In this document: piece by piece, positions 1 to 28,120 of the stretch
Position numbering within the stretch: the first letter of the stretch is position 1
Layout of the letters: every line of letters starts with the position of its first letter
From: a virus
Lineage: Duplodnaviria; Heunggongvirae; Uroviricota; Caudoviricetes
IMG/VR virus record: IMGVR_UViG_2690316278_000016
Length of the DNA: 28,120 bases
Reading direction: 5' to 3' (one strand)
Notes under the pieces: generated by a model
Databases searched by the model: none
Told to the model about the DNA's origin: nothing
Seen by the model: the letters and a program-made list of their open reading frames with translations, nothing else
Made by a program: the position numbers and the translations under genes

Positions 1-1011
1 TTATAACGTCACTCCGCCTTTTAGTGGATTCAGAGCGACGGCATTTTGCAGATAGTCAGGCGCAAGGTGCGCATAGGCCATCGTCTGCTGAATGCTCGCA
101 TGTCCCAGAATCTGTTGCAGTGCGATTATATTGCCCCCATTCATCATGAAATGGCTTGCGAATGTATGCCGCAGGATGTGGGTTGCCTGATTGGGTGGTA
201 TATCAGGTTTCACTCTGCGTAAAATCCCGCAAAATTTCTCATAATCAACTTTGAATAATTTGGCGCTGGCCTCCTCTTTAACTTTTTTCTCCAGTTCCTC
301 AGAAATCGGCACGGTTCGCTTTTTACCGTTTTTGGTTTTCAGGAAGGTAACCCTGCAATTTGTAATCTGTGCTGGTTTTAGCGTGGCAACTTCCGTCCAT
401 CTTCCTCCAGTGCTCAGACATAAAAGCGCGACAAGTAAGTCATCACCAGCCAAAACATTTAACAGTTTTTCGATTTCTGCTTTTTCCAGGAACGTCATTT
501 CAGGGTTGGCCTCCGCCAGTGGCGGCAGTCCGTGAATTGGGTGTTGCCCGGAAAATTCATCCAATTGAATTAATTTTGTGAACATGCCGGATAATCTGTA
601 CATGTCACGGTTTATCGTTGCGGCACTGATACCATCACGTAGTCGCATGGAACGATAATCCATCAAAGCCCTTTTGCTCATCCTGCTCACTGGTATATCA
701 CCTATGCCGCTGATGGTTTTGAGTAGATGATTAAACTCTTTTGTTCCATGCTCGTGGTTTTGCCCGTGATATTTCCACCAGATGTCCAGCAACTCACTCA
801 AAGTCCGGCGGTCTGCTCGCTGGCCTCCCCATTCTTTCTGACTGGCATTGGCGATTGTGTATCGCTCAAATGCTAGTGCTTCAGCTTTTCTTTCGAATTT
901 CCTGCGGATGCGTTTTCCGTCGCGACCGCGAGGTCTAATGTCCACTTCATAGCGACCATCATCGAGCTTCTTAATTGCCATAAGAAAGCCCTCCGGCGCT
1001 GTATTCACCAT
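1..1011 (-). CDS. int: Phage integrase, tyrosine recombinase (P2 Int-like); stop codon at 1-3, so the att site lies just outside the window
   Basis: 336-aa ORF; C-terminal catalytic region HILRHTFASHF...LGHASIQQTMAYAHL (HxxR...Y box); first gene of a P2-order prophage, followed by C and cox. Confidence 0.9.
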   Translation of the reverse strand: MVNTAPEGFLMAIKKLDDGRYEVDIRPRGRDGKRIRRKFERKAEALAFERYTIANASQKEWGGQRADRRTLSELLDIWWKYHGQNHEHGTKEFNHLLKTISGIGDIPVSRMSKRALMDYRSMRLRDGISAATINRDMYRLSGMFTKLIQLDEFSGQHPIHGLPPLAEANPEMTFLEKAEIEKLLNVLAGDDLLVALLCLSTGGRWTEVATLKPAQITNCRVTFLKTKNGKKRTVPISEELEKKVKEEASAKLFKVDYEKFCGILRRVKPDIPPNQATHILRHTFASHFMMNGGNIIALQQILGHASIQQTMAYAHLAPDYLQNAVALNPLKGGVTL

Positions 1012-1050
1012 CTTGGTAGCAAATGGTGAAAATGTAATCTTTATATAGAG

Positions 1051-1344
1051 TTAGCCAATCCTTTTCGCGGAGTGGTTGGACTCTGTTGACTCTGGCCCAA
1101 TGTGCGCGAGAGCCGGTGCGATTTGTCCTGCGTCCGGCGCGGTTTTATCTGTCATAAGCCATAGAGCATATTTTTGGAATGTGGGATGCATAGTGATTTT
1201 TAGCAAAGCTGTGCCACCGGGTTCAAAGTTTCCTCCTTCATATTTTTTAAGTGTGCTTAGCGGTAACTCTATGATTTCACAGAATTTTGATTGGCTTAGC
1301 CCTTCAGCCTCACGCAAGGCCTTAATCTTTTCGCTTAATTTCAT
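1051..1344 (-). CDS. C: Immunity repressor, P2 C-like small HTH protein
   Basis: 97-aa ORF immediately upstream of int on the same strand, divergent from cox; N-terminal HTH-like segment LSQSKFCEIIELPLSTLKKYE; size and position match P2 C. Confidence 0.75.
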   Translation of the reverse strand: MKLSEKIKALREAEGLSQSKFCEIIELPLSTLKKYEGGNFEPGGTALLKITMHPTFQKYALWLMTDKTAPDAGQIAPALAHIGPESTESNHSAKRIG

Positions 1345-1465
1345 TTGACATGGTGCCTATATAGGGACTAAATTCCCTCAAAACTGGAACCTATATAGGT
1401 TCCATTGATTTGAGAATAAACCAGCGTCTAAACGGTTTTGAGTGGTTTAGAAAGGGCTGGATCCT
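1345..1465. promoter_or_regulatory. C/cox lysis-lysogeny switch region with divergent promoters and repeated palindromic CCTATATAGG motif (candidate operator)
   Basis: CCTATATAGG occurs at 1355-1364 and 1389-1398 (second copy inside the palindrome GGAACCTATATAGGTTCC); TTGACA at 1344-1349 with a TAAATT -10-like hexamer about 18 bp downstream, oriented toward cox. Confidence 0.4.
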
Positions 1466-1753
1466 ATGAGGGTACCATATATGGACGCTGAAAATTATGT
1501 GATTCAGTATCCGCTTGATGCGGTTCATGTGGATAAATTTGCTGATTTATTAGGGAAGCCAAAGACAGCCGTCAGTGAAATGGTGAAGGCAAATAAATTA
1601 CCAATTATTGAATTGCGTGATCCTTGCAAACCGAAGGCTCGTGCCGGTGAAAAATGGGTTTTCATTCCTGAGTTTAATCGCGCTGTACGTGAGGCGTTTT
1701 ATAACCGACCGGTTGAACAGCGTGATGCATGGCTTTTGTGGATGGGGTTGTGA
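1466..1753 (+). CDS. cox: Cox-like excisionase / early-switch regulator
   Basis: 95-aa ORF, first gene of the rightward early operon, divergent from C; position and size match P2 cox; true start may be the internal Met (MDAENY...). Confidence 0.65.
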   Translation: MRVPYMDAENYVIQYPLDAVHVDKFADLLGKPKTAVSEMVKANKLPIIELRDPCKPKARAGEKWVFIPEFNRAVREAFYNRPVEQRDAWLLWMGL

Positions 1754-1926
1754 TTATGAATGAGCCGCGTTGTATTGCTCAGTTATTGCGTAACGAAAGC
1801 CCTAGGGCGATTGACTTCACCATCACCCACGGGAAGGGTCGCAAGGGAATCATTATCCGCACCAAAAAACAGAGTCCGTTAAAAAAGGCTCTGACCTTTC
1901 TGAAAAGCCGGAGGGTCTGGAAATGA
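1729..1926 (+). CDS. Small hypothetical early protein (P2 orf78 position)
   Basis: 65-aa ORF between cox and B, overlapping both by a few codons; no recognisable motif. Confidence 0.35.
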   Translation: MAFVDGVVIMNEPRCIAQLLRNESPRAIDFTITHGKGRKGIIIRTKKQSPLKKALTFLKSRRVWK

Positions 1927-2423
1927 CAGTGATGACGCTCAATCTCGTCGAAAAACAGCCAGCAGCTATGCGCCGGATAATTGGTAAGCATCTTGCCGTC
2001 CCTCGTTGGCAGGATACATGTGATTATTATAATCAGATGATGGAGCGCGAACGGCTAACAGTTTGCTTTCATGCGCAGTTAAAACAACGTCACGCAACGA
2101 TGCGTTTTGAAGAAATGAACGACGTCGAACGTGAACGGCTGGTTTGTGCAATTGATGAATTGCGTGGGGCATTCTCAAAACGCCGTCAGGTTGGCGCAAG
2201 TGAGTATGCATATATTAGTTTTTTAACAGTCAGTCAGCGTCGTACTTTATTTATGCATGCCGGATTGACTGAAAAAGAATTCAATCAGCCATACTGGCGA
2301 ATTAATGAAGAGTCATGTTACTGGCGTGATGCTTTATTCCGTGCATTACGTGAACTATTCAGTCTGTTTGAGTATGCACCGACAATTCTGACGTCGGTAA
2401 AACCAGAGCAATATTTGCATTAA
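1923..2423 (+). CDS. B: Replication protein B-like (helicase-loader accessory)
   Basis: 166-aa ORF, same length and position as P2 gene B, start overlaps preceding ORF stop. Confidence 0.7.
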   Translation: MTVMTLNLVEKQPAAMRRIIGKHLAVPRWQDTCDYYNQMMERERLTVCFHAQLKQRHATMRFEEMNDVERERLVCAIDELRGAFSKRRQVGASEYAYISFLTVSQRRTLFMHAGLTEKEFNQPYWRINEESCYWRDALFRALRELFSLFEYAPTILTSVKPEQYLH

Positions 2424-2486
2424 ATAATTAACCAGAGTTTTTAACGCACTTAATTGTGCGGGGCTTCTTTTTGCCTGGAGAAAGTC

Positions 2487-2666
2487 ATGCATACAGTTTC
2501 TGAAAATCAGTGCGGTAAATACGCATTACTGCTGCAACAGGCCAGAACCGAAGCACAGGCCGACGCTGCGACGCGCTTTTCTTCTCATCTTGACGCCATG
2601 ATTCGCCATATCACAAAGGCGGAGTTATCCCGCGTGGAGATAGTCGAGCTGCTCAGTCAGGAGTAG
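2487..2666 (+). CDS. Small hypothetical early protein (P2 orf80 position)
   Basis: ATG at 2487 preceded by GGAG at 2474-2477; 59 aa; ORF track gives a longer version from 2454. Confidence 0.45.
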
Positions 2667-2710
2667 GAAAAATTTCACAATATCGGATTGTCTCGCGGGG
2701 AGGTGCTTTG

Positions 2711-3010
2711 ATGTCCTGTTCTCATTCAGTTGTATTACTGAATAACGCCTTAAAAATCGCCGTTATGAAAAATGGCGACTTGTCTCTTATTCAACTTTGT
2801 CTTGATAAAGAAAAACGCGACATCACTGAATCTGTTATCGCGATTTATCAGAATGAATTAAACCTCCTGTCTGATGTGGTCAATTTACTTGTTAAACGCG
2901 CTGTATTCCACAAGCAAATTTCCTCAGTGGATGAACTGACAAAATTAACGACAGAACTTGCCAGTTATTGCGCTGATGTATCCAGGAAACTTAACGATAA
3001 AAGGAGCTGA
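2711..3010 (+). CDS. Hypothetical early protein (P2 orf81 position)
   Basis: 99-aa ORF, ATG at 2711 preceded by GGGGAGG. Confidence 0.45.
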   Translation: MSCSHSVVLLNNALKIAVMKNGDLSLIQLCLDKEKRDITESVIAIYQNELNLLSDVVNLLVKRAVFHKQISSVDELTKLTTELASYCADVSRKLNDKRS

Positions 3011-3012
3011 TA

Positions 3013-3237
3013 ATGCCGGACAACATAGATTTTATTCAGGAACAACAGGCTGAATTACTGGAGCGCCAGATTAACGCGGCAAGGGTAAAACATTGCGGTG
3101 CTTCTGCGCTGGTTTGCGAAGAGTGTGACGCGCCAATTCCTGCTGCCCGTCGTGCGGCTTATCCGTCAGCCACGCGTTGTGTTTCCTGTCAGTCAGTCTT
3201 TGAAGCAAAAAACAAACATTACCGGAGAACGGCATGA
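3013..3237 (+). CDS. TraR/DksA-family C4 zinc-finger protein (P2 orf82-like)
   Basis: 74 aa with CEEC...(17 aa)...CVSC, i.e. C-x2-C-x17-C-x2-C. Confidence 0.7.
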   Translation: MPDNIDFIQEQQAELLERQINAARVKHCGASALVCEECDAPIPAARRAAYPSATRCVSCQSVFEAKNKHYRRTA

Positions 3238-3509
3238 GTATTCGTATTGAAATTGGCGAACGTTATGTCGTTACCAGTGACAGCTTCCAGTTTATTCTCC
3301 ACGAGAAAAAGAGAGCGGAAAGCGGTAAAAACGCCGGTCAGGAATGGCTGGCGGTGGTTGGTTATTACCCGAAATTAAGCCAGCTCGTTTCCGGCCTGAT
3401 GCATCACGATATTCTGACCGGAAGCGCAAAGTCTTTTGCTGATTTAAACGCGCAGGTTGAGCAACTCAGCAAGCGTTGTTCAGAGGCTTTTGGCTCATAT
3501 GGCCGTTAA
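3234..3509 (+). CDS. Hypothetical early protein (P2 orf83 position)
   Basis: 91-aa ORF, start overlaps previous stop, 3' end overlaps the A start. Confidence 0.45.
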   Translation: MSIRIEIGERYVVTSDSFQFILHEKKRAESGKNAGQEWLAVVGYYPKLSQLVSGLMHHDILTGSAKSFADLNAQVEQLSKRCSEAFGSYGR

Positions 3510-5796
3510 AGCCTCCGGGCGTTTTGTCCCTCCGTCAGCATTTGCTGCAGGCACCGGTAAGGCGTTTACCGGTGCTTATGCATGGAACGCGCCACGCGAG
3601 GCTGTCGGGCGCGAAAGACCCCTTACACGTGACGAGATGCGTCAGGTGCAAGGTGTTTTATCCACGATTAACCGCCTGCCTTACTTTTTGCGCTCGCTGT
3701 TTACGTCACGCTATGACTACATCCGGCGCAATAAAAGCCCGGTGCACGGGTTTTATTTCCTCACATCCACTTTTCAGCGTCGTTTATGGCCGCGCATTGA
3801 GCGTGTGAATCAGCGCCATGAAATGAACACCGACGCGTCGATGCTGTTTCTGGCTGAGCGTGACCACTATGCGCGCCTGCCGGGAATGAATGACAAGGAG
3901 CTGAAAAAGTTTGCCGCCCGTATCTCATCGCAGCTTTTCATGATGTATGAGGAACTCAGCGATGCCTGGGTGGATGCGCATGGCGAAAAAGAATCGCTGT
4001 TTACGGATGAGGCGCAGGCTCACCTCTATGGTCATGTTGCTGGCGCTGCACGTGCTTTCAATATTTCCCCTCTCTACTGGAAAAAATACCGTAAAGGACA
4101 GATGACCACGAGGCAGGCATATTCTGCCATTGCCCGTCTGTTTAACGATGAGTGGTGGATTAGTCAGCTTAAAGGCCAGCGTATGCGCTGGCATGAGGCG
4201 TTACTGATTGCTGTCGGGGAGGTCAATAAAGACCGTTCTCCTTATGCCAGTAAACATGCCATTCGTGATGTGCGTGCACGCCGCCAGGCAAATCTGGAAT
4301 TTCTTAAATCGTGTGATCTCGAAAACAGGGAAACAGGCGAGCGCATCGACCTTATCAGTAAGGTGATGGGCAGTATTTCTAATCCTGAAATTCGCCGGAT
4401 GGAGCTGATGAACACCATTGCCGGTATTGAGCGTTACGCCGCCGCAGAAGGTGATGTGGGGATGTTTATCACGCTGACCGCGCCGTCAAAGTATCACCCG
4501 ACACGTCAGGTTGGAAAAGGCGAAAGTAAAACCGTCCAGCTAAATCACGGCTGGAACGATGAGGCATTTAATCCAAAGGATGCGCAGCGTTATCTCTGCC
4601 GTATCTGGAGCCTGATGCGCACGGCATTCAAGGATAATGATTTACAGGTCTACGGTTTGCGAGTCGTCGAGCCACACCACGACGGAACGCCGCACTGGCA
4701 TATGATGCTTTTTTGTAATCCACGCCAGCGTAACCAGATTATCGAAATCATGCGTCGCTACGCGCTCAAAGAGGATGGCGACGAAAGAGGAGCTGCGCGA
4801 AACCGTTTTCAGGCAAAACATCTTAATCGGGGCGGTGCTGCGGGGTATATCGCGAAATACATCTCAAAAAATATCGACGGCTATGCACTGGATGGGCAGC
4901 TCGATAACGATAGCGGCAGACCGCTGAAAGATACTGCCGCGGCTGTTACCGCATGGGCGTCAACGTGGCGCATTCCGCAATTTAAAACGGTTGGCCTGCC
5001 GACAATGGGGGCTTACCGTGAACTACGCAAATTGCCTCGCGGCGTCAGCATTGCTGATGAGTTTGACGAGCGCGTCGAGGCTGCACGCGCCGCCGCAGAC
5101 AGTGGTGATTTTGCGCTGTATATCAGCGCGCAGGGTGGGGCAAATGTCCCGCGCGATTGTCAGACTGTCAGGGTCGCCCGTAGTCCGTCGGATGAAGTTA
5201 ACGAGTACGAGGAAGAAGTCGAGAGAGTGGTCGGCATTTACGCGCCGCATCTCGGCGCGCGTCATATTCATATCACCAGAACGACGGACTGGCGCATTGT
5301 TCCGAAAGTGCCGGTCGTTGAGCCTTTGACTTTAAAAAGCGGCATCGCCGCGCCTCGGAGTCCTGTCAATAACTGTGGAAAGCTCACTGGTGGTGATACT
5401 TCGTTACCGGCTCCCACACCTTCTGAGCACGCCGCAGCAGTGCTTAATCTGGTAGATGACGGTGTTATCGAATGGAATGACCCGGAGGTTGTGAGGGCGC
5501 TCAGAGGTGCATTAAAACACGGACTGAGAAGACCAAACCGTCAGCAAAGAAACGGAAGCCCGTTAAAACCGCATGAAATAGCGCCATCGGCCAGACTGAC
5601 CCGGTCGGAACGAATGCAAATTACCCGTATCCGCGTTGACCTTGCTCAGAACGGTATCAGGCCGCAGCGATGGGAGCTTGAGGTGCTGGCGCGTGGGGCA
5701 ACCGTAAATTATGACGGGAAAAAATTCACTTACCCGCTCGCTGATGAGTGGTCGGGATTCTCAACAGTATTAGAGTCAAACTCAGTGAAGCGTTAA
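3499..5796 (+). CDS. A: Rolling-circle replication initiation endonuclease (P2 gpA-like, HUH superfamily)
   Basis: About 765 aa from ATG 3499 (MAVKASGRF...); HUH motif PHWHMMLF and tyrosine motif GYIAKYISK visible in the translation. Confidence 0.88.
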   Translation: MAVKASGRFVPPSAFAAGTGKAFTGAYAWNAPREAVGRERPLTRDEMRQVQGVLSTINRLPYFLRSLFTSRYDYIRRNKSPVHGFYFLTSTFQRRLWPRIERVNQRHEMNTDASMLFLAERDHYARLPGMNDKELKKFAARISSQLFMMYEELSDAWVDAHGEKESLFTDEAQAHLYGHVAGAARAFNISPLYWKKYRKGQMTTRQAYSAIARLFNDEWWISQLKGQRMRWHEALLIAVGEVNKDRSPYASKHAIRDVRARRQANLEFLKSCDLENRETGERIDLISKVMGSISNPEIRRMELMNTIAGIERYAAAEGDVGMFITLTAPSKYHPTRQVGKGESKTVQLNHGWNDEAFNPKDAQRYLCRIWSLMRTAFKDNDLQVYGLRVVEPHHDGTPHWHMMLFCNPRQRNQIIEIMRRYALKEDGDERGAARNRFQAKHLNRGGAAGYIAKYISKNIDGYALDGQLDNDSGRPLKDTAAAVTAWASTWRIPQFKTVGLPTMGAYRELRKLPRGVSIADEFDERVEAARAAADSGDFALYISAQGGANVPRDCQTVRVARSPSDEVNEYEEEVERVVGIYAPHLGARHIHITRTTDWRIVPKVPVVEPLTLKSGIAAPRSPVNNCGKLTGGDTSLPAPTPSEHAAAVLNLVDDGVIEWNDPEVVRALRGALKHGLRRPNRQQRNGSPLKPHEIAPSARLTRSERMQITRIRVDLAQNGIRPQRWELEVLARGATVNYDGKKFTYPLADEWSGFSTVLESNSVKR

Positions 5797-5882
5797 CTCA
5801 ATAAATATGAGTTTATAAGTTAGGCCTCGAGATTTTGTAGAAAGGGATGTATACTGAGTATCGTATAGATTTGGAGTGAGTG

Positions 5883-6905
5883 ATGACTGTAAAGGTGATA
5901 GACCTTTTTTGTGGTGCTGGCGGATTAACTCATGGTTTGCAGCTTGCGGGGCTTGATGTCGTTGCAGGCATTGACCTTGAGGGGGAATGTAGGTTTCCCT
6001 ATGAAAGAAACAATAAATCTAAGTTTATTGAGCAAGATATCGCTAAAGTAACAAAAGAGGAACTGCTGAGGCTTTATGGTGATGCGTCTGTAAAAGTATT
6101 GGCAGGATGCGCACCTTGCCAACCTTTTTCAAAATATACTCAAGGAAAAGATAAGGCTGATGATAAAAAATGGCCTCTTCTTTATGAGTTCGAACGTTTA
6201 ATTCGCGAAGTATCTCCAGAAATCGTAACAATGGAGAACGTTCCTGATGTAACTAAACATAAAGTTTATAATGATTTTTATAATTCATTGTTAAAGTTGG
6301 GCTATTATGTTTGGGCGTCTAAGATTGATTGTGTCGAATATGGAATCCCACAAAACCGTTCCCGTCATGTATTGTTGGCCTCAAAATTGGGGGCGATTGA
6401 GTTAGTAAAACGTGACGATGTTATTTTGAAAACAGTTAGAGATGCAATAGGAAATCTTCCTCCATTAGAAGATGGCCAAACAGATCCAAATGATATATTA
6501 CATAGAGCCAGTAAATTAAATCCGATTAATAAAAAAAGAATTATACACTCTGTTCCTGGTGGTACATGGAAGGACTGGCCGAAAGAGTTGGTTGCCGCTT
6601 GTCATATGAAATCCAGCGGTAAAGGGTATGCTAGTGTATATGGGCGCATGTCTTGGGATAAGCCAAGTCCAACAATTACAACTCTTTGTTATGGTTTCGG
6701 GAATGGGCGTTTTGGACATCCAGAACAGCATAGAGCGATTTCTCTTAGAGAGGCTGCTTTATTGCAAACTTTCCCGATGGATTATATTTTTGTAGAAGAC
6801 AAAAACAAGTTTGTTATAAGAAGTATTGGGAAAATGATAGGTAATGCTGTTCCTGTGGAACTAGGAAAAGCAATTGGGCAATCAATCAAGAACCATTTAG
6901 AATGA
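5883..6905 (+). CDS. DNA (cytosine-5)-methyltransferase, complete
   Basis: Motif I FCGAGG, catalytic motif IV GCAPCQPFS, motif VI ENV, motif VIII QNRSR, C-terminal GNAVPVELG; GGAG RBS 6 nt upstream of ATG 5883; AT-rich codon usage unlike flanking phage genes. Confidence 0.88.
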   Translation: MTVKVIDLFCGAGGLTHGLQLAGLDVVAGIDLEGECRFPYERNNKSKFIEQDIAKVTKEELLRLYGDASVKVLAGCAPCQPFSKYTQGKDKADDKKWPLLYEFERLIREVSPEIVTMENVPDVTKHKVYNDFYNSLLKLGYYVWASKIDCVEYGIPQNRSRHVLLASKLGAIELVKRDDVILKTVRDAIGNLPPLEDGQTDPNDILHRASKLNPINKKRIIHSVPGGTWKDWPKELVAACHMKSSGKGYASVYGRMSWDKPSPTITTLCYGFGNGRFGHPEQHRAISLREAALLQTFPMDYIFVEDKNKFVIRSIGKMIGNAVPVELGKAIGQSIKNHLE

Positions 6906-6911
6906 TAAAAT

Positions 6912-6928
6912 GGCCTGCTTTACAGGCC
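6912..6928. terminator. Short hairpin between the convergent methyltransferase and HEPN genes (possible bidirectional terminator)
   Basis: GGCCTG-CTTTA-CAGGCC inverted repeat in the 29-bp gap between the two stop codons; stem is short and T-tracts are weak. Confidence 0.35.
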
Positions 6929-6934
6929 TTATAA

Positions 6935-7615
6935 CTATTGTTCTAAATATTCATTATTATTTATATAGTGCTCTATATTATTCACGATAGCATCAAGATA
7001 GGCGATTACTTCTAATGAAATATTCTCTAAGTCCTGATATGAAACATTTTTTCCAATCTCAGCAAATGATACATTGCCATGAGATAAATCATTACGATGT
7101 TGTTTAACAGTGGCTAATTTTTCACCATGTTTAGTGTGAGTGTAATCGGAATGTGTAGAAAAACCATATATTTTCGATTTTTCTTTGATTTCCTCTCTAT
7201 CAATATTTCCTGAGAATATTTTCTTTTTGTTGAACGTGCCATAAGATATACCGCAAGATATACCTTTGGTAAGGTGATTAACTAAACTTTCAACATTTAC
7301 AGATTCATTTTTTAATCTTTTTAATATTTCTGACCTGAGATTTTTCCTGAGTTTGTCAAATTCTACGTTTCTATCATAAATAGTCTCATGAATAAGGCAG
7401 ATAGCTTCTCTCATTGTTGATTCAATGAGGTTATATAACAGTATATATACTGCTCCCTTTAGAGTTTTTCGTGATTGAGCAGTAATGGAGAACTTATGTT
7501 CTTTATCATCAGCTGATATCAGTTCTGCACCGGCATACTCAATAAATTTCAAAAGATCCAAATAGGCCAAGATCTCTCCTGACCTTTCGTCAAAATCCTC
7601 ACGAAAACGATCCAT
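6935..7615 (-). CDS. HEPN-like domain protein (MAE_28990/MAE_18760-type), putative RNase effector
   Basis: 226 aa; C-terminal RNDLSHG fits the HEPN Rx4HG motif; start codon sits 1 nt after the upstream DUF262 gene stop (TAA-C-ATG). Confidence 0.6.
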   Translation of the reverse strand: MDRFREDFDERSGEILAYLDLLKFIEYAGAELISADDKEHKFSITAQSRKTLKGAVYILLYNLIESTMREAICLIHETIYDRNVEFDKLRKNLRSEILKRLKNESVNVESLVNHLTKGISCGISYGTFNKKKIFSGNIDREEIKEKSKIYGFSTHSDYTHTKHGEKLATVKQHRNDLSHGNVSFAEIGKNVSYQDLENISLEVIAYLDAIVNNIEHYINNNEYLEQ

Positions 7616-7616
7616 G

Positions 7617-8759
7617 TTAATCCTCTAATAATTTATCCCGAACATATTCAATTCGTTCAATTACCTTCACGCGACTATTAGCTCCGTCGGAAGTGGTCAA
7701 TCGTTTGAATTCTTCTGAGCTTAGCCAATCTAAGTTCTTGGGAACAAGGTCAGGGACTTCACGTAATGCAAGTGCTGCGCCAACAGCGAGAGATTCGAAT
7801 CTAACTCGAGGTGTAGATTTTGCAGTAATAGTTTTCTTGAATCCTGCTGGGAAATAGTTTTCAACAAAAGATAGAACATTAGCAAACTCTTGTTTCATTG
7901 AGTTTTGTTTAGTTTCGTCTATATCTCGATTTTCTGACATATAGTCATTTAGAAAATCCCGTACGGAATGATCAAAGTTCTTGTACTTATCTACGTAGGC
8001 AAAGAATCTTAATGTAAATTCTAACCGTTCATCTCGTTTTTCTTTAGTCTGAGATAAAGGTGCTAATTCTTTAAATTTAGGTATTGTTGAGCATGGCTTA
8101 ATAACCTGTGTATATAAATTTGTTGAACCAAGTTCTGATCCTTTACGGACTTCCATATCTTTCAATATATCGCTGCCAGAGTTAATACGCTCAAAAAGAT
8201 CTCTACGGGTTTCTTCATTGCATTTAGAACTCAATTCTATAACGCGGACAGGAATTCTCATGAAACGACGTTGACGTGATAATGGTAAATCTTGGAATTT
8301 GAAACCATTAAGGACGTCTAAAGATTTCAGGTCTTGTAAAACTAATTCATTTTGGATAAAAGCGTGTATAGTCCTAACTCGTTGTGAGCCATCAACAATC
8401 TCAATTCGCCCATCTAAATCGGGATCTTCGGAGAGAACATCTGCTATAAATATATATGGTATAGGAAAACCCAAAATCAAAGACTCTATCAATTTTGATT
8501 GTCTTTTTTCACTCCAAACAAAATCCCTTTGATAATCAGGAACAAAGAGTTCGTTAGTATCATCCTCTAATCCGTTATGATACTTATTAACTAATAACTC
8601 AACGGTAAATTCTTTGGTCTCAAAATCCACATCCTTTTGCTCAGCACGAATTTGCTCTTCAGCGTTTTGCTTTATCACCTCTAGCTGAGCAAGCAACTCT
8701 GCTCTTTTCTTGGCATTATCTTCATTTTCTAGTTGAGATTTTAAATCAATAATGTCCAT
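7617..8759 (-). CDS. DUF262 (ParB/Srx-like, GmrSD N-terminal-type) domain protein
   Basis: N-terminal DYQRDFVWS and IVDGSQRVRTI (DGQQR-type motif); ATG at 8759 with AAGGGAA RBS upstream, ORF track extends to a TTG at 8777; no obvious HNH/DUF1524 C-terminal motif. Confidence 0.7.
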   Translation of the reverse strand: MDIIDLKSQLENEDNAKKRAELLAQLEVIKQNAEEQIRAEQKDVDFETKEFTVELLVNKYHNGLEDDTNELFVPDYQRDFVWSEKRQSKLIESLILGFPIPYIFIADVLSEDPDLDGRIEIVDGSQRVRTIHAFIQNELVLQDLKSLDVLNGFKFQDLPLSRQRRFMRIPVRVIELSSKCNEETRRDLFERINSGSDILKDMEVRKGSELGSTNLYTQVIKPCSTIPKFKELAPLSQTKEKRDERLEFTLRFFAYVDKYKNFDHSVRDFLNDYMSENRDIDETKQNSMKQEFANVLSFVENYFPAGFKKTITAKSTPRVRFESLAVGAALALREVPDLVPKNLDWLSSEEFKRLTTSDGANSRVKVIERIEYVRDKLLED

Positions 8760-9103
8760 GTCTAGTTCCCTTAACAAGTGTTAAAAATTGAAGCGGATAG
8801 CATACCGCATAGATCATGAAAAATGCCATCATGTGCATGGATTTGCATGCGTCAGAAGTCGCTTTTATTGTTAGTTATCACTAGCGCTGGCGTGCTCTTG
8901 GAGTGTTCATGCAACTGCATTAAAACCGCCCCATGAAGCGGGCGGGCGAGGCGGGGAAAGCACTGCGCGCTGGCGGTGGTGCTGATTTTATTTTCCAGCG
9001 TCTCAGCGCGTCGTGACGGCGCTTAGTCTGCCCGTTGGGCGTTGGTGTGTCTGCGGGATTTTTTGTGCGGTGATGAGCGTGTGAGGGCGTGATGGCGGGG
9101 TGT

Positions 9104-9125
9104 AAAAAAGCCGCCCGCAGGCGGC
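9104..9125 (-). terminator. Rho-independent terminator downstream of portal gene Q
   Basis: GCCGCC-CGCA-GGCGGC hairpin at 9110-9125 followed on the minus strand by a 6-nt U-run (plus-strand AAAAAA at 9104-9109), 5 nt after the Q stop. Confidence 0.55.
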
Positions 9126-9130
9126 GATGT

Positions 9131-10165
9131 TCAGCCGTTGTCAGTGTCCAGTGAGTAGTTTTTAAAGCGGATGACCTCCTGACCGAGCCAGCCGTTTATC
9201 TCGCGGATCCTGTCCTGTAACGGGATAAGCTCATTGCGGACAAAGACCTTTGCCACTTTCTCAATATCACCCAGCGACCCGACGTTCTCCGGCTTGCCCC
9301 CCATCAACTGAAAGGGGATGCGGTGCGCGTCCAGCAGGTCAGCGGCGCTGGCTTTTTTGATATTAAAAAAATCGTCCTTCGTTGCCACTTCACTGAGCGG
9401 GATAATTTTAATGCCGTCGGCTTTCCCCTGTGGGGCATAGAGAAACAGATTTTTAAAGTTATTGCGGCCTTTCGACTTAACCATGTTTTCGCGAAGCATT
9501 TCGATATCGTTGCGATCCTGCACGGCATCGGTGACGTACATGATGTATCCGGCATGTGCGCCGTTTTCGTAATACTTGCGGCGGAACAGCGTGGCCGACT
9601 CATTCAGCCATGCAGAGTTAAGGGCGCTGAGATATTCCGGCAGGCCGTACAGCTCCTGATTAATATCAGGCTCCAGCAGGTGAAACACGGAGCCGGGCGC
9701 GAAGGCTGTCGGCTCGTTGAAGGACGGCACCCACCAGTAAACATCCTCCTCCACGCCACGACGGGTATATTTGGCCGGTGAGGTTTCCAGTCTGATGACC
9801 TTACCGGTGGTGCTGTAACGCTTTTCCAGAAACGCATTACCGAACACCAGAAAATCCAGCACAAAACGGCTGAAATCCTGCTGGGAAAGCCACGGGTGCG
9901 GGATAAACGTTGAAGCCAGAATATTACGTTTGACGTAAATCGGTGAGCTGTGATGCACGGCAGCACGCAGGCTTTTTGCCAGACCGGTAAAGCTGACCGG
10001 CGGCTCATACCATCTGCCGTTACTGATGCACTCGACGTAATCCAGAATGTCACGGCGGTCGAGTACCGGCACCGGCTCACCAAAGGTGAATGCTTCCATT
10101 TTCGGGGCGCTGGCGGTGATTGTTTTTGCCGCAGGTCGCGGTGTTTTCCCTTTTTTCTTGCTCAT
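9131..10165 (-). CDS. Q: Portal protein (P2 gpQ-like)
   Basis: 344-aa ORF, same length as P2 Q, immediately downstream of the terminase with a TGATG stop/start overlap. Confidence 0.88.
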   Translation of the reverse strand: MSKKKGKTPRPAAKTITASAPKMEAFTFGEPVPVLDRRDILDYVECISNGRWYEPPVSFTGLAKSLRAAVHHSSPIYVKRNILASTFIPHPWLSQQDFSRFVLDFLVFGNAFLEKRYSTTGKVIRLETSPAKYTRRGVEEDVYWWVPSFNEPTAFAPGSVFHLLEPDINQELYGLPEYLSALNSAWLNESATLFRRKYYENGAHAGYIMYVTDAVQDRNDIEMLRENMVKSKGRNNFKNLFLYAPQGKADGIKIIPLSEVATKDDFFNIKKASAADLLDAHRIPFQLMGGKPENVGSLGDIEKVAKVFVRNELIPLQDRIREINGWLGQEVIRFKNYSLDTDNG

Positions 10166-11937
10166 CAGTAAAACTCCAGAATGGTGGATGTCAGCGGAGT
10201 GCTGATACCGGCGGTGAGTGGCTCATTTAACAGGGCGTGCATGGTTGCCCAGGCGAGGTCGGCGTGGCTGGCTTCCTCGCTGCGGCTGGCCTCATAGGTG
10301 GCACTGCGTCCGCTGCTGGTCATGGTCTTGCGGATAGCCATGAACGAGCTGGTGATGTCGGTGGCGCTGACGTCATATTCCAGACAGCCACGGCGGATGA
10401 CGTCTTTGGCCTTGAGCACCATTGCGGTTTTCATTTCCGGCGTGTAGCGGATATCGCGCGCGGCGGGATAGAACGAGCGCACGAGCTGGAACACGCCGAC
10501 ACCGAGGCCGGTGGCATCAATACCGATGTATTCGACGTTGTATTTTTCGGTGAGTTTGCGGATGGACTCCGCCTGGGTGGCAAAGTCCATGCCTTTCCAC
10601 TGGTGACGCTCAAGTATTCTGAATTTGCCACCGGCCACCACCGGCGGTGCCAGCACCACGCATCCGGCGCTGTCGCCACGGTGTGACGGGTCGTAACCAA
10701 TCCATACCGGGCGGGAGCCGAACGGATTTGCGGCAAACGGCGCGTAGTCTTCCCATTCTTCCAGCGTGTCGACCATGCAGCGTTGCAGCTCCTCGAACGG
10801 GAACACCGATACCTTGTCGTCAACAAATTCACACATGAACAGGTTTTTAAAATCGTCGGCGCTGTTTTCGCGTTTGAGCTGCTCAATGTCGAACAATGTG
10901 CAGCCGCCTTTCAGGGCGTCCTCAATGGTGACAATCTGCCGCCACTGGCCGTCCGCACAGAGAAGACCACCGGCAAGGGCGTTATGACTGACGTCGATTT
11001 CCACACGTTCGGCGGCGCTGGCGCGTCCCCGGTTGAACAGTTCACCCGACCAGAACGGGTAGGCGTCGTGCGCCAGCGTGGACGGGGTGGAGAAATAGGT
11101 CGAGCGCAGGTGACTCTGTGAGGCCATACCTGATGCCACCTTACGCAGTACCTGAAAATTCGGGATCCAGAAAATCTCGTCGACGTACAGGTCGCCGTTA
11201 TGGCTCTGTGCGGTGTTGGAGTTGGTGCCGAGAAAAATCAGTTTTGCGCCGTTATTGCCCAGGACAATCGGGTCACCGGTCAGGTCAACGTCAACCAGAC
11301 GAGCAAAGGCGATGATGTATTCACGGAACACATACGCCTGCGTTTTACTGGCCGACAGAAAAATCTGGTTATGGCCGGTTTTCAGGGCGCGCAGCAGCGC
11401 CTCGCGGGAAAAATAAAACGTCGCGCCAATCTGGCGGGATTTCAGGATATCGCGGATGCGGTGCTCAAGCCCGGCACGATACCAGTGCAACTGATAGTCG
11501 AAAGACTGCTCAAAGAAAATCTGCTCCAGCTTTTCGATGGCCTCGTCACTGAAAAAATTCTTTTTCGGTTTGCGACGCCCGCCTTTGTTGCGGTTAGCGA
11601 TGTTCGGATTAAGGTCTGCCTCGTTGCCGGTCTGGCTGTAGCGGTTTACCCGTGCCAGTCGTTCAATCTGGCGTCCGAGCAGGTCAATTTCCTTGAAGTC
11701 ACCGCCGGTTTTCTGCGGTTTGATGATGAGCTGGGTCAGCCGCGCTTCCAGACTCATTTCGACACGGCTGATGGGGGCAACACTGTCCCAGCCGTCGCGC
11801 TGTTTCCAGCTCTGCACCGTCGGGCGTTTCATCTGCAACATGGCGGCAATCTGCGGCACGGAAAACCCCTGCCAGTACAGCAGCGCCGCCTGACGACGCG
11901 GGTCGTGTAAAAGAGTGGTGTCTGTGGTGATGGTCAT
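10165..11937 (-). CDS. P: Terminase large (ATPase) subunit (P2 gpP-like)
   Basis: About 590 aa from ATG at 11937 (MTITTDTTLL...); ORF track's 600-aa version begins at an upstream non-ATG start. Confidence 0.88.
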   Translation of the reverse strand: MTITTDTTLLHDPRRQAALLYWQGFSVPQIAAMLQMKRPTVQSWKQRDGWDSVAPISRVEMSLEARLTQLIIKPQKTGGDFKEIDLLGRQIERLARVNRYSQTGNEADLNPNIANRNKGGRRKPKKNFFSDEAIEKLEQIFFEQSFDYQLHWYRAGLEHRIRDILKSRQIGATFYFSREALLRALKTGHNQIFLSASKTQAYVFREYIIAFARLVDVDLTGDPIVLGNNGAKLIFLGTNSNTAQSHNGDLYVDEIFWIPNFQVLRKVASGMASQSHLRSTYFSTPSTLAHDAYPFWSGELFNRGRASAAERVEIDVSHNALAGGLLCADGQWRQIVTIEDALKGGCTLFDIEQLKRENSADDFKNLFMCEFVDDKVSVFPFEELQRCMVDTLEEWEDYAPFAANPFGSRPVWIGYDPSHRGDSAGCVVLAPPVVAGGKFRILERHQWKGMDFATQAESIRKLTEKYNVEYIGIDATGLGVGVFQLVRSFYPAARDIRYTPEMKTAMVLKAKDVIRRGCLEYDVSATDITSSFMAIRKTMTSSGRSATYEASRSEEASHADLAWATMHALLNEPLTAGISTPLTSTILEFY

Positions 11938-12110
11938 GAATACCTCGCCGTGATGAATACACGGCAAGGCTACTGAGTCGCGCCCCGCGATTCGCTAATG
12001 TGCTGTTGTGTCAGTGATAAACCATCCGGGACTGATGGCGGAGGATGCGCATCGTCGGGAAACTGATGCCGACATGTGACTCCTCTAATCACTATTCAGG
12101 ACTCCTGACA
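11938..12110. promoter_or_regulatory. Divergent late-promoter region between the P-Q and O-N-M-L operons
   Basis: Intergenic region between divergently oriented terminase and scaffold genes; no confident Ogr-type TGT-N12-ACA dyad found by eye. Confidence 0.35.
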
Positions 12111-12965
12111 ATGGCAAAAAAAGTCTCAAAATTCTTTCGTATCGGCGTTGAGGGTGACACCTGTGACGGGCGTGTCATCAGTGCGCAGGATATTCAGGAA
12201 ATGGCCGAAACCTTTGACCCGCGTGTCTATGGTTGCCGCATTAACCTGGAACATCTGCGCGGCATCCTGCCTGACGGTATTTTTAAGCGTTATGGCGATG
12301 TGGCCGAACTGAAGGCCGAAAAGATTGACGATGATTCGGCGCTGAAAGGCAAATGGGCGCTGTTTGCGAAAATCACCCCGACCGATGACCTTATCGCGAT
12401 GAACAAGGCCGCGCAGAAGGTCTACACCTCAATGGAAATTCAGCCGAACTTTGCCAACACCGGCAAATGTTATCTGGTGGGTCTGGCCGTCACCGATGAC
12501 CCGGCAAGCCTCGGCACGGAATACCTGGAATTCTGCCGCACGGCAAAACACAACCCCCTGAACCGCTTCAAATTAAGCCCTGAAAACCTGATTTCAGTGG
12601 CAACGCCTGTTGAGCTGGAATTTGAAGACCTGCCTGAAACCGTGTTCACCGCCCTGACCGAAAAGGTGAAATCCATTTTTGGCCGCAAACAGGCCAGCGA
12701 TGATGCCCGTCTGAATGACGTGCATGAAGCGGTGACCGCTGTTGCTGAACATGTGCAGGAAAAACTGAGCGCCACTGAGCAGCGCCTCGCTGAGATGGAA
12801 ACCGCCTTTTCTGCACTTAAGCAGGAGGTGACTGACAGGGCGGATGAAACCAGCCAGGCATTCACCCGCCTGAAAAACAGTCTCGACCACACCGAAAGTC
12901 TGACCCAGCAGCGCCGCAGCAAGGCCACCGGTGGTGGCGGTGACGCCCTGATGACGAACTGCTGA
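12111..12965 (+). CDS. O: Capsid scaffolding protein (P2 gpO-like)
   Basis: ATG at 12111 (MAKKVSKFF...), about 284 aa, first gene of the rightward late operon. Confidence 0.85.
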   Translation: MAKKVSKFFRIGVEGDTCDGRVISAQDIQEMAETFDPRVYGCRINLEHLRGILPDGIFKRYGDVAELKAEKIDDDSALKGKWALFAKITPTDDLIAMNKAAQKVYTSMEIQPNFANTGKCYLVGLAVTDDPASLGTEYLEFCRTAKHNPLNRFKLSPENLISVATPVELEFEDLPETVFTALTEKVKSIFGRKQASDDARLNDVHEAVTAVAEHVQEKLSATEQRLAEMETAFSALKQEVTDRADETSQAFTRLKNSLDHTESLTQQRRSKATGGGGDALMTNC

Positions 12966-13023
12966 CCGGCGTCAGTCAGTCCGGGAAAACCTTCACGATT
13001 AACCCTTAATTTCAGGAAAAACT

Positions 13024-14129
13024 ATGCGCCAGGAAACCCGCTTTAAATTTAATGCTTACCTGTCCCGTGTTGCCGAGCTGAACGGCATCGACGCCGGTGA
13101 TGTGTCGAAAAAATTCACCGTTGAACCGTCGGTCACCCAGACCCTGATGAACACCATGCAGGAGTCCTCTGACTTTCTGACCCGCATCAACATTGTGCCG
13201 GTCAGTGAAATGAAAGGGGAAAAAATTGGCATCGGTGTCACCGGCTCCATCGCCAGCACCACCGACACCGCCGGTGGCACCGAGCGTCAGCCGAAGGACT
13301 TCTCGAAGCTGGCGTCAAACAAGTACGAATGCGACCAGGTTAACTTCGATTTTTATATCCGCTACAAAACGCTTGACCTGTGGGCGCGTTATCAGGATTT
13401 CCAGCTCCGTATCCGTAACGCCATTATCAAACGCCAGTCCCTTGATTTCATCATGGCCGGTTTTAACGGCGTGAAGCGTGCCGAAACCTCTGACCGCAAC
13501 AGTAATCCGATGCTGCAGGATGTGGCGGTCGGCTGGCTGCAGAAATACCGAATGAAGCCCCGGCGCGCGTGATGAGCAAGGTCACTGACGAGGAAGGCCG
13601 CACCACCTCTGAGGTTATCCGCGTGGGTAAGGGCGGTGATTATGTAAGCCTCGATGNNNNNNNNNNNNNNNNNNNNNNNNNNNNNNNNNNNNNGGTGATG
13701 GATGCGACCAACAACCTGATTGAACCTTGGTATCAGGAAGACCCTGACCTTGTGGTGATTGTGGGGCGTCAGCTACTGGCGGACAAGTATTTCCCTATCG
13801 TCAACAAGGAGCAGGATAACAGCGAGATGCTGGCCGCTGACGTCATCATCAGCCAGAAACGCATCGGTAACCTGCCGGCGGTACGCGTCCCGTACTTCCC
13901 GGCGGATGCGATGCTCATCACGAAGCTGGAAAACCTGTCCATCTACTACATGGATGACAGCCATCGCCGCGTGATTGTGGAAAACCCGAAACTCGACCGC
14001 GTGGAGAACTACGAGTCAATGAACATTGATTACGTGGTGGAGGACTACGCCGCCGGTTGTCTGGTGGAAAAAATTAAGGTCGGTGATTTCTCCACACCGG
14101 CTAAAGCGACCGCAGAGCCGGGAGCGTAA
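13024..14129 (+). pseudogene. N: Major capsid protein (P2 gpN-like), reading frame broken near 13550 and containing a 37-nt N-gap (13657-13693)
   Basis: Two consecutive ORFs (13024-13572 and 13569-14129) in different frames together span about 368 codons, the expected size for gpN; may be a true frameshift or a sequencing indel. Confidence 0.75.
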
Positions 14130-14132
14130 CCG

Positions 14133-14876
14133 ATGACGAGTCCCGCACAGCGCCACATGATGCGGGTCTCGGCAGCGATGACCGCGCAGCGGGAAGCCGC
14201 CCCGCTGCGACATGCAACTGTCTATGAGCAGATGCTGGTCAAGCTGGCCGCAGACCAGCGCACACTGAAAGCGATTTATTCAAAAGAGCTGAAGGCCGCG
14301 AAAAAACGCGAACTGCTGCCGTTCTGGTTGCCGTGGGTGAACGGCGTGCTGGAGCAGGGCAAAGGTGCACAGGATGACATTCTGATGACGGTCATGCTGT
14401 GGCGTCTGGATACCGGCGATATTGCCGGTGCGCTGGAGATTGCCCGTTATGCCCTGAAGTACGGTCTGACCATGCCGGGTAAACACCGCCGCACCCCGCC
14501 GTACATATTCACCGAGGAGGTGGCGCTTGCGGCCATGCGCGCTCACGCTGCCGGTGAGTCTGTGGATCCCCGCCTGCTGACGGACACCCTCGAACTGACC
14601 GCCACGGCTGACATGCCTGATGAAGTGCGCGCAAAGCTGCACAAAATCACCGGTCTGTTTCTGCGTGACGCTGGTGATGCCGCAGGTGCGCTGGTACACC
14701 TGCAACGTGCGACACAGCTCGACTGTCAGGCAGGCGTCAAAAAAGAGATTGAACGACTGGAGCGGGAGCTGAAACCGAAGCCGGAGCCGCAGCCCAAAGC
14801 GGCCACCCGCACTCCGCGTAAGACCCGGAGCGTGACACCGGCAAAACGTGGACGCCCGAAAAAGAAAGCCAGTTAA
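14133..14876 (+). CDS. M: Terminase small/endonuclease subunit (P2 gpM-like)
   Basis: 247-aa ORF with basic Lys/Arg-rich C-terminus, position after capsid gene. Confidence 0.82.
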   Translation: MTSPAQRHMMRVSAAMTAQREAAPLRHATVYEQMLVKLAADQRTLKAIYSKELKAAKKRELLPFWLPWVNGVLEQGKGAQDDILMTVMLWRLDTGDIAGALEIARYALKYGLTMPGKHRRTPPYIFTEEVALAAMRAHAAGESVDPRLLTDTLELTATADMPDEVRAKLHKITGLFLRDAGDAAGALVHLQRATQLDCQAGVKKEIERLERELKPKPEPQPKAATRTPRKTRSVTPAKRGRPKKKAS

Positions 14877-14975
14877 CAACCGAATGCGCCCCGCGCCAGG
14901 GCGGCACGCCGGTCAGTGACGGTGAATCACCTGACACTGCACCGGCGTCCACCGCCCGACTTTTCAGAGGTAGTC

Positions 14976-15485
14976 ATGATGACGCTGATTATTCCGCGAA
15001 AGGAGGCTCCCGTGTCCGGTGAGGGTACGGTGGTTATCCCGCAACCGGCAGGCGACGAGCCGGTGATTAAAAACACGTTCTTTTTTCCCGATATTGACCC
15101 GAAGCGCGTCCGGGAACGTATGCGCCTTGAGCAGACCGTCGCCCCCGCCCGTCTGCGTGAGGCCATCAAGTCAGGCATGGCGGAGACGAATGCGGAGCTG
15201 TACGAGTACCGCGAACAGAAAATTGCTGCCGGTTTTTCGCGTCTGGCTGACGTCCCGGCGGACGACATCGACGGTGAAAGCATCAAAGTTTTTTACTACG
15301 AGCGCGCTGTGTGTGCGATGGCGACCGCGTCGCTTTATGAGCGTTACCGCGGCGTGGATGCCAGTGCCAAGGGCGACAAGAAGGCCGACAGCATTGACAG
15401 CACCATTGATGAGCTGTGGCGGGATATGCGCTGGGCGGTGGCGCGTATCCAGGACAAGCCGCGCTGCATCGTGAGTCAAATCTGA
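14976..15485 (+). CDS. L: Head completion/stabilisation protein (P2 gpL-like)
   Basis: 169 aa from ATG 14976 (MMTLIIPRK...); ORF track's 189-aa version starts upstream. Confidence 0.8.
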   Translation: MMTLIIPRKEAPVSGEGTVVIPQPAGDEPVIKNTFFFPDIDPKRVRERMRLEQTVAPARLREAIKSGMAETNAELYEYREQKIAAGFSRLADVPADDIDGESIKVFYYERAVCAMATASLYERYRGVDASAKGDKKADSIDSTIDELWRDMRWAVARIQDKPRCIVSQI

Positions 15486-15688
15486 TGAAGACCTTTGCGC
15501 TACAGGGCGACACGCTCGACGCCATTTGTGTTCGGTATTACGGGCGCACTGAGGGCGTGGTCGAGGCCGTGCTCGCCGCAAATCCGGGACTGGCTGAACT
15601 GGGGGCGGTGCTGCCACACGGCACCGCCGTCGAACTGCCCGACGTTCAGACCGCGCCCGTGGCTGAAACTGTCAATCTGTGGGAGTAA
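15485..15688 (+). CDS. X: Tail protein X-like (small LysM-like protein)
   Basis: 67 aa from ATG 15485 (MKTFALQGDTLDAI...), TGATG overlap with L. Confidence 0.75.
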   Translation: MKTFALQGDTLDAICVRYYGRTEGVVEAVLAANPGLAELGAVLPHGTAVELPDVQTAPVAETVNLWE

Positions 15689-15691
15689 CGC

Positions 15692-15973
15692 ATGACAGCA
15701 GAAGAAAAAAGCGTCCTGTCGCTTTTCATGATTGGGGTGCTGATTGTTGTCGGCAAGGTGCTTGCCGGTGGTGAACCCATCACTCCGCGTCTGTTTATCG
15801 GGCGCATGTTGCTCGGTGGTTTTGTCTCGATGGTTGCCGGTGTTGTTCTGGTGCAGTTTCCTGACCTGTCACTGCCTGCGGTGTGCGGCATCGGCTCCAT
15901 GCTGGGTATCGCCGGTTATCAGGTGATTGAGATTGCCATTCAGCGCCGCTTTAAGGGCAGGGGGAAACCGTAA
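15692..15973 (+). CDS. Y: Holin (P2 gpY-like)
   Basis: 93 aa with hydrophobic transmembrane stretches (LSLFMIGVLIVVGKVLAGG, LLGGFVSMVAGVVLV), directly upstream of the endolysin. Confidence 0.85.
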   Translation: MTAEEKSVLSLFMIGVLIVVGKVLAGGEPITPRLFIGRMLLGGFVSMVAGVVLVQFPDLSLPAVCGIGSMLGIAGYQVIEIAIQRRFKGRGKP

Positions 15974-16470
15974 TGCCGGTAATTAGCACACATCAGAATA
16001 TCGCCGCCTTTCTCGACATGCTGGCCGTGTCCGAAGGGACGGCGAATCATCCGCTGACGAAAAACCGGGGCTATGACGTGATAGTCACCGGACTGGACGG
16101 GAAGCCGGAAATCTTCACCGACTACAGTGACCACCCGTTCGCACATGGCCGACCGGCGAAGGTGTTTAACCGTCGCGGTGAAAAATCCACGGCCTCCGGT
16201 CGCTATCAGCAGCTTTACCTGTTCTGGCCGCACTACCGCAAACAGCTTGCCCTGCCGGATTTCAGTCCGTTGTCACAGGACAGGCTCGCCATTCAGTTGA
16301 TCCGCGAACGCGGTGCACTGGATGACATCCGGGCGGGACGCATTGAGCGCGCCATTTCACGCTGTCGCAATATCTGGGCGTCCCTGCCGGGTGCCGGTTA
16401 CGGTCAGCGTGAGCATTCACTGGAAAAACTGGTCACCGTCTGGCGCACCGCTGGCGGCGTACCGGCTTAA
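15973..16470 (+). CDS. K: Endolysin, lysozyme-like (P2 gpK-like)
   Basis: 165 aa, TAATG overlap with holin; position in the lysis cassette. Confidence 0.85.
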   Translation: MPVISTHQNIAAFLDMLAVSEGTANHPLTKNRGYDVIVTGLDGKPEIFTDYSDHPFAHGRPAKVFNRRGEKSTASGRYQQLYLFWPHYRKQLALPDFSPLSQDRLAIQLIRERGALDDIRAGRIERAISRCRNIWASLPGAGYGQREHSLEKLVTVWRTAGGVPA

Positions 16471-16484
16471 ACGGAGTAAACACC

Positions 16485-16910
16485 ATGAAGAAATTATCCC
16501 TTTCACTGATGCTGAACGTGTCGCTGGCGCTGATGCTGGCACTGTCCCTGATTTACCCGCAGAGCGTGGCCGTCAGTTTTGTCGCTGCATGGGCGATTCT
16601 GGCGACGGTTATCTGTGTGATTGCCGGTGGTGTCGGCGTGTATGCCGCGGAGTATGTGCTGGAACGCTACGGGCGGGAGCTGCCGCCGGAATCGCTGGCC
16701 GTGAAGATTGTCACGTCGCTGTTTTTGCAGCCGGTGCCGTGGCGCAGACGGGCAGCGGCTCTGATGGTGATGGTGGCGACGTTTATCTCGCTGGTCGCTG
16801 CCGGGTGGATTTTTACCGCACTGATTTATCTCGTGGCATCGCTGTTTTTCCGGCTGATACGTACGGCCTGCCGTCAGCGTCTTGAGGGGCGGGAACCATG
16901 TCAAAACTGA
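16485..16910 (+). CDS. lysA: LysA-like membrane protein (lysis timing)
   Basis: 141 aa with multiple hydrophobic helices, follows endolysin. Confidence 0.75.
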   Translation: MKKLSLSLMLNVSLALMLALSLIYPQSVAVSFVAAWAILATVICVIAGGVGVYAAEYVLERYGRELPPESLAVKIVTSLFLQPVPWRRRAAALMVMVATFISLVAAGWIFTALIYLVASLFFRLIRTACRQRLEGREPCQN

Positions 16911-17323
16911 TGATTGTGCTGGTTGTGTTGTTATCGCTGGCGGTGGCCGGTCTGTTTCTGGTGAAACACAAAAATGCCAGCCTGCGCGCCTTGCTGGACA
17001 GGGCGAACAACGTCGCCAGTGAACAGCAGACGACCATCACCATGCTGAAAAACCAGCTTCATGTTGCCCTCACCAGGGCAGACAAAAACGAGCTGGCGCA
17101 GGTGGCACTGCGTCAGGAACTGGAGAACGCCGCGAAGCGTGAAGCTCAGCGCGAGAAAACCATCACGAGGTTACTTAATGAAAACGAAGATTTTCGCCGC
17201 TGGTACGGTGCTGACCTGCCTGATGCTGTGCGCCGGTTGCACCAGCGCACAGCCTGCGCAGACGCCAGTGATTGTCCACAACGCCTGCCCGAAAGTGAGC
17301 CTTTGCCCGATGCCGGGCAGTGA
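16898..17323 (+). CDS. lysB: LysB, Rz-like inner-membrane spanin
   Basis: 141 aa, N-terminal TM segment (LMIVLVVLLSLAVAGLFLV) followed by charged coiled-coil-like region. Confidence 0.75.
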   Translation: MSKLMIVLVVLLSLAVAGLFLVKHKNASLRALLDRANNVASEQQTTITMLKNQLHVALTRADKNELAQVALRQELENAAKREAQREKTITRLLNENEDFRRWYGADLPDAVRRLHQRTACADASDCPQRLPESEPLPDAGQ

Positions 17324-17468
17324 CCCGCAGACGAACGGCGATTTAAGTGCTGATATCCGGCAGCTTGAGAACGCGCTGGCACGCTGTGCCAGCCAGGTAA
17401 AAATGATTAAACACTGTCAGGACGAAAACGATGCTCAAACCCGACAGCCTGCGCAGGGCGCTGACTGA
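17178..17468 (+). CDS. lysC: LysC, Rz1-like outer-membrane lipoprotein spanin, embedded in an alternative frame of lysB
   Basis: MKTKIFAAGTVLTCLMLCAGC lipoprotein signal peptide with lipobox LCAGC; starts inside lysB and extends past its stop. Confidence 0.7.
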   Translation: MKTKIFAAGTVLTCLMLCAGCTSAQPAQTPVIVHNACPKVSLCPMPGSDPQTNGDLSADIRQLENALARCASQVKMIKHCQDENDAQTRQPAQGAD

Positions 17469-17898
17469 TGCCGTCACGGTGCTGAAAACAAGCCCCGAGA
17501 TGCTGCGGATATTCGTGGATAACGGGAGTATTGCCTCCACACTGGCGACGTCGCTGTCATTCGAAAAGCGTTACACGCTCAACGTGATTGTGACCGACTT
17601 TACCGGTGATTTTGACCTGCTCATCGTGCCGGTGCTGGCGTGGCTGCGGGAAAATCAGCCCGACATCATGACCACCGACGAAGGCCAGAAAAAGGGCTTC
17701 ACGTTTTATGCAGACATCAACAATGACAGCAGCTTTGATATCAGCATCAGCCTGATGCTGACCGAGCGCACGCTGGTCAGTGAGGTGGACGGCGCGCTGC
17801 ATGTGAAGAATATCCCGGAACCTCCGCCGCCGGAGCCGGTCACCCGCCCGATGGAGCTTTATATCAATGGCGAACTGGTGAGTAAGTGGGATGAATGA
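17431..17898 (+). CDS. R: Tail completion protein R-like
   Basis: 155-aa ORF, size and position match P2 R. Confidence 0.8.
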   Translation: MLKPDSLRRALTDAVTVLKTSPEMLRIFVDNGSIASTLATSLSFEKRYTLNVIVTDFTGDFDLLIVPVLAWLRENQPDIMTTDEGQKKGFTFYADINNDSSFDISISLMLTERTLVSEVDGALHVKNIPEPPPPEPVTRPMELYINGELVSKWDE

Positions 17899-18343
17899 GT
17901 TTAAGCGTTTTGAAGACAGGCTGACCGGACTTATTGAGTCGCTGTCACCGTCAGGGCGTCGGCGACTGAGCGCCGAACTGGCGAAACGTCTGCGTCAGAG
18001 TCAGCAGCGTCGGGTGATGGCACAGAAAGCCCCGGACGGCACACCCTACGCACCACGCCAGCAGCAGAGCGCCAGAAAAAAGACCGGTCGCGTTAAGCGA
18101 AAAATGTTTGCGAAACTTATCACCAGTCGTTTTTTGCATATCCGCGCCAGCCCTGAACAGGCATCAATGGAGTTTTACGGCGGGAAGTCACCGAAAATAG
18201 CCAGTGTGCATCAGTTCGGTCTGTCGGAAGAAACCCGGAAAGACGGTAAGAAAATTCATTATCCGGCGCGTCCCCTGCTCGGCTTTACCGGTGAGGATGT
18301 GCAGATGATTGAAGAGATTATCCTGGCTCACCTCGACCGTTAG
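17891..18343 (+). CDS. S: Tail completion protein S-like
   Basis: 150-aa ORF, size and position match P2 S. Confidence 0.8.
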   Translation: MNEFKRFEDRLTGLIESLSPSGRRRLSAELAKRLRQSQQRRVMAQKAPDGTPYAPRQQQSARKKTGRVKRKMFAKLITSRFLHIRASPEQASMEFYGGKSPKIASVHQFGLSEETRKDGKKIHYPARPLLGFTGEDVQMIEEIILAHLDR

Positions 18344-18409
18344 TTGTGCCATTCCTGACACCTCATCGTCACATTGCCGCCGGTATGACCCGGCGGCATC
18401 CTTCCCGTT

Positions 18410-19236
18410 ATGAACACTCTCGCAAATATTCAGGAACTCGCGCGCGCACTGCGCAACATGATCCGCACCGGCATTAAGGTCGGTTTCGACGATAATGCCG
18501 GTNNNNNNNNNNNNNNNNNNNNNNNNNNNNNNNNNNNNNNNNNNNNNNNNNNNNNNNNNNNNNNNNNNNNNNNNNNNNNNNNNNNNNNNNNNNNNNNNNN
18601 NNNNNNNNNNNNNNNNNNNNNNNNNNNNNNNNNNNNNNNNNNNNNNACACGGCAGCGACCGGCATTATCGTCGAAACCGACCTTAATGCCGGTCGCTGCC
18701 GTGTGCAGACCGGCGGCATGTGCACCGACTGGCTTCAGTGGCTGACCCATCGCGCCGGACGTTCGCGCACATGGTGGGCACCTTCCGTGGGGGAACAGGT
18801 GCTGATTCTGGCCGTAGGCGGTGAACTCGACACGGCGTTCGTTCTGCCGGGGATTTATTCCGGTGATAACCCCGCGCCGTCTGCGTCGGCGGATGCCCTG
18901 CATATCCGTTTCCCTGACGGGGCGGTGATTGAGTATGAACCTGAAACCAGTGCACTCACGGTAAGCGGAATTAAAACGGCCAGCGTGACGGCTTCTGATT
19001 CTGTTACTGCCACGGTGCCGGTGGTCACGGTGAAAGCATCAACCCGCGTCACTCTGGACACGCCGGAGGTGGTCTGCACAAACAAGCTGATCACTGGCAC
19101 GCTGGAAGTGCAGAAGGGCGGGACGATGCGCGGCAACATTGAACACACCGGCGGTGAACTCTCATCAAACGGGAAGGTACTGCATACCCATAAACACCCC
19201 GGCGACAGCGGCGGCACAACCGGGAGTCCTCTATGA
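18410..19236 (+). CDS. V: Baseplate spike/assembly protein V-like, interrupted by a 144-nt N-gap with inverted-duplicate flanks
   Basis: N-terminus MNTLANIQELARALRNMIRTGI before the gap, then ...GIIVETDLNAGRCRVQTGGMCTDWLQWL... to stop at 19236; true length probably about 211 aa once the gap/duplication is removed. Confidence 0.75.
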
Positions 19237-19580
19237 CAGCGCGTTATCTCGGAATGAATCGCAGTGATGGCCTGACTGTCTCTGACCTTGAGCATATCAG
19301 CCAGAGTATCGGCGATATCCTGCGCACGCCGGTCGGCTCACGGGTGATGCGTCGTGATTACGGCTCGTTGCTGGCGTCAATGATTGACCAGCCGCAGACC
19401 CCGGCGCTTGAGTTGCAGATTAAGGTCGCCTGTTACATGGCCGTGCTGAAATGGGAAGCCCGCGTCACCCTGTCATCCGTCACCACGGCGCGCAGCTTTG
19501 ACGGGCGAATGACGGTCACGTTAACCGGCCAGCACAACGACACCGGCCAGCCACTTTCGTTAACCATCCCTGTGAGTTGA
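19233..19580 (+). CDS. W: Baseplate protein W-like (lysozyme-like gp25 family)
   Basis: 115-aa ORF overlapping the V stop. Confidence 0.8.
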   Translation: MTARYLGMNRSDGLTVSDLEHISQSIGDILRTPVGSRVMRRDYGSLLASMIDQPQTPALELQIKVACYMAVLKWEARVTLSSVTTARSFDGRMTVTLTGQHNDTGQPLSLTIPVS

Positions 19581-19584
19581 AACC

Positions 19585-20493
19585 ATGCCGATTATCGACC
19601 TGAACCAGCTACCCGCACCGGATGTGGTCGAGGAGCTGGACTTTGAAACCATTCTTGCCGAACGCAAGGCGACACTGATTTCCCTTTACCCGGAAGACCA
19701 GCAGGAGGCGGTCGCCCGTACCCTGACGCTGGAATCCGAGCCTCTCGTCAAACTGCTGGAGGAAAATGCTTATCGTGAGCTTATCTGGCGTCAGCGTGTG
19801 AATGAGGCCGCACGGGCGGTAATGCTGGCCTGTGCCGCCGGTAATGACCTTGATGTGATTGGTGCCAATTACAACACCACGCGCCTGATTATCACCCCGG
19901 CAGATGATTCGACCCTCCCGCCGACACCGGCAGTGATGGAATCTGACACGGATTATCGTCTGCGTATTCAGCAGGCGTTTGAAGGTTTAAGCGTCGCCGG
20001 GTCGGTGGGGGCCTATCAGTATCATGGTCGCAGTGCCGACGGGCGTGTCGCGGATATTTCTGTAACCAGTCCGTCTCCGGCCTGCGTCACCATCTCTGTG
20101 CTGTCACGTGAAAATAACGGTGTCGCATCCGAAGACCTGCTGGCGGTGGTGCGTAACGCCCTTAATGGTGAGGACGTCAGGCCGGTGGCCGACCGCGTGA
20201 CCGTGCAGTCTGCCGCCATCGTTGAATACCAGATAAACGCCACGCTTTACCTTTACCCTGGTCCCGAAAGCGAACCCATACGCGCTGCTGCCGTGAAAAA
20301 ACTGGAAGCGTACATCACGGCACAGCACCGGCTGGGGCGCGACATCCGTCTGTCTGCCATTTATGCCGCTTTGCATGTGGAAGGCGTGCAGCGTGTCGAA
20401 CTGACTGCACCGCTGGCCGACATCGTGCTCAACAGTACGCAGGCGTCTTTCTGTACCGAATACCGCGTCGTGACCGGAGGCTCGGATGAGTGA
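19585..20493 (+). CDS. J: Baseplate protein J-like
   Basis: 302-aa ORF, size and position match P2 J. Confidence 0.85.
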   Translation: MPIIDLNQLPAPDVVEELDFETILAERKATLISLYPEDQQEAVARTLTLESEPLVKLLEENAYRELIWRQRVNEAARAVMLACAAGNDLDVIGANYNTTRLIITPADDSTLPPTPAVMESDTDYRLRIQQAFEGLSVAGSVGAYQYHGRSADGRVADISVTSPSPACVTISVLSRENNGVASEDLLAVVRNALNGEDVRPVADRVTVQSAAIVEYQINATLYLYPGPESEPIRAAAVKKLEAYITAQHRLGRDIRLSAIYAALHVEGVQRVELTAPLADIVLNSTQASFCTEYRVVTGGSDE

Positions 20494-21016
20494 TTCGCGA
20501 CTGCTGCCGACCGGCTCATCACCGCTTGAAGTTGCCGCCGCAAAAGCCTGTGCGGAAATTGAAAAAACGCCGGTCAGGATTCGTGAACTGTGGAACCCGG
20601 ATACCTGTCCGGCAAATCTGCTGCCGTGGCTGGCGTGGGCGTTTTCGGTCGACAGGTGGGATGAAAAGTGGCCGGAAGCGACAAAACGCGCCGTTATCCG
20701 CGATGCCTATTTCATCCACTGTCATAAAGGCACTATCGGCGCAATCCGGCGTGTGGTGGAGCCGCTCGGCTATCTCATCAACGTGACGGAGTGGTGGGAA
20801 AACAGTGACCCGCCCGGCACCTTCCGGCTTGATATTGGTGTACTGGAAAGCGGCATCACAGAGGCAATGTATCAGGAAATGGAACGGCTTATTGCTGATG
20901 CCAAACCTGCAAGCCGTCATCTTATTGGCCTGAACATTACCCGGGACATTCCCGGCTACCTGTTCGCCGGTGGTGTGGCTTACGACGGCGATGTAATTAC
21001 GGTTTACCCCGGATAA
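20486..21016 (+). CDS. I: Tail/baseplate protein I-like
   Basis: 176-aa ORF overlapping the J stop; ends ...AYDGDVITVYPG. Confidence 0.8.
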   Translation: MSDSRLLPTGSSPLEVAAAKACAEIEKTPVRIRELWNPDTCPANLLPWLAWAFSVDRWDEKWPEATKRAVIRDAYFIHCHKGTIGAIRRVVEPLGYLINVTEWWENSDPPGTFRLDIGVLESGITEAMYQEMERLIADAKPASRHLIGLNITRDIPGYLFAGGVAYDGDVITVYPG

Positions 21017-21026
21017 GTGAGGAATA

Positions 21027-21846
21027 ATGAGCACAAAATTCAGAACCGTTATCACCACTGCCGGTGCAGCAAAGCTGGCAGCGGCAACCGCACCGGGAGG
21101 GCGGAAGGTCAACATTACCACGATGGCCGTCGGGGATGGCGGTGGTAAATTGCCTGTCCCGGATGCCGGACAGACCGGGCTTATCCACGAAGTCTGGCGA
21201 CATACGCTGAACAAAATCAGCCAGGACAAACGAAACAGTAATTATATTATCGCAGAGCTGGTTATTCCGCCGGAGGTGGGCGGTTTCTGGATGCGTGAGC
21301 TTGGCCTGTACGATGATGCGGGAACGTTAATTGCCGTGGCGAACATGGCCGAAAGTTATAAGCCAGCTCTTGCCGAAGGCTCAGGGCGTTCGCAGACCTG
21401 TCGCATGGTCATCATCGTCAGCAGTGTGGCCTCGGTGGAGCTGACCATTGACACCACAACGGTGATGGCGACACAGGATTACGTTGATGACAAAATTGCA
21501 GAGCACGAACAGTCACGACGTCACCCGGACGCCTCGCTGACCGCAAAAGGTTTTACTCAGTTAAGCAGTGCGACCAACAGCACGTCTGAAACACTGGCCG
21601 CAACGCCGAAAGCGGTAAAGGCCGCCTATGACCTTGCTAACGGGAAATACACTGCACAGGACGCCACTACAGCGCGAAAAGGTCTTGTCCAGCTCAGTAG
21701 TGCCACCAACAGCACGTCTGAAACGCTTGCGGCAACGCCAAAGGCGGTTAAGACAGCGTATGACCTTGCTAACGGGAAATACACTGCACAGGACGCCACT
21801 ACAGCGCGAAAAGGTCTTGTCCAGCTAAGTAGTGCCATCAACAGCG
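21027..21846 (+). CDS. H: Tail fibre protein, 5' portion (copy 1) including phage-fibre tandem repeats; truncated at an ambiguous base
   Basis: N-terminus MSTKFRTVITTAGAAKLAAATAPGG...MAVGDGGG; repeat units ...QLSSATNSTSETLAATPKAVK...; ORF then runs into a gene-I-like 3' end after the n at 21847. Confidence 0.7.
21545..21846 (+). repeat. In-frame 132-bp (44-aa) tandem repeat, about 2.3 copies, phage tail-fibre repeat
   Basis: Unit starts at 21545, 21677 and 21809 are near-identical at DNA level; further partial copies at 22914-22993 and 23092-23218 across N-gaps. Confidence 0.8.
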
Positions 21847-21847
21847 N

Positions 21848-21893
21848 AGCAACTTACGACGGTGAAGTCATTACCATTTATCCGGACGATTAA
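21848..21893 (+). other. Remnant 3' end of a second gene-I-like ORF fused after the ambiguous base
   Basis: Encodes ATYDGEVITIYPDD-stop, paralogous to the end of gene I (AYDGDVITVYPG-stop), followed 2 nt later by a second tail-fibre start. Confidence 0.5.
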
Positions 21894-21895
21894 GC

Positions 21896-22764
21896 ATGAG
21901 TACCACAACACGAAAATTTAAAACCATTATCACCGATACGGGTGCAAAAAAATTAGCGCAGGCAACCGCGCCAGATGGGAAACCTGTCCGCCTGACACAT
22001 ATGGCCGTGGGTGACGGCGGCGGTACTTTACCCACGCCAGACAGTAAGCAGACCCGTCTTGTGCATGAGGTGTGGCGACATACCGTTAATCGCGTCACCC
22101 TGGACGCAACACATCAGAACCACATTATTGCGGAGCTGGTTATTCCTCCTGAAACGGGCGGATTCTGGATCCGGGAAATTGGTGTGTTTGATGAGCACGG
22201 CGATTTGATCGCGGTAGGCAATACTGCCGAAAGTTACAAGCCAACCGTTGCCGAAGGATCCGGACGTGCACAAACATTTCGCACCATTCTGACCGTATCC
22301 AGCACTGCCACTGTGGCGCTTACCGTGGATAACACCATGGTGATGGCCACAGTGAATTACGTGGATGACAAACTGAAAGAGCATGAACAGTCACGACGTC
22401 ACCCGGACGCCTCGCTGACCGCAAAAGGCCTTGTCCAGCTCAGCAACGCCACCAACAGCACGTCTGAAACGCTGGCAGCGACACCAAAAGCCGTTAAGGC
22501 AGTAATGGATGAAACGAACAAGAAAGCCCCATTAAACAGCCCGGCACTGACCGGAACGCCAACAACACCAACTGCGCGACAGGGAACGAATAATACCCAA
22601 ATCGCAAGCACGGCTTTCGTTATGGCTGCGATTGCCGCACTTGTAGACTCTTCGCCTGATGCACTGAACACACTGAACGAGCTGGCGGCGGCGCTGGGCA
22701 ACGACCCGAATTTTGCGACCACCATGACTAACGCGCTTGCGGGTAAGCAACCGAAAGATGCCAC
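21896..22764 (+). CDS. Tail fibre protein, 5' portion (copy 2, diverged paralogue of copy 1), truncated at an N-gap
   Basis: N-terminus MSTTTRKFKTIITDTGAKKLAQATAPDGKPVRLTHMAVGDGGG..., colinear with but clearly diverged from copy 1; same SRRHPDASLTAKGLVQLS repeat entry. Confidence 0.65.
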
Positions 22765-22775
22765 NNNNNNNNNNN

Positions 22776-25161
22776 TTCGCAGACCTGTCGCATGGTCATC
22801 ATCGTCAGCAGTGTGGCCTCGGTGGAGCTGACCATTGACACCACAACGGTGATGGCGACACAGGATTACGTTGATGACAAAATTGCAGAGCACGAACAGT
22901 CACGACGTCACCCGGACGCCTCGCTGACCGCAAAAGGCCTTGTCCAGCTCAGTAGTGCCACCAACAGCACGTCTGAAACGCTTGCGGCAACGCNNNNNNN
23001 NNNNNNNNNNNNNNNNNNNNNNNNNNNNNNNNNNNNNNNNNNNNNNNNNNNNNNNNNNNNNNNNNNNNNNNNNNNNNNNNNNNNNNNNNNNACCAACAGC
23101 ACGTCTGAAACACTGGCCGCAACGCCGAAAGCGGTAAAGGCCGCCTATGACCTTGCTAACGGGAAATACACTGCACAGGACGCCACTACAGCGCGAAAAG
23201 GTCTTGTCCAGCTCAGTANNNNNNNNNNNNNNNNNNNNNNNNNNNNNNNNNNNNNNNNNNNNNNNNNNNNNNNNNNNNNNNNNNNNNNNNNNNNNNNNNN
23301 NNNNNNNNNNNNNNNNNNNNNNNNNNNNNNNNNNNNNNNNNNNNNNNNNNNNNNNNNNNNNNNNNNNNNNNNNNNNNNNNNNNNNNNNNNNNNNNNNNNN
23401 NNNNNNNNNNNNNNNNNNNNNNNNNNNNNNNNNNNNNNNNNNNNNNNNNNNNNNNNNNNNNNNNNNNNNNNNNNNNNNNNNNNNNNNNNNNNNNNNNNNN
23501 NNNNNNNTGCCACTCTGACGGCGCTGGCGGGGCTTGCTACTGCGGCAGACAGGTTTCCGTATTTTACGGGGAATGATGTCGCCAGCCTGGCAACCCTGAC
23601 AAAAGTCGGGCGGGATATTCTTGCGAAATCGACCGTTGCCGCCGTTATCGAATACCTCGGTTTACAGGAAACGGTAAATCAGGCTTCTGGCGCATTACAG
23701 AAAAACCAGAACGGCGCAGATATTCCGGGGAAAGATACCTTCACCAAAAATATTGGTGCCTGCCGCGCATATAGCTCATGGCTGAATATTGGTGGCGATA
23801 GTCAGGTCTGGACAACCGCGCAATTTATTTCGTGGCTGGAGAGTCAGGGAGCATTTAACCATCCTTACTGGATGTGCAAAGGCTCATGGGCTTATGCAAA
23901 TAATAAGGTCATTACAGATACAGGTTGCGGAAATATTTGTCTTGCAGGTGCTGTGGTGGAAGTTATTGGCACTCGCGGCGCAATGACCATACGCGTTACC
24001 ACGCCGAGCACGTCCAGCGNNNNNNNNNNNAACGACCCGAATTTTGCGACCACCATGACTAACGCGCTTGCGGGTAAGCAACCGAAAGATGCCACCCTGA
24101 CGGCGCTGGCCGGACTTACTACTGCGGCAGGCAAGTTTCCGTATTTTACGGGGAATGATGTCGCCAGCCTGGCAACCCTGACAAAAGTCGGGCGGGATAT
24201 TCTTGCGAAATCGACCGTTGCTGCCGTTATCGAATACCTCGGTTTACGAGAACTCGGCACAAGCGGGGAGAAAATACCGTTACTCAGTACAGCGAATACC
24301 TGGACTAATCGACAAACATTCAGCGGTGGCCTTTCTGGTGAACTATCCGGCAATGCTTCTACAGCTGCAAAATTAAAAACTGCCAGGAAAATAAGCAATG
24401 TGGCTTTTGATGGTTCCTCCGATATCACATTAAAAGCAAGTCATGTTGGTGCGTTTGCCTTAGGGAAAACAGGAAGCACCGTTGCGAATGATAAAGCAGT
24501 TGGATGGAACTGGAGTAGCGGAGCCTATAACGCAACTATTAGTGGTGCATCAACGTTAATTATTCATTTTTATATGGGAGAAGGAAGTTGTCCTGCAGCT
24601 CAGTTTCGGATTAATTATAAAAATGGCGGTATTTTTTATCGTTCAGCCCGTGATGGTTATGGTTTTGAAGCCGACTGGTCCGAATTTTACACCACCAGAA
24701 AACCTTCAGCAGGAGATGTTGGTGCACTGCCGTTATCTGGTGGTCAACTGAATGGTGCACTGGGTATCGGAACATCCAGTGCTCTTGGCGGTAATTCGAT
24801 TGTATTGGGTGATAATGACACGGGCTTTAAACAAAAAGGCGATGGTAATCTGGATGTTTATGCTAATAACGTCCATGTTATGCGCTTTGTCTCCGGAAGC
24901 ATTCAAAGTAATAAAACCATAAATATTACGGGACGTGTTAATCCCTCGGATTACGGTAACTTTGATTCCCGCTATGTGAGAGATGTCAGACTTGGCACAC
25001 GAGTTGTTTAGACCATGAAGAAAGGCGTGATGTATGAAAAATCAGGCCATGTAATCACGGGGCTTGGTATTATCGGTGAAGTCGATGGTGATGATCCGGC
25101 AGTATTCAGACCAATACAAAAGTTAATTAACGGAACATGGTATAACGTATCGCAGGTATAA
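22776..25161 (+). pseudogene. H: Tail fibre mosaic: repeated blocks and two alternative C-terminal regions joined through four N-gaps; in-frame TAG at 25009-25011
   Basis: 22776-22940 duplicates 21393-21557; 23508-23660 and 24110-24250 are near-duplicates; C-terminal region ends ...RLGTRVV-TAG-TMKKGVMYEK...[17 protein letters not shown]-stop, same frame either side of the TAG. Confidence 0.55.
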
Positions 25162-25163
25162 TC

Positions 25164-25442
25164 ATGCAGCATTTAAAAAACATTGTCGCAGGTAATCCAA
25201 AAACCGTTGAACAATACCAGCTAACAAAGAATTTTGATGTTATCTGGTTATGGTCCGAAGATGGAAAAAATTGGCATGAGGAATTAAAAAACTTTCAGGA
25301 GGATACAATAAAACTGGCTTACACAGTTGAGGGAATAATTATTGCTATAGACAAGGATGTATCAGCAATTAATCCAGAAGGTTTAAGTGTCGTTGAGTTG
25401 CCTGATATTACAGCAAATCGCCGGGCTGATATTTCGGGCAAC
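25164..25442 (+). pseudogene. G: Tail fibre assembly protein (tfa, P2 gpG-like), 5' half only, truncated by IS3-family element
   Basis: N-terminus [22 protein letters not shown]...[13 protein letters not shown] is colinear with the two intact tfa paralogues downstream, then switches to transposase sequence after the n at 25444. Confidence 0.7.
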
Positions 25443-26582
25443 TNTGAAAATCAACTTTCGATCAGTGAAGGCGCTTCCCGATTATCTCTTCCTGAAGGCA
25501 CTTTAGGACAATGGGTTACCGCCGCCAGAAAAGGGCTCGGTACTCCTGGTTCCCGCACGGTGGCTGAACTGGAATCTGAAATTCTGCAACTGCGTAAGGC
25601 GTTAAATGAAGCTCGCCTTGAGCGAGATATATTAAAAAAAGCAACAGCGTATTTTGCACAGGAGTCGCTGAAAAATACGCGTTAATCGAACAATGGCGAC
25701 AACAATTTCCCATTGAAGCGATGTGTCAGGTATTTGGTGTATCCAGGAGCGGTTATTACAACTGGGTACAGCATGAACCCTCAGACAGAAAACAAAGTGA
25801 TGAGCGGCTAAAACTGGAGATTAAGGTGGCACATATCCGCACTCGCGAAACATATGGAACCCGGCGGCTCCAGACGGAGCTGGCAGAGAATGGCATCATC
25901 GTTGGTCGTGACCGACTGGCACGTCTTCGTAAGGAGCTAAGGCTACGCTGTAAGCAGAAACGCAAGTTCAGAGCGACTACGAACTCGAACCACAATCTGC
26001 CAGTTGCGCCAAATCTGCTGAACCAGACGTTCGCTCCTACAGCACCAAATCAGGTCTGGGTGGCGGACCTGACGTATGTTGCCACACAGGAGGGATGGTT
26101 GTACCTCGCTGGCATCAAAGATGTTTATACGTGCGAAATTGTCGGCTACGCCATGGGAGAGCGCATGACAAAAGAGCTGACAGGTAAAGCCCTGTTTATG
26201 GCGCTCAGGAGCCAGCGCCCACCTGCCGGGCTAATCCACCACTCTGATCGAGGTTCACAGTACTGCGCATACGATTACCGGGTCATACAGGAGCAGTCTG
26301 GTCTGAAAACATCAATGTCGCGTAAAGGTAACTGTTACGACAACGCTCCGATGGAAAGCTTCTGGGGAACGCTGAAAAATGAGAGCCTGAGCCACTATCG
26401 TTTTAATAACCGGGATGAAGCCATCTCAGTAATACGGGAATACATTGAGATTTTCTACAATCGTCAGCGTCGTCACTCTCGTCTGGGGAATATCTCCCCG
26501 GCAGCCTTCAGGGAAAAATATCATCAGATGGCTGCTTAAAAAAAGAACAAATGGTAGTGTCCGCTATTGCCAGTACACCTCA
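25443..26582 (+). mobile_element. IS3-family insertion sequence, apparently 5'-truncated (orfA lacks its first ~20-25 codons and no left inverted repeat or UTR is present)
   Basis: orfA-like frame to stop at 25683-25685 (…WVTAARKG…ILKKATAYFAQESL), A7 slippery run at 25634-25640, orfB in the -1 frame to 26539 with DDE/rve-like residues (WVADLTYV, HSDRGSQY, YDNAPMESFW); boundaries approximate. Confidence 0.75.
25634..25640 (+). promoter_or_regulatory. Programmed -1 ribosomal frameshift site (A AAA AAA) for the OrfAB transposase fusion
   Basis: Heptamer lies in the orfA frame just before the orfA stop; the -1 frame is open from here into orfB. Confidence 0.55.
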
Positions 26583-26849
26583 GAGTTTTACACCACAACC
26601 CGCAAACCCTCTGCGGGAGATGTTGGTGCATATACGCAGGCAGAATGTAACTCAAGGTTTATTACAGGTATTCGCCTTGGTGGTCTGTTATCTGTTCAGA
26701 CATGGAATGGTCCCGGATGGTCTGACAGGTCAGGTTATGTTGTTACCGGTTCCGTTAACTCAAACAGAGATGAACTAATTGATACAACTCAGGCAAGGCC
26801 AATTCAGTATTGCATTAATGGGACGTGGTATAACGCGGGGAGTATTTAA
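26583..26849 (+). pseudogene. 3' remnant of an alternative tail-fibre C-terminal (receptor-binding) domain, detached from its 5' part by the IS
   Basis: Encodes EFYTTTRKPSAGDVGA...[17 protein letters not shown]-stop, paralogous to the H C-terminus (EFYTTRKPSAGDVGA...[17 protein letters not shown]); immediately followed by a tfa gene. Confidence 0.65.
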
Positions 26850-26851
26850 CG

Positions 26852-27564
26852 ATGATGCACTTAAAAAACATTTCTGCTGGTAATCCTGAAACAAAAGAGC
26901 AATACCAGCTAACGAAACAATTTAACATCAAATGGCTTTATACAGAGGATGGGAAAAACTGGTATGAGGAACAAAAGAACTTTCAGCCTGATACGTTGAA
27001 AATGGTCTATGACCACAACGGCGTTATTATTTGTATTGAAAAGGATGTTTCAGCAATTAATCCGGAAGGCGCAAGCGTCGTTGAGGTTCCTGATATTACA
27101 GCAAATCGCCGGGCTGATATTTCAGGTAAATGGATGTTCAAAGATGGCGTAGTGATAAAGCGAACTTATACCGGGGAAGAGCAGAGGCAACAAGCGGAAA
27201 ATGAAAAGCAAAGCCTGCTACAGCTNNNNNNNNNNNNNNNNNNNNNNNNNNNNNNNNNNNNNNNNNNNNNNNNNNNNNNNNNNNNNNNNNNNNNNNNNNN
27301 NNNNNNNNNNNNNNNNNNNNNNNNNNNNNNNNNNNNNNNNNNNNNNATACCGGGGAAGAGCAGAGGCAACAAGCGGAAAATGAAAAGCAAAGCCTGCTAC
27401 AGCTCGTCAGGGATAAAACCCAGCTATGGGACTCACAGCTACGGCTGGGCATTATTTCCGACGAGAATAAACAAAAATTAACCGAGTGGATGCTCTATGC
27501 GCAGAAGGTCGAATCCACAGACACCTCCAGCCTGCCAGTAACGTTTCCCGAACAACCAGAATGA
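26852..27564 (+). CDS. Tail fibre assembly protein (tfa paralogue 2), containing an N-gap with duplicated flanks
   Basis: N-terminus [22 protein letters not shown]...[20 protein letters not shown]; gap at 27226-27346 is flanked by an identical ~59-bp sequence on both sides. Confidence 0.75.
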
Positions 27565-27567
27565 AAC

Positions 27568-27594
27568 AAGGCCCGATATCGGGCCTTAATTTTT
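27568..27594. terminator. Palindromic hairpin with T-run between convergent tfa genes (bidirectional terminator)
   Basis: AAGGCCCGATATCGGGCCTT perfect palindrome at 27568-27587 followed by AATTTTT. Confidence 0.6.
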
Positions 27595-28120
27595 ACTCAG
27601 GCTTTTGTGGCCATTCTGGCTTTGCCGTATCCACACGGCTGACCAGAACACTGTAGCGTTCCCATGCTTCCAGTCGTGTGCGTTCCTCGTCCGTCGCCAT
27701 ATTCAGCCTGACAGCGCGTTCCAGCGGCTGGATGACTGATTCAGCTTCGGAAAGCAATGCGGCCTTTTGTGATTCGGCCTGTTGTTGCTGTTCGTCAGCC
27801 GTATAAATCCGTTTAACCACAGCTCCGTCCTTAAACATCCACTTACCGGAATCATCAGCACGACGATTAGCTGTAATATCAGGAACCTCAACGACGCTAT
27901 AACCTTCAGGGTTAAGCGTGGAGGCATCTTTGGTGATGGCGACAATAATATTATTTGCATCGTAAACAATCTTTATTGTGTCTGGCTGAAAGTTCTTCAC
28001 TTCCTCATACCAGTTTTTTCCGTCCTCAGAGTAAAGCCAGATGACTCCGTGCTTCTTTGTTAACTCATACTGCTCCACTGTTTTAGCATTACCTGCTTTT
28101 ATGTTCTTTAAGTGCATCAT
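27593..28120 (-). CDS. Tail fibre assembly protein (tfa paralogue 3), opposite strand, complete
   Basis: 175 aa, [22 protein letters not shown]...[20 protein letters not shown]; start codon at the last 3 bases of the window. Confidence 0.8.

Follow-up and report, generated by a model that had tools for sequence, protein, structure and literature searches.

A mobile methyltransferase-DUF262-HEPN cassette in the gpA-gpQ hotspot of a P2-like prophage, a candidate module of phage defence

Described relatives of the methyltransferase-DUF262-HEPN arrangement

[quoted passage not shown] That description was made by comparative genomics only; the ParB protein was considered a DNase, and neither a phage-borne context nor a specificity was given. 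The same arrangement of the three Pfam families was listed at the gpA-gpQ locus of the P2 hotspot by Rousset 2022 (PMC9122126, Table S5A) and labelled there as group #2, 'RM-like system' (Table S5B), being catalogued only, outside the systems validated in that work. A construct carrying the 'RM-like' label, pFR107, which contains another methylase and other partners, gave no protection against eight phages (PMC9122126). The literature that was searched contains no experimental study of the methylase-DUF262-HEPN trio.

PD-T4-2 of ECOR65 (Vassallo 2022, PMC9519451) has a two-gene DUF262 and HEPN architecture in E. coli and defends against T4 both natively and when cloned. The cloned system has no methylase, and its two ORFs take up 1540 bp, against 1825 bp for the pair described here, so that its HEPN protein must be much smaller than 226 residues. 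In Menshen (NsnABC; Millman 2022; Li et al. 2025, PMC12065111) NsnA, a ParB-DUF262 protein with a helical DNA-binding domain and a proposed sensor role, is accompanied by the ATPase NsnB and the inPIN-nuclease NsnC. The DUF262 NTPase motifs QRxxxW, DGxQR and FxxxN are shared by GmrSD, BrxU and SspE; DUF262 is the sensor in GmrSD and SspE, and SspE is a precedent for DUF262 reading a DNA modification written by the cell itself. In PrrC-EcoprrI and RloC a HEPN RNase is genetically tied to a DNA-modification system, possibly as an abortive second line, but with type I R-M subunits or a HEPN-borne ABC ATPase domain, whereas the locus studied here has a lone C5 methylase and DUF262. The cos-proximal A-Q slot of P2 holds tin and old, lysogen-expressed exclusion genes.

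The cargo island and its three proteins

The window, that is, the whole stretch of viral DNA that was analysed, has a length of 28,120 nucleotides. Exactly three long genes, about 3 kb of cargo, lie in its gpA-gpQ interval (Table 1), and the first-pass annotation was right in placing there a methylase on the plus strand and a DUF262 and HEPN pair on the minus strand, according to both the ORFs and the profile matches. It was also right that other genes take the place of tin and old, both absent from the prophage; the P2 proteins are unrelated to those of the cassette. The interval is, as had been stated, a published hotspot of anti-phage systems (PMC9122126, PMC9519451). The island is positioned as P2 hotspot cargo is, between gpA and gpQ and beside cos, and the E. 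coli homologues are annotated alike.

The AT-richness noticed beforehand was borne out by a GC content of 0.358 for 5797-8790 versus 0.529 elsewhere in the window, the lowest value among 120 other segments of the same length being 0.445. An apparent GC of 0.14 at 23001-23500 was considered as a second, stranger island and rejected, as masked N runs made it an artefact. The string GGCGAGGCGGGGAAAGCAC, which we take to be the P2 cos sequence, forms the right boundary of the cargo, and the matches to isolated P2-like phages are located where the linear records of these phages end, in agreement with a cos at this place. The span originally assigned to the island, 5797-8925, located it correctly but ended just short of this boundary.

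Table 1. Coordinates of the features in and around the gpA-gpQ interval
Feature	Position	Strand	Evidence and remarks
Replication endonuclease gpA (P2)	3457..5796	+	PF05840, E 2e-123; same label on E. coli homologues; left boundary of the hotspot
Promoter-like site TCGAGA-17-TATACT	5827..5855	+	5' of the methylase gene; 9/12 consensus matches; weak
C5-cytosine DNA methyltransferase, 340 aa	5883..6905	+	GTG ORF from 5880; PF00145, E 3.4e-58; TIGR00675 dcm, E 1.5e-37
Hairpin GGCCTG-cttta-CAGGCC, GC-rich	6912..6928		Within the 29-bp methylase/HEPN convergent gap; terminator-like site on the minus strand
HEPN protein, MAE_28990 family, 226 aa	6935..7615	-	PF18737 HEPN_MAE_28990, E 5.8e-29, above gathering score; PF18735, E 8e-9
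DUF262 (ParB-like NTPase) protein with helical C-terminal domain, 380 aa	7617..8759	-	TTG ORF to 8777; PF03235 GmrSD_N, E 8.2e-26
5' region of the DUF262-HEPN operon	8760..8944	-	The operon promoter must lie here
P2-type cos site GGCGAGGCGGGGAAAGCAC	8945..8963		Exact string match in the window; right boundary of the cargo island
Portal protein gpQ	9131..10165	-	PF04860, E 3.3e-14; 'phage portal protein' label in homologues; right flank

Only a single base lies between the stop codon of DUF262 and the start codon of HEPN (GAGGAT TAA C ATG), and both genes therefore form an operon; DUF262 and HEPN (8759-6935, minus strand) are translationally coupled, and they converge with the methylase gene. 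The hairpin in the convergent gap is likely to be a bidirectional terminator, and two further terminator-like hairpins on the minus strand (9125-9110 and 8945-8926) shield the 5' region of the operon from the Q transcript. A promoter scan of this 5' region found none, and in a consensus scan the promoter-like sites of the island region were no more numerous than in shuffled sequence. An Rfam scan of the island gave no RNA family, and a repeat search gave no flanking repeats of note.

Searches with profile HMMs gave support to the three protein assignments of the first-pass annotation, which hence does not fall for want of such matches. In the methylase all catalytic motifs are intact: motif I DLFCGAGG (5901-5924), the catalytic PCQ with Cys79 (6114-6122), ENV (6234-6242) and GNAVP (6840-6854). 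Its PADLOC matches are to DrmMII (E 1.2e-90) and MTase_II (E 6.7e-89). Among 37 diverse trios, from several phyla, the target-recognition region is conserved as much as the catalytic core, which suggests that the methylase has a single fixed specificity, to which the sensor is matched. Assignment of that specificity from solved structures was attempted and abandoned, as the best of them, M.HaeIII for the N-terminal half and DNMT1 for the C-terminal part, are related too distantly for a motif to be assigned.

The DUF262 protein is the predicted DNA sensor. The motifs QRDFVW (8514-8531), DGSQR (8379-8393) and FERIN (8181-8195), which are those of GmrSD, BrxU and SspE, are invariant across 23 homologues, and a Foldseek search with its structure model gave BrxU (7p9k, probability 0.98), SspE (6jiv, 0.95) and ParB CTPase domains, within the range 0.95-0.99. 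After the ParB domain the model contains only helices; there is no Pfam match past residue 212, and neither Pfam nor Foldseek detected a nuclease domain, DUF1524/HNH included. The cassette thus differs from GmrSD, BrxU and SspE in the lack of that domain, in a separate HEPN effector and in the use of m5C rather than phosphorothioate or glucosyl-hmC, and the 380 residues of the protein compare with about 560-770 for the PADLOC HEC-05/06 and SspE profiles. Over its full length it resembles NsnA (E 1.7e-54, residues 17-380 to positions 25-376 of a profile of 385), which scores far better than PD-T4-2_A (E 2.5e-35, residues 79-378). However, the island has neither an NsnB-like ATPase gene nor the inPIN-nuclease NsnC of Menshen; HEPN is the sole gene downstream of DUF262, and the cassette has this partner and the methylase instead.

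The HEPN protein is a predicted RNase effector, RNA activity being assumed from its family. Structural analysis confirmed the HEPN fold, and 26 homologues all keep the R, N and H of the Rx4H motif RNDLSH (7079-7096, residues 174-179). The protein matched no PADLOC model, PD-T4-2_B included, even at E <= 10. Hence the cassette is not assignable to PD-T4-2 or to Menshen, and function could be transferred from PD-T4-2 by architecture only; with HEPN unmatched and DUF262 resembling both NsnA and PD-T4-2_A, the cassette is missed by the PADLOC models.

As read from its genes, the cassette is an instance of the class predicted by Anantharaman 2013, the three features of which are present: its HEPN protein belongs to PF18737 and has the active Rx4-6H motif, the operon includes a gene of the ParB superfamily (DUF262), and a DNA methylase gene lies next to it. 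Of the accessions listed by Rousset 2022, that of the methylase, WP_001697730, was compared, and it is the one annotated in the E. coli match that is 97.6% identical. The expectation that the module would be novel is contradicted by these two earlier tables.

Inheritance, spread and methylase loss

The proposal that the three genes might travel as a unit gained support well beyond this prophage, the same convergent trio occurring across three phyla, both in phages (P2-like, lambdoid and Moraxella) and in islands that are not phages. In all 80 related loci examined DUF262 immediately precedes HEPN. At 36 loci examined in gammaproteobacteria and cyanobacteria an orthologous methylase converges on the 3' end of HEPN, at times overlapping it, and in two Acidobacteria it is located upstream in the same direction; the methylase orthologue was found at all the enterobacterial loci sampled. 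Pairwise protein distances correlate with r = 0.97 for DUF262 and methylase and with 0.92 and 0.92 for the other pairs (Mantel p = 0.001). Klebsiella lambdoid prophages, Salmonella 186/P2-like prophages and Moraxella phages host the cassette, as does a second P2 lineage (phage P24B2); in E. coli lambdoid prophages it lies just downstream of the antiterminator Q, and its non-phage homes are an integrase island and an XisA/XisC excision element (the cyanobacterial nif-excision element). It is carried by six or more kinds of mobile element. As these comparisons show, the three genes travel together in both inheritance and transfer.

The cassette had also been supposed rare, and this is so only for complete E. 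coli genomes, where a methylase of more than 80% identity occurs in 9 of 5426 and is part of the trio in every case; related lineages of the cassette are present in about 3% of these genomes, and some 700-800 contigs of Shigella and other Enterobacteriaceae carry the exact proteins. Partner swapping was considered on the basis of Rousset Table S5B, in which two other systems have nearly the same methylase and nearly the same DUF262 protein stands beside a different HEPN. It was rejected, since the sequences in that table appear to be cluster representatives and since those 9 genomes all carry the trio.

In one monophyletic cyanobacterial clade the DUF262-HEPN pair is found without a methylase. 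No conserved third gene was found at such loci, whose neighbours are housekeeping genes, for instance aconitase and ClpB. Among the isolated losses, one locus (L015) retains only a C-terminal remnant of the methylase and another (L016) has none, the ORFs of the pair being full-length in both, and the methylase of phage P24B2 is frameshifted. The losses of the methylase number at least three, both partner ORFs remaining full-length, and the methylase-less state, consisting of one derived clade and isolated losses, is not the ancestral one. As the methylase is dispensable in some lineages, the cassette would not follow the logic of classical restriction-modification. A housekeeping context, the other finding that the first-pass annotation had named as adverse to its proposal, is present for distant methylase-less relatives of the pair in Nostocales; the reading of the cassette itself as mobile cargo stands.

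A proposed methylation-linked defence and its alternatives

The best explanation, to which we give an even chance of being right, is that the three genes form a self-contained cargo cassette that moves horizontally and has a putative defence activity, by which a methylation-linked sensor and effector would protect the lysogen against other phages. The methylase would mark resident DNA as self by writing m5C at one fixed motif. The C-terminal domain of DUF262 would bind DNA and, by analogy with GmrSD, BrxU and SspE, NTP hydrolysis would serve to read its modification status. Foreign DNA in which the mark is missing, or which has some other cytosine modification, would make DUF262 switch on the HEPN RNase, whose cutting of tRNA or mRNA would stop the phage from growing, the infected cell probably being sacrificed. 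The methylase would thus tune self-tolerance rather than be an absolute antidote. That the trio acts as a unit is supported by the distance correlation, the conserved layout, the shared mobile elements and the fixed target-recognition region; a defence role is supported by the location in a published reservoir of defence systems (PMC9122126, PMC9519451), by the precedent of PD-T4-2 as a defence system made of DUF262 and HEPN, and by the sensor precedents of GmrSD and SspE. Counted against it are the methylase not being obligatory, the inactivity of the other RM-like system, pFR107, and the lack of a PADLOC match for HEPN. A narrower version, epigenetically gated RNase immunity, is tentative and to be taken as somewhat doubtful: a fixed m5C mark, read by the DUF262 NTPase, would restrain or license a separate HEPN RNase, so that self and non-self would be told apart as in restriction-modification, but with an abortive, RNA-targeting effector and no DNA endonuclease.

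For HEPN genes linked to R-M, Anantharaman 2013 (PMC3710099, Table 1 and text) proposed exactly a classical R-M system with a suicide backup, in which DUF262 would be a DNase acting on unmethylated DNA, the methylase would protect the host, and HEPN would be a PrrC-like second line, kept latent by the R-M proteins until a phage blocks restriction. The 'RM-like system' label of Rousset 2022 agrees with this model, and an R-M unit would also be in line with the convergent layout and with a methylase that is inherited together with its partners. As for type II features, the methyltransferase is present, and the sole hint of a restriction endonuclease is a weak match of the DUF262 region to one REase_II model (PADLOC model PDLC03418, 'Type II restriction enzyme', E 9.4e-6). 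However, no recognisable nuclease domain (DUF1524/HNH) accompanies DUF262, which in the solved relatives is an NTPase sensor and not a nuclease, and active restriction of unmethylated self DNA should not tolerate the loss of the methylase, which has occurred repeatedly beside full-length partners. An R-M system with a backup is unlikely. Slightly less probable is that two independent modules share the hotspot, the DUF262-HEPN pair being a PD-T4-2- or type-IV-like sensor of modified phage DNA and the methylase an orphan phage enzyme that shields the DNA of phage or host from other restriction systems. In its favour, PD-T4-2 functions without a methylase, a whole clade has the pair alone, the methylase and the pair lie on opposite strands, each with a promoter of its own, and P2 and 186-like phages often have orphan methylases, such as the Dam-like gene beside gpA in locus L087. 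Yet independence agrees poorly with an orthologous methylase abutting HEPN convergently across three phyla and so many kinds of mobile element, with the strong correlation of the distance matrices and with the derived nature of the methylase-less state.

Among toxin-antitoxin pairs HEPN proteins are common as toxins, the cassette is always found on mobile elements, and units of the R-M kind are able to act selfishly. The trio could accordingly be an addiction module that stabilises the prophage or island by post-segregational killing, with no anti-phage role and with the HEPN toxin held in check by DUF262, methylation or both, but we regard this as highly improbable: its location is in hotspots dominated by validated defence systems, its closest validated relatives, PD-T4-2 and Menshen, are defence systems, and the methylase-less pair is vertically stable beside Nostocales housekeeping genes, which is not predicted for addiction to a mobile element.

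If active as a methylation-linked defence, the cassette would show in what way a ParB-like NTPase sensor can couple an RNase effector to a DNA methylation mark, a link that, to our knowledge, no validated system has demonstrated yet. SspE reads phosphorothioate and cuts DNA, and PrrC needs a type I R-M complex. If its defence role is confirmed, a common and currently uncounted system, missed by PADLOC-type annotation, would join the inventories of enterobacterial prophages, and some of the immunity to superinfection that P2-like and lambdoid prophages confer could be due to it.

Gene content and setting of the cassette

Exactly three genes lie between the gpA stop codon (5796) and cos in the window, a P2-like prophage in which integrase, gpA and portal Q are followed by terminase, capsid and tail genes: a C5-cytosine methyltransferase gene (the methylase) and, convergent to it, a DUF262-HEPN operon. 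The first-pass annotation had described here an AT-rich island with a methylase and a DUF262/HEPN pair, ending at 8925, a position that proves to be just short of cos. Its gene description and coordinates are borne out by the ORFs and by Pfam and TIGR matches, with a Pfam match for each protein, and so is the composition, since 5797-8790 has a GC content of 0.358 against 0.529 for the remaining window and lies below all of 120 other, equally long windows (lowest, 0.445). The Rfam scan of the island found no family and the repeat search no notable repeats. Masking by N (713 positions in total) affects several stretches, mostly within the tail-fibre gene; because the composition tool includes these positions in the GC denominator, low values at 23001-23500 (apparent GC 0.14) and 18251-18750 (apparent GC 0.40) are false, and both candidate AT-rich islands were rejected as artefacts.

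Features of the P2-like prophage, its three-gene interval and its masked stretches
Feature	Position	Strand	Remarks
Integrase	1-1011		
gpA	3457-5796		Stop is left limit of the three-gene interval
Promoter-like site	5827-5855		Weak; precedes methylase gene
C5-cytosine methyltransferase	5883-6905	+	PF00145, E 3.4e-58; TIGR00675, E 1.5e-37
GC-rich hairpin	6912-6928		Within 29-bp spacer of convergent methylase and HEPN genes
HEPN protein	6935-7615	-	PF18737 HEPN_MAE_28990, E 5.8e-29
DUF262 protein	7617-8759	-	PF03235 GmrSD_N, E 8.2e-26
Terminator-like hairpins	9125-9110; 8945-8926		Separate DUF262-HEPN operon from late Q transcript
cos site	8945-8963		GGCGAGGCGGGGAAAGCAC, presumably P2-type; natural right boundary of island
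Portal Q	9131-10165		
Two overlapping ORFs	18410-18903	+; -	111 aa (+), 157 aa (-); between tail-completion and baseplate genes
Tail-fibre gene H	22792-25011		
IS3-family insertion sequence	25164-26539		HTH_Tnp_1 ORF 25164-25685; rve integrase-core ORF 25721-26539
Tail-fibre assembly (Caudo_TAP) genes	26852-27481; 27593-28120	+; -	Facing each other at window end
N runs	13657-13693, 18503-18646, 22765-22775, 22994-23091, 23219-23507, 24020-24030, 27226-27346		

The methylase has the full catalytic motif set (DLFCGAGG, PCQ with Cys79, ENV and GNAVP). The domain-defining QRDFVW, DGSQR and FERIN motifs of the DUF262 protein are invariant across 23 homologues, and the R, N and H of the HEPN motif RNDLSH across 26, down to 34% identity. 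The predicted DUF262 structure is moderate (pLDDT 76.5); its best structural matches are BrxU, SspE and ParB CTPase domains (prob 0.95-0.99), and its C-terminal half is entirely helical and, as modelled, resembles the DNA-binding 'ParBDB' domain of NsnA. A nuclease domain was sought in the modelled protein and not found. PHROGs classes the DUF262 and HEPN proteins as 'unknown function'. Since only one base separates the DUF262 stop from the HEPN start (GAGGAT TAA C ATG), with GAGGA within the last DUF262 codons, the two genes are translationally coupled. The operon must have its own promoter within 8760-8944, an interval in which a consensus scan found none.

At the other end of the prophage, the IS3-family element, located just downstream of gene H and ahead of the assembly genes, may have disrupted the fibre/assembly region and is in keeping with an IS-rich host, for example Shigella. 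The facing Caudo_TAP genes recall the invertible host-range segments Mu G and P1 C. The two ORFs at 18410-18903, a stretch including a 144-base N run, gave no match in the Pfam search, and one of them only a marginal PHROG match to a baseplate protein.

Co-inheritance and carriers of the three genes

Pattern scanning of one genome per species yielded 410 stretches encoding a HEPN relative, and 80 loci were fetched. The DUF262 gene, fragmented in some, is directly upstream of HEPN in all 80. An orthologous methylase (phmmer E about 1e-115 to 1e-130) is convergent and abuts the HEPN 3' end in 36 gammaproteobacterial and cyanobacterial loci; two Acidobacteria have it upstream and codirectional. 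In the neighbour-joining DUF262 tree the methylase-linked loci take in the deepest branches. Loci without the methylase fall into a single derived cyanobacterial clade, adjoining housekeeping genes and with no conserved third gene found, and one isolated loss (L015/L016). Pairwise distances correlate between DUF262 and methylase (r = 0.97), DUF262 and HEPN (0.92) and HEPN and methylase (0.92; Mantel p = 0.001 each), a correlation to which common species phylogeny contributes. Co-transfer is the simpler reading, because the mobile elements in which the cassette is found are unrelated.

The trio is carried by P2-like prophages of E. coli, on two backbones; by Salmonella 186/P2-like prophages, in the same A-Q slot; by a second, divergent P2-hotspot lineage (L097 and the isolated phage P24B2); by Klebsiella lambdoid prophages, between replication/nin genes and antiterminator; by E. 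coli lambdoid prophages (L098 and L099, 3347-6208), directly downstream of antiterminator Q and before the lysis genes, the slot where Stx phages carry stx; by Moraxella catarrhalis phages, adjoining the CI repressor; by a Pseudomaricurvus integrase island; and by a Photobacterium islet adjoining a group II intron. In Brasilonema bromeliae (L093, 5415-8238) it lies next to an XisA/XisC-type recombinase between nitrogenase-like (Oxidored_nitro) genes, apparently carried by an element that interrupts nif in this heterocystous cyanobacterium and is excised during development. A related methylase is held by 187 of 5426 complete E. coli genomes, most of them apparently through the L098/L099 lineage, and all five loci inspected contain the convergent trio. 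In one Salmonella enterica locus (L089, 9933-10973) an IS with an rve-family transposase lies exactly between the HEPN and methylase genes, parting their convergent 3' ends in an otherwise intact cassette. In two Salmonella 186/P2-like prophages (L087, L088) a Dam-like (MethyltransfD12) methylase gene (about 13970-14827) comes immediately before gpA, so that one element encodes two different DNA methylases.

Proposed mechanism, alternatives and known relatives

The analysis shows which genes the cassette holds, that their motifs are intact and the operon coupled, and that the trio is co-inherited, mobile and located in a hotspot; the mechanism is proposed as a model. The methylase would mark resident DNA at a fixed motif, and the DUF262 NTPase would read modification status through its helical DNA-binding domain; on foreign DNA it would activate the coupled HEPN RNase, and infection would be stopped, probably abortively. 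The model draws on analogy, for DUF262 with GmrSD, BrxU, SspE and NsnA and for the partner with HEPN RNases at large, and as a whole we give it an even chance. HEPN is the fastest-diverging of the three proteins: identities to the window are 72-73% for methylase, 45% for DUF262 and 30% for HEPN in the P24B2 type, and 52%, 47% and 29% in the lambdoid type (L098/L099). In a set of 37 diverse trios, conservation of the target-recognition region of the methylase (about residues 195-300) equals or exceeds that of the catalytic core. This suggests a single specificity kept across phyla, unlike ordinary type II systems, and agrees with a fixed mark and a reader protein adapted to it. DUF262 proteins from methylase-linked and from methylase-less loci have 103 conserved positions in common, including all NTPase motifs, and nine positions discriminate the two groups (8/9 in the C-terminal half), a small signal that is a hint at most.

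Anantharaman et al. 2013 (PMC3710099) put forward RNases of the PrrC kind as a backup to the R-M systems that they accompany, and the cassette might likewise be a genuine R-M system in which the ParB protein is the DNase and HEPN the PrrC-like backup. We consider this rather unlikely, because the methylase seems not to be indispensable and its tolerated loss speaks against a restriction enzyme of the classical type, by which unmethylated self DNA would be destroyed. In L015 it is reduced to residues 248-330 and in L016 none is left, with full-length DUF262 and HEPN ORFs in both; in P24B2 (Peduovirus, L095, 2021-3041) a methylase 72-76% identical to that of the window is interrupted by a frameshift at about residue 227, which may mean a true pseudogene or an error in the sequence, next to intact DUF262 and HEPN. 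The reverse decay occurs in L082, where the methylase is intact and DUF262 and HEPN are fragmented. That methylase and pair are two independent modules is improbable, and an addiction module is very improbable indeed; a small share of the probability is assigned to none of these readings.

Among PADLOC models the DUF262 protein is nearest to NsnA of Menshen (1.7e-54) and then to PD-T4-2_A (2.5e-35); the HEPN protein matches none, and automated annotation would therefore call no system here. PD-T4-2 (DUF262 + HEPN, ECOR65) was validated natively and cloned by Vassallo et al. 2022 (PMC9519451), four of whose systems are located in this same P2 slot. The gpA-gpQ hotspot was defined by Rousset et al. 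2022 (PMC9122126), whose listing includes WP_001697730, the methylase annotated in a 97.6%-identical E. coli match. The single 'RM-like' construct tested there, pFR107 (E. coli W), was inactive against eight phages; it differs from the window trio in its methylase and in its partners. In the library of papers searched, no experimental study of this trio was found. What the first-pass annotation noticed is real, and its interpretation is in essence right: the three genes do travel together, as the convergent trio in many unrelated elements, and as judged from their sequences they form a unit. The expectation of a novel or rare defence module held for location and reading but not for novelty, the cassette being an instance of a class that had been foreseen in 2013 and was listed for precisely this locus in 2022.

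Whether, and how, the DUF262 sensor links an m5C mark to the HEPN RNase is a question that can be put directly to this 3-kb fragment. The question has practical reach, since about 700-800 contigs, with names from Shigella sonnei and other Enterobacteriaceae, encode the exact window proteins.

Follow-up and report, generated by a model that had tools for sequence, protein, structure and literature searches.

A gene for a complete C5-cytosine methyltransferase (MTase) that lies tail to tail with a DUF262/HEPN gene pair raises the question of whether the enzyme is an independent anti-restriction cargo or is functionally tied to its neighbours. The locus is part of a 28,120 nucleotide stretch of viral DNA (Caudoviricetes; IMG/VR record IMGVR_UViG_2690316278_000016), referred to here as the window. 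Our preferred reading, to which we give a probability of about 0.6, is that the MTase provides the modification function of a mobile defence cassette of three genes, which the prophage carries as cargo and which follows a restriction-modification (R-M) logic in which the output is an RNase. Directly established for all three proteins are their domain identities and intact catalytic motifs.

The three genes fill a slot between the replication and portal genes (Table 1), and variable genes in this position of a P2-like prophage constitute the P2 hotspot between A and Q described previously (PMC9122126 and PMC9519451). Other E. coli P2-like prophages have the flanks alone in common with the window and carry different genes in the slot, while E. 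coli GN04592 has DUF3850 and hypothetical genes there in addition to the trio. The main text of Rousset et al. (PMC9122126) mentions neither DUF262 nor a methyltransferase. A GC profile gave 31-39% in the cassette compared to about 53-58% in the flanks, and the MTase, DUF262 and HEPN genes are a low-GC cargo island of the prophage. The HEPN start follows the DUF262 stop at a distance of 1 nt, and the pair spans 1.84 kb.

Table 1. Coordinates of the features of the cargo slot and its borders within the window
Feature	Position	Strand	Remarks
Replication gene A	3457-5796	+	One border of the cargo slot (PF05840/PF04860 search)
Variable cargo slot, P2 defence hotspot 1	5797-9130		PF05840 and PF04860 flank matches
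Putative MTase promoter-like site	5826-5855	+	TCGAGA-17 nt-TATACT; consensus scan
C5-cytosine methyltransferase (MTase)	5883-6905	+	340 aa; PF00145, TIGR00675, PADLOC, family alignment
GC-rich hairpin between convergent stops	6912-6928		Bidirectional terminator-like
HEPN, MAE_28990 family	6935-7615	-	226 aa; PF18737; predicted RNase effector
DUF262/ParB-like NTPase	7617-8759	-	380 aa; predicted sensor or regulator
Portal gene Q	9131-10165	-	Other border of the cargo slot (PF05840/PF04860 search)

The MTase reading frame runs from a GTG at 5880 or an ATG at 5883 to a TGA at 6903-6905, and the ATG is the likely start because a GGAG lies 8-11 nt upstream of it and RefSeq homologues are 340 aa long. 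The initial annotation had given the span as 5883-6928, of which the start stands, but 6928 is the end of the hairpin and the gene itself ends at 6905. The protein matches PF00145 across residues 5-337 (E=3.4e-58), scores above the cut-off of TIGR00675, and has DrmMII (1.2e-90) as its best PADLOC match, with MTase_II (6.7e-89) also matching. All of the canonical m5C motifs quoted in that annotation were found, namely DLFCGAGG (F9-G14), PCQ (P78-Q80), ENV (E118-V120), QNRSR (Q157-R161) and GNAV (G320-V323), together with RAISLREAA as motif IX; motifs I, IV, VI, VIII, IX and X are invariant in the family alignment and stand in canonical order, with the target-recognition domain (TRD) placed between motifs VIII and IX as in C5-cytosine MTases of PF00145. 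Given the conservation of the TRD and of every catalytic motif, it is reasonable to regard the enzyme as probably active, as had been proposed. Matches to DNMT2/tRNA enzymes were much weaker than those to M.HaeIII, which, like the Vsr mismatch endonuclease carried at sister loci, would fit methylation of DNA, and the matches to PDB sequences (M.HaeIII, DNMT1, M.HhaI) allow no call of specificity.

The HEPN protein matches HEPN_MAE_28990 (PF18737, E=5.8e-29) and has the four-helix fold and Rx4-6H motif of that family, the latter as an invariant R174-N-D-L-x-H179 (Rx4H), and so would be expected to cut RNA as the effector. The DUF262 protein, for which the RefSeq annotation agrees with a start at ATG 8759 (the reading frame extends to a TTG at 8777), matches GmrSD_N/DUF262 (PF03235, E=8.2e-26), and in PADLOC it matches NsnA best (1.7e-54), followed by PD-T4-2_A (2.5e-35), with a weak match to REase_II (9.4e-6) through the DUF262 domain. 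It carries QR and DGSQR motifs in the alignment and its C-terminal half is all-helical; the best fold matches of its structure model (pLDDT 83.5) are the N-domains of BrxU, ParB, Noc and SspE. PF03235 is the sole domain found in it, neither a Pfam search nor the structure model giving a DUF1524/HNH nuclease, and by Pfam and structure comparison neither DUF262 nor HEPN showed a fold of the PD-(D/E)xK, HNH, GIY-YIG or PLD type. No PADLOC model, PD-T4-2_B included, matched the HEPN protein, and NCBIfam holds no model for either partner.

It had been argued at the outset that a methyltransferase beside a DUF262 gene is unexpected, as GmrSD-type proteins usually attack modified DNA, but this premise is weak: the DUF262 protein of the window lacks the DUF1524/HNH nuclease that makes GmrSD modification-dependent, DUF262 domains also occur in SspE, Menshen, Dazbog and PD-T4-2 (PMC10952713), and an operon of HEPN-MAE_28990, ParB and DNA methylase genes was tabulated in 2013 (PMC3710099).

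On the minus strand the HEPN stop codon is at 6935-6937, leaving 29 bp (6906-6934) between the two stops, in agreement with the first description of the locus, and the small hairpin described between them is also there (GGCCTGC-TTTA-CAGGCC). It scored as terminator-like on the minus strand, and the 50-nt region around it has predicted folding energies of -16.3 kcal/mol (plus strand, z=-5.0) and -14.4 kcal/mol (minus strand, z=-4.1). The hairpin is not a conserved trait of the family, most convergent relatives overlapping at their 3' ends (60/87 loci, median distance -4 nt).

Upstream of the MTase, a CTCGAG box overlaps the -35 hexamer of the putative promoter-like site. A CTCGAG or CTCGA[GT] box stands at a constant distance from the MTase in diverged cassettes, and CTCGAG was present in 23 of 148 dereplicated MTase upstream regions compared to 2.6 expected. 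The MTase target may contain the CTCGAG box of its own promoter-like site. Over the whole window CTCGAG was not significantly depleted (2 observed compared to 5.0±2.5 expected), and palindrome avoidance in the flanks of MTase-positive versus MTase-negative loci did not point out a target; cyanobacterial flanks are depleted in most 6-bp palindromes whether or not the MTase is present, and observed/expected values for CTCGAG in the flanks were 0.17 (MTase-positive) and 0.09 (MTase-negative).

All nine complete E. coli genomes with the cassette hold all three genes, and no partial cassette, MTase-only or pair-only, was found among 5,426 E. coli genomes. The same trio is present at about 85% identity within a lambdoid prophage of K. 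pneumoniae, adjoins a phage portal fragment in Providencia, and was also found in Moraxella phage Mcat24, Peduovirus P2_4B2, Vibrio jasicida and Brasilonema. Its phage carriers are of the P2-like, lambdoid and Moraxella kinds, and it also lies on chromosomes of Vibrio, cyanobacteria and acidobacteria. When the search was anchored on HEPN, the trio was present in 38 of 80 genomes, from Gammaproteobacteria, Cyanobacteria and Acidobacteria. Four gene orders were seen (convergent, MTase>DUF262>HEPN, DUF262>HEPN>MTase and divergent), some of the loci being closely packed operons of all three genes, and the MTase-to-DUF262 distance in the second of these orders has a median of -4 nt. In Enterobacterales the cassette is always on mobile or variable DNA, an identical MTase sequence is present on 754 contigs in a protein collection, and a close DUF262 variant occurs in 487 indexed assembly blocks, mostly of K. 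pneumoniae. By these sequence comparisons the MTase moves together with DUF262 and HEPN in a single mobile cassette of three genes and is not a stray gene.

Of the two options raised initially, that of a modification tied to the neighbouring genes is thus supported by a linkage kept across phyla, phage types and gene orders, while that of an independent anti-restriction cargo found no support. It had been held that finding MTase homologues equally often without the pair, and the pair without them, would count against a link. At close range the opposite was seen, as every sampled viral and metagenomic MTase with at least 62% identity to that of the window adjoins a DUF262/HEPN pair; at long range the expectation was partly borne out, about half of the distant MTase relatives standing with other effectors and about half of the distant DUF262/HEPN pairs lacking an MTase.

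The MTase is missing at about 42 of the 80 HEPN-anchored loci, and most of these pairs form one cyanobacterial clade in which they are stable beside housekeeping genes and retain all of their catalytic motifs by alignment-column count. At a Dolichospermum locus (L022) the last 83 aa of an MTase are left next to an intact pair, and at a Trichodesmium locus (L049) MTase remnants of about 19 aa lie beside the pair, suggesting that loss of the MTase can be survived, except where an unlinked MTase covers the same motif. In the P2_4B2 record a frameshifted MTase stands beside an intact pair, the shift lying in a G8 run that may be a sequencing error. At L089 the MTase is kept and both DUF262 and HEPN are broken, and in K. 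pneumoniae locus L268 HEPN is truncated and the MTase intact; the order of decay at these two loci is that expected of R-M systems.

MTase relatives that lack the pair have other company. At 24 loci they adjoin a GHKL-ATPase/SduA_C-like nuclease, which matches PADLOC REase_II at 1.9e-94, at 20 loci (a set overlapping the former) Vsr is present, and at another 12 loci the neighbour is DrmD of DISARM. The three partner types (DUF262/HEPN, GHKL and DISARM) are intermixed in the MTase tree, and the TRD is the best-conserved MTase region across them (62-65% identity compared to 51-55% for the N-terminal core), and therefore the MTase looks like a swappable self-marking module. This suggests that one MTase family, with one specificity, serves as a portable self-marker for three defence effectors. 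Pairwise identities over 104 trios gave a Spearman correlation of 0.72 between DUF262 and HEPN, compared to 0.16 between MTase and DUF262 and 0.12 between MTase and HEPN. DUF262 and HEPN thus co-evolve tightly and the MTase only weakly with either, a coupling looser than in classical R-M pairs.

In the three-gene defence reading, the MTase would place an m5C mark at a specific sequence in both lysogen DNA and the phage's own DNA, and the DUF262/ParB-like NTPase is predicted to be a DNA-bound, nucleotide-driven sensor of that mark which would control the co-translated HEPN protein, an RNase-type effector. Unmarked incoming DNA would be taken as foreign, HEPN would be released, RNA cut and the infection stopped, so that the output would be abortive or translation-arresting rather than classical DNA cleavage. 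Since the pair can exist alone, as in the MTase-less clade and the two-gene PD-T4-2 system, the polarity of the mark is argued indirectly, and we infer that methylation protects rather than activates. Tentatively, and at somewhat less than even odds, we suggest that this amounts to an endonuclease-free R-M system in which DUF262, loading onto DNA or sliding along it, reads the m5C of a plug-in MTase and on unmarked DNA licenses the HEPN RNase, with the MTase interchangeable among DUF262/HEPN, GHKL-nuclease and DISARM partners that differ in mechanism. Epigenetic discrimination of self from non-self would then be linked directly to abortive infection at the level of RNA.

Orphan MTases are often carried by phages, and the enzyme could accordingly be an anti-restriction or epigenetic cargo that merely shares a hotspot with an unrelated DUF262/HEPN pair; P2 hotspots do stack unrelated cargo, such as the extra genes of E. 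coli GN04592, and the MTase lies in the opposite orientation to the pair, with a promoter-like site to itself. Against this, the linkage extends beyond P2 and beyond phages and holds through four gene orders, with overlapping ends, the 5,426 E. coli genomes gave no MTase or pair of this cassette on its own, and those MTase relatives that lack the pair do not stand by themselves but with other restriction modules, so that this reading is already disfavoured and in our judgement very improbable. A better but still unlikely account is that the pair is self-sufficient and that the mark of the MTase, as in SspE-type systems, is a cofactor or tuning signal and not a shield against self-killing, in which case MTase loss would lower or alter defence without being lethal. 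The MTase-less clade with its intact motifs, the remnants beside intact pairs at L022 and L049, the cloning of PD-T4-2 without an MTase, the weak co-divergence of MTase and pair, and the stimulation of SspE, a DUF262 protein, by its host's own modification (PMC10952713) are all consistent with such an accessory role, but the MTase family serves restriction-type effectors elsewhere (a GHKL REase with Vsr, and DISARM), both decayed loci (L089 and L268) lost restriction-arm genes and kept the MTase, and unlinked MTases of the same specificity could account for the losses that were tolerated.

It is improbable that the cassette is chiefly an addiction module, stabilising the prophage or island by post-segregational killing with phage defence being secondary, as MTase decay beside an intact pair speaks against strong addiction, the location in a hotspot recognised for defence and the validated action of the two-gene relative against phage favour defence, and the pair is stably chromosomal in cyanobacteria. 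Such behaviour has its precedent in type II R-M systems, which are well established as able to act as post-segregational killing units, and here loss of the cassette would dilute the methylation and unleash the HEPN toxin. HEPN proteins are common as toxins of TA systems (PMC3710099), and the constant association of the Enterobacterales cassette with mobile or variable DNA would also fit.

If the three-gene defence reading is true, a DNA methylation mark would gate an RNase via a ParB-like NTPase, and the cassette would form a mechanistic class intermediate between classical R-M, where DNA is both marked and cut, and abortive infection, where a cue from the phage sets off an RNase; DUF262/HEPN systems like PD-T4-2 gain a testable sensing hypothesis. 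A portable self-marker would have implications for the way defence modules come together and are swapped. As the cassette is common (754 contigs; 487 assembly blocks), its m5C mark and defence range may influence both phage therapy and attempts to transform clinical Enterobacterales. Should the MTase prove irrelevant to the pair, the locus would be an ordinary one of two stacked cargo items.

The gene trio itself is already known from a computational entry, HEPN MAE_28990/ParB nuclease/DNA methylase operons appearing in Table 1 of Anantharaman et al. (2013, Biol Direct 8:15; PMC3710099). The same three families are concerned, DUF262 being the "ParB" partner and the m5C MTase the "DNA methylase", the PF18737 model built from that HEPN family matches the HEPN protein of the window, and the adjacency of the three genes is seen here and is conserved in relatives. 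The entry is a single line, its model is a generic one in which a HEPN RNase linked to RM forms a second defensive line, and we found in it no experiment, name, target motif or analysis of gene order, module swapping or MTase-less clades; a literature search found no experimental study of the trio.

Three classes that share a component with the cassette were rejected as its place. GmrSD and BrxU likewise have at their N-terminus a DUF262 NTPase of ParB/Srx fold that bears QR and DGxQR motifs, and BrxU is the best fold match, but the window protein, with PF03235 only and an all-helical C-terminal half, lacks DUF1524/HNH and is MTase-linked, and at this locus a modification-dependent enzyme aimed at m5C would turn against its own DNA, so type IV membership does not hold. 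Menshen (NsnABC) provides the best PADLOC match of the DUF262 protein in NsnA, which likewise joins a ParB-DUF262 domain to a helical C-terminal half, but the NsnB ATPase and NsnC effector are missing from the window and the downstream gene is HEPN. DISARM class 2 shares the DrmMII-like MTase, and 12 family members adjoin DrmD, but DrmA, B, C, D and E are all missing from the window, and the cassette is bounded by gpA and Q.

SspABCD-SspE and Dnd also combine a DNA-modification module with a DUF262-containing sensor, and their modification and restriction modules are exchangeable (PMC12707154), although their mark is a phosphorothioate and not m5C, and SspE has a DUF1524 nickase domain where the window has a separate HEPN effector. 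EcoprrI-PrrC, the conceptual model of Anantharaman et al. (PMC3710099), likewise couples an R-M module to a HEPN RNase, but PrrC is an ABC-ATPase/HEPN fusion kept latent via a complete type I enzyme, whereas in the window a distinct restriction enzyme for cutting DNA is absent. PD-T4-2 (Vassallo et al. 2022; E. coli ECOR65), whose activity against T4 is validated, functions in E. coli K-12 with two genes (1.54 kb, no MTase cloned), and it resembles the pair of the window in joining DUF262 to a HEPN protein of the RiboL-PSP/MAE clan, with PD-T4-2_A matching the DUF262 protein, which scores higher against NsnA and belongs to a larger, MTase-linked pair. From type II R-M systems the cassette differs in that the partners of its MTase have no recognisable DNA endonuclease fold, the likely effector being the HEPN RNase, and in that some lineages keep the pair in the absence of the MTase. 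It resembles them in having a cognate m5C MTase with a conserved TRD adjoining the putative restriction genes, in the convergent and often overlapping arrangement of the partners and in moving as a unit, and the same MTase family serves a "Type II REase" of the PADLOC/REBASE type (GHKL plus nuclease) with Vsr.

The initial annotation had placed a C5-cytosine methyltransferase (MTase) with a complete m5C motif set next to HEPN and DUF262 genes, and this was confirmed by the open reading frame, the PF00145 match and an alignment in which every canonical m5C motif was found; of the coordinates proposed for it, 5883-6928, the start holds and the end was the only correction needed, as the gene stops at 6905. 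The 29 bp between the MTase and HEPN stops, with a hairpin lying in them, were likewise as described, and this hairpin forms a much more stable fold than shuffled versions do (z -5.0 and -4.1) and resembles a bidirectional terminator. The HEPN protein carries the invariant R-N-D-L-x-H motif, and a single base separates the HEPN start from the end of the DUF262 gene upstream. Two NTPase motifs of the GmrS/ParB fold, QR and DGSQR, are present in the DUF262 protein, and the N-domains of BrxU, ParB, Noc and SspE were the best matches to its structure model (pLDDT 83.5); the C-terminal half consists of helices throughout, and neither domain search nor model showed a DUF1524/HNH nuclease.

Features of the prophage and of the three-gene cassette in the window
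Feature	Position	Strand	Details
Integrase	left end		
Replication endonuclease gpA	3457-5796		PF05840, E=2e-123
C5-cytosine MTase	5883-6905		340 aa; ATG start, GGAG upstream; PF00145, E=3.4e-58
Hairpin	6912-6928		GGCCTGC/CAGGCC; between MTase and HEPN stops
HEPN	6935-7615	minus	MAE_28990 family; PF18737, E=5.8e-29
DUF262 protein	7617-8759		380 aa; PF03235, E=8.2e-26
Portal Q	9131-10165		
Terminase	10165-11967		

A P2-like (Peduovirus) prophage makes up the window. Its 3-kb island between gpA and Q, at 31-39% GC in the GC profile vs 53-58% for the backbone, fills P2 defence hotspot 1, where P2 itself carries tin/old (PMC9519451, PMC9122126). The flanks alone were matched in 2,177 of 5,426 complete E. 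coli genomes, where other genes occupy the slot. Nine complete E. coli genomes matched the cassette (eight at ~97.5%, one at 89%), all nine with all three genes, and no MTase-only or pair-only (DUF262 and HEPN) cassette was found among the 5,426. In a P2-like prophage of E. coli GN04592 a DUF3850 (ASCH-like) gene and a small hypothetical gene (3084-3748 of that locus, L001) precede the trio in the same hotspot; these are the commonest hotspot occupants in other strains, so cargo sets can stack. At the other end of the window, an IS3-family insertion sequence (HTH_Tnp_1 ORF and rve integrase-core ORF, 25164-26539) separates the tail-fibre gene (22792-25011), which it follows directly, from the tail-fibre assembly genes, and the prophage may be defective in assembling its tail fibres. 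The richness in IS elements, together with the source name of the identical MTase cluster, points to Shigella or E. coli as the host. A trio with ~85% protein identity was found in K. pneumoniae within chromosomal lambdoid prophages (L266-L270), with the replication (O/P, DnaC-like) genes on one side and the nin/RusA/antiterminator region on the other, which is a second, unrelated phage cargo site for the cassette; 487 indexed blocks of the assembly collection contain the K. pneumoniae-type DUF262 variant. In Providencia the trio adjoins a portal fragment. The three genes are thus found in P2-like, lambdoid and Providencia settings and therefore move jointly between unrelated phages.

At longer range, Peduovirus P2_4B2 (L004) has the trio in the same hotspot, and its close intact relatives (L204 and L205) share 73% (MTase), 45% (DUF262) and 30% (HEPN) identity with the window. 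The P2_4B2 MTase itself is frameshifted in an 8-G run (~4680-4690) beside intact DUF262 and HEPN genes; the run expected from an intact homologue (P0142) is 7 G, and the frameshift reflects either an error in sequencing the homopolymer or phase variation by strand slippage. The convergent DUF262>HEPN<MTase arrangement also occurs in Moraxella phage Mcat24, Vibrio jasicida and the cyanobacterium Brasilonema. Loci were scored with HMMs built from few sequences of the trio proteins, on mechanically called ORFs. In a HEPN-anchored search using one genome per species, DUF262 preceded HEPN in 80/80 of the best 80 of 409 relatives and a cognate MTase was adjacent in 38/80 of them. When the MTase was the anchor, the pair was present in 55/80 viral-contig loci and 25/80 metagenomic loci (27 more being too short to judge). 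All of these samples, HEPN- and MTase-anchored, were the best 80 tblastn matches and taxonomically uneven, with cyanobacteria dominating one set and enterobacterial phages another. The pair stood beside every sampled MTase at least 62% identical to that of the window. Gene orders included convergent, MTase>DUF262>HEPN, DUF262>HEPN>MTase and divergent; 3' ends overlapped in 60 of 87 convergent loci (median -4 nt), and MTase and DUF262 tended to overlap in co-directional operons (median -4 nt). Such recurrent linkage, in several orders and with overlapping ends, is not expected of two independent cargo genes.

The MTase family also has other partners. Among 47 MTase-anchored loci that lack the pair and extend 2 kb or more to either side, a ~660-aa GHKL ATPase adjoined the MTase in 24 (within L110-L250, for example L226 5042-7027). 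This protein, whose mechanism appears little studied, joins HATPase_c_3 to a Shedu SduA_C-like nuclease end and matches the PADLOC “Type II restriction enzyme” model PDLC03419 at 1.9e-94. A Vsr mismatch endonuclease was present in 20 no-pair loci, overlapping the GHKL group, and DrmD, the SNF2 helicase of DISARM, in 12. The target-recognition domain (TRD) is the most conserved MTase region across partner types (62-65% mean identity vs 51-55% for the N-terminal catalytic core, with 34 TRD columns at least 95% identical in 174 sequences), and MTases with different partner types are intermingled in the tree. The family therefore probably recognises a single target and acts as a modification module that can be moved between three different effector sets. 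The pairwise divergences agree with this, co-varying strongly between DUF262 and HEPN (Spearman 0.72) and weakly between the MTase and either of them (0.16 and 0.12 respectively).

The -35 of the predicted promoter of the MTase is overlapped by a CTCGAG/CTCGA[GT] box (window 5826-5831). The box recurs at the same relative position in L003, L012, L017, L170, L203-L216, L240 and others, and in diverged cassettes its distance to the motif-I Asp codon downstream is 57-86 nt, nearly always 68-86. CTCGAG was found in 23 of 148 dereplicated upstream regions vs 2.6 expected; the box is present with DUF262/HEPN and GHKL partners and in 0/11 DISARM loci, and L204 has CTCAAG, the expected CpG deamination product, in its place. 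Speculatively, the box may be an autoregulatory site or possibly the MTase's own target. Both window CTCGAG sites (5826 and 7805) lie inside the cassette and none in the ~25-kb phage backbone; depletion over the whole 28-kb window was not significant (2 observed vs 5.0±2.5 expected).

About half of the HEPN-anchored loci lack the MTase, and most of these are one clade of cyanobacterial pairs beside housekeeping genes. These loci (L028-L088) occupy conserved chromosomal positions, with an aconitase-like gene upstream in 16 and a ClpB-like gene in 7; this pattern points to prolonged vertical descent and not to mobile cargo. Remnants convergent to intact pairs, namely the C-terminal 83 aa of the MTase in a Dolichospermum MAG (L022 6716-6964) and ~19-aa pieces in a Trichodesmium MAG (L049 6676-6809), indicate that the MTase was lost there and the pair survived. 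Decay runs the other way in Hormoscilla (L089 4013-7710), where DUF262 is fragmented and HEPN truncated beside an intact MTase, and in a K. pneumoniae lambdoid prophage (L268 6346-6828), where HEPN is cut to 160 aa and the other two genes are intact. None of the 137 dereplicated pairs, with or without the MTase, has lost DGxQR or the HEPN R...H, and only one has lost the QR motif. The MTase-less loci and remnants, and the MTase-free PD-T4-2 system, complicate a simple restriction-modification (R-M) logic.

Observed here are the identities of the domains, the conservation of their motifs, the linkage and the sharing of modules; we favour, at a probability of about 0.6, an R-M-like cassette acting as a functional unit. 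The MTase would mark self DNA, the DUF262 NTPase would sense this mark and control the HEPN RNase, and when unmarked DNA entered the RNase would stop the infection; mark reading and the RNA target are what we infer, as is the polarity of methylation, which we hold with less confidence than the functional unit. Anantharaman et al. (PMC3710099) outlined essentially the same model for HEPN proteins linked to R-M. Its main rival, in which a self-sufficient pair uses the mark as a cofactor or tuning signal in an SspE-like or facultative manner, would accommodate the pairs that outlive their MTase; we consider it rather unlikely. Less likely again is an addiction role, against which MTase loss beside surviving pairs speaks, and which we regard as improbable. 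The initial annotation had left open whether the MTase was independent anti-restriction cargo or a third component of the operon: the linkage pattern does not suit independent orphan cargo, and we rate this the least probable reading. The underlying observation is real, and close- and long-range linkage together with the overlapping gene ends support the third component.

Among known systems, the cassette is not GmrSD, as the window DUF262 protein is without DUF1524, nor Menshen, as there is no NsnB or NsnC, nor DISARM, as there is no Drm core. The association of the three genes is itself not new, having been tabulated in 2013 in the same HEPN survey (PMC3710099); a literature search found no experimental study of the trio, and the system is non-canonical and experimentally uncharacterised. 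PD-T4-2 (ECOR65), a 1.54-kb DUF262 and HEPN system, protects K-12 against T4 without an MTase. The window DUF262 protein matches PADLOC PD-T4-2_A at 2.5e-35, but NsnA outscores that model and the HEPN protein matches no PADLOC model, and the cassette, though not clearly a member, is related to PD-T4-2.

What the first reader, a model, noticed from the sequence alone, without database searches (positions are those of the whole stretch)
6935..8759. Translationally coupled DUF262 (DGSQR) and HEPN (RNDLSHG) operon: candidate two-gene abortive-infection or restriction module
The upstream protein has the DUF262/ParB-like signature (DYQRDFVWS, IVDGSQRVRTI) but no recognisable DUF1524/HNH C-terminal nuclease domain. 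The downstream protein carries an Rx4HG HEPN-type motif near its C-terminus and starts 1 nt after the DUF262 stop. From memory this DUF262 plus MAE_28990-type HEPN pairing resembles the Dazbog defence system, but I cannot verify that here; if it does not match, the pair is a candidate undescribed system. The HEPN protein would be the predicted RNase effector and the DUF262 protein the sensor/regulator.
Basis: partly seen in the sequence, partly recalled or inferred. Interest (0 to 1): 0.8.

Follow-up and report, generated by a model that had tools for sequence, protein, structure and literature searches.

The report
Methylase-linked DUF262–HEPN phage defence cassette
The two genes are real and form a DUF262 sensor plus HEPN nuclease pair, but they belong to a conserved three-gene cassette with a neighbouring DNA cytosine methylase, carried as cargo in a P2-like prophage; this gene arrangement was listed in 2013, has tested relatives, and has never itself been tested.

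Summary
Two tightly coupled minus-strand genes, DUF262 at 7617-8759 and a MAE_28990-type HEPN at 6935-7615, have the stated motifs and no HNH/DUF1524 domain.

1. It is not Dazbog. No DzbA or DzbB model matches. The best PADLOC matches for the DUF262 protein are NsnA and PD-T4-2_A, and the HEPN protein matches no PADLOC model.
2. The unit has three genes. A convergent C5 cytosine methyltransferase (5883-6905) sits in the same low-GC island. It accompanies the pair in 41 of 41 informative viral loci and in 36 of 80 genome loci from several phyla, and it is the most conserved of the three proteins.
3. It is not undescribed. Anantharaman et al. [quoted passage not shown] PD-T4-2 (DUF262 + HEPN) and PD-lambda-5 (ParB/HEPN fusion + methylase) are validated relatives.

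The cassette lies in the known P2 defence hotspot between the replication gene A and the portal gene.

Most likely mechanism (inferred, not shown): the methylase marks self DNA, the DUF262 NTPase/DNA-binding protein reads that mark, and the HEPN RNase executes growth arrest. It is an ordinary but tractable member of a known kind, and moderately interesting.

The parts
5883..6905 (+). C5 DNA cytosine methyltransferase (340 aa; GTG at 5880 is an alternative start). Third component of the cassette, convergent with the HEPN gene.
   Evidence: PF00145, 198 bits. TIGR00675, 130 bits. Motifs FCGAGG, PCQPFS, ENV, QNRSR and GNAVP are intact. An orthologue (380-690 bits) is adjacent to the pair in 36/80 genome loci and 41/42 viral loci. 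RefSeq start as.
6912..6928 (.). GC-rich hairpin (GGCCTGtaaaGCAGGCC) between the two convergent stop codons; a likely terminator.
   Evidence: Terminator-like site on the minus strand followed by ATTTTAT; sequence.
6935..7615 (-). MAE_28990-family HEPN protein (226 aa), the predicted RNase effector.
7076..7096 (-). RNDLSHG = Rx4H catalytic motif of the HEPN protein (R174...H179).
   Evidence: Read. R174, N175, H179 and G180 are invariant in 34 homologues. The motif is kept in 76 of 80 genome loci.
7613..7625 (-). Gene junction: GAGGA ribosome-binding site inside the last DUF262 codons, TAA stop, 1 nt, then the ATG of the HEPN gene.
   Evidence: Equally tight junctions (2-3 nt gaps or 4-8 nt overlaps) in the Vibrio, cyanobacterial and metagenome loci.
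7617..8759 (-). DUF262/ParB-like NTPase domain plus a helical C-terminal (ParBDB-like) domain (380 aa), the predicted DNA/modification sensor. No nuclease domain.
8379..8393 (-). DGSQR (DGxQR) nucleotide-binding motif of the DUF262 domain.
   Evidence: D123, G124, S125, Q126 and R127 are invariant in 31 homologues. The role of the motif is taken from PMC12065111.
8526..8537 (-). DYQR motif of the DUF262 domain.
   Evidence: D75, Y76 and R78 invariant.
5800..8900 (.). Low-GC cargo island (GC 0.34-0.42 against about 0.55 in the flanks) in the P2 hotspot between replication gene A (3457-5796, +) and the portal gene (9131-10165, -).
   Evidence: Composition. RefSeq annotation of the equivalent E. 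coli prophage. The hotspot is described in PMC9519451 and PMC9122126.

Best explanation
This is a three-gene, modification-coupled anti-phage cassette carried as cargo in the gpA-portal hotspot of a P2-like prophage. It consists of an m5C DNA methyltransferase, a DUF262 (ParB-like NTPase plus helical DNA-binding domain) sensor, and a MAE_28990-type HEPN effector.

Shown here:
- Gene structure, domain identities and folds.
- Intact catalytic motifs in all three proteins.
- Tight coupling of the DUF262 and HEPN genes.
- Near-obligate linkage of the methylase to the pair in mobile contexts.
- Location in the P2 hotspot.

Inferred:
- The methylase marks the resident DNA at one fixed motif.
- The DUF262 protein, which has no nuclease domain of its own, reads the methylation state of DNA in an NTP-dependent way. 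This is what DUF262 does in SspE, GmrSD/BrxU and probably Dazbog.
- On meeting DNA with the wrong state, most simply unmethylated invading DNA, it releases or activates the HEPN dimer.
- The HEPN dimer cleaves RNA and halts the infected cell, so restriction-modification logic is wired to an abortive-infection effector.
- The prophage and its host are protected by the methylase.
For: Domains and folds. Invariant Rx4H, DGxQR and DYQR motifs.

Methylase linkage:
- Vibrio, cyanobacterial and metagenome loci keep PF00145 next to the pair, in different orientations.
- 36/80 species-genome loci have the methylase. In an NJ tree, methylase-less loci nest inside cyanobacterial clades.
- 41/42 IMG/VR loci have it; the one exception is cut by a contig end.
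- Moraxella phages and Peduovirus P24B2, with HEPN only 29-31% identical, also carry a C5 methylase.
- The methylase is the slowest-evolving partner: 59% identical where HEPN is 31%, and 480-565 HMM bits in 40 of the 41 methylase-bearing viral loci. Its variable region is not more diverged than its core, which fits one fixed specificity.

Precedents:
- PD-lambda-5 (ParB/HEPN fusion + methylase) was called a compact RM+Abi system and needed an mrr-deleted host.
- PD-T4-2 (DUF262 + HEPN) defends natively against T4.
- Dazbog's DUF262 system responds to m5C methylation.
- SspE's DUF262 domain senses a co-encoded modification.
Against: - No experiment exists on this family. Nothing here shows RNA cleavage, DNA methylation, the target motif or protein contacts.
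- About 40 cyanobacterial chromosomal loci keep an apparently active DUF262-HEPN pair with no adjacent methylase and no substitute. One has only a methylase remnant (L025). The pair is therefore not obligatorily lethal without a neighbouring methylase.
- PD-T4-2 works without one.
- Known DUF262 sensors are mostly activated by modified DNA, not unmodified DNA, so the polarity of sensing is open.
- ParB/Srx proteins can nick DNA, so the DUF262 protein may itself be an effector.
Confidence: 0.5

Rival explanations
1. Classical restriction-modification with a PrrC-like backup (the Anantharaman 2013 model). The DUF262/ParB protein is itself the DNA-nicking or DNA-cleaving restriction subunit and the methylase protects self DNA. 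The HEPN RNase is a latent suicide guard, held inactive by the restriction subunit and released only when a phage blocks restriction.
For: - The 2013 survey calls the partner a 'ParB nuclease' and proposes exactly this logic for HEPN genes in R-M operons.
- ParB/Srx family members nick DNA.
- A PADLOC Type II REase model weakly matches the DUF262 domain: E 9e-6 here and 6e-12 for a plasmid relative.
- Tight DUF262-HEPN coupling fits a physical complex.
Against: - No HNH/DUF1524, PD-(D/E)XK or other nuclease domain is present in the 380-aa protein.
- In characterised DUF262 proteins the domain is an NTPase/sensor and cleavage is done by a fused HNH domain.
- HEPN is the fastest-evolving partner but keeps its catalytic motif everywhere, as expected of a primary effector.
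Confidence: 0.2
2. The DUF262-HEPN pair is a self-sufficient PD-T4-2/Dazbog-like system triggered by modified phage DNA (type IV logic). The methylase is functionally independent prophage cargo, for example to shield P2 DNA from host restriction.
For: - PD-T4-2 has no methylase and acts on T4.
- Dazbog is triggered by a phage m5C methylase.
- Methylase-less pairs with intact motifs exist in cyanobacteria and on an E. coli IncF plasmid.
- P2-like phages also carry unrelated orphan methylases, such as the Dam-type gene next to gpA in L097.
Against: - Independent cargo would not stay adjacent in 41/41 informative viral loci and across Pseudomonadota, Cyanobacteriota, Bacteroidota and Acidobacteriota, in three different gene arrangements, with 3' ends often overlapping.
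- The same methylase orthologue, not just any methylase, travels with the pair.
Confidence: 0.17
3. A toxin-antitoxin or addiction module that stabilises the prophage. HEPN is the toxin, the DUF262 protein is its antitoxin or regulator, and the methylase acts as in post-segregational killing by R-M systems. Any phage defence is secondary.
For: - HEPN toxins with upstream protein antitoxins are common; the closest folds are HEPN-MNT toxins.
- The coupled gene order fits an antitoxin-toxin pair.
- The cassette is mobile.
Against: - The location is a validated defence hotspot.
- The closest tested relatives are defence systems.
- A 380-aa NTPase/DNA-binding protein that is more conserved than the toxin is not a typical labile antitoxin.
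- Chromosomally fixed, syntenic copies in cyanobacteria do not need addiction.
Confidence: 0.08

Closest known systems
MAE_28990 HEPN / ParB / DNA-methylase operon (Anantharaman, Makarova, Burroughs, Koonin, Aravind 2013, Table 1)
   Same: Exactly this composition: a MAE_28990-family HEPN with an active Rx4H motif, a ParB-superfamily (DUF262) gene and a DNA methylase gene in one neighbourhood. Cyanobacterial members, including Microcystis (L052), cluster with the window's genes.
   Different: That description is one table row from comparative genomics. It gives no experiment, no name in defence-system catalogues and no mention of the P2 hotspot. Its proposed role for HEPN (backup to a ParB DNase) is only one of the readings possible here.
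PD-T4-2 (Vassallo et al. 2022; E. coli ECOR65)
   Same: A two-gene DUF262 + HEPN system. The DUF262 protein here matches the PADLOC PD-T4-2_A model nearly end to end (120 bits; profile positions 55-356 of 363). PD-T4-2B scores on both PF18735 and PF18737 by HHpred, the same HEPN clade as here.
   Different: PD-T4-2 has no methylase and is smaller (1.54 kb for both genes, against 1.83 kb here). The HEPN protein here does not match PADLOC's PD-T4-2_B model at all. NsnA, not PD-T4-2_A, is the best PADLOC hit for the DUF262 protein.
PD-lambda-5 (Vassallo et al. 2022; E. coli ECOR7)
   Same: It combines ParB-like + HEPN + a DNA methyltransferase in a prophage. The authors interpret it as a compact RM+Abi system, and the methylase made an mrr-deleted host necessary.
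   Different: ParB and HEPN are fused in one ~500-aa protein, with only weak HEPN similarity. The methylase is Dam-type (PF02086, N6-adenine), not C5-cytosine. No PD-Lambda-5 model is among the DUF262 protein's 17 PADLOC matches, and the HEPN protein matches no PADLOC model.
Menshen (NsnABC; Millman et al. 2022; Zhang lab 2025 analysis)
   Same: NsnA is the best PADLOC match for the DUF262 protein (183.6 bits; profile positions 25-376 of 385). It has the same ParB-DUF262 + helical ParBDB-type architecture, proposed to be the DNA sensor.
   Different: There is no NsnB ABC ATPase and no NsnC inPIN-nuclease gene anywhere near. The partners here are a HEPN protein and a methylase.
Dazbog (DzbAB; Millman 2022; Stokar-Avihail 2022/2023)
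   Same: A two-gene abortive-infection system whose first gene carries DUF262. Its activity is tied to m5C DNA methylation.
   Different: No Dzb model matches either protein. Dazbog is triggered by a phage methylase, whereas this cassette encodes its own.
SspABCD-SspE and GmrSD/BrxU (DUF262-DUF1524 enzymes)
   Different: Those proteins carry a fused HNH (DUF1524) DNase. Here the nuclease is a separate HEPN protein and the modification is presumably m5C rather than phosphorothioate.

Membership tests
Dazbog (DzbA/DzbB) | Both proteins match the DzbA and DzbB profiles | tested here: not met
   PADLOC-DB v2.0.0 scan. No Dzb model is among the 17 families that match the DUF262 protein at E<=0.01, and no family matches the HEPN protein at E<=10. 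That the library holds Dzb models rests on my knowledge of PADLOC, not on a check here.
Menshen (NsnABC) | NsnA-like ParB-DUF262 + ParBDB protein | tested here: met
   NsnA model E 1.7e-54, 183.6 bits, nearly full length.
Menshen (NsnABC) | Adjacent NsnB ABC/OLD-type ATPase and NsnC effector gene | tested here: not met
   The only neighbours are the HEPN gene, the C5 methylase, gpA and the portal gene. There is no ATPase gene in the island.
PD-T4-2 | PD-T4-2_A-type DUF262 protein | tested here: met
   PD-T4-2_A model E 2.5e-35, 120.2 bits, profile positions 55-356 of 363.
PD-T4-2 | PD-T4-2_B-type HEPN protein encoded directly downstream | tested here: inconclusive
   A HEPN gene lies directly downstream. 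It belongs to the same Pfam clade that PD-T4-2B hits by HHpred (PF18735/PF18737). But it gives no match to PADLOC's PD-T4-2_B profile. I could not obtain the PD-T4-2B sequence for a direct comparison.
PD-lambda-5 | Fused ParB-HEPN protein plus a Dam-type (PF02086) methyltransferase | tested here: not met
   Here DUF262 and HEPN are separate proteins and the methylase is PF00145.
MAE_28990 HEPN-ParB-methylase operon (Anantharaman 2013) | HEPN of the MAE_28990 family with a conserved Rx4H motif | tested here: met
   PF18737, 102 bits against a cut-off of 26.8. RNDLSHG is invariant across homologues.
MAE_28990 HEPN-ParB-methylase operon (Anantharaman 2013) | Neighbouring ParB-superfamily gene and DNA methylase gene | tested here: met
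   DUF262 lies 1 nt upstream of the HEPN gene. The PF00145 methylase is convergent, 29 nt from the HEPN stop. The same trio occurs in 36/80 genome loci and 41/42 viral loci.
GmrSD / BrxU / SspE (type IV-like DUF262-DUF1524) | C-terminal DUF1524 His-Me/HNH nuclease domain | tested here: not met
   No PF07510 or HNH hit. Residues 210-380 of the model are helical only. PADLOC matches to SspE, HEC-05 and HEC-06 are confined to the N-terminal ~70 residues of the DUF262 domain.
Restriction-modification system (functional sense) | The methylase protects self DNA from the linked restriction activity; unmodified DNA is targeted | not testable with these tools
   Only genetic linkage and intact methylase motifs can be shown here. 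Methylation, its motif and its protective role need experiments.

The most novel reading that the evidence does not exclude
The trio is a restriction-modification-type system whose 'restriction' arm is an RNase. A single, family-wide m5C mark written by the methylase is read by the DUF262 NTPase. DNA lacking the mark, or carrying the wrong one, switches on a HEPN ribonuclease. Self/non-self discrimination by DNA methylation is therefore executed as abortive infection rather than DNA cleavage. The near-invariant methylase would make all carriers of the cassette (P2-like phages, Moraxella phages, cyanobacteria) share one epigenetic password.
Probability: 0.35. Interest if true: 0.65.

Novelty: new member of a known kind. 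Interest (0 to 1): 0.42.

Why it matters
DUF262 proteins are recurring sensors in phage defence (GmrSD, BrxU, SspE, Menshen, Dazbog, PD-T4-2). How the stand-alone ones signal to a separate effector is not known. This cassette is small (3 kb), native to E. coli and its relatives, and sits in a well-studied P2 hotspot. It pairs the sensor with its own methylase.

That makes it a convenient system for three questions:
- Does a DUF262 sensor read presence or absence of m5C?
- Can an RM-type mark gate an RNase?
- Why is the methylase so much more conserved than the effector?

The cassette is also missed by PADLOC-DB v2.0.0, because its HEPN component matches no model. Defence inventories built with that version would therefore miss it. 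For this window, the practical message is that the finding should be re-annotated as a three-gene unit.

Tried and rejected
- **Dazbog and Menshen membership.** Dazbog is rejected on the PADLOC profiles and Menshen because the NsnB and NsnC genes are absent.
- **GmrSD/BrxU/SspE-type single-protein enzyme.** Rejected: there is no HNH/DUF1524 domain by Pfam or in the model.
- **Solved structures by sequence.** There are only marginal N-terminal DUF262 matches, and nothing for HEPN.
- **NCBIfam.** No model exists for either protein.
- **Methylase specificity.** It is not Dcm-like: 25% identity in the N-terminal half only. The nearest solved enzyme is M.HaeIII, and only over the catalytic core. 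The motif could not be predicted.
- **Literature search for an experimental study of the trio.** I searched MAE_28990, the neighbouring Microcystis locus tags, DUF262 + HEPN, PD-lambda-5 + ParB, and DUF262 + type II restriction. Only the 2013 survey came up.
- **A substitute methylase or other conserved partner in the methylase-less cyanobacterial loci.** Only syntenic housekeeping neighbours were found.
- **DUF262-HEPN fusions among the 150 best HEPN representatives.** None; all are stand-alone proteins of 144-289 aa.
- **PD-T4-2 and PD-lambda-5 protein sequences for direct alignment.** Only accession numbers and HHpred tables are held.
- **A sigma-70 promoter for the DUF262 operon between 8760 and 8926.** The scan found none at its threshold.
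- **An RNA (tRNA) methylase like Dnmt2.** Considered because the partner is an RNase. I judged it unlikely because of the full-size target-recognition region and the DNMT1/M.HaeIII-like motifs. It was not tested.
Full report
**1. The observation**

The window is a P2-like prophage. Its landmarks are an integrase (1-1011, minus strand), replication gene A (3457-5796, plus), the portal gene (9131-10165, minus), the terminase gene (10165-11967, minus), and head, tail and fibre genes further on. RefSeq annotation of a 97.8% identical E. coli locus agrees.

Between gene A and the portal gene lies a low-GC island. Its GC is 0.34-0.42, against about 0.55 in the flanks. The island holds three genes.

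- a 380-aa DUF262 protein at 7617-8759 (ATG start as in RefSeq; an in-frame TTG at 8777 is the mechanical ORF start);
- a 226-aa protein at 6935-7615.

The sequence shows DYQR (8526-8537), DGSQR (8379-8393) and RNDLSHG (7076-7096). The junction reads GAG GAT TAA c ATG, with GAGGA placed as a ribosome-binding site.

**2. What the two proteins are**

*The upstream protein.*
- It matches only PF03235 (GmrSD_N/DUF262, 91.8 bits) and no nuclease family.
- Residues ~210-380 are purely helical, like the 'ParBDB' DNA-binding domain described for NsnA, SspE, GmrSD and DndB (PMC12065111).
- In 31 homologues down to 58% identity, the DYQR and DGSQR motifs and much of the C-terminal domain are invariant.

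*The downstream protein.*
- It matches PF18737 (HEPN_MAE_28990, 102 bits) and, more weakly, PF18735.
- Its model is confident (pLDDT 91.3, pTM 0.87).
- R174, N175, H179 and G180 are invariant in 34 homologues down to 34% identity.

**3. The missed third gene**

Twenty-nine bases beyond the HEPN stop, across a GC-rich hairpin (6912-6928), a convergent gene ends at 6905. It runs from 5883 on the plus strand. It encodes a C5 cytosine methyltransferase (PF00145, 198 bits; TIGR00675, 130 bits). All catalytic motifs are intact. It lies in the same low-GC island.

The linkage is not a local accident.

*Individual distant loci.*
- Distant HEPN homologues in Vibrio, in the cyanobacterium Brasilonema and in a metagenome lineage all sit next to a DUF262 gene and a PF00145 gene. 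In the metagenome lineage the methylase lies upstream on the same strand, not convergent.
- One cyanobacterial locus lacks the methylase.

*Species-genome scan.*
- A scan of one genome per species found 400 genomes with a relative.
- In the best 80 loci a DUF262 ORF abuts the HEPN gene every time. A full orthologue of this methylase (380-690 bits) is adjacent in 36.
- In a neighbour-joining tree of the HEPN proteins, all gammaproteobacterial, Bacteroidales and Acidobacteriota loci and many cyanobacterial ones carry the methylase.
- Methylase-less loci nest inside cyanobacterial clades. One of them (L025) retains a methylase remnant. This points to secondary loss (the tree is distance-based and midpoint-rooted, so this is indicative only).
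- The methylase-less loci sit in syntenic housekeeping neighbourhoods with no substitute methylase. They keep the HEPN and DUF262 motifs.

*Viral contigs.*
- Of 42 IMG/VR loci, 41 carry the methylase. The only exception is cut off by the contig end.
- The set includes lineages whose HEPN is only 26-33% identical to this one. The viral set thus shows two arrangements: 35 loci have the methylase convergent downstream of HEPN and 6 have it upstream on the same strand.
- Deposited phage genomes show the same trio: nine Moraxella catarrhalis phages and Peduovirus P24B2, where it sits next to gene A, the same hotspot.

*Relative conservation.*
- The methylase is the most conserved partner. It is 59% identical in the Moraxella phages, where HEPN is 31% identical.
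- It scores 480-565 HMM bits in 40 of the 41 methylase-bearing viral loci (151 bits in L135), while HEPN falls to 86-186 bits in the distant lineages.
- Against distant genomes the identities are methylase 50-56%, DUF262 50-65% and HEPN 38-50%.
- Its variable, target-recognition region is no more diverged than its catalytic core. I read this, as an inference, as one fixed specificity for the whole family.
- It is not Dcm-like.

**4. Genomic setting**

The site is the P2 'hotspot 1' between the replication endonuclease and portal genes. P2 itself carries old and tin there, and many defence systems have been found and validated there (PMC9519451; PMC9122126).

- In complete E. coli genomes, 2175 of 5426 match the conserved flank, but only nine carry this cassette.
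- The same trio occupies the hotspot of divergent P2-like prophages in Klebsiella and Tatumella.
- It occurs outside prophages in Providencia and Vibrio; the Vibrio copy lies next to a resolvase gene.
- 26 of the 42 viral loci are flanked by gene A and/or portal homologues. These include a second, distantly related lineage of the trio.
- Both proteins fall in PHROG families of unknown function.

**5. Comparison with known systems**

PADLOC-DB v2.0.0 profiles give the following.
- For the DUF262 protein: NsnA of Menshen (183.6 bits, nearly full length), then PD-T4-2_A (120.2 bits, nearly full length). There are short N-terminal matches to SspE, HEC-05/06 and Dnd Orf5, and a weak match to one Type II REase model. 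No Dzb model matches.
- For the HEPN protein: nothing, even at E<=10. The same holds for three distant relatives.

*Menshen* is excluded because the NsnB ATPase and NsnC effector genes are absent.

*Dazbog* is excluded on profiles. Its biology differs too: it is an abortive-infection system switched on by a phage m5C methylase (bioRxiv 10.1101/2022.08.27.505566).

*PD-T4-2*, from E. coli ECOR65, is the closest validated relative.
- It is a DUF262 + HEPN pair whose HEPN scores on PF18735 and PF18737 by HHpred.
- It protects against T4 both when cloned and in its native strain.
- It has no methylase and is smaller.

*PD-lambda-5* is the closest in composition.
- It has a ParB-HEPN fusion plus a Dam-type methylase.
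- Its discoverers described it as a compact prophage RM+Abi system, and it had to be cloned in an mrr deletion host.

[quoted passage not shown] The gene arrangement is therefore already described. What is missing is any experiment or system name. A full-text search for MAE_28990 finds only that paper.

**6. Mechanism**

*Shown:* three intact enzymes or domains, tight DUF262-HEPN coupling, near-obligate methylase linkage in mobile contexts, and a defence-hotspot location.

*Inferred:* the methylase marks resident DNA. The DUF262 protein, which lacks a nuclease, reads the mark in an NTP-dependent way. The HEPN dimer is the effector, most likely an RNase causing growth arrest.

The precedents are:
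- SspE, whose DUF262 domain senses a co-encoded modification;
- GmrSD and BrxU;
- Dazbog;
- PD-lambda-5.

I give this reading about 0.5. Three uncertainties remain.
- *Polarity of sensing.* Most known DUF262 sensors respond to modified DNA.
- *The DUF262 protein's own activity.* It may itself nick DNA, as the 2013 model and ParB/Srx biochemistry allow. That is rival 1, at 0.2.
- *Necessity of the methylase.* Methylase-less pairs with intact motifs exist, and PD-T4-2 works alone. That is rival 2, at 0.17.

A pure addiction-module reading is least likely (0.08).

**7. Verdict**

The finding is real and correctly described at the level of sequence. Its interpretation needs three corrections: it is not Dazbog, not two genes and not undescribed.

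It is a new member of a known, computationally defined but experimentally untouched kind. Its validated cousins are PD-T4-2 and PD-lambda-5.

A specialist would not be surprised to see it in a P2 hotspot. The interest lies in its tractability for asking how a stand-alone DUF262 sensor, a dedicated m5C methylase and a HEPN nuclease work together, and in the strikingly conserved methylase.

Noticed in passing
window 25164-26539: An IS3-family insertion sequence (173-aa HTH_Tnp_1 ORF at 25164-25685 and 272-aa rve integrase-core ORF at 25721-26539) sits inside the tail-fibre region of the prophage, between the fibre gene and the fibre-assembly genes. It may have disrupted or rearranged the host-range module.
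   Followed up: partly
window 21896-25011: The tail-fibre coding region is split into two overlapping ORFs. One is 311 aa (tail-collar N-terminus plus fibre repeats). The other is 739 aa (fibre repeats plus gp37_C). The distal part, about 22.5-24 kb, drops to GC 0.32-0.34. This looks like a frameshift, or a mosaic, horizontally replaced receptor-binding end.
   Followed up: partly
window 26852-27481 (+) and 27593-28120 (-): Two Caudo_TAP tail-fibre assembly genes lie in opposite orientations at the window's right end. This is the layout of invertible host-range segments (Mu G / P1 C type). No invertase gene or inverted repeats were looked for.
   Followed up: no
L093 2337-3041 (Peduovirus P24B2, LR595873): In this deposited P2-like phage, the methylase of a distantly related trio is only 234 aa and covers just the N-terminal half of PF00145 (profile positions 2-164 of 324). 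A 37-aa ORF is annotated between it and the HEPN gene. Either the methylase is truncated or frameshifted while DUF262 and HEPN look intact, or the assembly has an error.
   Followed up: partly
L068, L073, L077, L081, L083, L089, L090 (Microcoleus genomes): In a group of methylase-less Microcoleus loci, the DUF262 ORF upstream of an intact HEPN gene is only ~190 aa (206-234 HMM bits, against >400 elsewhere). A 67-86 nt gap precedes the HEPN gene. These could be decaying copies or a shortened variant of the sensor.
   Followed up: no
L097 9797-10657 (Klebsiella P2-like prophage): The Klebsiella prophage that carries the same trio also has a Dam-type (PF02086) methyltransferase gene immediately upstream of gene A. 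That prophage therefore encodes two different DNA methylases.
   Followed up: no
L100 (IMGVR_UViG_2558860170_000011, 32.2 kb): An IMG/VR viral contig of P2 size encodes a HEPN protein 100% identical to the window's, with the same flanks. It is probably the same element as the window, or its source.
   Followed up: no
window 8926-9125: Two strong terminator-like hairpins lie on the minus strand (9110-9125 and 8926-8945), downstream of the portal gene and upstream of the DUF262 gene. They fall in the stretch conserved among P2-like phages (query positions 3021-3331), which probably includes the cos region. The promoter of the DUF262-HEPN operon must lie in the ~165 nt between them and the start codon, but the scan did not find one.
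   Followed up: partly

Follow-up and report, generated by a model that had tools for sequence, protein, structure and literature searches.

In phage P2 (Peduovirus), the tail genes run in the order V-W-J-I-H-G, and the fibre protein H requires both its own C-terminal part and the chaperone G (PMC9942202). The sharing of fibre modules among unrelated phages and the presence of variable fibre ends flanked by invertases are both established (PMC8986868, where Haggard-Ljungquist et al. 1992 (J Bacteriol 174:1462, PMC206541) and Sandmeier are cited). In the P88-like prophages (Xuanwuvirus), the sheath-tube-E-T-U block and V-W-J-I-H lie on opposite strands and are separated by the invertase at 11 of 11 loci (L001 and L045-L054), an arrangement that the P2 gene order lacks. 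In these relatives, a Resolvase/HTH_7 gene adjoins the fibre segment, and H has 656 or 678 aa according to orientation; judged by comparison of these loci, their fibre locus is probably invertible.

The stretch of DNA analysed here (28,120 nt, called the window throughout) is collinear with P2-type prophages over positions 1-21846, and four pieces to the right of that point are 99.9-100% identical to the I-3'/H/tfa/tfa' locus of P88-like prophages. A first-pass annotation had described the region ending at 22764 as two diverged fibre 5' regions in tandem and had offered two explanations: a real duplication of the I-3'/H-5' junction giving two fibre alleles, or a chimeric scaffold joining different P2-like prophages. 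Comparison with other assemblies makes it highly probable that the apparent tandem is a chimeric-scaffold artefact of a short-read draft. The features on which this reading depends are listed here in the order in which they stand in the window.

20486-21016 (+): gene I of prophage 1 (P2/Peduovirus type), complete, 176 aa; Tail_P2_I, E=8e-56; collinear with E. coli BS15R-A
21027-21846 (+): 5' 820 nt (273 codons) of fibre gene H of prophage 1 (fibre 1); matches H of BS15R-A and has Phage_tail_fib and Phage_fiber_2
21545-21846 (+): 132-nt (44-aa) tandem repeat array in fibre 1; the contig breaks inside it
21847: single N, read here as a scaffold join between contigs of two different prophages; BS15R-A similarity ends at it, and 100% identity to E. 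coli FDAARGOS_943 starts at 21848
21848-21893 (+): 3'-terminal 46 nt of the prophage-2 gene I (14 codons and the stop); contig-end fragment
21896-22764 (+): 5' 869 nt of fibre gene H2 of prophage 2 (P88/Xuanwuvirus-like; fibre 2)
22776-22993 (+): orphan 218-nt contig, a variant of fibre 1, 94.5% to 21389-21606
23092-23218 (+): 127-nt contig with one fibre-1 repeat unit, an exact copy of 21573-21699
23508-24019 (+): continuation of H2, running from the end of the constant part through the crossover region into one variable C-terminal part
24031-25443 (+): third fibre gene, 3' part only (ending at 25011), and the first 280 nt of its assembly-protein gene; lambdoid side-fibre type
25445-26582 (+): 3' 1138 nt of IS600 (IS3 family), 99.9% to IS600 family transposase copies; rve, HTH_21
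26580-27225 (+): end of the H2 variable part and start of its assembly-protein gene, prophage 2
27347-28120: remainder of the assembly-protein gene of prophage 2 (+) and, at 27593-28120 (-), a second, inverted assembly-protein gene; Caudo_TAP

To the left of the N, the likeness to P2 includes a gene I with Tail_P2_I, the H-type N-terminal domain and the fibre repeats, and H of P2 and of fiAA91-ss matches the fibre repeat region of the window at 94%. The prophage of E. coli BS15R-A is 97-99% identical from the capsid gene onward (the part compared being window 13263-21846) and 98.8% identical over 18658-21846. Gene I at 20486-21016 ends in YDGDVITVYPG and a stop, aligns with positions 1-139 of the 139 in the Tail_P2_I profile and has J upstream as in BS15R-A; it is the only sequence in the window that forms a full P2 gpI gene, that is, an ORF of about 176 aa with Tail_P2_I between J and H. 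The first fibre start, correctly placed at 21027 by the first-pass annotation, reads MSTKFRTVITTAGAAK. From there, fibre 1 aligns ungapped with H of BS15R-A (764 aa) as far as the base adjoining the N, and all similarity is lost after it; past the cut point, the BS15R-A gene extends for another repeat unit and about 490 further codons. Within the repeat array, 21545-21713 and 21677-21845 are 88.8% identical, and BS15R-A has more units beyond. Fibre 1 is evidently truncated at codon 273 of about 764, within the 132-nt (44-aa) tandem repeat. In this the window differs from P2: besides the cut in H, it is without the C-terminal part of H, gene G and the sheath and tube genes, since the repeat array is where the contig stops. 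As P2 H needs its C-terminal part and G, a fibre 1 of 273 codons would not be functional.

The base at 21847, noted earlier as ambiguous, is a single N, and beyond it a second fibre start does stand at 21896, reading MSTTTRKFKTIITDTGAKK and clearly diverged from the first, as had been described. The two fibre 5' regions are 70.6% identical over 656 nt (E=7e-78 in a self-comparison), and the N-terminal proteins are 69% identical over 204 aa (E=9e-108), a likeness far above chance. Both contain Phage_tail_fib (Pfam E values of 5e-59 and 2e-55) followed by Phage_fiber_2 repeats (2e-46 and 5e-21), which is the N-terminal organization of P2 gpH. As scaffolded, neither fibre forms an ORF that continues to a receptor-binding C-terminal part with tfa/G after it. 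Position 22764, given earlier as the end of the region, is a contig end with 11 N's next. The gene-I-like terminus that was said to precede the second fibre is present at 21848-21893, where it reads ATYDGEVITIYPDD and a stop, although it amounts to no gene: 14 codons plus a stop, at a contig end beside the N, qualify neither as a gene nor as a substantial fragment of one.

The true context of this second fibre start is apparent from its relatives. In E. coli FDAARGOS_943 (L001), the sequence of 21848-21893 recurs without change as the 3' end of a gene I that is complete (531 nt), and there V, W and J stand before that gene and a single fibre gene H stands after it. All of 21848-22764 is 100% identical over 917 nt to this locus and to L005, L012, L045-L050 and L054, and the I/H junction of the Xuanwuvirus P884B11 is 100% identical to the second one of the window. 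We compared 40 IMG/VR contigs in which the opening 78 nt of 21848-22764 recur exactly: 39 of them carry a complete gene I just upstream (86-100% identity over 485 nt), and the fortieth has 1 nt upstream; fibre repeats upstream of a start of this type were seen in 0 of the 40, and the window itself is not one of the 40. One gene I and one H gene are present at all 10 further genome places of the prophage 2 type. Compared with the P88-like prophages, the window has 46 nt of gene I and zero upstream genes, and 326 nt of H2 (L005 4517-4842) are missing from it.

The remaining parts of this locus are found farther to the right in the window. The piece at 23508-24019 is 100% identical to L005 4005-4516, which lies directly after the counterpart of 21848-22764 there; 26580-27225 is 100% identical to L005 4843-5488 and to L045; and 27347-28120 is 100% identical to L005 5431-6204 and overlaps the preceding piece by 58 nt. 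In L005, L045, L048, L052 and L053, all of them gap-free contigs or chromosomes, the four pieces are contiguous and in the same order at 99.9-100%. Joined as in L005, they encode an intact fibre of 656 aa and its assembly protein, with a second assembly-protein gene in inverted orientation, and fibre 2 is continuous only if 21896-22764, 23508-24019 and the sequence from 26580 onward are joined in that way. In the window, they are separated by 22776-22993 and 23092-23218 (fragments of the fibre-1 repeats), by 24031-25443 and by the 3' 1138 nt of IS600. We read this as a misjoin because the pieces of prophage 2 are contiguous in gap-free assemblies yet are separated by foreign pieces in the window; parts of one locus are interleaved with other loci, with N runs between them, and N's are present at every locus switch. 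The earlier proposal of a chimeric scaffold is thus borne out in its essential part, in that the flanks of the N match two prophage types up to the base adjoining it. Its simpler picture of two prophages joined once does not hold, as at least three fibre loci and IS600 are interleaved over 21847-27346.

The alternative that the structure is real would have the last 46 nt of gene I and a second fibre 5' region inserted or duplicated beside fibre 1, with the N no more than an ambiguous call. The given sequence does read this way, only a single N lies between the two parts, and tail-fibre genes are known to be hot spots of recombination (PMC8986868, citing Haggard-Ljungquist 1992 and Sandmeier). 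However, the breakpoint falls exactly on the N, without homology on either side. Fibre 1 would lose its whole C-terminal two-thirds, and fibre 2, whose four pieces are contiguous at 100% in other assemblies, would be broken by fibre-1 fragments and by the 3' end of a third fibre. A genuine duplication would be expected to show an uninterrupted junction and to recur in independent assemblies; here the N sits at the junction, the flanks match different loci to the adjacent base, and no collinear junction was found. A 161-nt query centred on the N had no place at least 80% covered in 5,426 complete E. coli genomes, none of the 64 phage records that it matched (50,697 searched) reached at least 80% coverage, and every match covers one side of the N only. 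Further, a second single-N join, at 25444, makes an equally abrupt switch, from the assembly-protein gene of 24031-25443 into the interior of IS600. Taken together, these observations make a real tandem extremely unlikely. The related proposal, that illegitimate recombination between co-resident P2-family prophages put a P88-like I-3'/H-5' fragment into the P2-like fibre gene, with two fibre N-terminal modules left in tandem, and that the N is a miscall, is likewise extremely unlikely.

A longer query gave a result of a different kind. With 801 nt around the junction, 512 records had "places" of at least 80%, and these were rejected as support for a tandem, being joins of two pieces that proved non-collinear in the one place examined. 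In that place, MFDS1006657 (L003), the I/H half matches upstream (4001-4400) and the repeat half downstream (4486-4877); this place is, to judge from that layout, an ordinary single fibre gene, and the phage matches of the 801-nt query show the same two-piece pattern. An exact probe with the last 59 nt before the N at 21847 had no match in viral contigs, and probes for the second gene I body and for the I/H junction had none in genome contigs; the assembly protein at the right end of the window led to relatives only. A literature search on prophage misassembly returned nothing specific.

It is also conceivable that part of the right-hand sequence belongs to prophage 1 after all. Here, the fibre of prophage 1 would have recombined in nature with a P88-like fibre at the shared linker and repeats, so that what follows, from the 3' end of the fibre gene through the assembly-protein genes to the invertible segment, would truly belong to prophage 1, and only the 21848-22764 contig and the small repeat contigs would be misplaced. 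Module exchange of this sort is well documented (PMC8986868), fibres 1 and 2 have exact common stretches (a 44-nt linker) able to mediate it, and the true 3' part of fibre 1 can be identified nowhere in the window. Nevertheless, 23508-24019 overlaps the end of 21848-22764 and extends it with 100% identity, just as in L005 and L045, which is the simpler placement, and the fibre of BS15R-A, the closest relative of prophage 1 at 98.8%, is without the NDPNFATT constant segment. We regard such a hybrid as very unlikely, and the tandem of two fibre starts would still be an artefact if it existed.

Returning to the misjoin, the foreign pieces can mostly be traced. The piece at 24031-25443 is 99.2% identical to the lambdoid stf/tfa of E. 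coli NCTC86 and 100% identical to L033, and has a gp37_C domain. In NCTC86, whose lambdoid stf/tfa has a Pin-type invertible segment, its counterpart lies downstream of lambdoid J and lom, whereas the window places it between N's, amid P88-like fibre pieces. The sequence upstream of that counterpart in NCTC86 and L033 is 92-94% identical to 21848-22764 and is absent from the window. The start of 24031-25443 repeats the final 65 nt of 21848-22764 exactly, and 21848-22764 ends on the last base that it has exactly in common with a fibre of this type, the very next base being different; this end bears what is evidently the signature of a branch point in an assembly graph. As a continuation of 21848-22764, the piece was considered and rejected, because 23508-24019 continues 21848-22764 at 100% in L005, L045 and others; over the following 152 nt, 24031-25443 shows 7 mismatches, and in NCTC86 and L033 it is preceded by a different sequence of its own. 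In L033, another draft scaffold, pieces of these two kinds are likewise linked by one N, and the misjoin therefore recurs.

The two short contigs have fibre-1 sequence. The one at 23092-23218 is the exact repeat-unit copy listed above. In the orphan at 22776-22993, the end of the fibre-1 N-domain is fused to a later repeat unit, with one 132-nt unit skipped and one base typical of fibre 2, and at 99% or above it had no match in 5,426 E. coli genomes. An origin as a de Bruijn path chimera of fibres 1 and 2 was rejected, as the roughly 14 nt common at the second switch are too short for a k-mer jump. It could be a rare third fibre allele, or a read-level chimera or small misassembly.

The gaps themselves are informative. 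The window contains nine N runs (13657-13693, 18503-18646, 21847, 22765-22775, 22994-23091, 23219-23507, 24020-24030, 25444 and 27226-27346), and six of the nine fall within 21847-27346, a stretch that is a chain of short contigs. The flanks of the 121 N's at 27226-27346 overlap by 58 nt, and those of the 144 N's at 18503-18646 overlap by 36 nt in a palindromic stretch; the lengths of the gaps are therefore untrustworthy. The 37 N's at 13657-13693 correspond to about 6 nt in BS15R-A. Judged against their flanks and this relative, the first two gaps are demonstrably false and the third is mis-sized, and it is for this reason that the V gene and one tfa gene look interrupted. Overlapping contig ends of this kind are like those of graph-based short-read assemblies.

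On the preferred reading, the source genome would hold at least two P2-family prophages, one P2/Peduovirus-like (1-21846) and one P88/Xuanwuvirus-like with an invertible fibre segment, and probably also a lambdoid prophage with a side tail fibre. Modules that the fibre genes have in common, exactly or nearly so, are the linker EHEQSRRHPDASLTAKG, the 132-nt repeat units STNSTSETLAATPKAVK and the constant segment NDPNFATTMTNALAGKQPKDAT (NDPNFATT...KDAT). The identity and true context of each piece were read directly from the comparisons, and from these we infer how the assembler and the scaffolder behaved. First, the assembler would have broken every fibre gene at the shared repeats, leaving short contigs. 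Second, the scaffolder, misled by read pairs bridging shared modules, would have chained contigs of different loci with N's between them. A single N is what some scaffolders insert where they estimate a gap of zero or negative length. Contig ends do lie at the edges of shared repeats at 22764 and at 21846 (inside the 132-nt array); 21848, the left end of 21848-22764, is without an obvious repeat edge inside the window. N's at the switches, exact overlaps of flanks (36, 58 and 65 nt) and a contig end at a shared-repeat edge are as in repeat-induced scaffolding errors, and the window has in addition one contig that copies a repeat unit exactly and one near copy; nothing in it is atypical of such errors.

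The tandem fibre starts are no real genomic feature, and they matter as quality control only. Annotators would call a fictitious 288-aa "tail fibre" at 21027-21893, a 311-aa one at 21896-22831 and a 739-aa ORF running through N's at 22792-25011, all of which arise because the reading runs across N's. The first of these is made up of 273 codons of fibre 1, the N and the last 14 gene-I codons of the other prophage, in frame by chance. A two-fibre P2-like phage, or a hybrid prophage, might be wrongly inferred from the scaffold. The window is reliable for prophage 1 only up to 21846, and the fibre region from 21847 on is unfit for inference of host range or of receptor-binding proteins without long-read resolution. 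The biology that it shows, a strain with several prophages that have common fibre modules, is already well known.

Several smaller observations concern inversion and insertion in these loci. In FDAARGOS_943, the sequence of 23508-24019 is split by an inversion and lies at 9912-10089 and 13153-12775, the match changing strand exactly at the putative crossover site. The window carries two opposed tfa genes and ends before any invertase gene. Two short sequences, TTATCGAATACCTCGGTTTACAGGAA at 23646-23671 and TTTACGAGAA at 24228-24253, mark the boundary between constant and variable parts in two fibre pieces, and we take them to resemble crossover sites of the Din family (gix/cix/pix). IS600, which is joined to the preceding 24031-25443 by a single N, abuts the H2 variable part at about 26580, within a contig free of N's. 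Neither L005 nor any of 10 related loci shows the junction at about 26580, and several of these loci have IS600 elsewhere, in the crossover site beside the invertase or inside a tfa gene; the junction may represent a genuine insertion, peculiar to this strain, by which the fibre is disrupted. IS600 is abundant, which hints at a source rich in IS elements and similar to Shigella.

Finally, three cargo genes of prophage 1 lie between its replication gene A and the capsid genes, at window 5880-8777.

5880-6905 (+): C-5 cytosine methylase
6935-7615 (-): HEPN_MAE_28990 protein
7617-8777 (-): GmrSD_N/DUF262 protein, matching PADLOC NsnA and PD-T4-2_A

This cargo is probably an anti-phage defence island in a known P2 hotspot.

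Follow-up and report, generated by a model that had tools for sequence, protein, structure and literature searches.

The window analysed here is a stretch of 28,120 nucleotides from a virus of the class Caudoviricetes (IMG/VR record IMGVR_UViG_2690316278_000016). Within it a tail-fibre reading frame, ORF 22792..25011 on the plus strand, ends at an amber codon and then continues open in the same frame. The question raised by this locus is whether the stop is a nonsense mutation that truncates the fibre, a sequencing error, or a site that is suppressed or read through; the original prediction had left all three options standing. Here we present a description of the amber codon and its surroundings, together with the allele's distribution, the prophage to which it belongs and the explanation which we consider by far the best.

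The amber codon and its reading frame

In the fibre frame the TAG occupies positions 25009-25011 (+) and is followed by 49 sense codons (25012-25158) and a TAA at 25159-25161, which confirms the coordinates and the frame first proposed. An open frame of 49 codons is unremarkable on its own, as its chance is (61/64)^49, or about 0.1; what counts is the homology of those codons. The tip encoded by the extension aligns over about 80 residues with the tip of the second fibre fragment of the window (26445..26849), and the suggested paralogy of the two C-termini is thus borne out. Peptides across or downstream of the stop in the fibre frame are MKKGVMYEK and SGHVITGLGIIGEVDGDDPAVFRPIQK.

Upstream of the stop, contiguous fibre sequence (24031..25008, +) begins with the final part of the constant region (24031-24226), followed by a crossover site and the variable cassette. 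The orphaned C-terminal 49 codons with their TAA (25012..25161, +) encode the fibre tip and correspond approximately to residues 453-504 of Mu gpS. In Shigella sonnei the two sides of the stop are annotated as separate products: a 203-aa protein (24400-25011, +), identical to Q3Z104_SHISS, and a 48-aa ORF that starts at the ATG at 25015 (25015..25161, +) and is called 'putative tail fiber protein (GpH)'. The 5' part of the cognate tfa gene (25164..25443, +) starts 2 nt after the natural stop of the fibre. At the equivalent position in loci L004-L013 the tfa product is an intact protein of 177 aa with the domain PF02413 (Caudo_TAP), so that a cognate Caudo_TAP gene lies directly 3' of the fibre cassette.

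Assembly of the window

A P2-like prophage makes up most of the window; as far as about position 21846 it is colinear with ordinary prophages of this type. In ordinary P2-like prophages gpI, gpH, gpG and the sheath gene follow each other within about 3-5 kb; in the window the region extends over 7 kb and consists of fibre, tfa and IS fragments between runs of N (21847, 22765-22775, 22994-23091, 23219-23507, 24020-24030, 25444 and 27226-27346). The pieces between these runs map to different fibre loci. ORF 22792..25011 crosses the runs at 22994-23091, 23219-23507 and 24020-24030, and this 'tail-fibre ORF' of 739 aa is a chimera created by the scaffold; the fibre region of the window is a patchwork, and it would be a mistake to take it for a single gene. 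Around the stop, sequence without gaps is limited to 24031-25443, which is 100% identical over its 1413 nt to the finished chromosome CP044151.1 (locus L011). Because the amber codon lies inside this contiguous piece, the faults of the scaffold leave it unaffected. The identity ends at 25443, and the single N at 25444, where tfa meets IS600, marks a join of the scaffold and no insertion site. Since N gaps separate the cassette from the P2-like prophage, it cannot be assigned to that prophage; the cassette belongs to the invertible segment of a lambdoid prophage.

Two gpH-like ORFs of 288 aa and 311 aa within 21027-28120 are likewise chimeric or truncated by scaffold joins.

The codon in intact homologues

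By megablast of positions 24690-25200 the cassette was found in 888 of 5426 complete Escherichia coli genomes and in 50 phage records, mainly of P2-like phages, Yersinia phage L-413C among them. Nine intact homologues were compared: two lambdoid E. coli prophages (NCTC86 and OZ040035), one P2-like E. coli prophage (Ecol_867) and six phages, namely L-413C (gpH), vB_EcoM-569R9, YpM_39, 503458, P2_AC1 and YpM_22. In DNA and protein alignments all nine carry glutamine at the aligned codon, encoded by CAG in eight cases and by CAA in one; with the window's own paralogue, which also has CAG, the count becomes nine CAG and one CAA. The expectation that the intact protein ran through this position is therefore upheld, and the sense codon in question is that for glutamine.

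The piece 24031-25443 shares 99.2% identity with the stf gene of E. coli NCTC86, and the bases flanking the amber codon are otherwise identical to that strain. At the protein level the 49 codons past the stop match the C-terminus of the intact NCTC86 and OZ040035 fibres exactly and are near-identical to gpH of Yersinia phage L-413C; the downstream 150 nt are identical to NCTC86 and display no further decay. With glutamine in all nine homologues and near-identical flanking DNA, the lesion is one C>T transition that turned CAG into TAG. In every annotated example fetched the fibre CDS reaches the conserved end, 2-3 nt before tfa, and no small gene between fibre and tfa was seen in the annotated E. 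coli prophage and phage examples fetched. Fibres that truly end at the amber position and are followed by a separate small gene, the observation that would have spoken against an interrupted gene, occur only in S. sonnei genomes with the same allele, shared presumably by descent, and in no independent homologue. In the window the TAG stands between the body of the fibre and its conserved end (...INGTWYNV..), and the cassette is a pseudogene or truncated member of the Mu gpS / P2 gpH-type group.

Distribution of the TAG allele

A TAG-centred 41-mer had no megablast match among the 5426 complete E. coli genomes or in the phage collection; the CAG version of the same 41-mer, serving as positive control, was found in six E. 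coli genomes. A TAG-containing 32-mer had no match in the GTDB representative genomes, which says little, as GTDB probably folds Shigella into the E. coli representative.

An exact-sequence look-up lists the 48-aa ORF (25015..25161) in 2201 blocks of the assembly collection. The ten loci returned for it have a common local gene layout (10/10), and in all ten, as fetched, TAG stands at the homologous codon. One of them, HE616528.1, is S. sonnei 53G, a strain of lineage II; strain Ss046 represents lineage III. Both split products, of 48 aa and 203 aa, are exact database proteins, each present on at least 1000 contigs, and their database names come from S. sonnei, including A0A0I5G696_SHISO and Q3Z104_SHISS (Ss046), the latter listed as 'putative bacteriophage tail protein [Shigella sonnei Ss046]'. 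Ten loci out of ten with TAG, and split products on that many contigs, exclude a sequencing error: the TAG is a real allele carried throughout S. sonnei.

Both split ORFs are already part of S. sonnei reference annotations, and the kind of event is well known, yet the databases give no hint that the two fragments are halves of one fibre. Short ORFs annotated as "hypothetical" or "GpH" beside tfa genes can thus be orphaned fibre tips. As S. sonnei has the allele and none of the 5426 complete E. coli genomes does, it is also a clean lineage marker.

The invertible fibre segment

In the S. sonnei records the cassette lies inside a lambdoid prophage (gpJ, Lom, Stf, Tfa) that adjoins the trp operon, as in E. 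coli NCTC86. The segment is ordered as constant fibre part, variable tip and tfa, then a second tfa and tip on the opposite strand, and a remnant of the resolvase family. At the constant/variable junction of the fibre gene a 26-bp crossover site of the Gin/Pin type, TTATCGAATACCTCGGTTTACGAGAA, is located at 24227..24252 (+); we take it to resemble the gix/pix consensus. A further 26-bp site of this type lies within a fibre gene at window positions 23645-23670.

In strain 53G (locus L007) two such sites, TTATCTAAAACCTCGGTTTACGAGAA at 9213-9238 (+) and TTATCGAATACCTCGGTTTACAGGAA at 12129-12154 (-), are inverted relative to each other and bound the segment. Each differs at two positions, and the site shared by the window and L011 is an exact hybrid, with the left half of one 53G site and the right half of the other, which is the signature of a site-specific inversion at the central bases. 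The breakpoint of the rearrangement as delimited by BLAST falls at window positions 24223-24247; mismatches between the window and the 53G-type loci are found at 24226, 24232 and 24235 only, and the gene order is inverted between L007 and L011. Both orientations thus exist, with reciprocal exchange of half-sites, and the segment has been inverted by site-specific recombination within S. sonnei. A crossover at the conserved 'TTRKPSAGDVGA' motif near 24700, considered as a candidate, proved wrong, as the BLAST breakpoints and the site search both give 24227-24252.

The adjacent invertase is represented by a 60-aa fragment with the domain PF00239 (Resolvase) only, and the NCTC86 gene is annotated as 'recombinase family protein, incomplete'. 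With this remnant alone, the inversion would imply that an invertase acted in trans.

The window and L011 have the amber cassette fused to the constant part, and the called product has 875 aa. The orientation found in 53G leaves the amber cassette silent. Six of the ten loci retain no more than a 104-aa remnant of the constant fibre part, beside IS600.

In NCTC86 and OZ040035 the two alternative cassettes form an inverted repeat of 776 nt that ends 14 nt before the amber position. Window positions 24223-24995 correspond to 8528-7753 (minus strand) of locus L001, and the repeat has 97.7-98.1% identity to the window. Between the two NCTC86 cassettes the identity over the 776 nt is 97.7%; divergence sets in only past window position 24995, so that the difference between the two fibre versions is confined to the last 55-62 or so codons. 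Judged from this pattern, the last 55 or so codons presumably set the receptor specificity, and it is essentially the differing part that the stop removes.

Decay of the prophage

The lambdoid prophage beside trp is plainly defective and decaying in S. sonnei. Its gpJ gene is split into ORFs of 547 aa and 513 aa by a deletion of 22 nt relative to NCTC86, where gpJ is annotated as a single intact CDS. Copies of IS1 and IS600 interrupt the prophage, and its invertase is truncated. The amber codon differs by one base from the sense codon of close relatives, is inherited and is accompanied by further lesions, as is typical of a nonsense pseudogene in a decaying prophage.

The gpJ deletion, at about 4960-4975 of L011, lies between short direct repeats and is also present in L007, L009 and L012.

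Consequence for the fibre

The fibre tip matches the C-terminus of Mu tail fibre protein S (PDB 5YVQ) with E=7e-17 (query 82-157), and the Pfam family gp37_C is matched with 31.5 bits against a cut-off of 22.5; the cassette thus shows C-terminal homology to characterised fibres of the Mu gpS / P2 gpH type. The amber codon aligns with residue 452 of the 504 residues of Mu gpS, and the lost segment corresponds to about the last 52 residues. According to a paper that cites 5YVQ, the distal moiety of the Mu fibre is where TfaMu binds, and correct assembly and trimerisation are ensured in this way. A fibre truncated at the amber position would be expected to lose its function, being unable to form a working tip.

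Origin of the amber codon and alternative explanations

The locus is very probably explained by an inherited nonsense mutation in one of two alternative C-terminal cassettes of the side-tail-fibre gene of a defective S. sonnei lambdoid prophage. A C>T transition changed the glutamine codon CAG into TAG in one cassette of the Gin/Pin-type invertible segment. In the orientation found in the window the amber cassette is joined to the constant part, and translation should end 50 codons early, giving a product of 875 aa instead of about 925 aa that would be missing its distal tip. By homology to Mu gpS, the lost region would be part of the distal moiety bound by the Tfa chaperone. The 49 downstream codons would then be an untranslated remnant, too young for decay, and the mutation may have become fixed neutrally in a prophage that was already, or was soon to be, defective. 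Meaningful readthrough of the TAG would not be expected. The intact 150 nt downstream fit a recent mutation in a young clone and would also be expected if the tip were still selected; the perfectly preserved 49 codons agree with the youth of the S. sonnei clone and need no selection to explain them.

That the true base at 25009 is a C, miscalled in an N-rich draft, is the least credible of the alternatives. The window is indeed a low-quality scaffold with nine runs of N and with chimeric joins right around the fibre region, but the piece that holds the TAG is 100% identical to a finished chromosome, and the same codon recurs in ten of ten independent records and, as split proteins, on at least 1000 contigs. 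Only slightly less improbable is a functional recoding in which the UAG is read through or suppressed and a full-length fibre persists, possibly alongside the truncated form. The perfectly intact 49 codons would suit it. A supE-type tRNA(Gln, CUA) converts a CAG-derived amber codon back to glutamine, so that CAG>TAG is the very class of amber that such a suppressor would restore to wild type. The base after the UAG is A, which in E. coli is reportedly not the strongest termination context, and some basal readthrough is conceivable. Against recoding, the stop is conserved in none of the nine intact homologues and is confined to the S. sonnei allele, a distribution at odds with programmed readthrough or suppression; a tRNA gene that might encode a suppressor was sought in the window and none is present; and no amber suppressors were reported for S. 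sonnei in the literature searched. The prophage moreover carries other inactivating lesions, so that selection for a working fibre is not evident, and in most of the fetched S. sonnei genomes the cassette is oriented so that it is not expressed, or the constant region is destroyed. Of the options initially offered, the nonsense mutation that truncates the fibre is thus retained; the sequencing error is excluded, and the suppression or readthrough finds no support.

A split gene is about as improbable as recoding. Here the 48-aa ORF would be translated by termination and reinitiation 3 nt past the stop, and its product would join the truncated fibre or Tfa non-covalently. Bacterial ribosomes can reinitiate a few nucleotides beyond a stop, the ATG two codons beyond the TAG is within that distance, and gene callers do annotate a separate CDS in S. 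sonnei. The ATG at 25015, however, has no Shine-Dalgarno signal above background: its anti-SD duplex energy of -2.5 kcal/mol equals the median of the window's ATGs, compared with -7.6 to -9.5 kcal/mol for three real starts of the window (tfa at 26852, gpH and gpI). It is, furthermore, a conserved internal methionine of intact fibres (VQTMKKG / VQTMQKG). As an independent gene the 48-aa ORF was rejected on these two grounds. Such a split occurs in no independent lineage, and a trimeric tip would be unlikely to assemble from a detached peptide of 48 aa. Were the amber codon leaky or suppressed, or the tip reinitiated, one position of the fibre switch would yield both a truncated and a full-length (or two-piece) fibre, for which we see very little likelihood; the mixture would then serve a still functional tail-like particle, and the preservation of the 49 codons would reflect selection instead of youth. 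Under the nonsense mutation favoured here the biological weight of the stop is small, as it would add another inactivating lesion to a cryptic prophage, in a pathogen already noted for the decay of its genes.

Comparison with known systems

The arrangement resembles the G segment of phage Mu (S/S', U/U' and Gin, with the Pin system of e14 and the Cin system of P1 as equivalents). In both, a constant N-terminus is joined at a 26-bp site to alternative cassettes, each cassette has its own tfa and the two cassettes are oppositely oriented; as in Mu, both orientations occur, here among S. sonnei genomes together with the reciprocal hybrid sites. The tip of the amber cassette resembles Mu gpS (5YVQ), and the second tip of the window resembles Mu S' (8JU3). 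Unlike Mu, the S. sonnei element is a lambdoid prophage (gpJ, Lom, Stf), its invertase is a 60-aa remnant and one of its cassettes carries a premature amber codon.

The window cassette shares 91-93% identity and the gene junction with the final 500 or so nt of gpH and the start of gpG in L-413C and other P2-like phages, whereas these phages are viable, carry CAG at the amber position and have no invertible segment. The stf and tfa genes of NCTC86 and OZ040035 occupy the same locus by trpA, have the invertible segment and the truncated recombinase and share 98.6-99.2% DNA identity with the window over 1416 nt. They differ by CAG in place of TAG and, in the case of NCTC86, by an intact gpJ, the gene that is frameshifted in S. 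sonnei. The decay of cryptic prophages in Shigella and the classical CAG>TAG ambers of phages offer the same features, namely a nonsense codon made by a single transition, a clonal lineage rich in IS elements and several lesions. The amber codon is a typical case of Shigella pseudogene decay, with nothing materially different.

Other features of the fibre region

A fragment of IS600, a member of the IS3 family, occupies positions 25445-26583 with orfB and the 3' part of orfA; it is 100% identical to S. sonnei copies and 99.9% identical to E. coli copies annotated as IS600. On its right it passes directly, with no gap, into a fragment of a fibre tip. The second cassette set (26584-28120) consists of a Mu S'-like tip (26584-26849) whose counterpart of the amber codon is CAG, a tfa gene (26852-27481) containing a run of N, and an inverted tfa gene (27593-28120, minus strand) that extends to the end of the window. 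It looks like part of another invertible segment, cut by IS600 on its left. Within 21848-22764 a second and more divergent gpI-like gene ends (...ATYDGEVITIYPDD*), and after it comes another gpH start (MSTTTRKFKTIITDTGAKK...). This points to an additional P2-like prophage in the source genome, one whose contig has been worked into the scaffold.

Follow-up and report, generated by a model that had tools for sequence, protein, structure and literature searches.

An IS600 copy beside an apparent tfa–transposase fusion in a Shigella sonnei prophage scaffold: a probable mis-join of unrelated contigs on one side and a likely fibre-gene insertion on the other

Does a tfa gene that appears to run straight into a transposase record an event in the life of a prophage, or only an event in the assembly of its sequence? 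The question is raised by a 28,120-nucleotide stretch of tailed-phage DNA (IMG/VR record IMGVR_UViG_2690316278_000016; Caudoviricetes), referred to here in its full length as the window. A preliminary description had proposed that an IS3-family element in the window truncates the first tfa gene, is itself truncated at its 5′ end, and separates a tail fibre from its alternative C-terminus, either by an IS-associated deletion or rearrangement or by a mis-join through an IS repeat. The reading that we favour, with a probability of roughly 85%, is that the element is an IS600 copy in a scaffolded short-read draft of S. sonnei, and that its left "junction" is a mis-join of unrelated contigs at an N.

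Window positions 20551–28120 are identical to CXCB01000030.1 (GCA_001255415.1), a draft contig of 33.8 kb that continues past the window and evidently comes from S. sonnei. The scaffold can be divided into pieces, p1 to p11, defined as the segments between runs of N. Their arrangement, with loci used for comparison designated by L numbers, is as follows.

1 to 21846: p1–p3, from P2-like prophage A and breaking off within its fibre gene H_A
21847: single N between p3 and p4, at a synteny break
21848 to 22764, plus strand: p4, prophage-B sequence comprising 48 nt from the end of gene I and 869 nt from the start of gene H, 100% identical to L005 9111>8195
22776 to 22993 and 23092 to 23218: p5 and p6, closest (90% and 98%, respectively) to H_A of the E. 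coli prophage-A relative L025
23508 to 24019, plus strand: p7, prophage-B gene H running through the crossover site into the C-terminal segment that later bears the IS, 100% identical to L005 8200>7689
24031 to 25443, plus strand: p8, a lambdoid prophage interloper, 100% identical to L020/L021/L024 5017–6429
25444, no strand: single N, a scaffold joint of non-overlapping contig ends, at a synteny break with complete genomes
25445 to 27225: p9, IS600 nt 127–1264 followed by L005 7362>6717
27347 onward: p10 and p11, L005 6774>5839 and then 5919>4741

By megablast against complete E. coli genomes the element is IS600, which bears out its placement in the IS3 family. Thousands of the matches carry the annotation [quoted passage not shown], and the IS600 matches all begin at the first base after the N at 25444. 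The full-length copy used for reference, from E. coli O145:H28 (L002:275-1538), is 1264 bp long, with a left inverted repeat TGAGGTAGCCTGAGTTTAACGGACAC, a right end reading ...GTGTCCGCTATTGCCAGTACACCTCA and a flanking 3-bp GTT duplication, and its orfA starts at IS nt 65. What is absent from the window is nt 1–126, comprising the left inverted repeat, the 64-nt leader and 21 codons of orfA, and no left inverted repeat was found anywhere in the window even with up to 3 mismatches allowed. The missing repeat and the missing N-terminal codons had thus been described correctly. The parts of the element that are present can be listed in order.

25445 to 26582, plus strand: IS600 (IS3 family) nt 127–1264, 99.8% identical to the L002 copy (2 mismatches, 0 gaps) and 100% identical to the S. 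sonnei copies in L013, L015 and L016
25446 to 25685, plus strand: orfA codons 22–100 and stop, translated as ENQLSISEG...ESLKNTR*
25634 to 25640, plus strand: slippery run of seven A (A AAA AAA in the orfA frame), with a predicted programmed −1 frameshift into OrfAB
25721 to 26539, plus strand: orfB, 272 aa from its ATG in the list of open reading frames, in the −1 frame relative to orfA, holding the DDE/rve catalytic part
26557 to 26582, plus strand: right inverted repeat GTGTCCGCTATTGCCAGTACACCTCA, identical to the right end of the full L002 copy

The frameshift site is intact, as the preliminary description had it, and a −1 slip there is predicted to join 86 and 299 residues into a product of 385 aa, which equals the length of the IS600 OrfAB annotated in RefSeq with a programmed frameshift. 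Pfam hits precomputed on IS600 copies with nucleotide identities of 100% or 99.9% place PF00665 (rve), PF13683 and PF13333 on both the 272-aa and the 385-aa products of the aligned copies, and PF13276 also on the products of orfB length. The right end of the element (..CCAGTACACCTCA) lies at 26582 and has the canonical terminal ..CCTCA, and the reverse complement of the right repeat pairs with the left repeat TGAGGTAGCC...GGACAC. Only the right flank of the copy (GAG...) has been assembled. Positions 25445–26582 are taken to be part of an ordinary IS600 copy, probably full-length and functional.

The apparent fusion is an ORF at 25164..25685 that reads as tfa, then X, then IS600 OrfA from codon 22 (ENQLSISEGAS...; ENQLSISEGASRLSLPEG...), and the ambiguous base is the single N at 25444. 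The abrupt switch that had been reported is therefore present and no product of chance, with the scaffold setting a tfa end GGGCAACT before an IS600 start TGAAAATCAAC across the N. Two single Ns occur in the window (21847 and 25444), and both sit exactly at synteny breaks relative to complete genomes; in the output of SSPACE and GapFiller, a lone N of this kind would mark a joint between non-overlapping contig ends. The sequence on either side of N 25444 runs on normally at other loci, tfa continuing past the break point as GGCAACT/GGATGTTCAAAG, or GGCAACT/GGATGTTCAAAGATGG, in S. sonnei loci and in E. coli NCTC86. Since native tfa runs GGCAACT/GGATGTTC, the "aact" before the N belongs to tfa and not to the IS. 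An assignment of the "ct" to IS600 nt 125–126 was considered and rejected, GGCAACT being native to tfa in NCTC86 and the S. sonnei loci. A genuine IS remnant or deletion junction should be uninterrupted and reproducible in reads or in relatives; the joint here is an N and is absent from the relatives compared.

The left flank is the end of p8, which also matches E. coli NCTC86 at 99.2% identity (L003 3829–5244), where the counterpart is the fibre and tfa region of a lambdoid prophage, positioned after gpJ and Lom. The piece contains a fibre constant region and a variable C-terminus, then an ORF of 48 aa, and stops 280 nt into tfa (25164–25443). The 48-aa ORF is created by an in-frame TAG at 25009–25011 in the p8 fibre and has been recorded in 2201 blocks of the collection; S. 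sonnei 53G (HE616528.1; PMC5447701) is among the loci read. An intact tfa of 177 aa follows this ORF in all ten of the ten S. sonnei loci examined, and tfa is intact in NCTC86 as well, so that the proposal of a tfa truncated by the IS finds no support. The lambdoid contig simply breaks off mid-tfa, where its relatives carry on with the whole gene. It counts against the favoured reading that no obvious long repeat boundary coincides with tfa nt 280, the exact run past the break being only 17 nt; from nt 161 onward the tfa paralogues share 93% identity, the lambdoid tfa is 93% identical to the P2-like one, and the two lambdoid copies are identical at the break. The stop at nt 280 is tentatively attributed to halted edge extension.

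Taken literally, the scaffold gives the order tfa and then IS600 on one strand, and the junction could be read as real: a deletion or rearrangement associated with IS600, or else an illegitimate recombination event, would have removed nt 1–126 and fused the remnant to lambdoid tfa codon 94, uniting lambdoid and P2-like sequences. Shigella genomes do undergo IS-mediated rearrangements (PMC7373316), and true IS600-associated truncations occur at the lambdoid locus in L015, L016, L018, L022 and L023, where an IS600 copy of like orientation sits beside a truncated fibre gene, 1.1 kb downstream of the lambdoid tfa. A direct join, however, would have been spanned by reads and assembled without an N, and here the N falls exactly on the break, as does the other single N of the window. 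The tfa/IS600 junction was found in none of the complete E. coli genomes searched by megablast and in none of the S. sonnei loci compared, the joint has no microhomology past "ct", and the neighbouring scaffold is demonstrably mis-ordered. We regard such a fusion as very improbable. There is no evidence for a real 5′ truncation of IS600 or for disruption of tfa, and the idea of a truly truncated element loses its footing where the start of IS600 falls at the scaffold-joint N.

The right junction is the only IS junction in continuous sequence, the left being a scaffold joint, and it leads into the following features.

26583 to 26849, plus strand: codons 569–656 and stop of prophage-B gene H, the true right flank of the IS and contiguous with it (0 N between)
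26852 to 27564, plus strand: prophage-B tfa, really 534 nt and 177 aa, inflated by a 121-N gap (27226–27346) and a duplicated overlap of 58 nt
27593 to 28120, minus strand: second tfa of the prophage-B invertible segment, opposed to the first, 100% identical to L005 6001–6528

An 88-codon fibre C-terminal fragment directly abuts the right end of IS600 at 26582, and the earlier observation that a fibre fragment, not the rest of tfa, lies on this side holds. Positions 26580–27225 are 100% identical to L005 7362>6717 and to L004 (FDAARGOS_943) 5998–6643, and this match, which falls in the tail-fibre segment that a P2-like prophage can invert, extends to L005–L011, L013 and L014. Ten loci have an opposed tfa beside a P2-like gene H and an invertase of the Resolvase family. 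In the L005 arrangement gene H encodes 656 aa, and IS600 ends between its codons 568 (TCA, common to the end of the IS) and 569 (GAG), the junction reading CCAGTACACCTCA/GAGTTTTACACC, or CCTCA/GAGTTTTAC, within continuous sequence. No N interrupts the 1138 nt of IS on one side of it or the 643 nt of flank on the other.

The right junction is confined to its source in every search. Nothing spanning it was found by megablast against 5,426 complete E. coli genomes, its exact 41-mer had 0 matches among GTDB representative genomes, and it was absent from ten loci sampled with the neighbouring tfa. A 134-aa ORF that reads out of the IS across the junction is not on record by exact look-up, and a 75-aa out-of-frame ORF across it occurs in 1 contig only, CXCB01000030.1, which is the source itself and lends no independent support. 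Conceivably, then, the right junction could also be an artefact, with p9 a gap-filling chimera produced by the greedy extension of GapFiller and no IS600 in the P2-like fibre gene at all. This we judge quite unlikely. Besides the long N-free stretch across the junction, the IS stops precisely at its canonical ..CCTCA, and the 3 nt (TCA) shared by the IS end and its target are too few for a false merge. Recent IS600 activity in S. sonnei is high and strain-specific (PMC7373316), and three other IS600 sites are present in the same prophage region across S. sonnei strains: one near the invertase (L006/L010), one in tfa (L007/L011/L013), and a second copy in L007/L011/L013. A fourth site, beside tfa at the paralogous lambdoid fibre locus, is the one noted above in five loci. 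With IS600 at several sites in other strains, such insertions are commonplace. The right junction is very probably a genuine, strain-specific insertion of IS600 at codon 568/569 of gene H; this insertion is probably the only new item at the locus, and a routine one for Shigella.

One observation counts against the view of a simple insertion. A stretch of 326 nt from gene H (L005 7688>7363) should follow p7 and precede the IS but is absent from the assembly, and this sequence is unique among the loci compared. Its loss as a collapsed repeat was considered and rejected, the best match at the lambdoid locus being 80%. The contig p7 ends at L005 7689 in spite of the unique sequence that comes next, where a simple insertion should have let the assembly reach the left end of the IS. 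IS3-family elements are known for adjacent deletions, as are the IS-rich genomes of Shigella (PMC7373316). A second alternative is thus that the IS600 in the P2-like fibre is real and that its left side carries a deletion (at least 326 nt of gene H), another IS or a rearrangement. We hold this to be unlikely: contigs below fragment size (300–500 nt) are discarded by the Sanger pipeline (PMC5320598), a step that could lose a piece of 326 nt; other gaps of the scaffold likewise conceal sequence found in relatives; and there is no positive evidence for a deletion.

Those other gaps also bear on the favoured reading of a mis-join at N 25444. A single P2-like prophage, L005, matches positions 21848–22764, 23508–24019, 26580–27225 and 27347–28120 and the remainder of the contig at 100% identity and in colinear order, and p4 is equally identical to eight other S. 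sonnei and E. coli loci. Although p4 and p7 adjoin in L005 with a 6-nt overlap, the scaffold inserts 743 positions of Ns and foreign fragments, among them the H_A-like fragments from the fibre of another prophage, between these two pieces of prophage B. An exact 58-nt overlap of p9 and p10, which are contiguous in L004 and L005, is hidden behind 121 Ns (27226–27346), and p10 and p11 have an exact overlap of 81 nt and yet 54 Ns between them. Further upstream, a 144-N gap (18503–18646) has a 36-nt fold-back at its flanks, which overlap in the reference, and a 37-N gap (13657–13693) stands for 4 nt. The notion that the runs of N are deliberate masking of a continuous sequence was rejected, the flanks of several runs overlapping or duplicating one another.

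The last 65 nt of p4 are exactly the first 65 nt of p8, so p8 is an alternative branch of the assembly graph that leaves a conserved fibre repeat. A 739-aa "fibre" ORF at 22792..25011 is stitched together from three different fibre genes, and by these comparisons at least three paralogous fibre loci have contributed contigs, which are interleaved in the scaffold. The closed genome of strain 53G has the P2-like prophage at ~1.558 Mb and the lambdoid locus at ~2.078 Mb, and since these loci are ~0.5 Mb apart, the two flanks of IS600 belong to different prophages. That the two flanks do not match had been recognised at the outset; they are lambdoid on the left and P2-like on the right, and an IS-associated deletion parting the fibre from "its" alternative C-terminus is unsupported, given flanks from different prophages and a chimeric fibre ORF. 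The joint thus combines the marks of a mis-join: an N at a synteny break, flanks that are distant in a closed genome, and other gaps of the same scaffold that are wrong. Sequence comparison establishes what each piece is and where it comes from, that tfa is intact in the relatives and that the gaps are spurious. In that light, the tfa–OrfA fusion, the absent left repeat and the 21 absent codons of orfA are read as unassembled sequence, not biology.

Prophage B also provides a context for DNA inversion. A crossover site at 23641–23685 within p7, TTCCTGTAAACCGAGGTATTCGATAA, presumably corresponds to a gix-like sequence, and the invertible segment in the source has the opposite orientation to that in 53G and FDAARGOS_943. 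The IS600 insertion sits in whichever invertible C-terminal segment currently joins the constant part of H. One could imagine a real inter-prophage rearrangement in the isolate, by recombination between copies of IS600 or by an invertase acting in trans on gix-like sites in the lambdoid prophage and in the P2-like one, that would have carried the lambdoid fibre and tfa segment to the side of an IS600 in the P2-like fibre gene, with the N hiding a short junction; we consider this extremely improbable.

How would a mis-join of this kind arise? Work on the IS content of Shigella has shown that IS600 is among five ISs that are expanding in the genus, with the highest recent activity in S. sonnei, where its sites are strain-specific; 53G has 52 copies, the population median is 39, and the isolates of the Holt collection were sequenced with a mean read length of 59 bp (PMC7373316). 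An element of 1264 bp in ~40–50 copies is consequently not spannable by such short reads. The CXBN, CXBR and CXBV accession sets are S. sonnei assemblies of the Holt 2012 collection (PMC5447701), and CXCB appears to belong to the same series. The Sanger pipeline, by which 299 S. sonnei assemblies were produced with a mean of 405 contigs, uses Velvet, SSPACE and 120 rounds of GapFiller and has been called "greedy... can lead to false joins" (PMC5320598). In GapFiller, contig edges grow inward and a gap is closed only when both extensions merge (PMC3446322). From the accession series and the behaviour of the gaps, we infer that CXCB01000030.1 was built with this combination of Velvet, SSPACE and GapFiller.

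Under the favoured reading of a mis-join, the scaffolder would have put the lambdoid contig, with its fibre C-terminus and 280 nt of tfa, into the gap; this contig has in common with the P2-like fibre gene the exact 65-nt repeat, a mechanical reason for its being drawn in, and its tfa is 93% identical to the P2-like one. The IS would have been extended for 1138 nt leftward from its unique right flank and then have stopped, leaving a token N, a course of events that reproduces the sequence as given. The part that remained unassembled would comprise IS600 nt 1–126 and the 326 nt of gene H. The simplest left side would be those 326 nt of gene H (L005 7688>7363) followed by IS600 nt 1–126, with a duplication of GAG, and a simple full-length insertion would predict the left junction GACTGGTCAGAG/TGAGGTAGCCTGAG, or GACTGGTCAGAG/TGAGGTAGCC at the start of the IS. 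Of the proposed mis-join through an IS repeat, the mis-join stands and the route does not, at least in the strict sense, as it would run by way of tail-fibre paralogy and an unfilled gap.

What remains for the biology of the isolate is modest. The insertion would inactivate one invertible C-terminal variant of the P2-like tail fibre, which fits the documented, ongoing expansion of ISs and decay of prophages in S. sonnei and poses no new question; IS600 is a long-known member of the IS3 family, and the locus is of an already-known kind. The locus does carry a caution. Where an IS-rich genome such as that of Shigella has been scaffolded from short reads, an N at a "junction" points to an assembly joint, and any gene fusions, truncated ISs or chimeric tail-fibre genes that appear there should be kept out of annotation and not be treated as biology.

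Comparison with known systems places each part of the locus. The element shares with IS600 the same layout of orfA and orfB, the −1 frameshift site of seven A, the rve (DDE) domain and a right inverted repeat ending in CA, and it differs in the lack of the first 126 nt (left repeat, leader and 21 orfA codons), for which the assembly gap is blamed. Every defining feature of IS600 within reach of the assembled sequence is present, and the left repeat and the target duplication would lie behind the gap. As in the −1 frameshifting of IS911, IS3 and IS150, an A-rich heptamer lies near the end of orfA, orfB is in the −1 frame and a fused OrfAB is predicted, a likeness that rests on the RefSeq note "programmed frameshift" and a check of geometry. 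The heptamer of IS911 and IS150 is A AAA AAG, whereas the window copy of IS600 has A AAA AAA and then G. Similarly, prophage B has the makings of a Gin/Cin/Pin-type segment (Mu G, P1 C, e14 P), with a shared constant fibre part, a Resolvase-family invertase and two opposed variable C-termini, each with its own tfa; unlike those segments, one of its variable segments is broken by IS600 in the source isolate. Finally, the scaffold resembles the known artefacts of Velvet, SSPACE and GapFiller (PMC5320598, PMC3446322), the pipeline presumed for CXCB01000030.1, in that contigs from paralogous repeats are set in series, Ns stand between overlapping contigs, and contig edges end part-way into a multicopy IS.

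The single N at window position 21847 marks the place where two P2-like prophages, A and B, meet. To its left lies the fibre gene of prophage A, which breaks off at its nt 820, and the whole of window 1-21846 belongs to this prophage, at 97.5% identity to E. coli JNE120442. To its right are the final 48 nt of gene I and the start of gene H of prophage B, both 100% identical to L005, the locus carrying that prophage. The scaffold has therefore fused two prophages inside a fibre gene, and the ORFs of 288 and 311 aa at this joint are artefactual fragments.

Fibre sequences are also interleaved a little further along, in 22765-23507, where two short pieces of 218 nt and 127 nt have their best match in the prophage A fibre gene of JNE120442 (90% and 98% identity, respectively). 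The JNE120442 locus (L025) has three copies of the 127-nt piece, spaced 132 nt apart. Together with 398 Ns, the two pieces separate two prophage B contigs that directly abut each other in L005. The 739-aa "fibre" ORF at 22792..25011 is chimeric, with parts from three or more genes.

Other gaps in the scaffold are unreliable too. At 27226-27404, the 58 nt directly after a 121-N gap are an exact copy of the pre-gap sequence, the product of an unmerged contig overlap; because of this gap and repeat, the tail-fibre assembly gene (tfa) of prophage B, with a true length of 534 nt, appears 179 nt overlong and out of frame. At 18467-18693, inside the equivalent of the baseplate assembly protein V gene of an E. 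coli reference locus (L027), a 36-nt reverse-complement fold-back flanks a 144-N gap. The flanks of this gap overlap each other in L027, so assembly error accounts for the gap and for the inverted stretch. Finally, the 37 Ns at 13657-13693 stand for only 4 nt of the E. coli reference P2-family major capsid gene. No meaning can be attached to the length of a gap in this scaffold.

A different kind of interruption is seen in the lambdoid fibre C-terminus, where an in-frame TAG at 25009-25011 leaves a 48-aa ORF (25015-25161). The identical 48-aa product is recorded in 2201 blocks of the collection, S. sonnei 53G among them, but the fibre gene of E. coli NCTC86 is uninterrupted. The TAG appears to be a pseudogenising mutation that became fixed in the S. 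sonnei lineage.

The P2-like fibre segment is of the invertible kind. A putative crossover site for inversion, gix/pix-like and with the sequence TTCCTGTAAACCGAGGTATTCGATAA when the complementary strand is read, occurs at window 23641-23685 and at L005 8023-8067, and a Resolvase-family invertase is encoded just past the window end. The P2-like segment in the source genome and L005 has the opposite orientation to that in 53G and FDAARGOS_943. At the lambdoid locus, whose own invertase is only a remnant, both orientations occur among S. sonnei genomes (L017 and L019 versus L020, L021 and L024).

Beyond the window's own site, S. sonnei genomes carry independent IS600 insertions at four further positions, three of them in the invertible tail-fibre region of the P2-like prophage and one in the paralogous lambdoid fibre locus (loci L006, L007, L010, L011, L013, L015, L016, L018, L022 and L023). 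In L015-type genomes, IS600 adjoins a fibre gene cut to 104 aa, with the lysis genes coming next, an arrangement that suggests a real IS-associated deletion.

Follow-up and report, generated by a model that had tools for sequence, protein, structure and literature searches.

Knowledge of the tail-fibre switches of the Din family goes back to the 1980s-90s, and such switches are annotated in the phages Mu, P1, P7 and P88, as well as in hundreds of E. coli and Shigella prophages. In the G-gin system of Mu, found also in D108 and SfMu, the order is S'v-U' → ← U-Sv, and the C-cin system of P1 and P7, whose records carry an annotated invertible C segment, has the same Sv-U/U' core. As for the B segment of S. 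boydii, which goes with pinB, Tominaga, Ikemizu and Enomoto reportedly described in 1991 a high homology to G-gin in size and organisation, together with a different 5′ constant region. The GenBank record of P1 notes 93% identity of the U/U' region to SHFPINB (D00660, B-pinB; J Bacteriol 173:4079). Escherichia phage P88 (Xuanwuvirus, Peduoviridae) and the P88-type prophages (E. coli O103:H2 12009, FDAARGOS_1370) present the order V W J I H tfa → ← tfa' Sv' / DNA invertase / ← U T E' E, V and W upstream and the tube/sheath genes FII/FI beyond E being visible in the P88-type prophage loci only. Additionally, inversion in the fibre loci of E. coli P2-like prophages has been shown experimentally (PMC4272514).

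The window considered here (the whole stretch of 28,120 nucleotides that was analysed) ends in a stretch, 26583-28120, that is very probably the centre of an invertible tail-fibre segment of about 3.05 kb, of the B-segment/pinB type and orthologous to Mu G and P1 C, from a P88-type prophage of an S. sonnei-like genome. The core inference, an invertible segment, holds because of the orthology to Mu, the presence of the crossover site bixL in the window, the occurrence of Sv3, bixR and the invertase in relatives and the existence of both orientations. Short contigs joined across N gaps make up the window, a scaffold in which the following features are relevant:

19585-21016: P2-type baseplate genes
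21848-22764, plus strand: piece c2, the last 46 nt of gene I and the 5′ 871 nt of fibre gene H (constant) of a P88-type prophage, prophage B
23508-23644, plus strand: piece c5, end of the constant part (Sc) of the prophage B fibre gene H (8884-8707 in locus L001)
23645-23670, minus strand: 26-bp Din-family crossover site, TTCCTGTAAACC GA GGTATTCGATAA, left boundary of the invertible segment and equal to the published bixL
23671-24019, plus strand: 5′ part of Sv2 (Mu S'v orthologue), fused in frame to Sc, with the contig end at 24019
24031-25443, plus strand: piece c6, a separate Rac-like lambdoid prophage invertible segment, outside this one, with the end of the Stf constant part, a Din-type site (24227-24252), Sv1 and the 5′ 280 nt of tfa1 (25164-25443)
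25445-26582, plus strand: IS600 (IS3 family), of whose 1264 bp nt 127-1264 are present, comprising the complete orfB, a portion of orfA and the right inverted repeat
26583-26849, plus strand: 3′ end of Sv2 of the fibre gene H(Sc-Sv2), codons 569-656 and stop, separated from the rest by IS600
26852-27564, plus strand: tfa2, tail-fibre assembly chaperone, Mu U' orthologue, with a true gene of 534 nt (177 aa)
27568-27587, no strand assigned: hairpin AAGGCCCGATATCGGGCCTT, a perfect GC-rich palindrome separating the convergent tfa genes
27593-28120, minus strand: tfa3, tail-fibre assembly chaperone, Mu U orthologue, with its cognate Sv3 past the window edge

The first-pass annotation had placed a fibre fragment, a tfa gene, a palindrome and a minus-strand tfa gene in 26583-28120, and all of them are found at those positions. 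The fibre fragment (88 codons and a stop) matches codons 569-656 of H(Sc-Sv2), a protein of 656 aa in S. sonnei prophage loci, with 100% identity and shares 85 of its 88 residues (97%) with the C-terminus of Mu S' and 86 of 88 with phage P88. A Pfam search with the 88-aa fragment alone gave no match, and the fragment is assigned to a fibre by way of its full-length homologues. Both chaperones lie well above the Pfam gathering cut-off of Caudo_TAP (PF02413; 22.1 bits), with E 7e-37 and 126.9 bits for tfa2 (177 aa) and E 2.5e-37 and 128.4 bits for tfa3 (175 aa). The identity to Mu is 173 of 177 residues (98%) between tfa2 and U' and 158 of 175 (90%) between tfa3 and U, and the exact tfa3 protein occurs in the S. 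sonnei prophage loci L006-L015. The hairpin between these genes is terminator-like on both strands, with a T-run after it on the plus strand and also scored on the minus strand. Two convergent cassettes, Sv2(3')-tfa2 → ← tfa3, are present in the window, while Sv3 is seen in relatives only.

At the nucleotide level, 26583-28120 is 92.4% identical to the Mu G segment over 92% of length, 92.4-92.7% to the C segments of P1 and P7, 96.4% to SfMu and 92.2% to the P2-family phage P88, and the Mu annotation maps the fragment, tfa2 and tfa3 onto S', U' and U. The proposal that the convergent pair is the core of a host-range segment of the Gin/Cin/Pin type is thus strengthened beyond mere layout, as the pair is orthologous to Mu G and P1 C. 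With respect to Mu, the sites found here have 2-3 differences from gix in 26 positions and the neighbouring invertase of relatives shares 157 of 195 residues with Gin, but the fibre constant part and the remainder of the phage are of the P2 family and Sv3 shares only 215 of 328 residues with the Mu Sv region. P1 and P7 differ in having another constant region and backbone, and the core of cix is AA, whereas it is GA here. The likeness to S. boydii B-pinB includes the host group, Shigella, and, in a comparison made at the sites only, the bixL of the window and the bixR of its 100%-identical relatives are the same as those published. The different 5′ constant region that is said to characterise the B segment matches the P2-family H constant part found here; by contrast, Sv2 here carries an IS600 insertion. 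P88 and the P88-type prophages have the same whole-locus architecture, and the P88-type invertase is identical to that of S. sonnei at 192 of 195 residues, although they are without IS600 and their variable parts are a few percent apart.

On the left side of the segment, c2 is 100% identical to positions 9795-8879 of L001 and to the S. sonnei loci L006-L013, and c5 follows on from c2, overlapping it by 6 nt in reference coordinates, its Sc end being 100% identical to L006, L008, L009, L014 and L015. The c5 open reading frame reads ...AAVIEYLGLQETVNQ... through the crossover site in frame into Sv2, and the same Sc leads into Sv3 in relatives. An exact match to bixL, of which 0 would be expected by chance, is found at 23645-23670. 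Both this site and its inverted partner on the invertase side in relatives, bixR (TTATCTAAAACCTCGGTTTACAGGAA), have the 12-2-12 form and are identical to the sequences in the published crossover-site table (PMC3241671). The segment had been thought to extend past the right edge of the window; it does so in relatives, but not only in that direction, as its left crossover site lies inside the window, from which 326 nt of Sv2 (L001 6022-6347) are absent. Pieces c2, c5, c7 and c8 are 100% identical to, and collinear with, S. sonnei loci, and these four alone rebuild the P88-type locus exactly. Although scaffold order is no proof of a physical linkage between c5 and c7/c8, order and orientation match the relatives exactly.

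The prediction of an inverted fibre C-terminus and a serine invertase beyond tfa3 came true in relatives. Five S. sonnei loci (L006, L008, L009, L014 and L015) are 100% identical over the window pieces and have the same orientation. Beyond tfa3, L006 and L009 carry a minus-strand 328-aa fibre C-terminus (Sv3), a second 26-bp crossover site and a 195-aa invertase with Resolvase and HTH_7 domains; in L008, L014 and L015, the second crossover site is split by IS600, and L015 is also without a called Sv3 open reading frame. An uninterrupted bixR is found at the expected place in L001, L004, L005, L006, L009, L010 and L013, and two sites are present in the P88-type relatives of the c7/c8 segment, 6 loci having one of the two split by IS600. 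The 195-aa invertase, which matches the Mu Gin structure 4M6F (E 1.7e-100) and has the N-terminal motif YVRVST(N)DQ, is intact in all of the S. sonnei-type loci with the exact tfa3 (10/10, L006-L015). Regarding orientation, Sc is joined to Sv2 in the window and in L004, L005, L006, L008, L009, L014 and L015, and to Sv3 in L001, L007, L010, L011, L012 and L013. Among near-identical genomes, this swap leaves the outer half-sites fixed and exchanges the inner flanks (Sv2/Sv3) at the site core; the outer half-site of the type present at 23645-23670 stays with Sc. Judging from these relatives, the source genome probably carries Sv3, bixR and an intact invertase to the right of 28120, and inversion is presumably still active there.

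The fibre C-terminus had been described as "detached", as if this were the architecture of the system, but the cause is IS600, which abuts it at 26582. This element is 99.9-100% identical to copies annotated as "IS3-like element IS600 family transposase", its OrfB matches the rve and HTH_21 domains and, with the ends defined from full copies, its right end, ...GTACACCTCA (...CACCTCA), falls at 26582. The contig begins inside IS600, whose left 126 nt the window does not include. As the fragment starts at 26583, the first base past the right end of IS600, it is an insertion-truncated gene and not a free-standing cassette. Only the last 88 codons precede tfa2 because IS600 has been inserted in Sv2, at codon 568/569, with the segment in the Sc-Sv2 orientation. 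The IS600/fibre junction was found neither in an exact scan of species-representative genomes nor in the top hits obtained from 5,426 complete genomes of E. coli, and no record matched the 134-aa open reading frame that runs across it. IS-mediated deletion or rearrangement could conceivably have removed further parts of the system. It was also considered that tfa1 was interrupted by an IS and that IS600 was truncated at its 5′ end, but position 25444 is a scaffold join and the last bases of tfa1 continue normally in S. sonnei 53G. As a separate observation, further IS600 copies are present in S. sonnei relatives, in tfa2 and inside bixR (the latter, for example, in CP026836, CP032523 and CP044151), and in sister strains a candidate hybrid crossover site may take its outer half from the end of the IS600 inserted in bixR.

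The scaffold structure also explains other traits of the window. The gap in tfa2 consists of 121 N at 27226-27346, between contig ends that overlap by 58 nt, and 27347-27404 consequently duplicates 27168-27225; the listed 209-aa tfa2 open reading frame is an artefact. The N runs were considered as in-place masks, a reading discarded because relatives have only 4 nt at the place of a 37-N run, and because the 121-N run lies between these overlapping ends. Genes of a canonical P2 prophage fill 1-21846, and a misjoin is found at 21847, where a single-N join links 820 nt of the canonical P2 fibre gene (H_A) to the last 46 nt of the prophage B gene I. Since c2 comes directly after a single-N join to the H of a different prophage, this junction is a scaffold misjoin. 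Regarding c6, tfa1 stops at the contig end and is followed by a single N, and Sv1 has a TAG nonsense codon at 25009-25011. The piece is 99.75% identical to S. sonnei loci adjoining trpA (L016-L021), with which it shares the TAG mutation, and 99.2% identical to the stf-tfa region of E. coli NCTC86 (L003), a Rac-like locus with an invertase stump only. It is a locus of the same kind as the e14 P segment-pin and the Rac and Qin stf-tfa-pin loci of E. coli K-12, which have an stf constant part, a Din site, convergent tfa genes and an adjacent pin, but which differ from 26583-28120 in their lambdoid side-tail-fibre context and are a separate locus. A reading of the c5 and c6 junctions as both orientations of one segment in the culture is discarded, as their constant parts differ and c6 matches another prophage. 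The first-pass picture of three tfa genes in one locus mixes contig pieces from separate prophages; the three genes in a row beside a canonical P2 body come from three different fibre loci, brought together by the scaffolding of short repeat-bounded contigs.

Three other explanations must be weighed against this one. The cassette had been proposed to be an addition to the P2 prophage of the window, in which case the locus would be a natural recombinant, a canonical P2 prophage with an acquired G/B-type segment. In favour of this, the scaffold unites the pieces in an order that is plausible, mosaicism is a known property of fibre genes, and P2-type H, Stf and Mu/P1 S have the constant region close to the site in common. 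However, the end of gene I of another prophage after a partial H_A is biologically senseless as contiguous DNA, and c2, c5, c7 and c8 make up a P88-type locus by themselves. In addition, the statement that canonical P2 has a single H-G pair holds in the 8 relatives with an identical gpI, in all of which the order is H-G-moron and none of which has an invertase; seven of them then run into sheath/tube genes, and the eighth, L026, is without these genes. We consequently regard attachment to the canonical P2 prophage as very improbable, and assign the segment to the second, P88-type prophage strung on by scaffolding. Slightly less credit still can be given to a single prophage with Min/shufflon-like multi-cassette inversion, in which at least three cassettes (Sv1-tfa1, Sv2-tfa2 and tfa3-Sv3) would serve one fibre gene, although one record does contain three tfa genes as well as Din-type sites at both 23645-23670 and 24227-24252, and a three-site system with four variants has been described in an EPEC P2-like prophage (PMC4272514). 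Each cassette lies on its own contig with N gaps between them, c6 corresponds, TAG included, to the Rac-like prophage that S. sonnei carries beside trp, and the two Sc copies differ (ATAADR vs TTAAGK). Furthermore, in all of the fetched relatives of c7/c8 with an adjoining invertase (12/12: L006-L015, L004 and L005), cassettes and sites number exactly two each, and the larger numbers that p15B Min, the shufflons and EPEC have in one continuous locus were not found here.

The remaining alternative concerns the state of the segment rather than its identity: it could be a frozen relic, degraded by IS elements and no longer inverting in the source because its invertase or bixR has been lost or disrupted. 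Sv2 has already been destroyed by IS600, the left IS600 junction and part of Sv2 (326 nt) are absent from the window, the S. sonnei relatives have the extra IS600 copies in tfa2 and inside bixR mentioned above, and in E. coli RMDEC465 (L002) the same pair lies at the end of a prophage in which no invertase is annotated. By contrast, the invertase is intact in the 10 S. sonnei-type loci, and both orientations occur even in a lineage with the same IS insertions (L012 vs L008/L014). A relic is thus unlikely, though less so than the two previous explanations.

For a segment of the B-segment/pinB type, the layout derived from c2, c5, c7 and c8 together with the 100%-identical relatives would be H constant - bixL - [Sv2 - tfa2 → hairpin ← tfa3 - Sv3] - bixR - Gin-like serine invertase. 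The invertase would cut both 26-bp sites at their central GA/TC dinucleotide and flip the segment, by which the constant N-terminal two-thirds of the fibre would be joined either to Sv2 with tfa2 (Mu S'/U' type) or to Sv3 with tfa3 (Mu S/U type). By analogy with Mu and P1, the swap between Sv2 and Sv3 would switch receptor specificity and, with it, may modify host range. With the IS600 insertion, the fibre gene is broken in the Sc-Sv2 orientation, and an intact fibre would be obtained solely by flipping to Sv3. It is also possible, although we consider it doubtful, that a single PinB/Gin-type invertase of the P88 prophage serves several sites: those of its own segment, as a functional/null toggle now that IS600 kills Sv2; those of the Rac-like stf, in trans; and the IS600-hybrid site in sister strains. 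In this regard, the own pin of the Rac-like stf segment is a 60-aa stump, and the c6 junction of the window is a recombinant of the 53G arrangement.

A Mu-type invertible tail-fibre segment is already known, and nothing in this locus is biologically new; it is scaffolding, and not biology, that has produced the long "fibre" open reading frames and the row of three tfa genes in the window. The appropriate annotation for the stretch is the S'/U'/U core of an invertible segment of B/G type whose Sv is disrupted by IS600, and what mild interest it has is limited to what was noted in passing about IS600 and the crossover sites of S. sonnei.

The fibre fragment and convergent pair of tail-fibre assembly (tfa) genes that the first-pass annotation described at 26583-28120 are real, as the reading frames were read directly and the proteins of both tfa genes match the Pfam family Caudo_TAP far over threshold.

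Features at 26583-28120 (genes from the ORF listing)
26583-26849: open frame of 88 codons including the protein end, also read directly, fibre gene fragment
26852-27564: tfa2, tail-fibre assembly gene, starting 2 nt past the fibre frame
27568-27587: perfect palindrome, GC-rich
27593-28120, minus strand: tfa3, complete, 175 codons

The window is a scaffolded draft and, right of 21846, a string of short contigs. Its nine N runs are not in-place masks, as relatives have 4 nt in the place of the 37 Ns at 13657 and the contig ends flanking the 121-N run in tfa2 overlap by 58 nt; given this overlap, the true tfa2 is a gene of 534 nt, encoding 177 aa, with its end at 27564. Beside the 144-N gap at 18503-18646 (within 18345-18658), the sequence on the right repeats the left flank in inverted orientation, an assembly artefact. 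At 18345-18658, relatives hold about 1 kb, in which a moron of 261 aa lies on the minus strand between genes S and V, and either the window is without it or the assembly failed there.

Contigs right of 21846
c2: 21848-22764
c3: 22776-22993
c4: 23092-23218
c5: 23508-24019
c6: 24031-25443
c7: 25445-27225
c8: 27347-28120

The 1.5 kb at 26583-28120 are 92.4% identical in nucleotides to the Mu G segment, 92.4-92.7% to the P1 and P7 C segments, 96.4% to SfMu and 92.2% to P88. In the Mu annotation, the counterpart of the fragment is S' (the C-terminal end in G(-) phage) and those of tfa2 and tfa3 are U' and U; the protein identities are 85/88, 173/177 and 158/175, in that order. Two 26-bp crossover sites lie in the window.

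Crossover sites
23645-23670: left site, TTATCGAATACC TC GGTTTACAGGAA, in c5, where the constant part (Sc) of fibre gene H reads through to the variable part Sv2
24227-24252: site in c6, Stf constant part - TTATCGAATACC TC GGTTTACGAGAA - Sv1

In relatives, the invertase-side site is TTATCTAAAACC TC GGTTTACAGGAA. The bixL and bixR sites of the S. boydii B segment-pinB, as given in Table 3 of PMC3241671, citing Tominaga et al. 1991, are the exact reverse complements of the left and invertase-side sites. The neighbouring invertase in relatives is a protein of 195 aa with Resolvase and HTH_7 domains, starting (V)LIGYVRVSTNDQ, and it matches the structure of Mu Gin with an E-value of 1.7e-100. The Sc-Sv2 orientation is found in the window and in relative loci L004, L005, L006, L008, L009, L014 and L015, and Sc-Sv3 in L001, L007, L010, L011, L012 and L013. 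Genome comparison shows that the outer half-sites stay fixed (one with Sc, the other with the invertase flank) and that the inner flanks, Sv2 and Sv3, are swapped, which is the prediction for crossover at the central dinucleotide. For P2-like prophages of E. coli, sequencing and PCR have shown such loci to invert (PMC4272514). Relatives of 100% identity do carry what was expected: an invertible segment for host range and, past the right edge, a fibre C-terminus in inverted orientation and a serine invertase. Additionally, a Sv2-tfa2/tfa3 pair 94-98% identical to this one ends a Mu-like/ymfQ-type prophage in E. coli RMDEC465 (L002, 8124-11677), adjoining a DinI-like gene; in the place of the invertase, only a short frameshifted pseudogene was found in that locus.

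The segment had also been considered a cassette added to the window's canonical P2, which is not supported: it belongs to a different prophage. The canonical P2-type body extends up to 21846, and all eight public relatives with identical gpI have one H, one tfa and a moron, with no invertase in any of the eight (8/8); sheath and tube genes come next in 7/8, L026 being without them. By contrast, c2, c5, c7 and c8 are collinear with, and 100% identical to, a second P2-family prophage of Shigella sonnei (L006-L015), likewise present in 'E. coli' FDAARGOS_943. After 820 nt of the P2-type fibre gene (H_A) and a single N following 21846, c2 opens with the final 46 nt of a P88-type gene I, and this junction is a misjoin; c3 and c4 hold repeat pieces from the canonical-P2 H gene.

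The second prophage has the architecture of P88 (Xuanwuvirus): V W J I H tfa -> <- tfa' Sv', the DNA invertase and then <- U T E' E FII FI, the P88 record itself spanning baseplate protein V to E. In four P88-type loci (L001, L004, L005, L031), FI-FII-E-E'-T-U lie on the strand opposite V-W-J-I-H, with the invertible segment and the invertase at the very point where these opposed blocks converge; no gene D is visible past U in the stretches examined of these loci.

The canonical prophage also carries three genes at 5880-8777, where gene A and the portal gene flank the P2 variable hotspot; they are probably an anti-phage defence cassette.

Hotspot genes
5880-6905, plus strand: C-5 cytosine DNA methyltransferase
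6935-7615, minus strand: HEPN MAE_28990-like protein
7617-8777, minus strand: GmrSD_N/DUF262 protein, matching PADLOC NsnA

The supposed third cassette, Sv1-tfa1 on c6, belongs to yet another locus, a Rac-like prophage, and the window mixes three fibre loci: canonical P2-type, P88-type and Rac-like lambdoid. The long 'fibre' ORFs at 21027-21893, 21896-22831 and 22792-25011 run over scaffold gaps and are chimeras that join pieces of at least three fibre genes (H_A, the P88-type H_B and the Rac-like Stf). Contig c6 (Sc, site, Sv1 and the 5' part of tfa1) is 99.75% identical to the Rac-like prophage beside trpA in S. sonnei, and was probably placed here by the scaffolder because the 3' halves of tfa1 and tfa2 are nearly identical. 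No IS interrupts tfa1: the contig ends, and the same bases continue (...ADISGNWMFKDG) in S. sonnei 53G. A nonsense codon in Sv1 (CAG->TAG, 25009-25011), which splits off a 48-aa ORF (25015-25161; exact ORF in 2201 blocks of the collection), is common to c6 and the S. sonnei genomes and points to a source of the S. sonnei lineage; E. coli NCTC86 has CAG. Compared with 53G (L019, 9183-9268 and 12099-12184), c6 is a recombinant junction, the Rac-like segment being inverted in the source. With the adjoining pin reduced to a stump of 60 aa, the inversion seems to have happened either in trans, through another Din invertase, or before pin decayed.

Although the detached fibre fragment was taken as a signature of the inversion system, it is a gene end truncated by insertion, as the right end of IS600 (...GTACACCTCA) is at 26582 and the next base, 26583, opens codon 569 in the gene of fibre H(Sc-Sv2), a protein of 656 aa. 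Contig c7 starts within this IS, at nt 127 of 1264, with 99.9-100% identity to copies that carry the annotation 'IS3-like element IS600 family transposase', and the last 88 fibre codons (26583-26849) match those in S. sonnei at 100% identity. The left IS600 junction and 326 nt of Sv2 (L001 6022-6347) are absent from the window. As Sv2 is broken, the Sc-Sv2 orientation, which c5 indicates for the source, yields no complete fibre there, whereas the flipped orientation could give one.

IS600 also lies within the invertase-proximal bixR in six S. sonnei loci, L007 (9056-10319), L008 (4707-5970), L011, L012, L014 and L015. The split site reads TTATCTAAAAC-IS600-AACC TC GGTTTACAGGAA, with AAC duplicated (3 bp), and behind it Sv2 adjoins the IS in L007, L011 and L012, and Sv3 in L008, L014 and L015. 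Either the hybrid site, with the IS600 end ACACCTCAAACC as its outer half, may still recombine, or the insertion would have recurred.

The components, crossover sites and two orientations were observed directly. From Mu and P1 biology, the invertase would flip a segment of about 3.05 kb, fusing Sc to Sv2 (with tfa2 as chaperone) or to Sv3 (with tfa3), and this alternation would switch receptor specificity. If the source resembles L006, Sv3 would take up about 0.99 kb past 28120, with bixR about 1.0 kb and the invertase about 1.1-1.7 kb from that edge; several S. sonnei strains have an IS600 there that adds 1.26 kb. The segment is a B/G/C-type switch of the Din family whose sites are published, and in this sense nothing new; the invertase is already annotated in records of P88-like phages.
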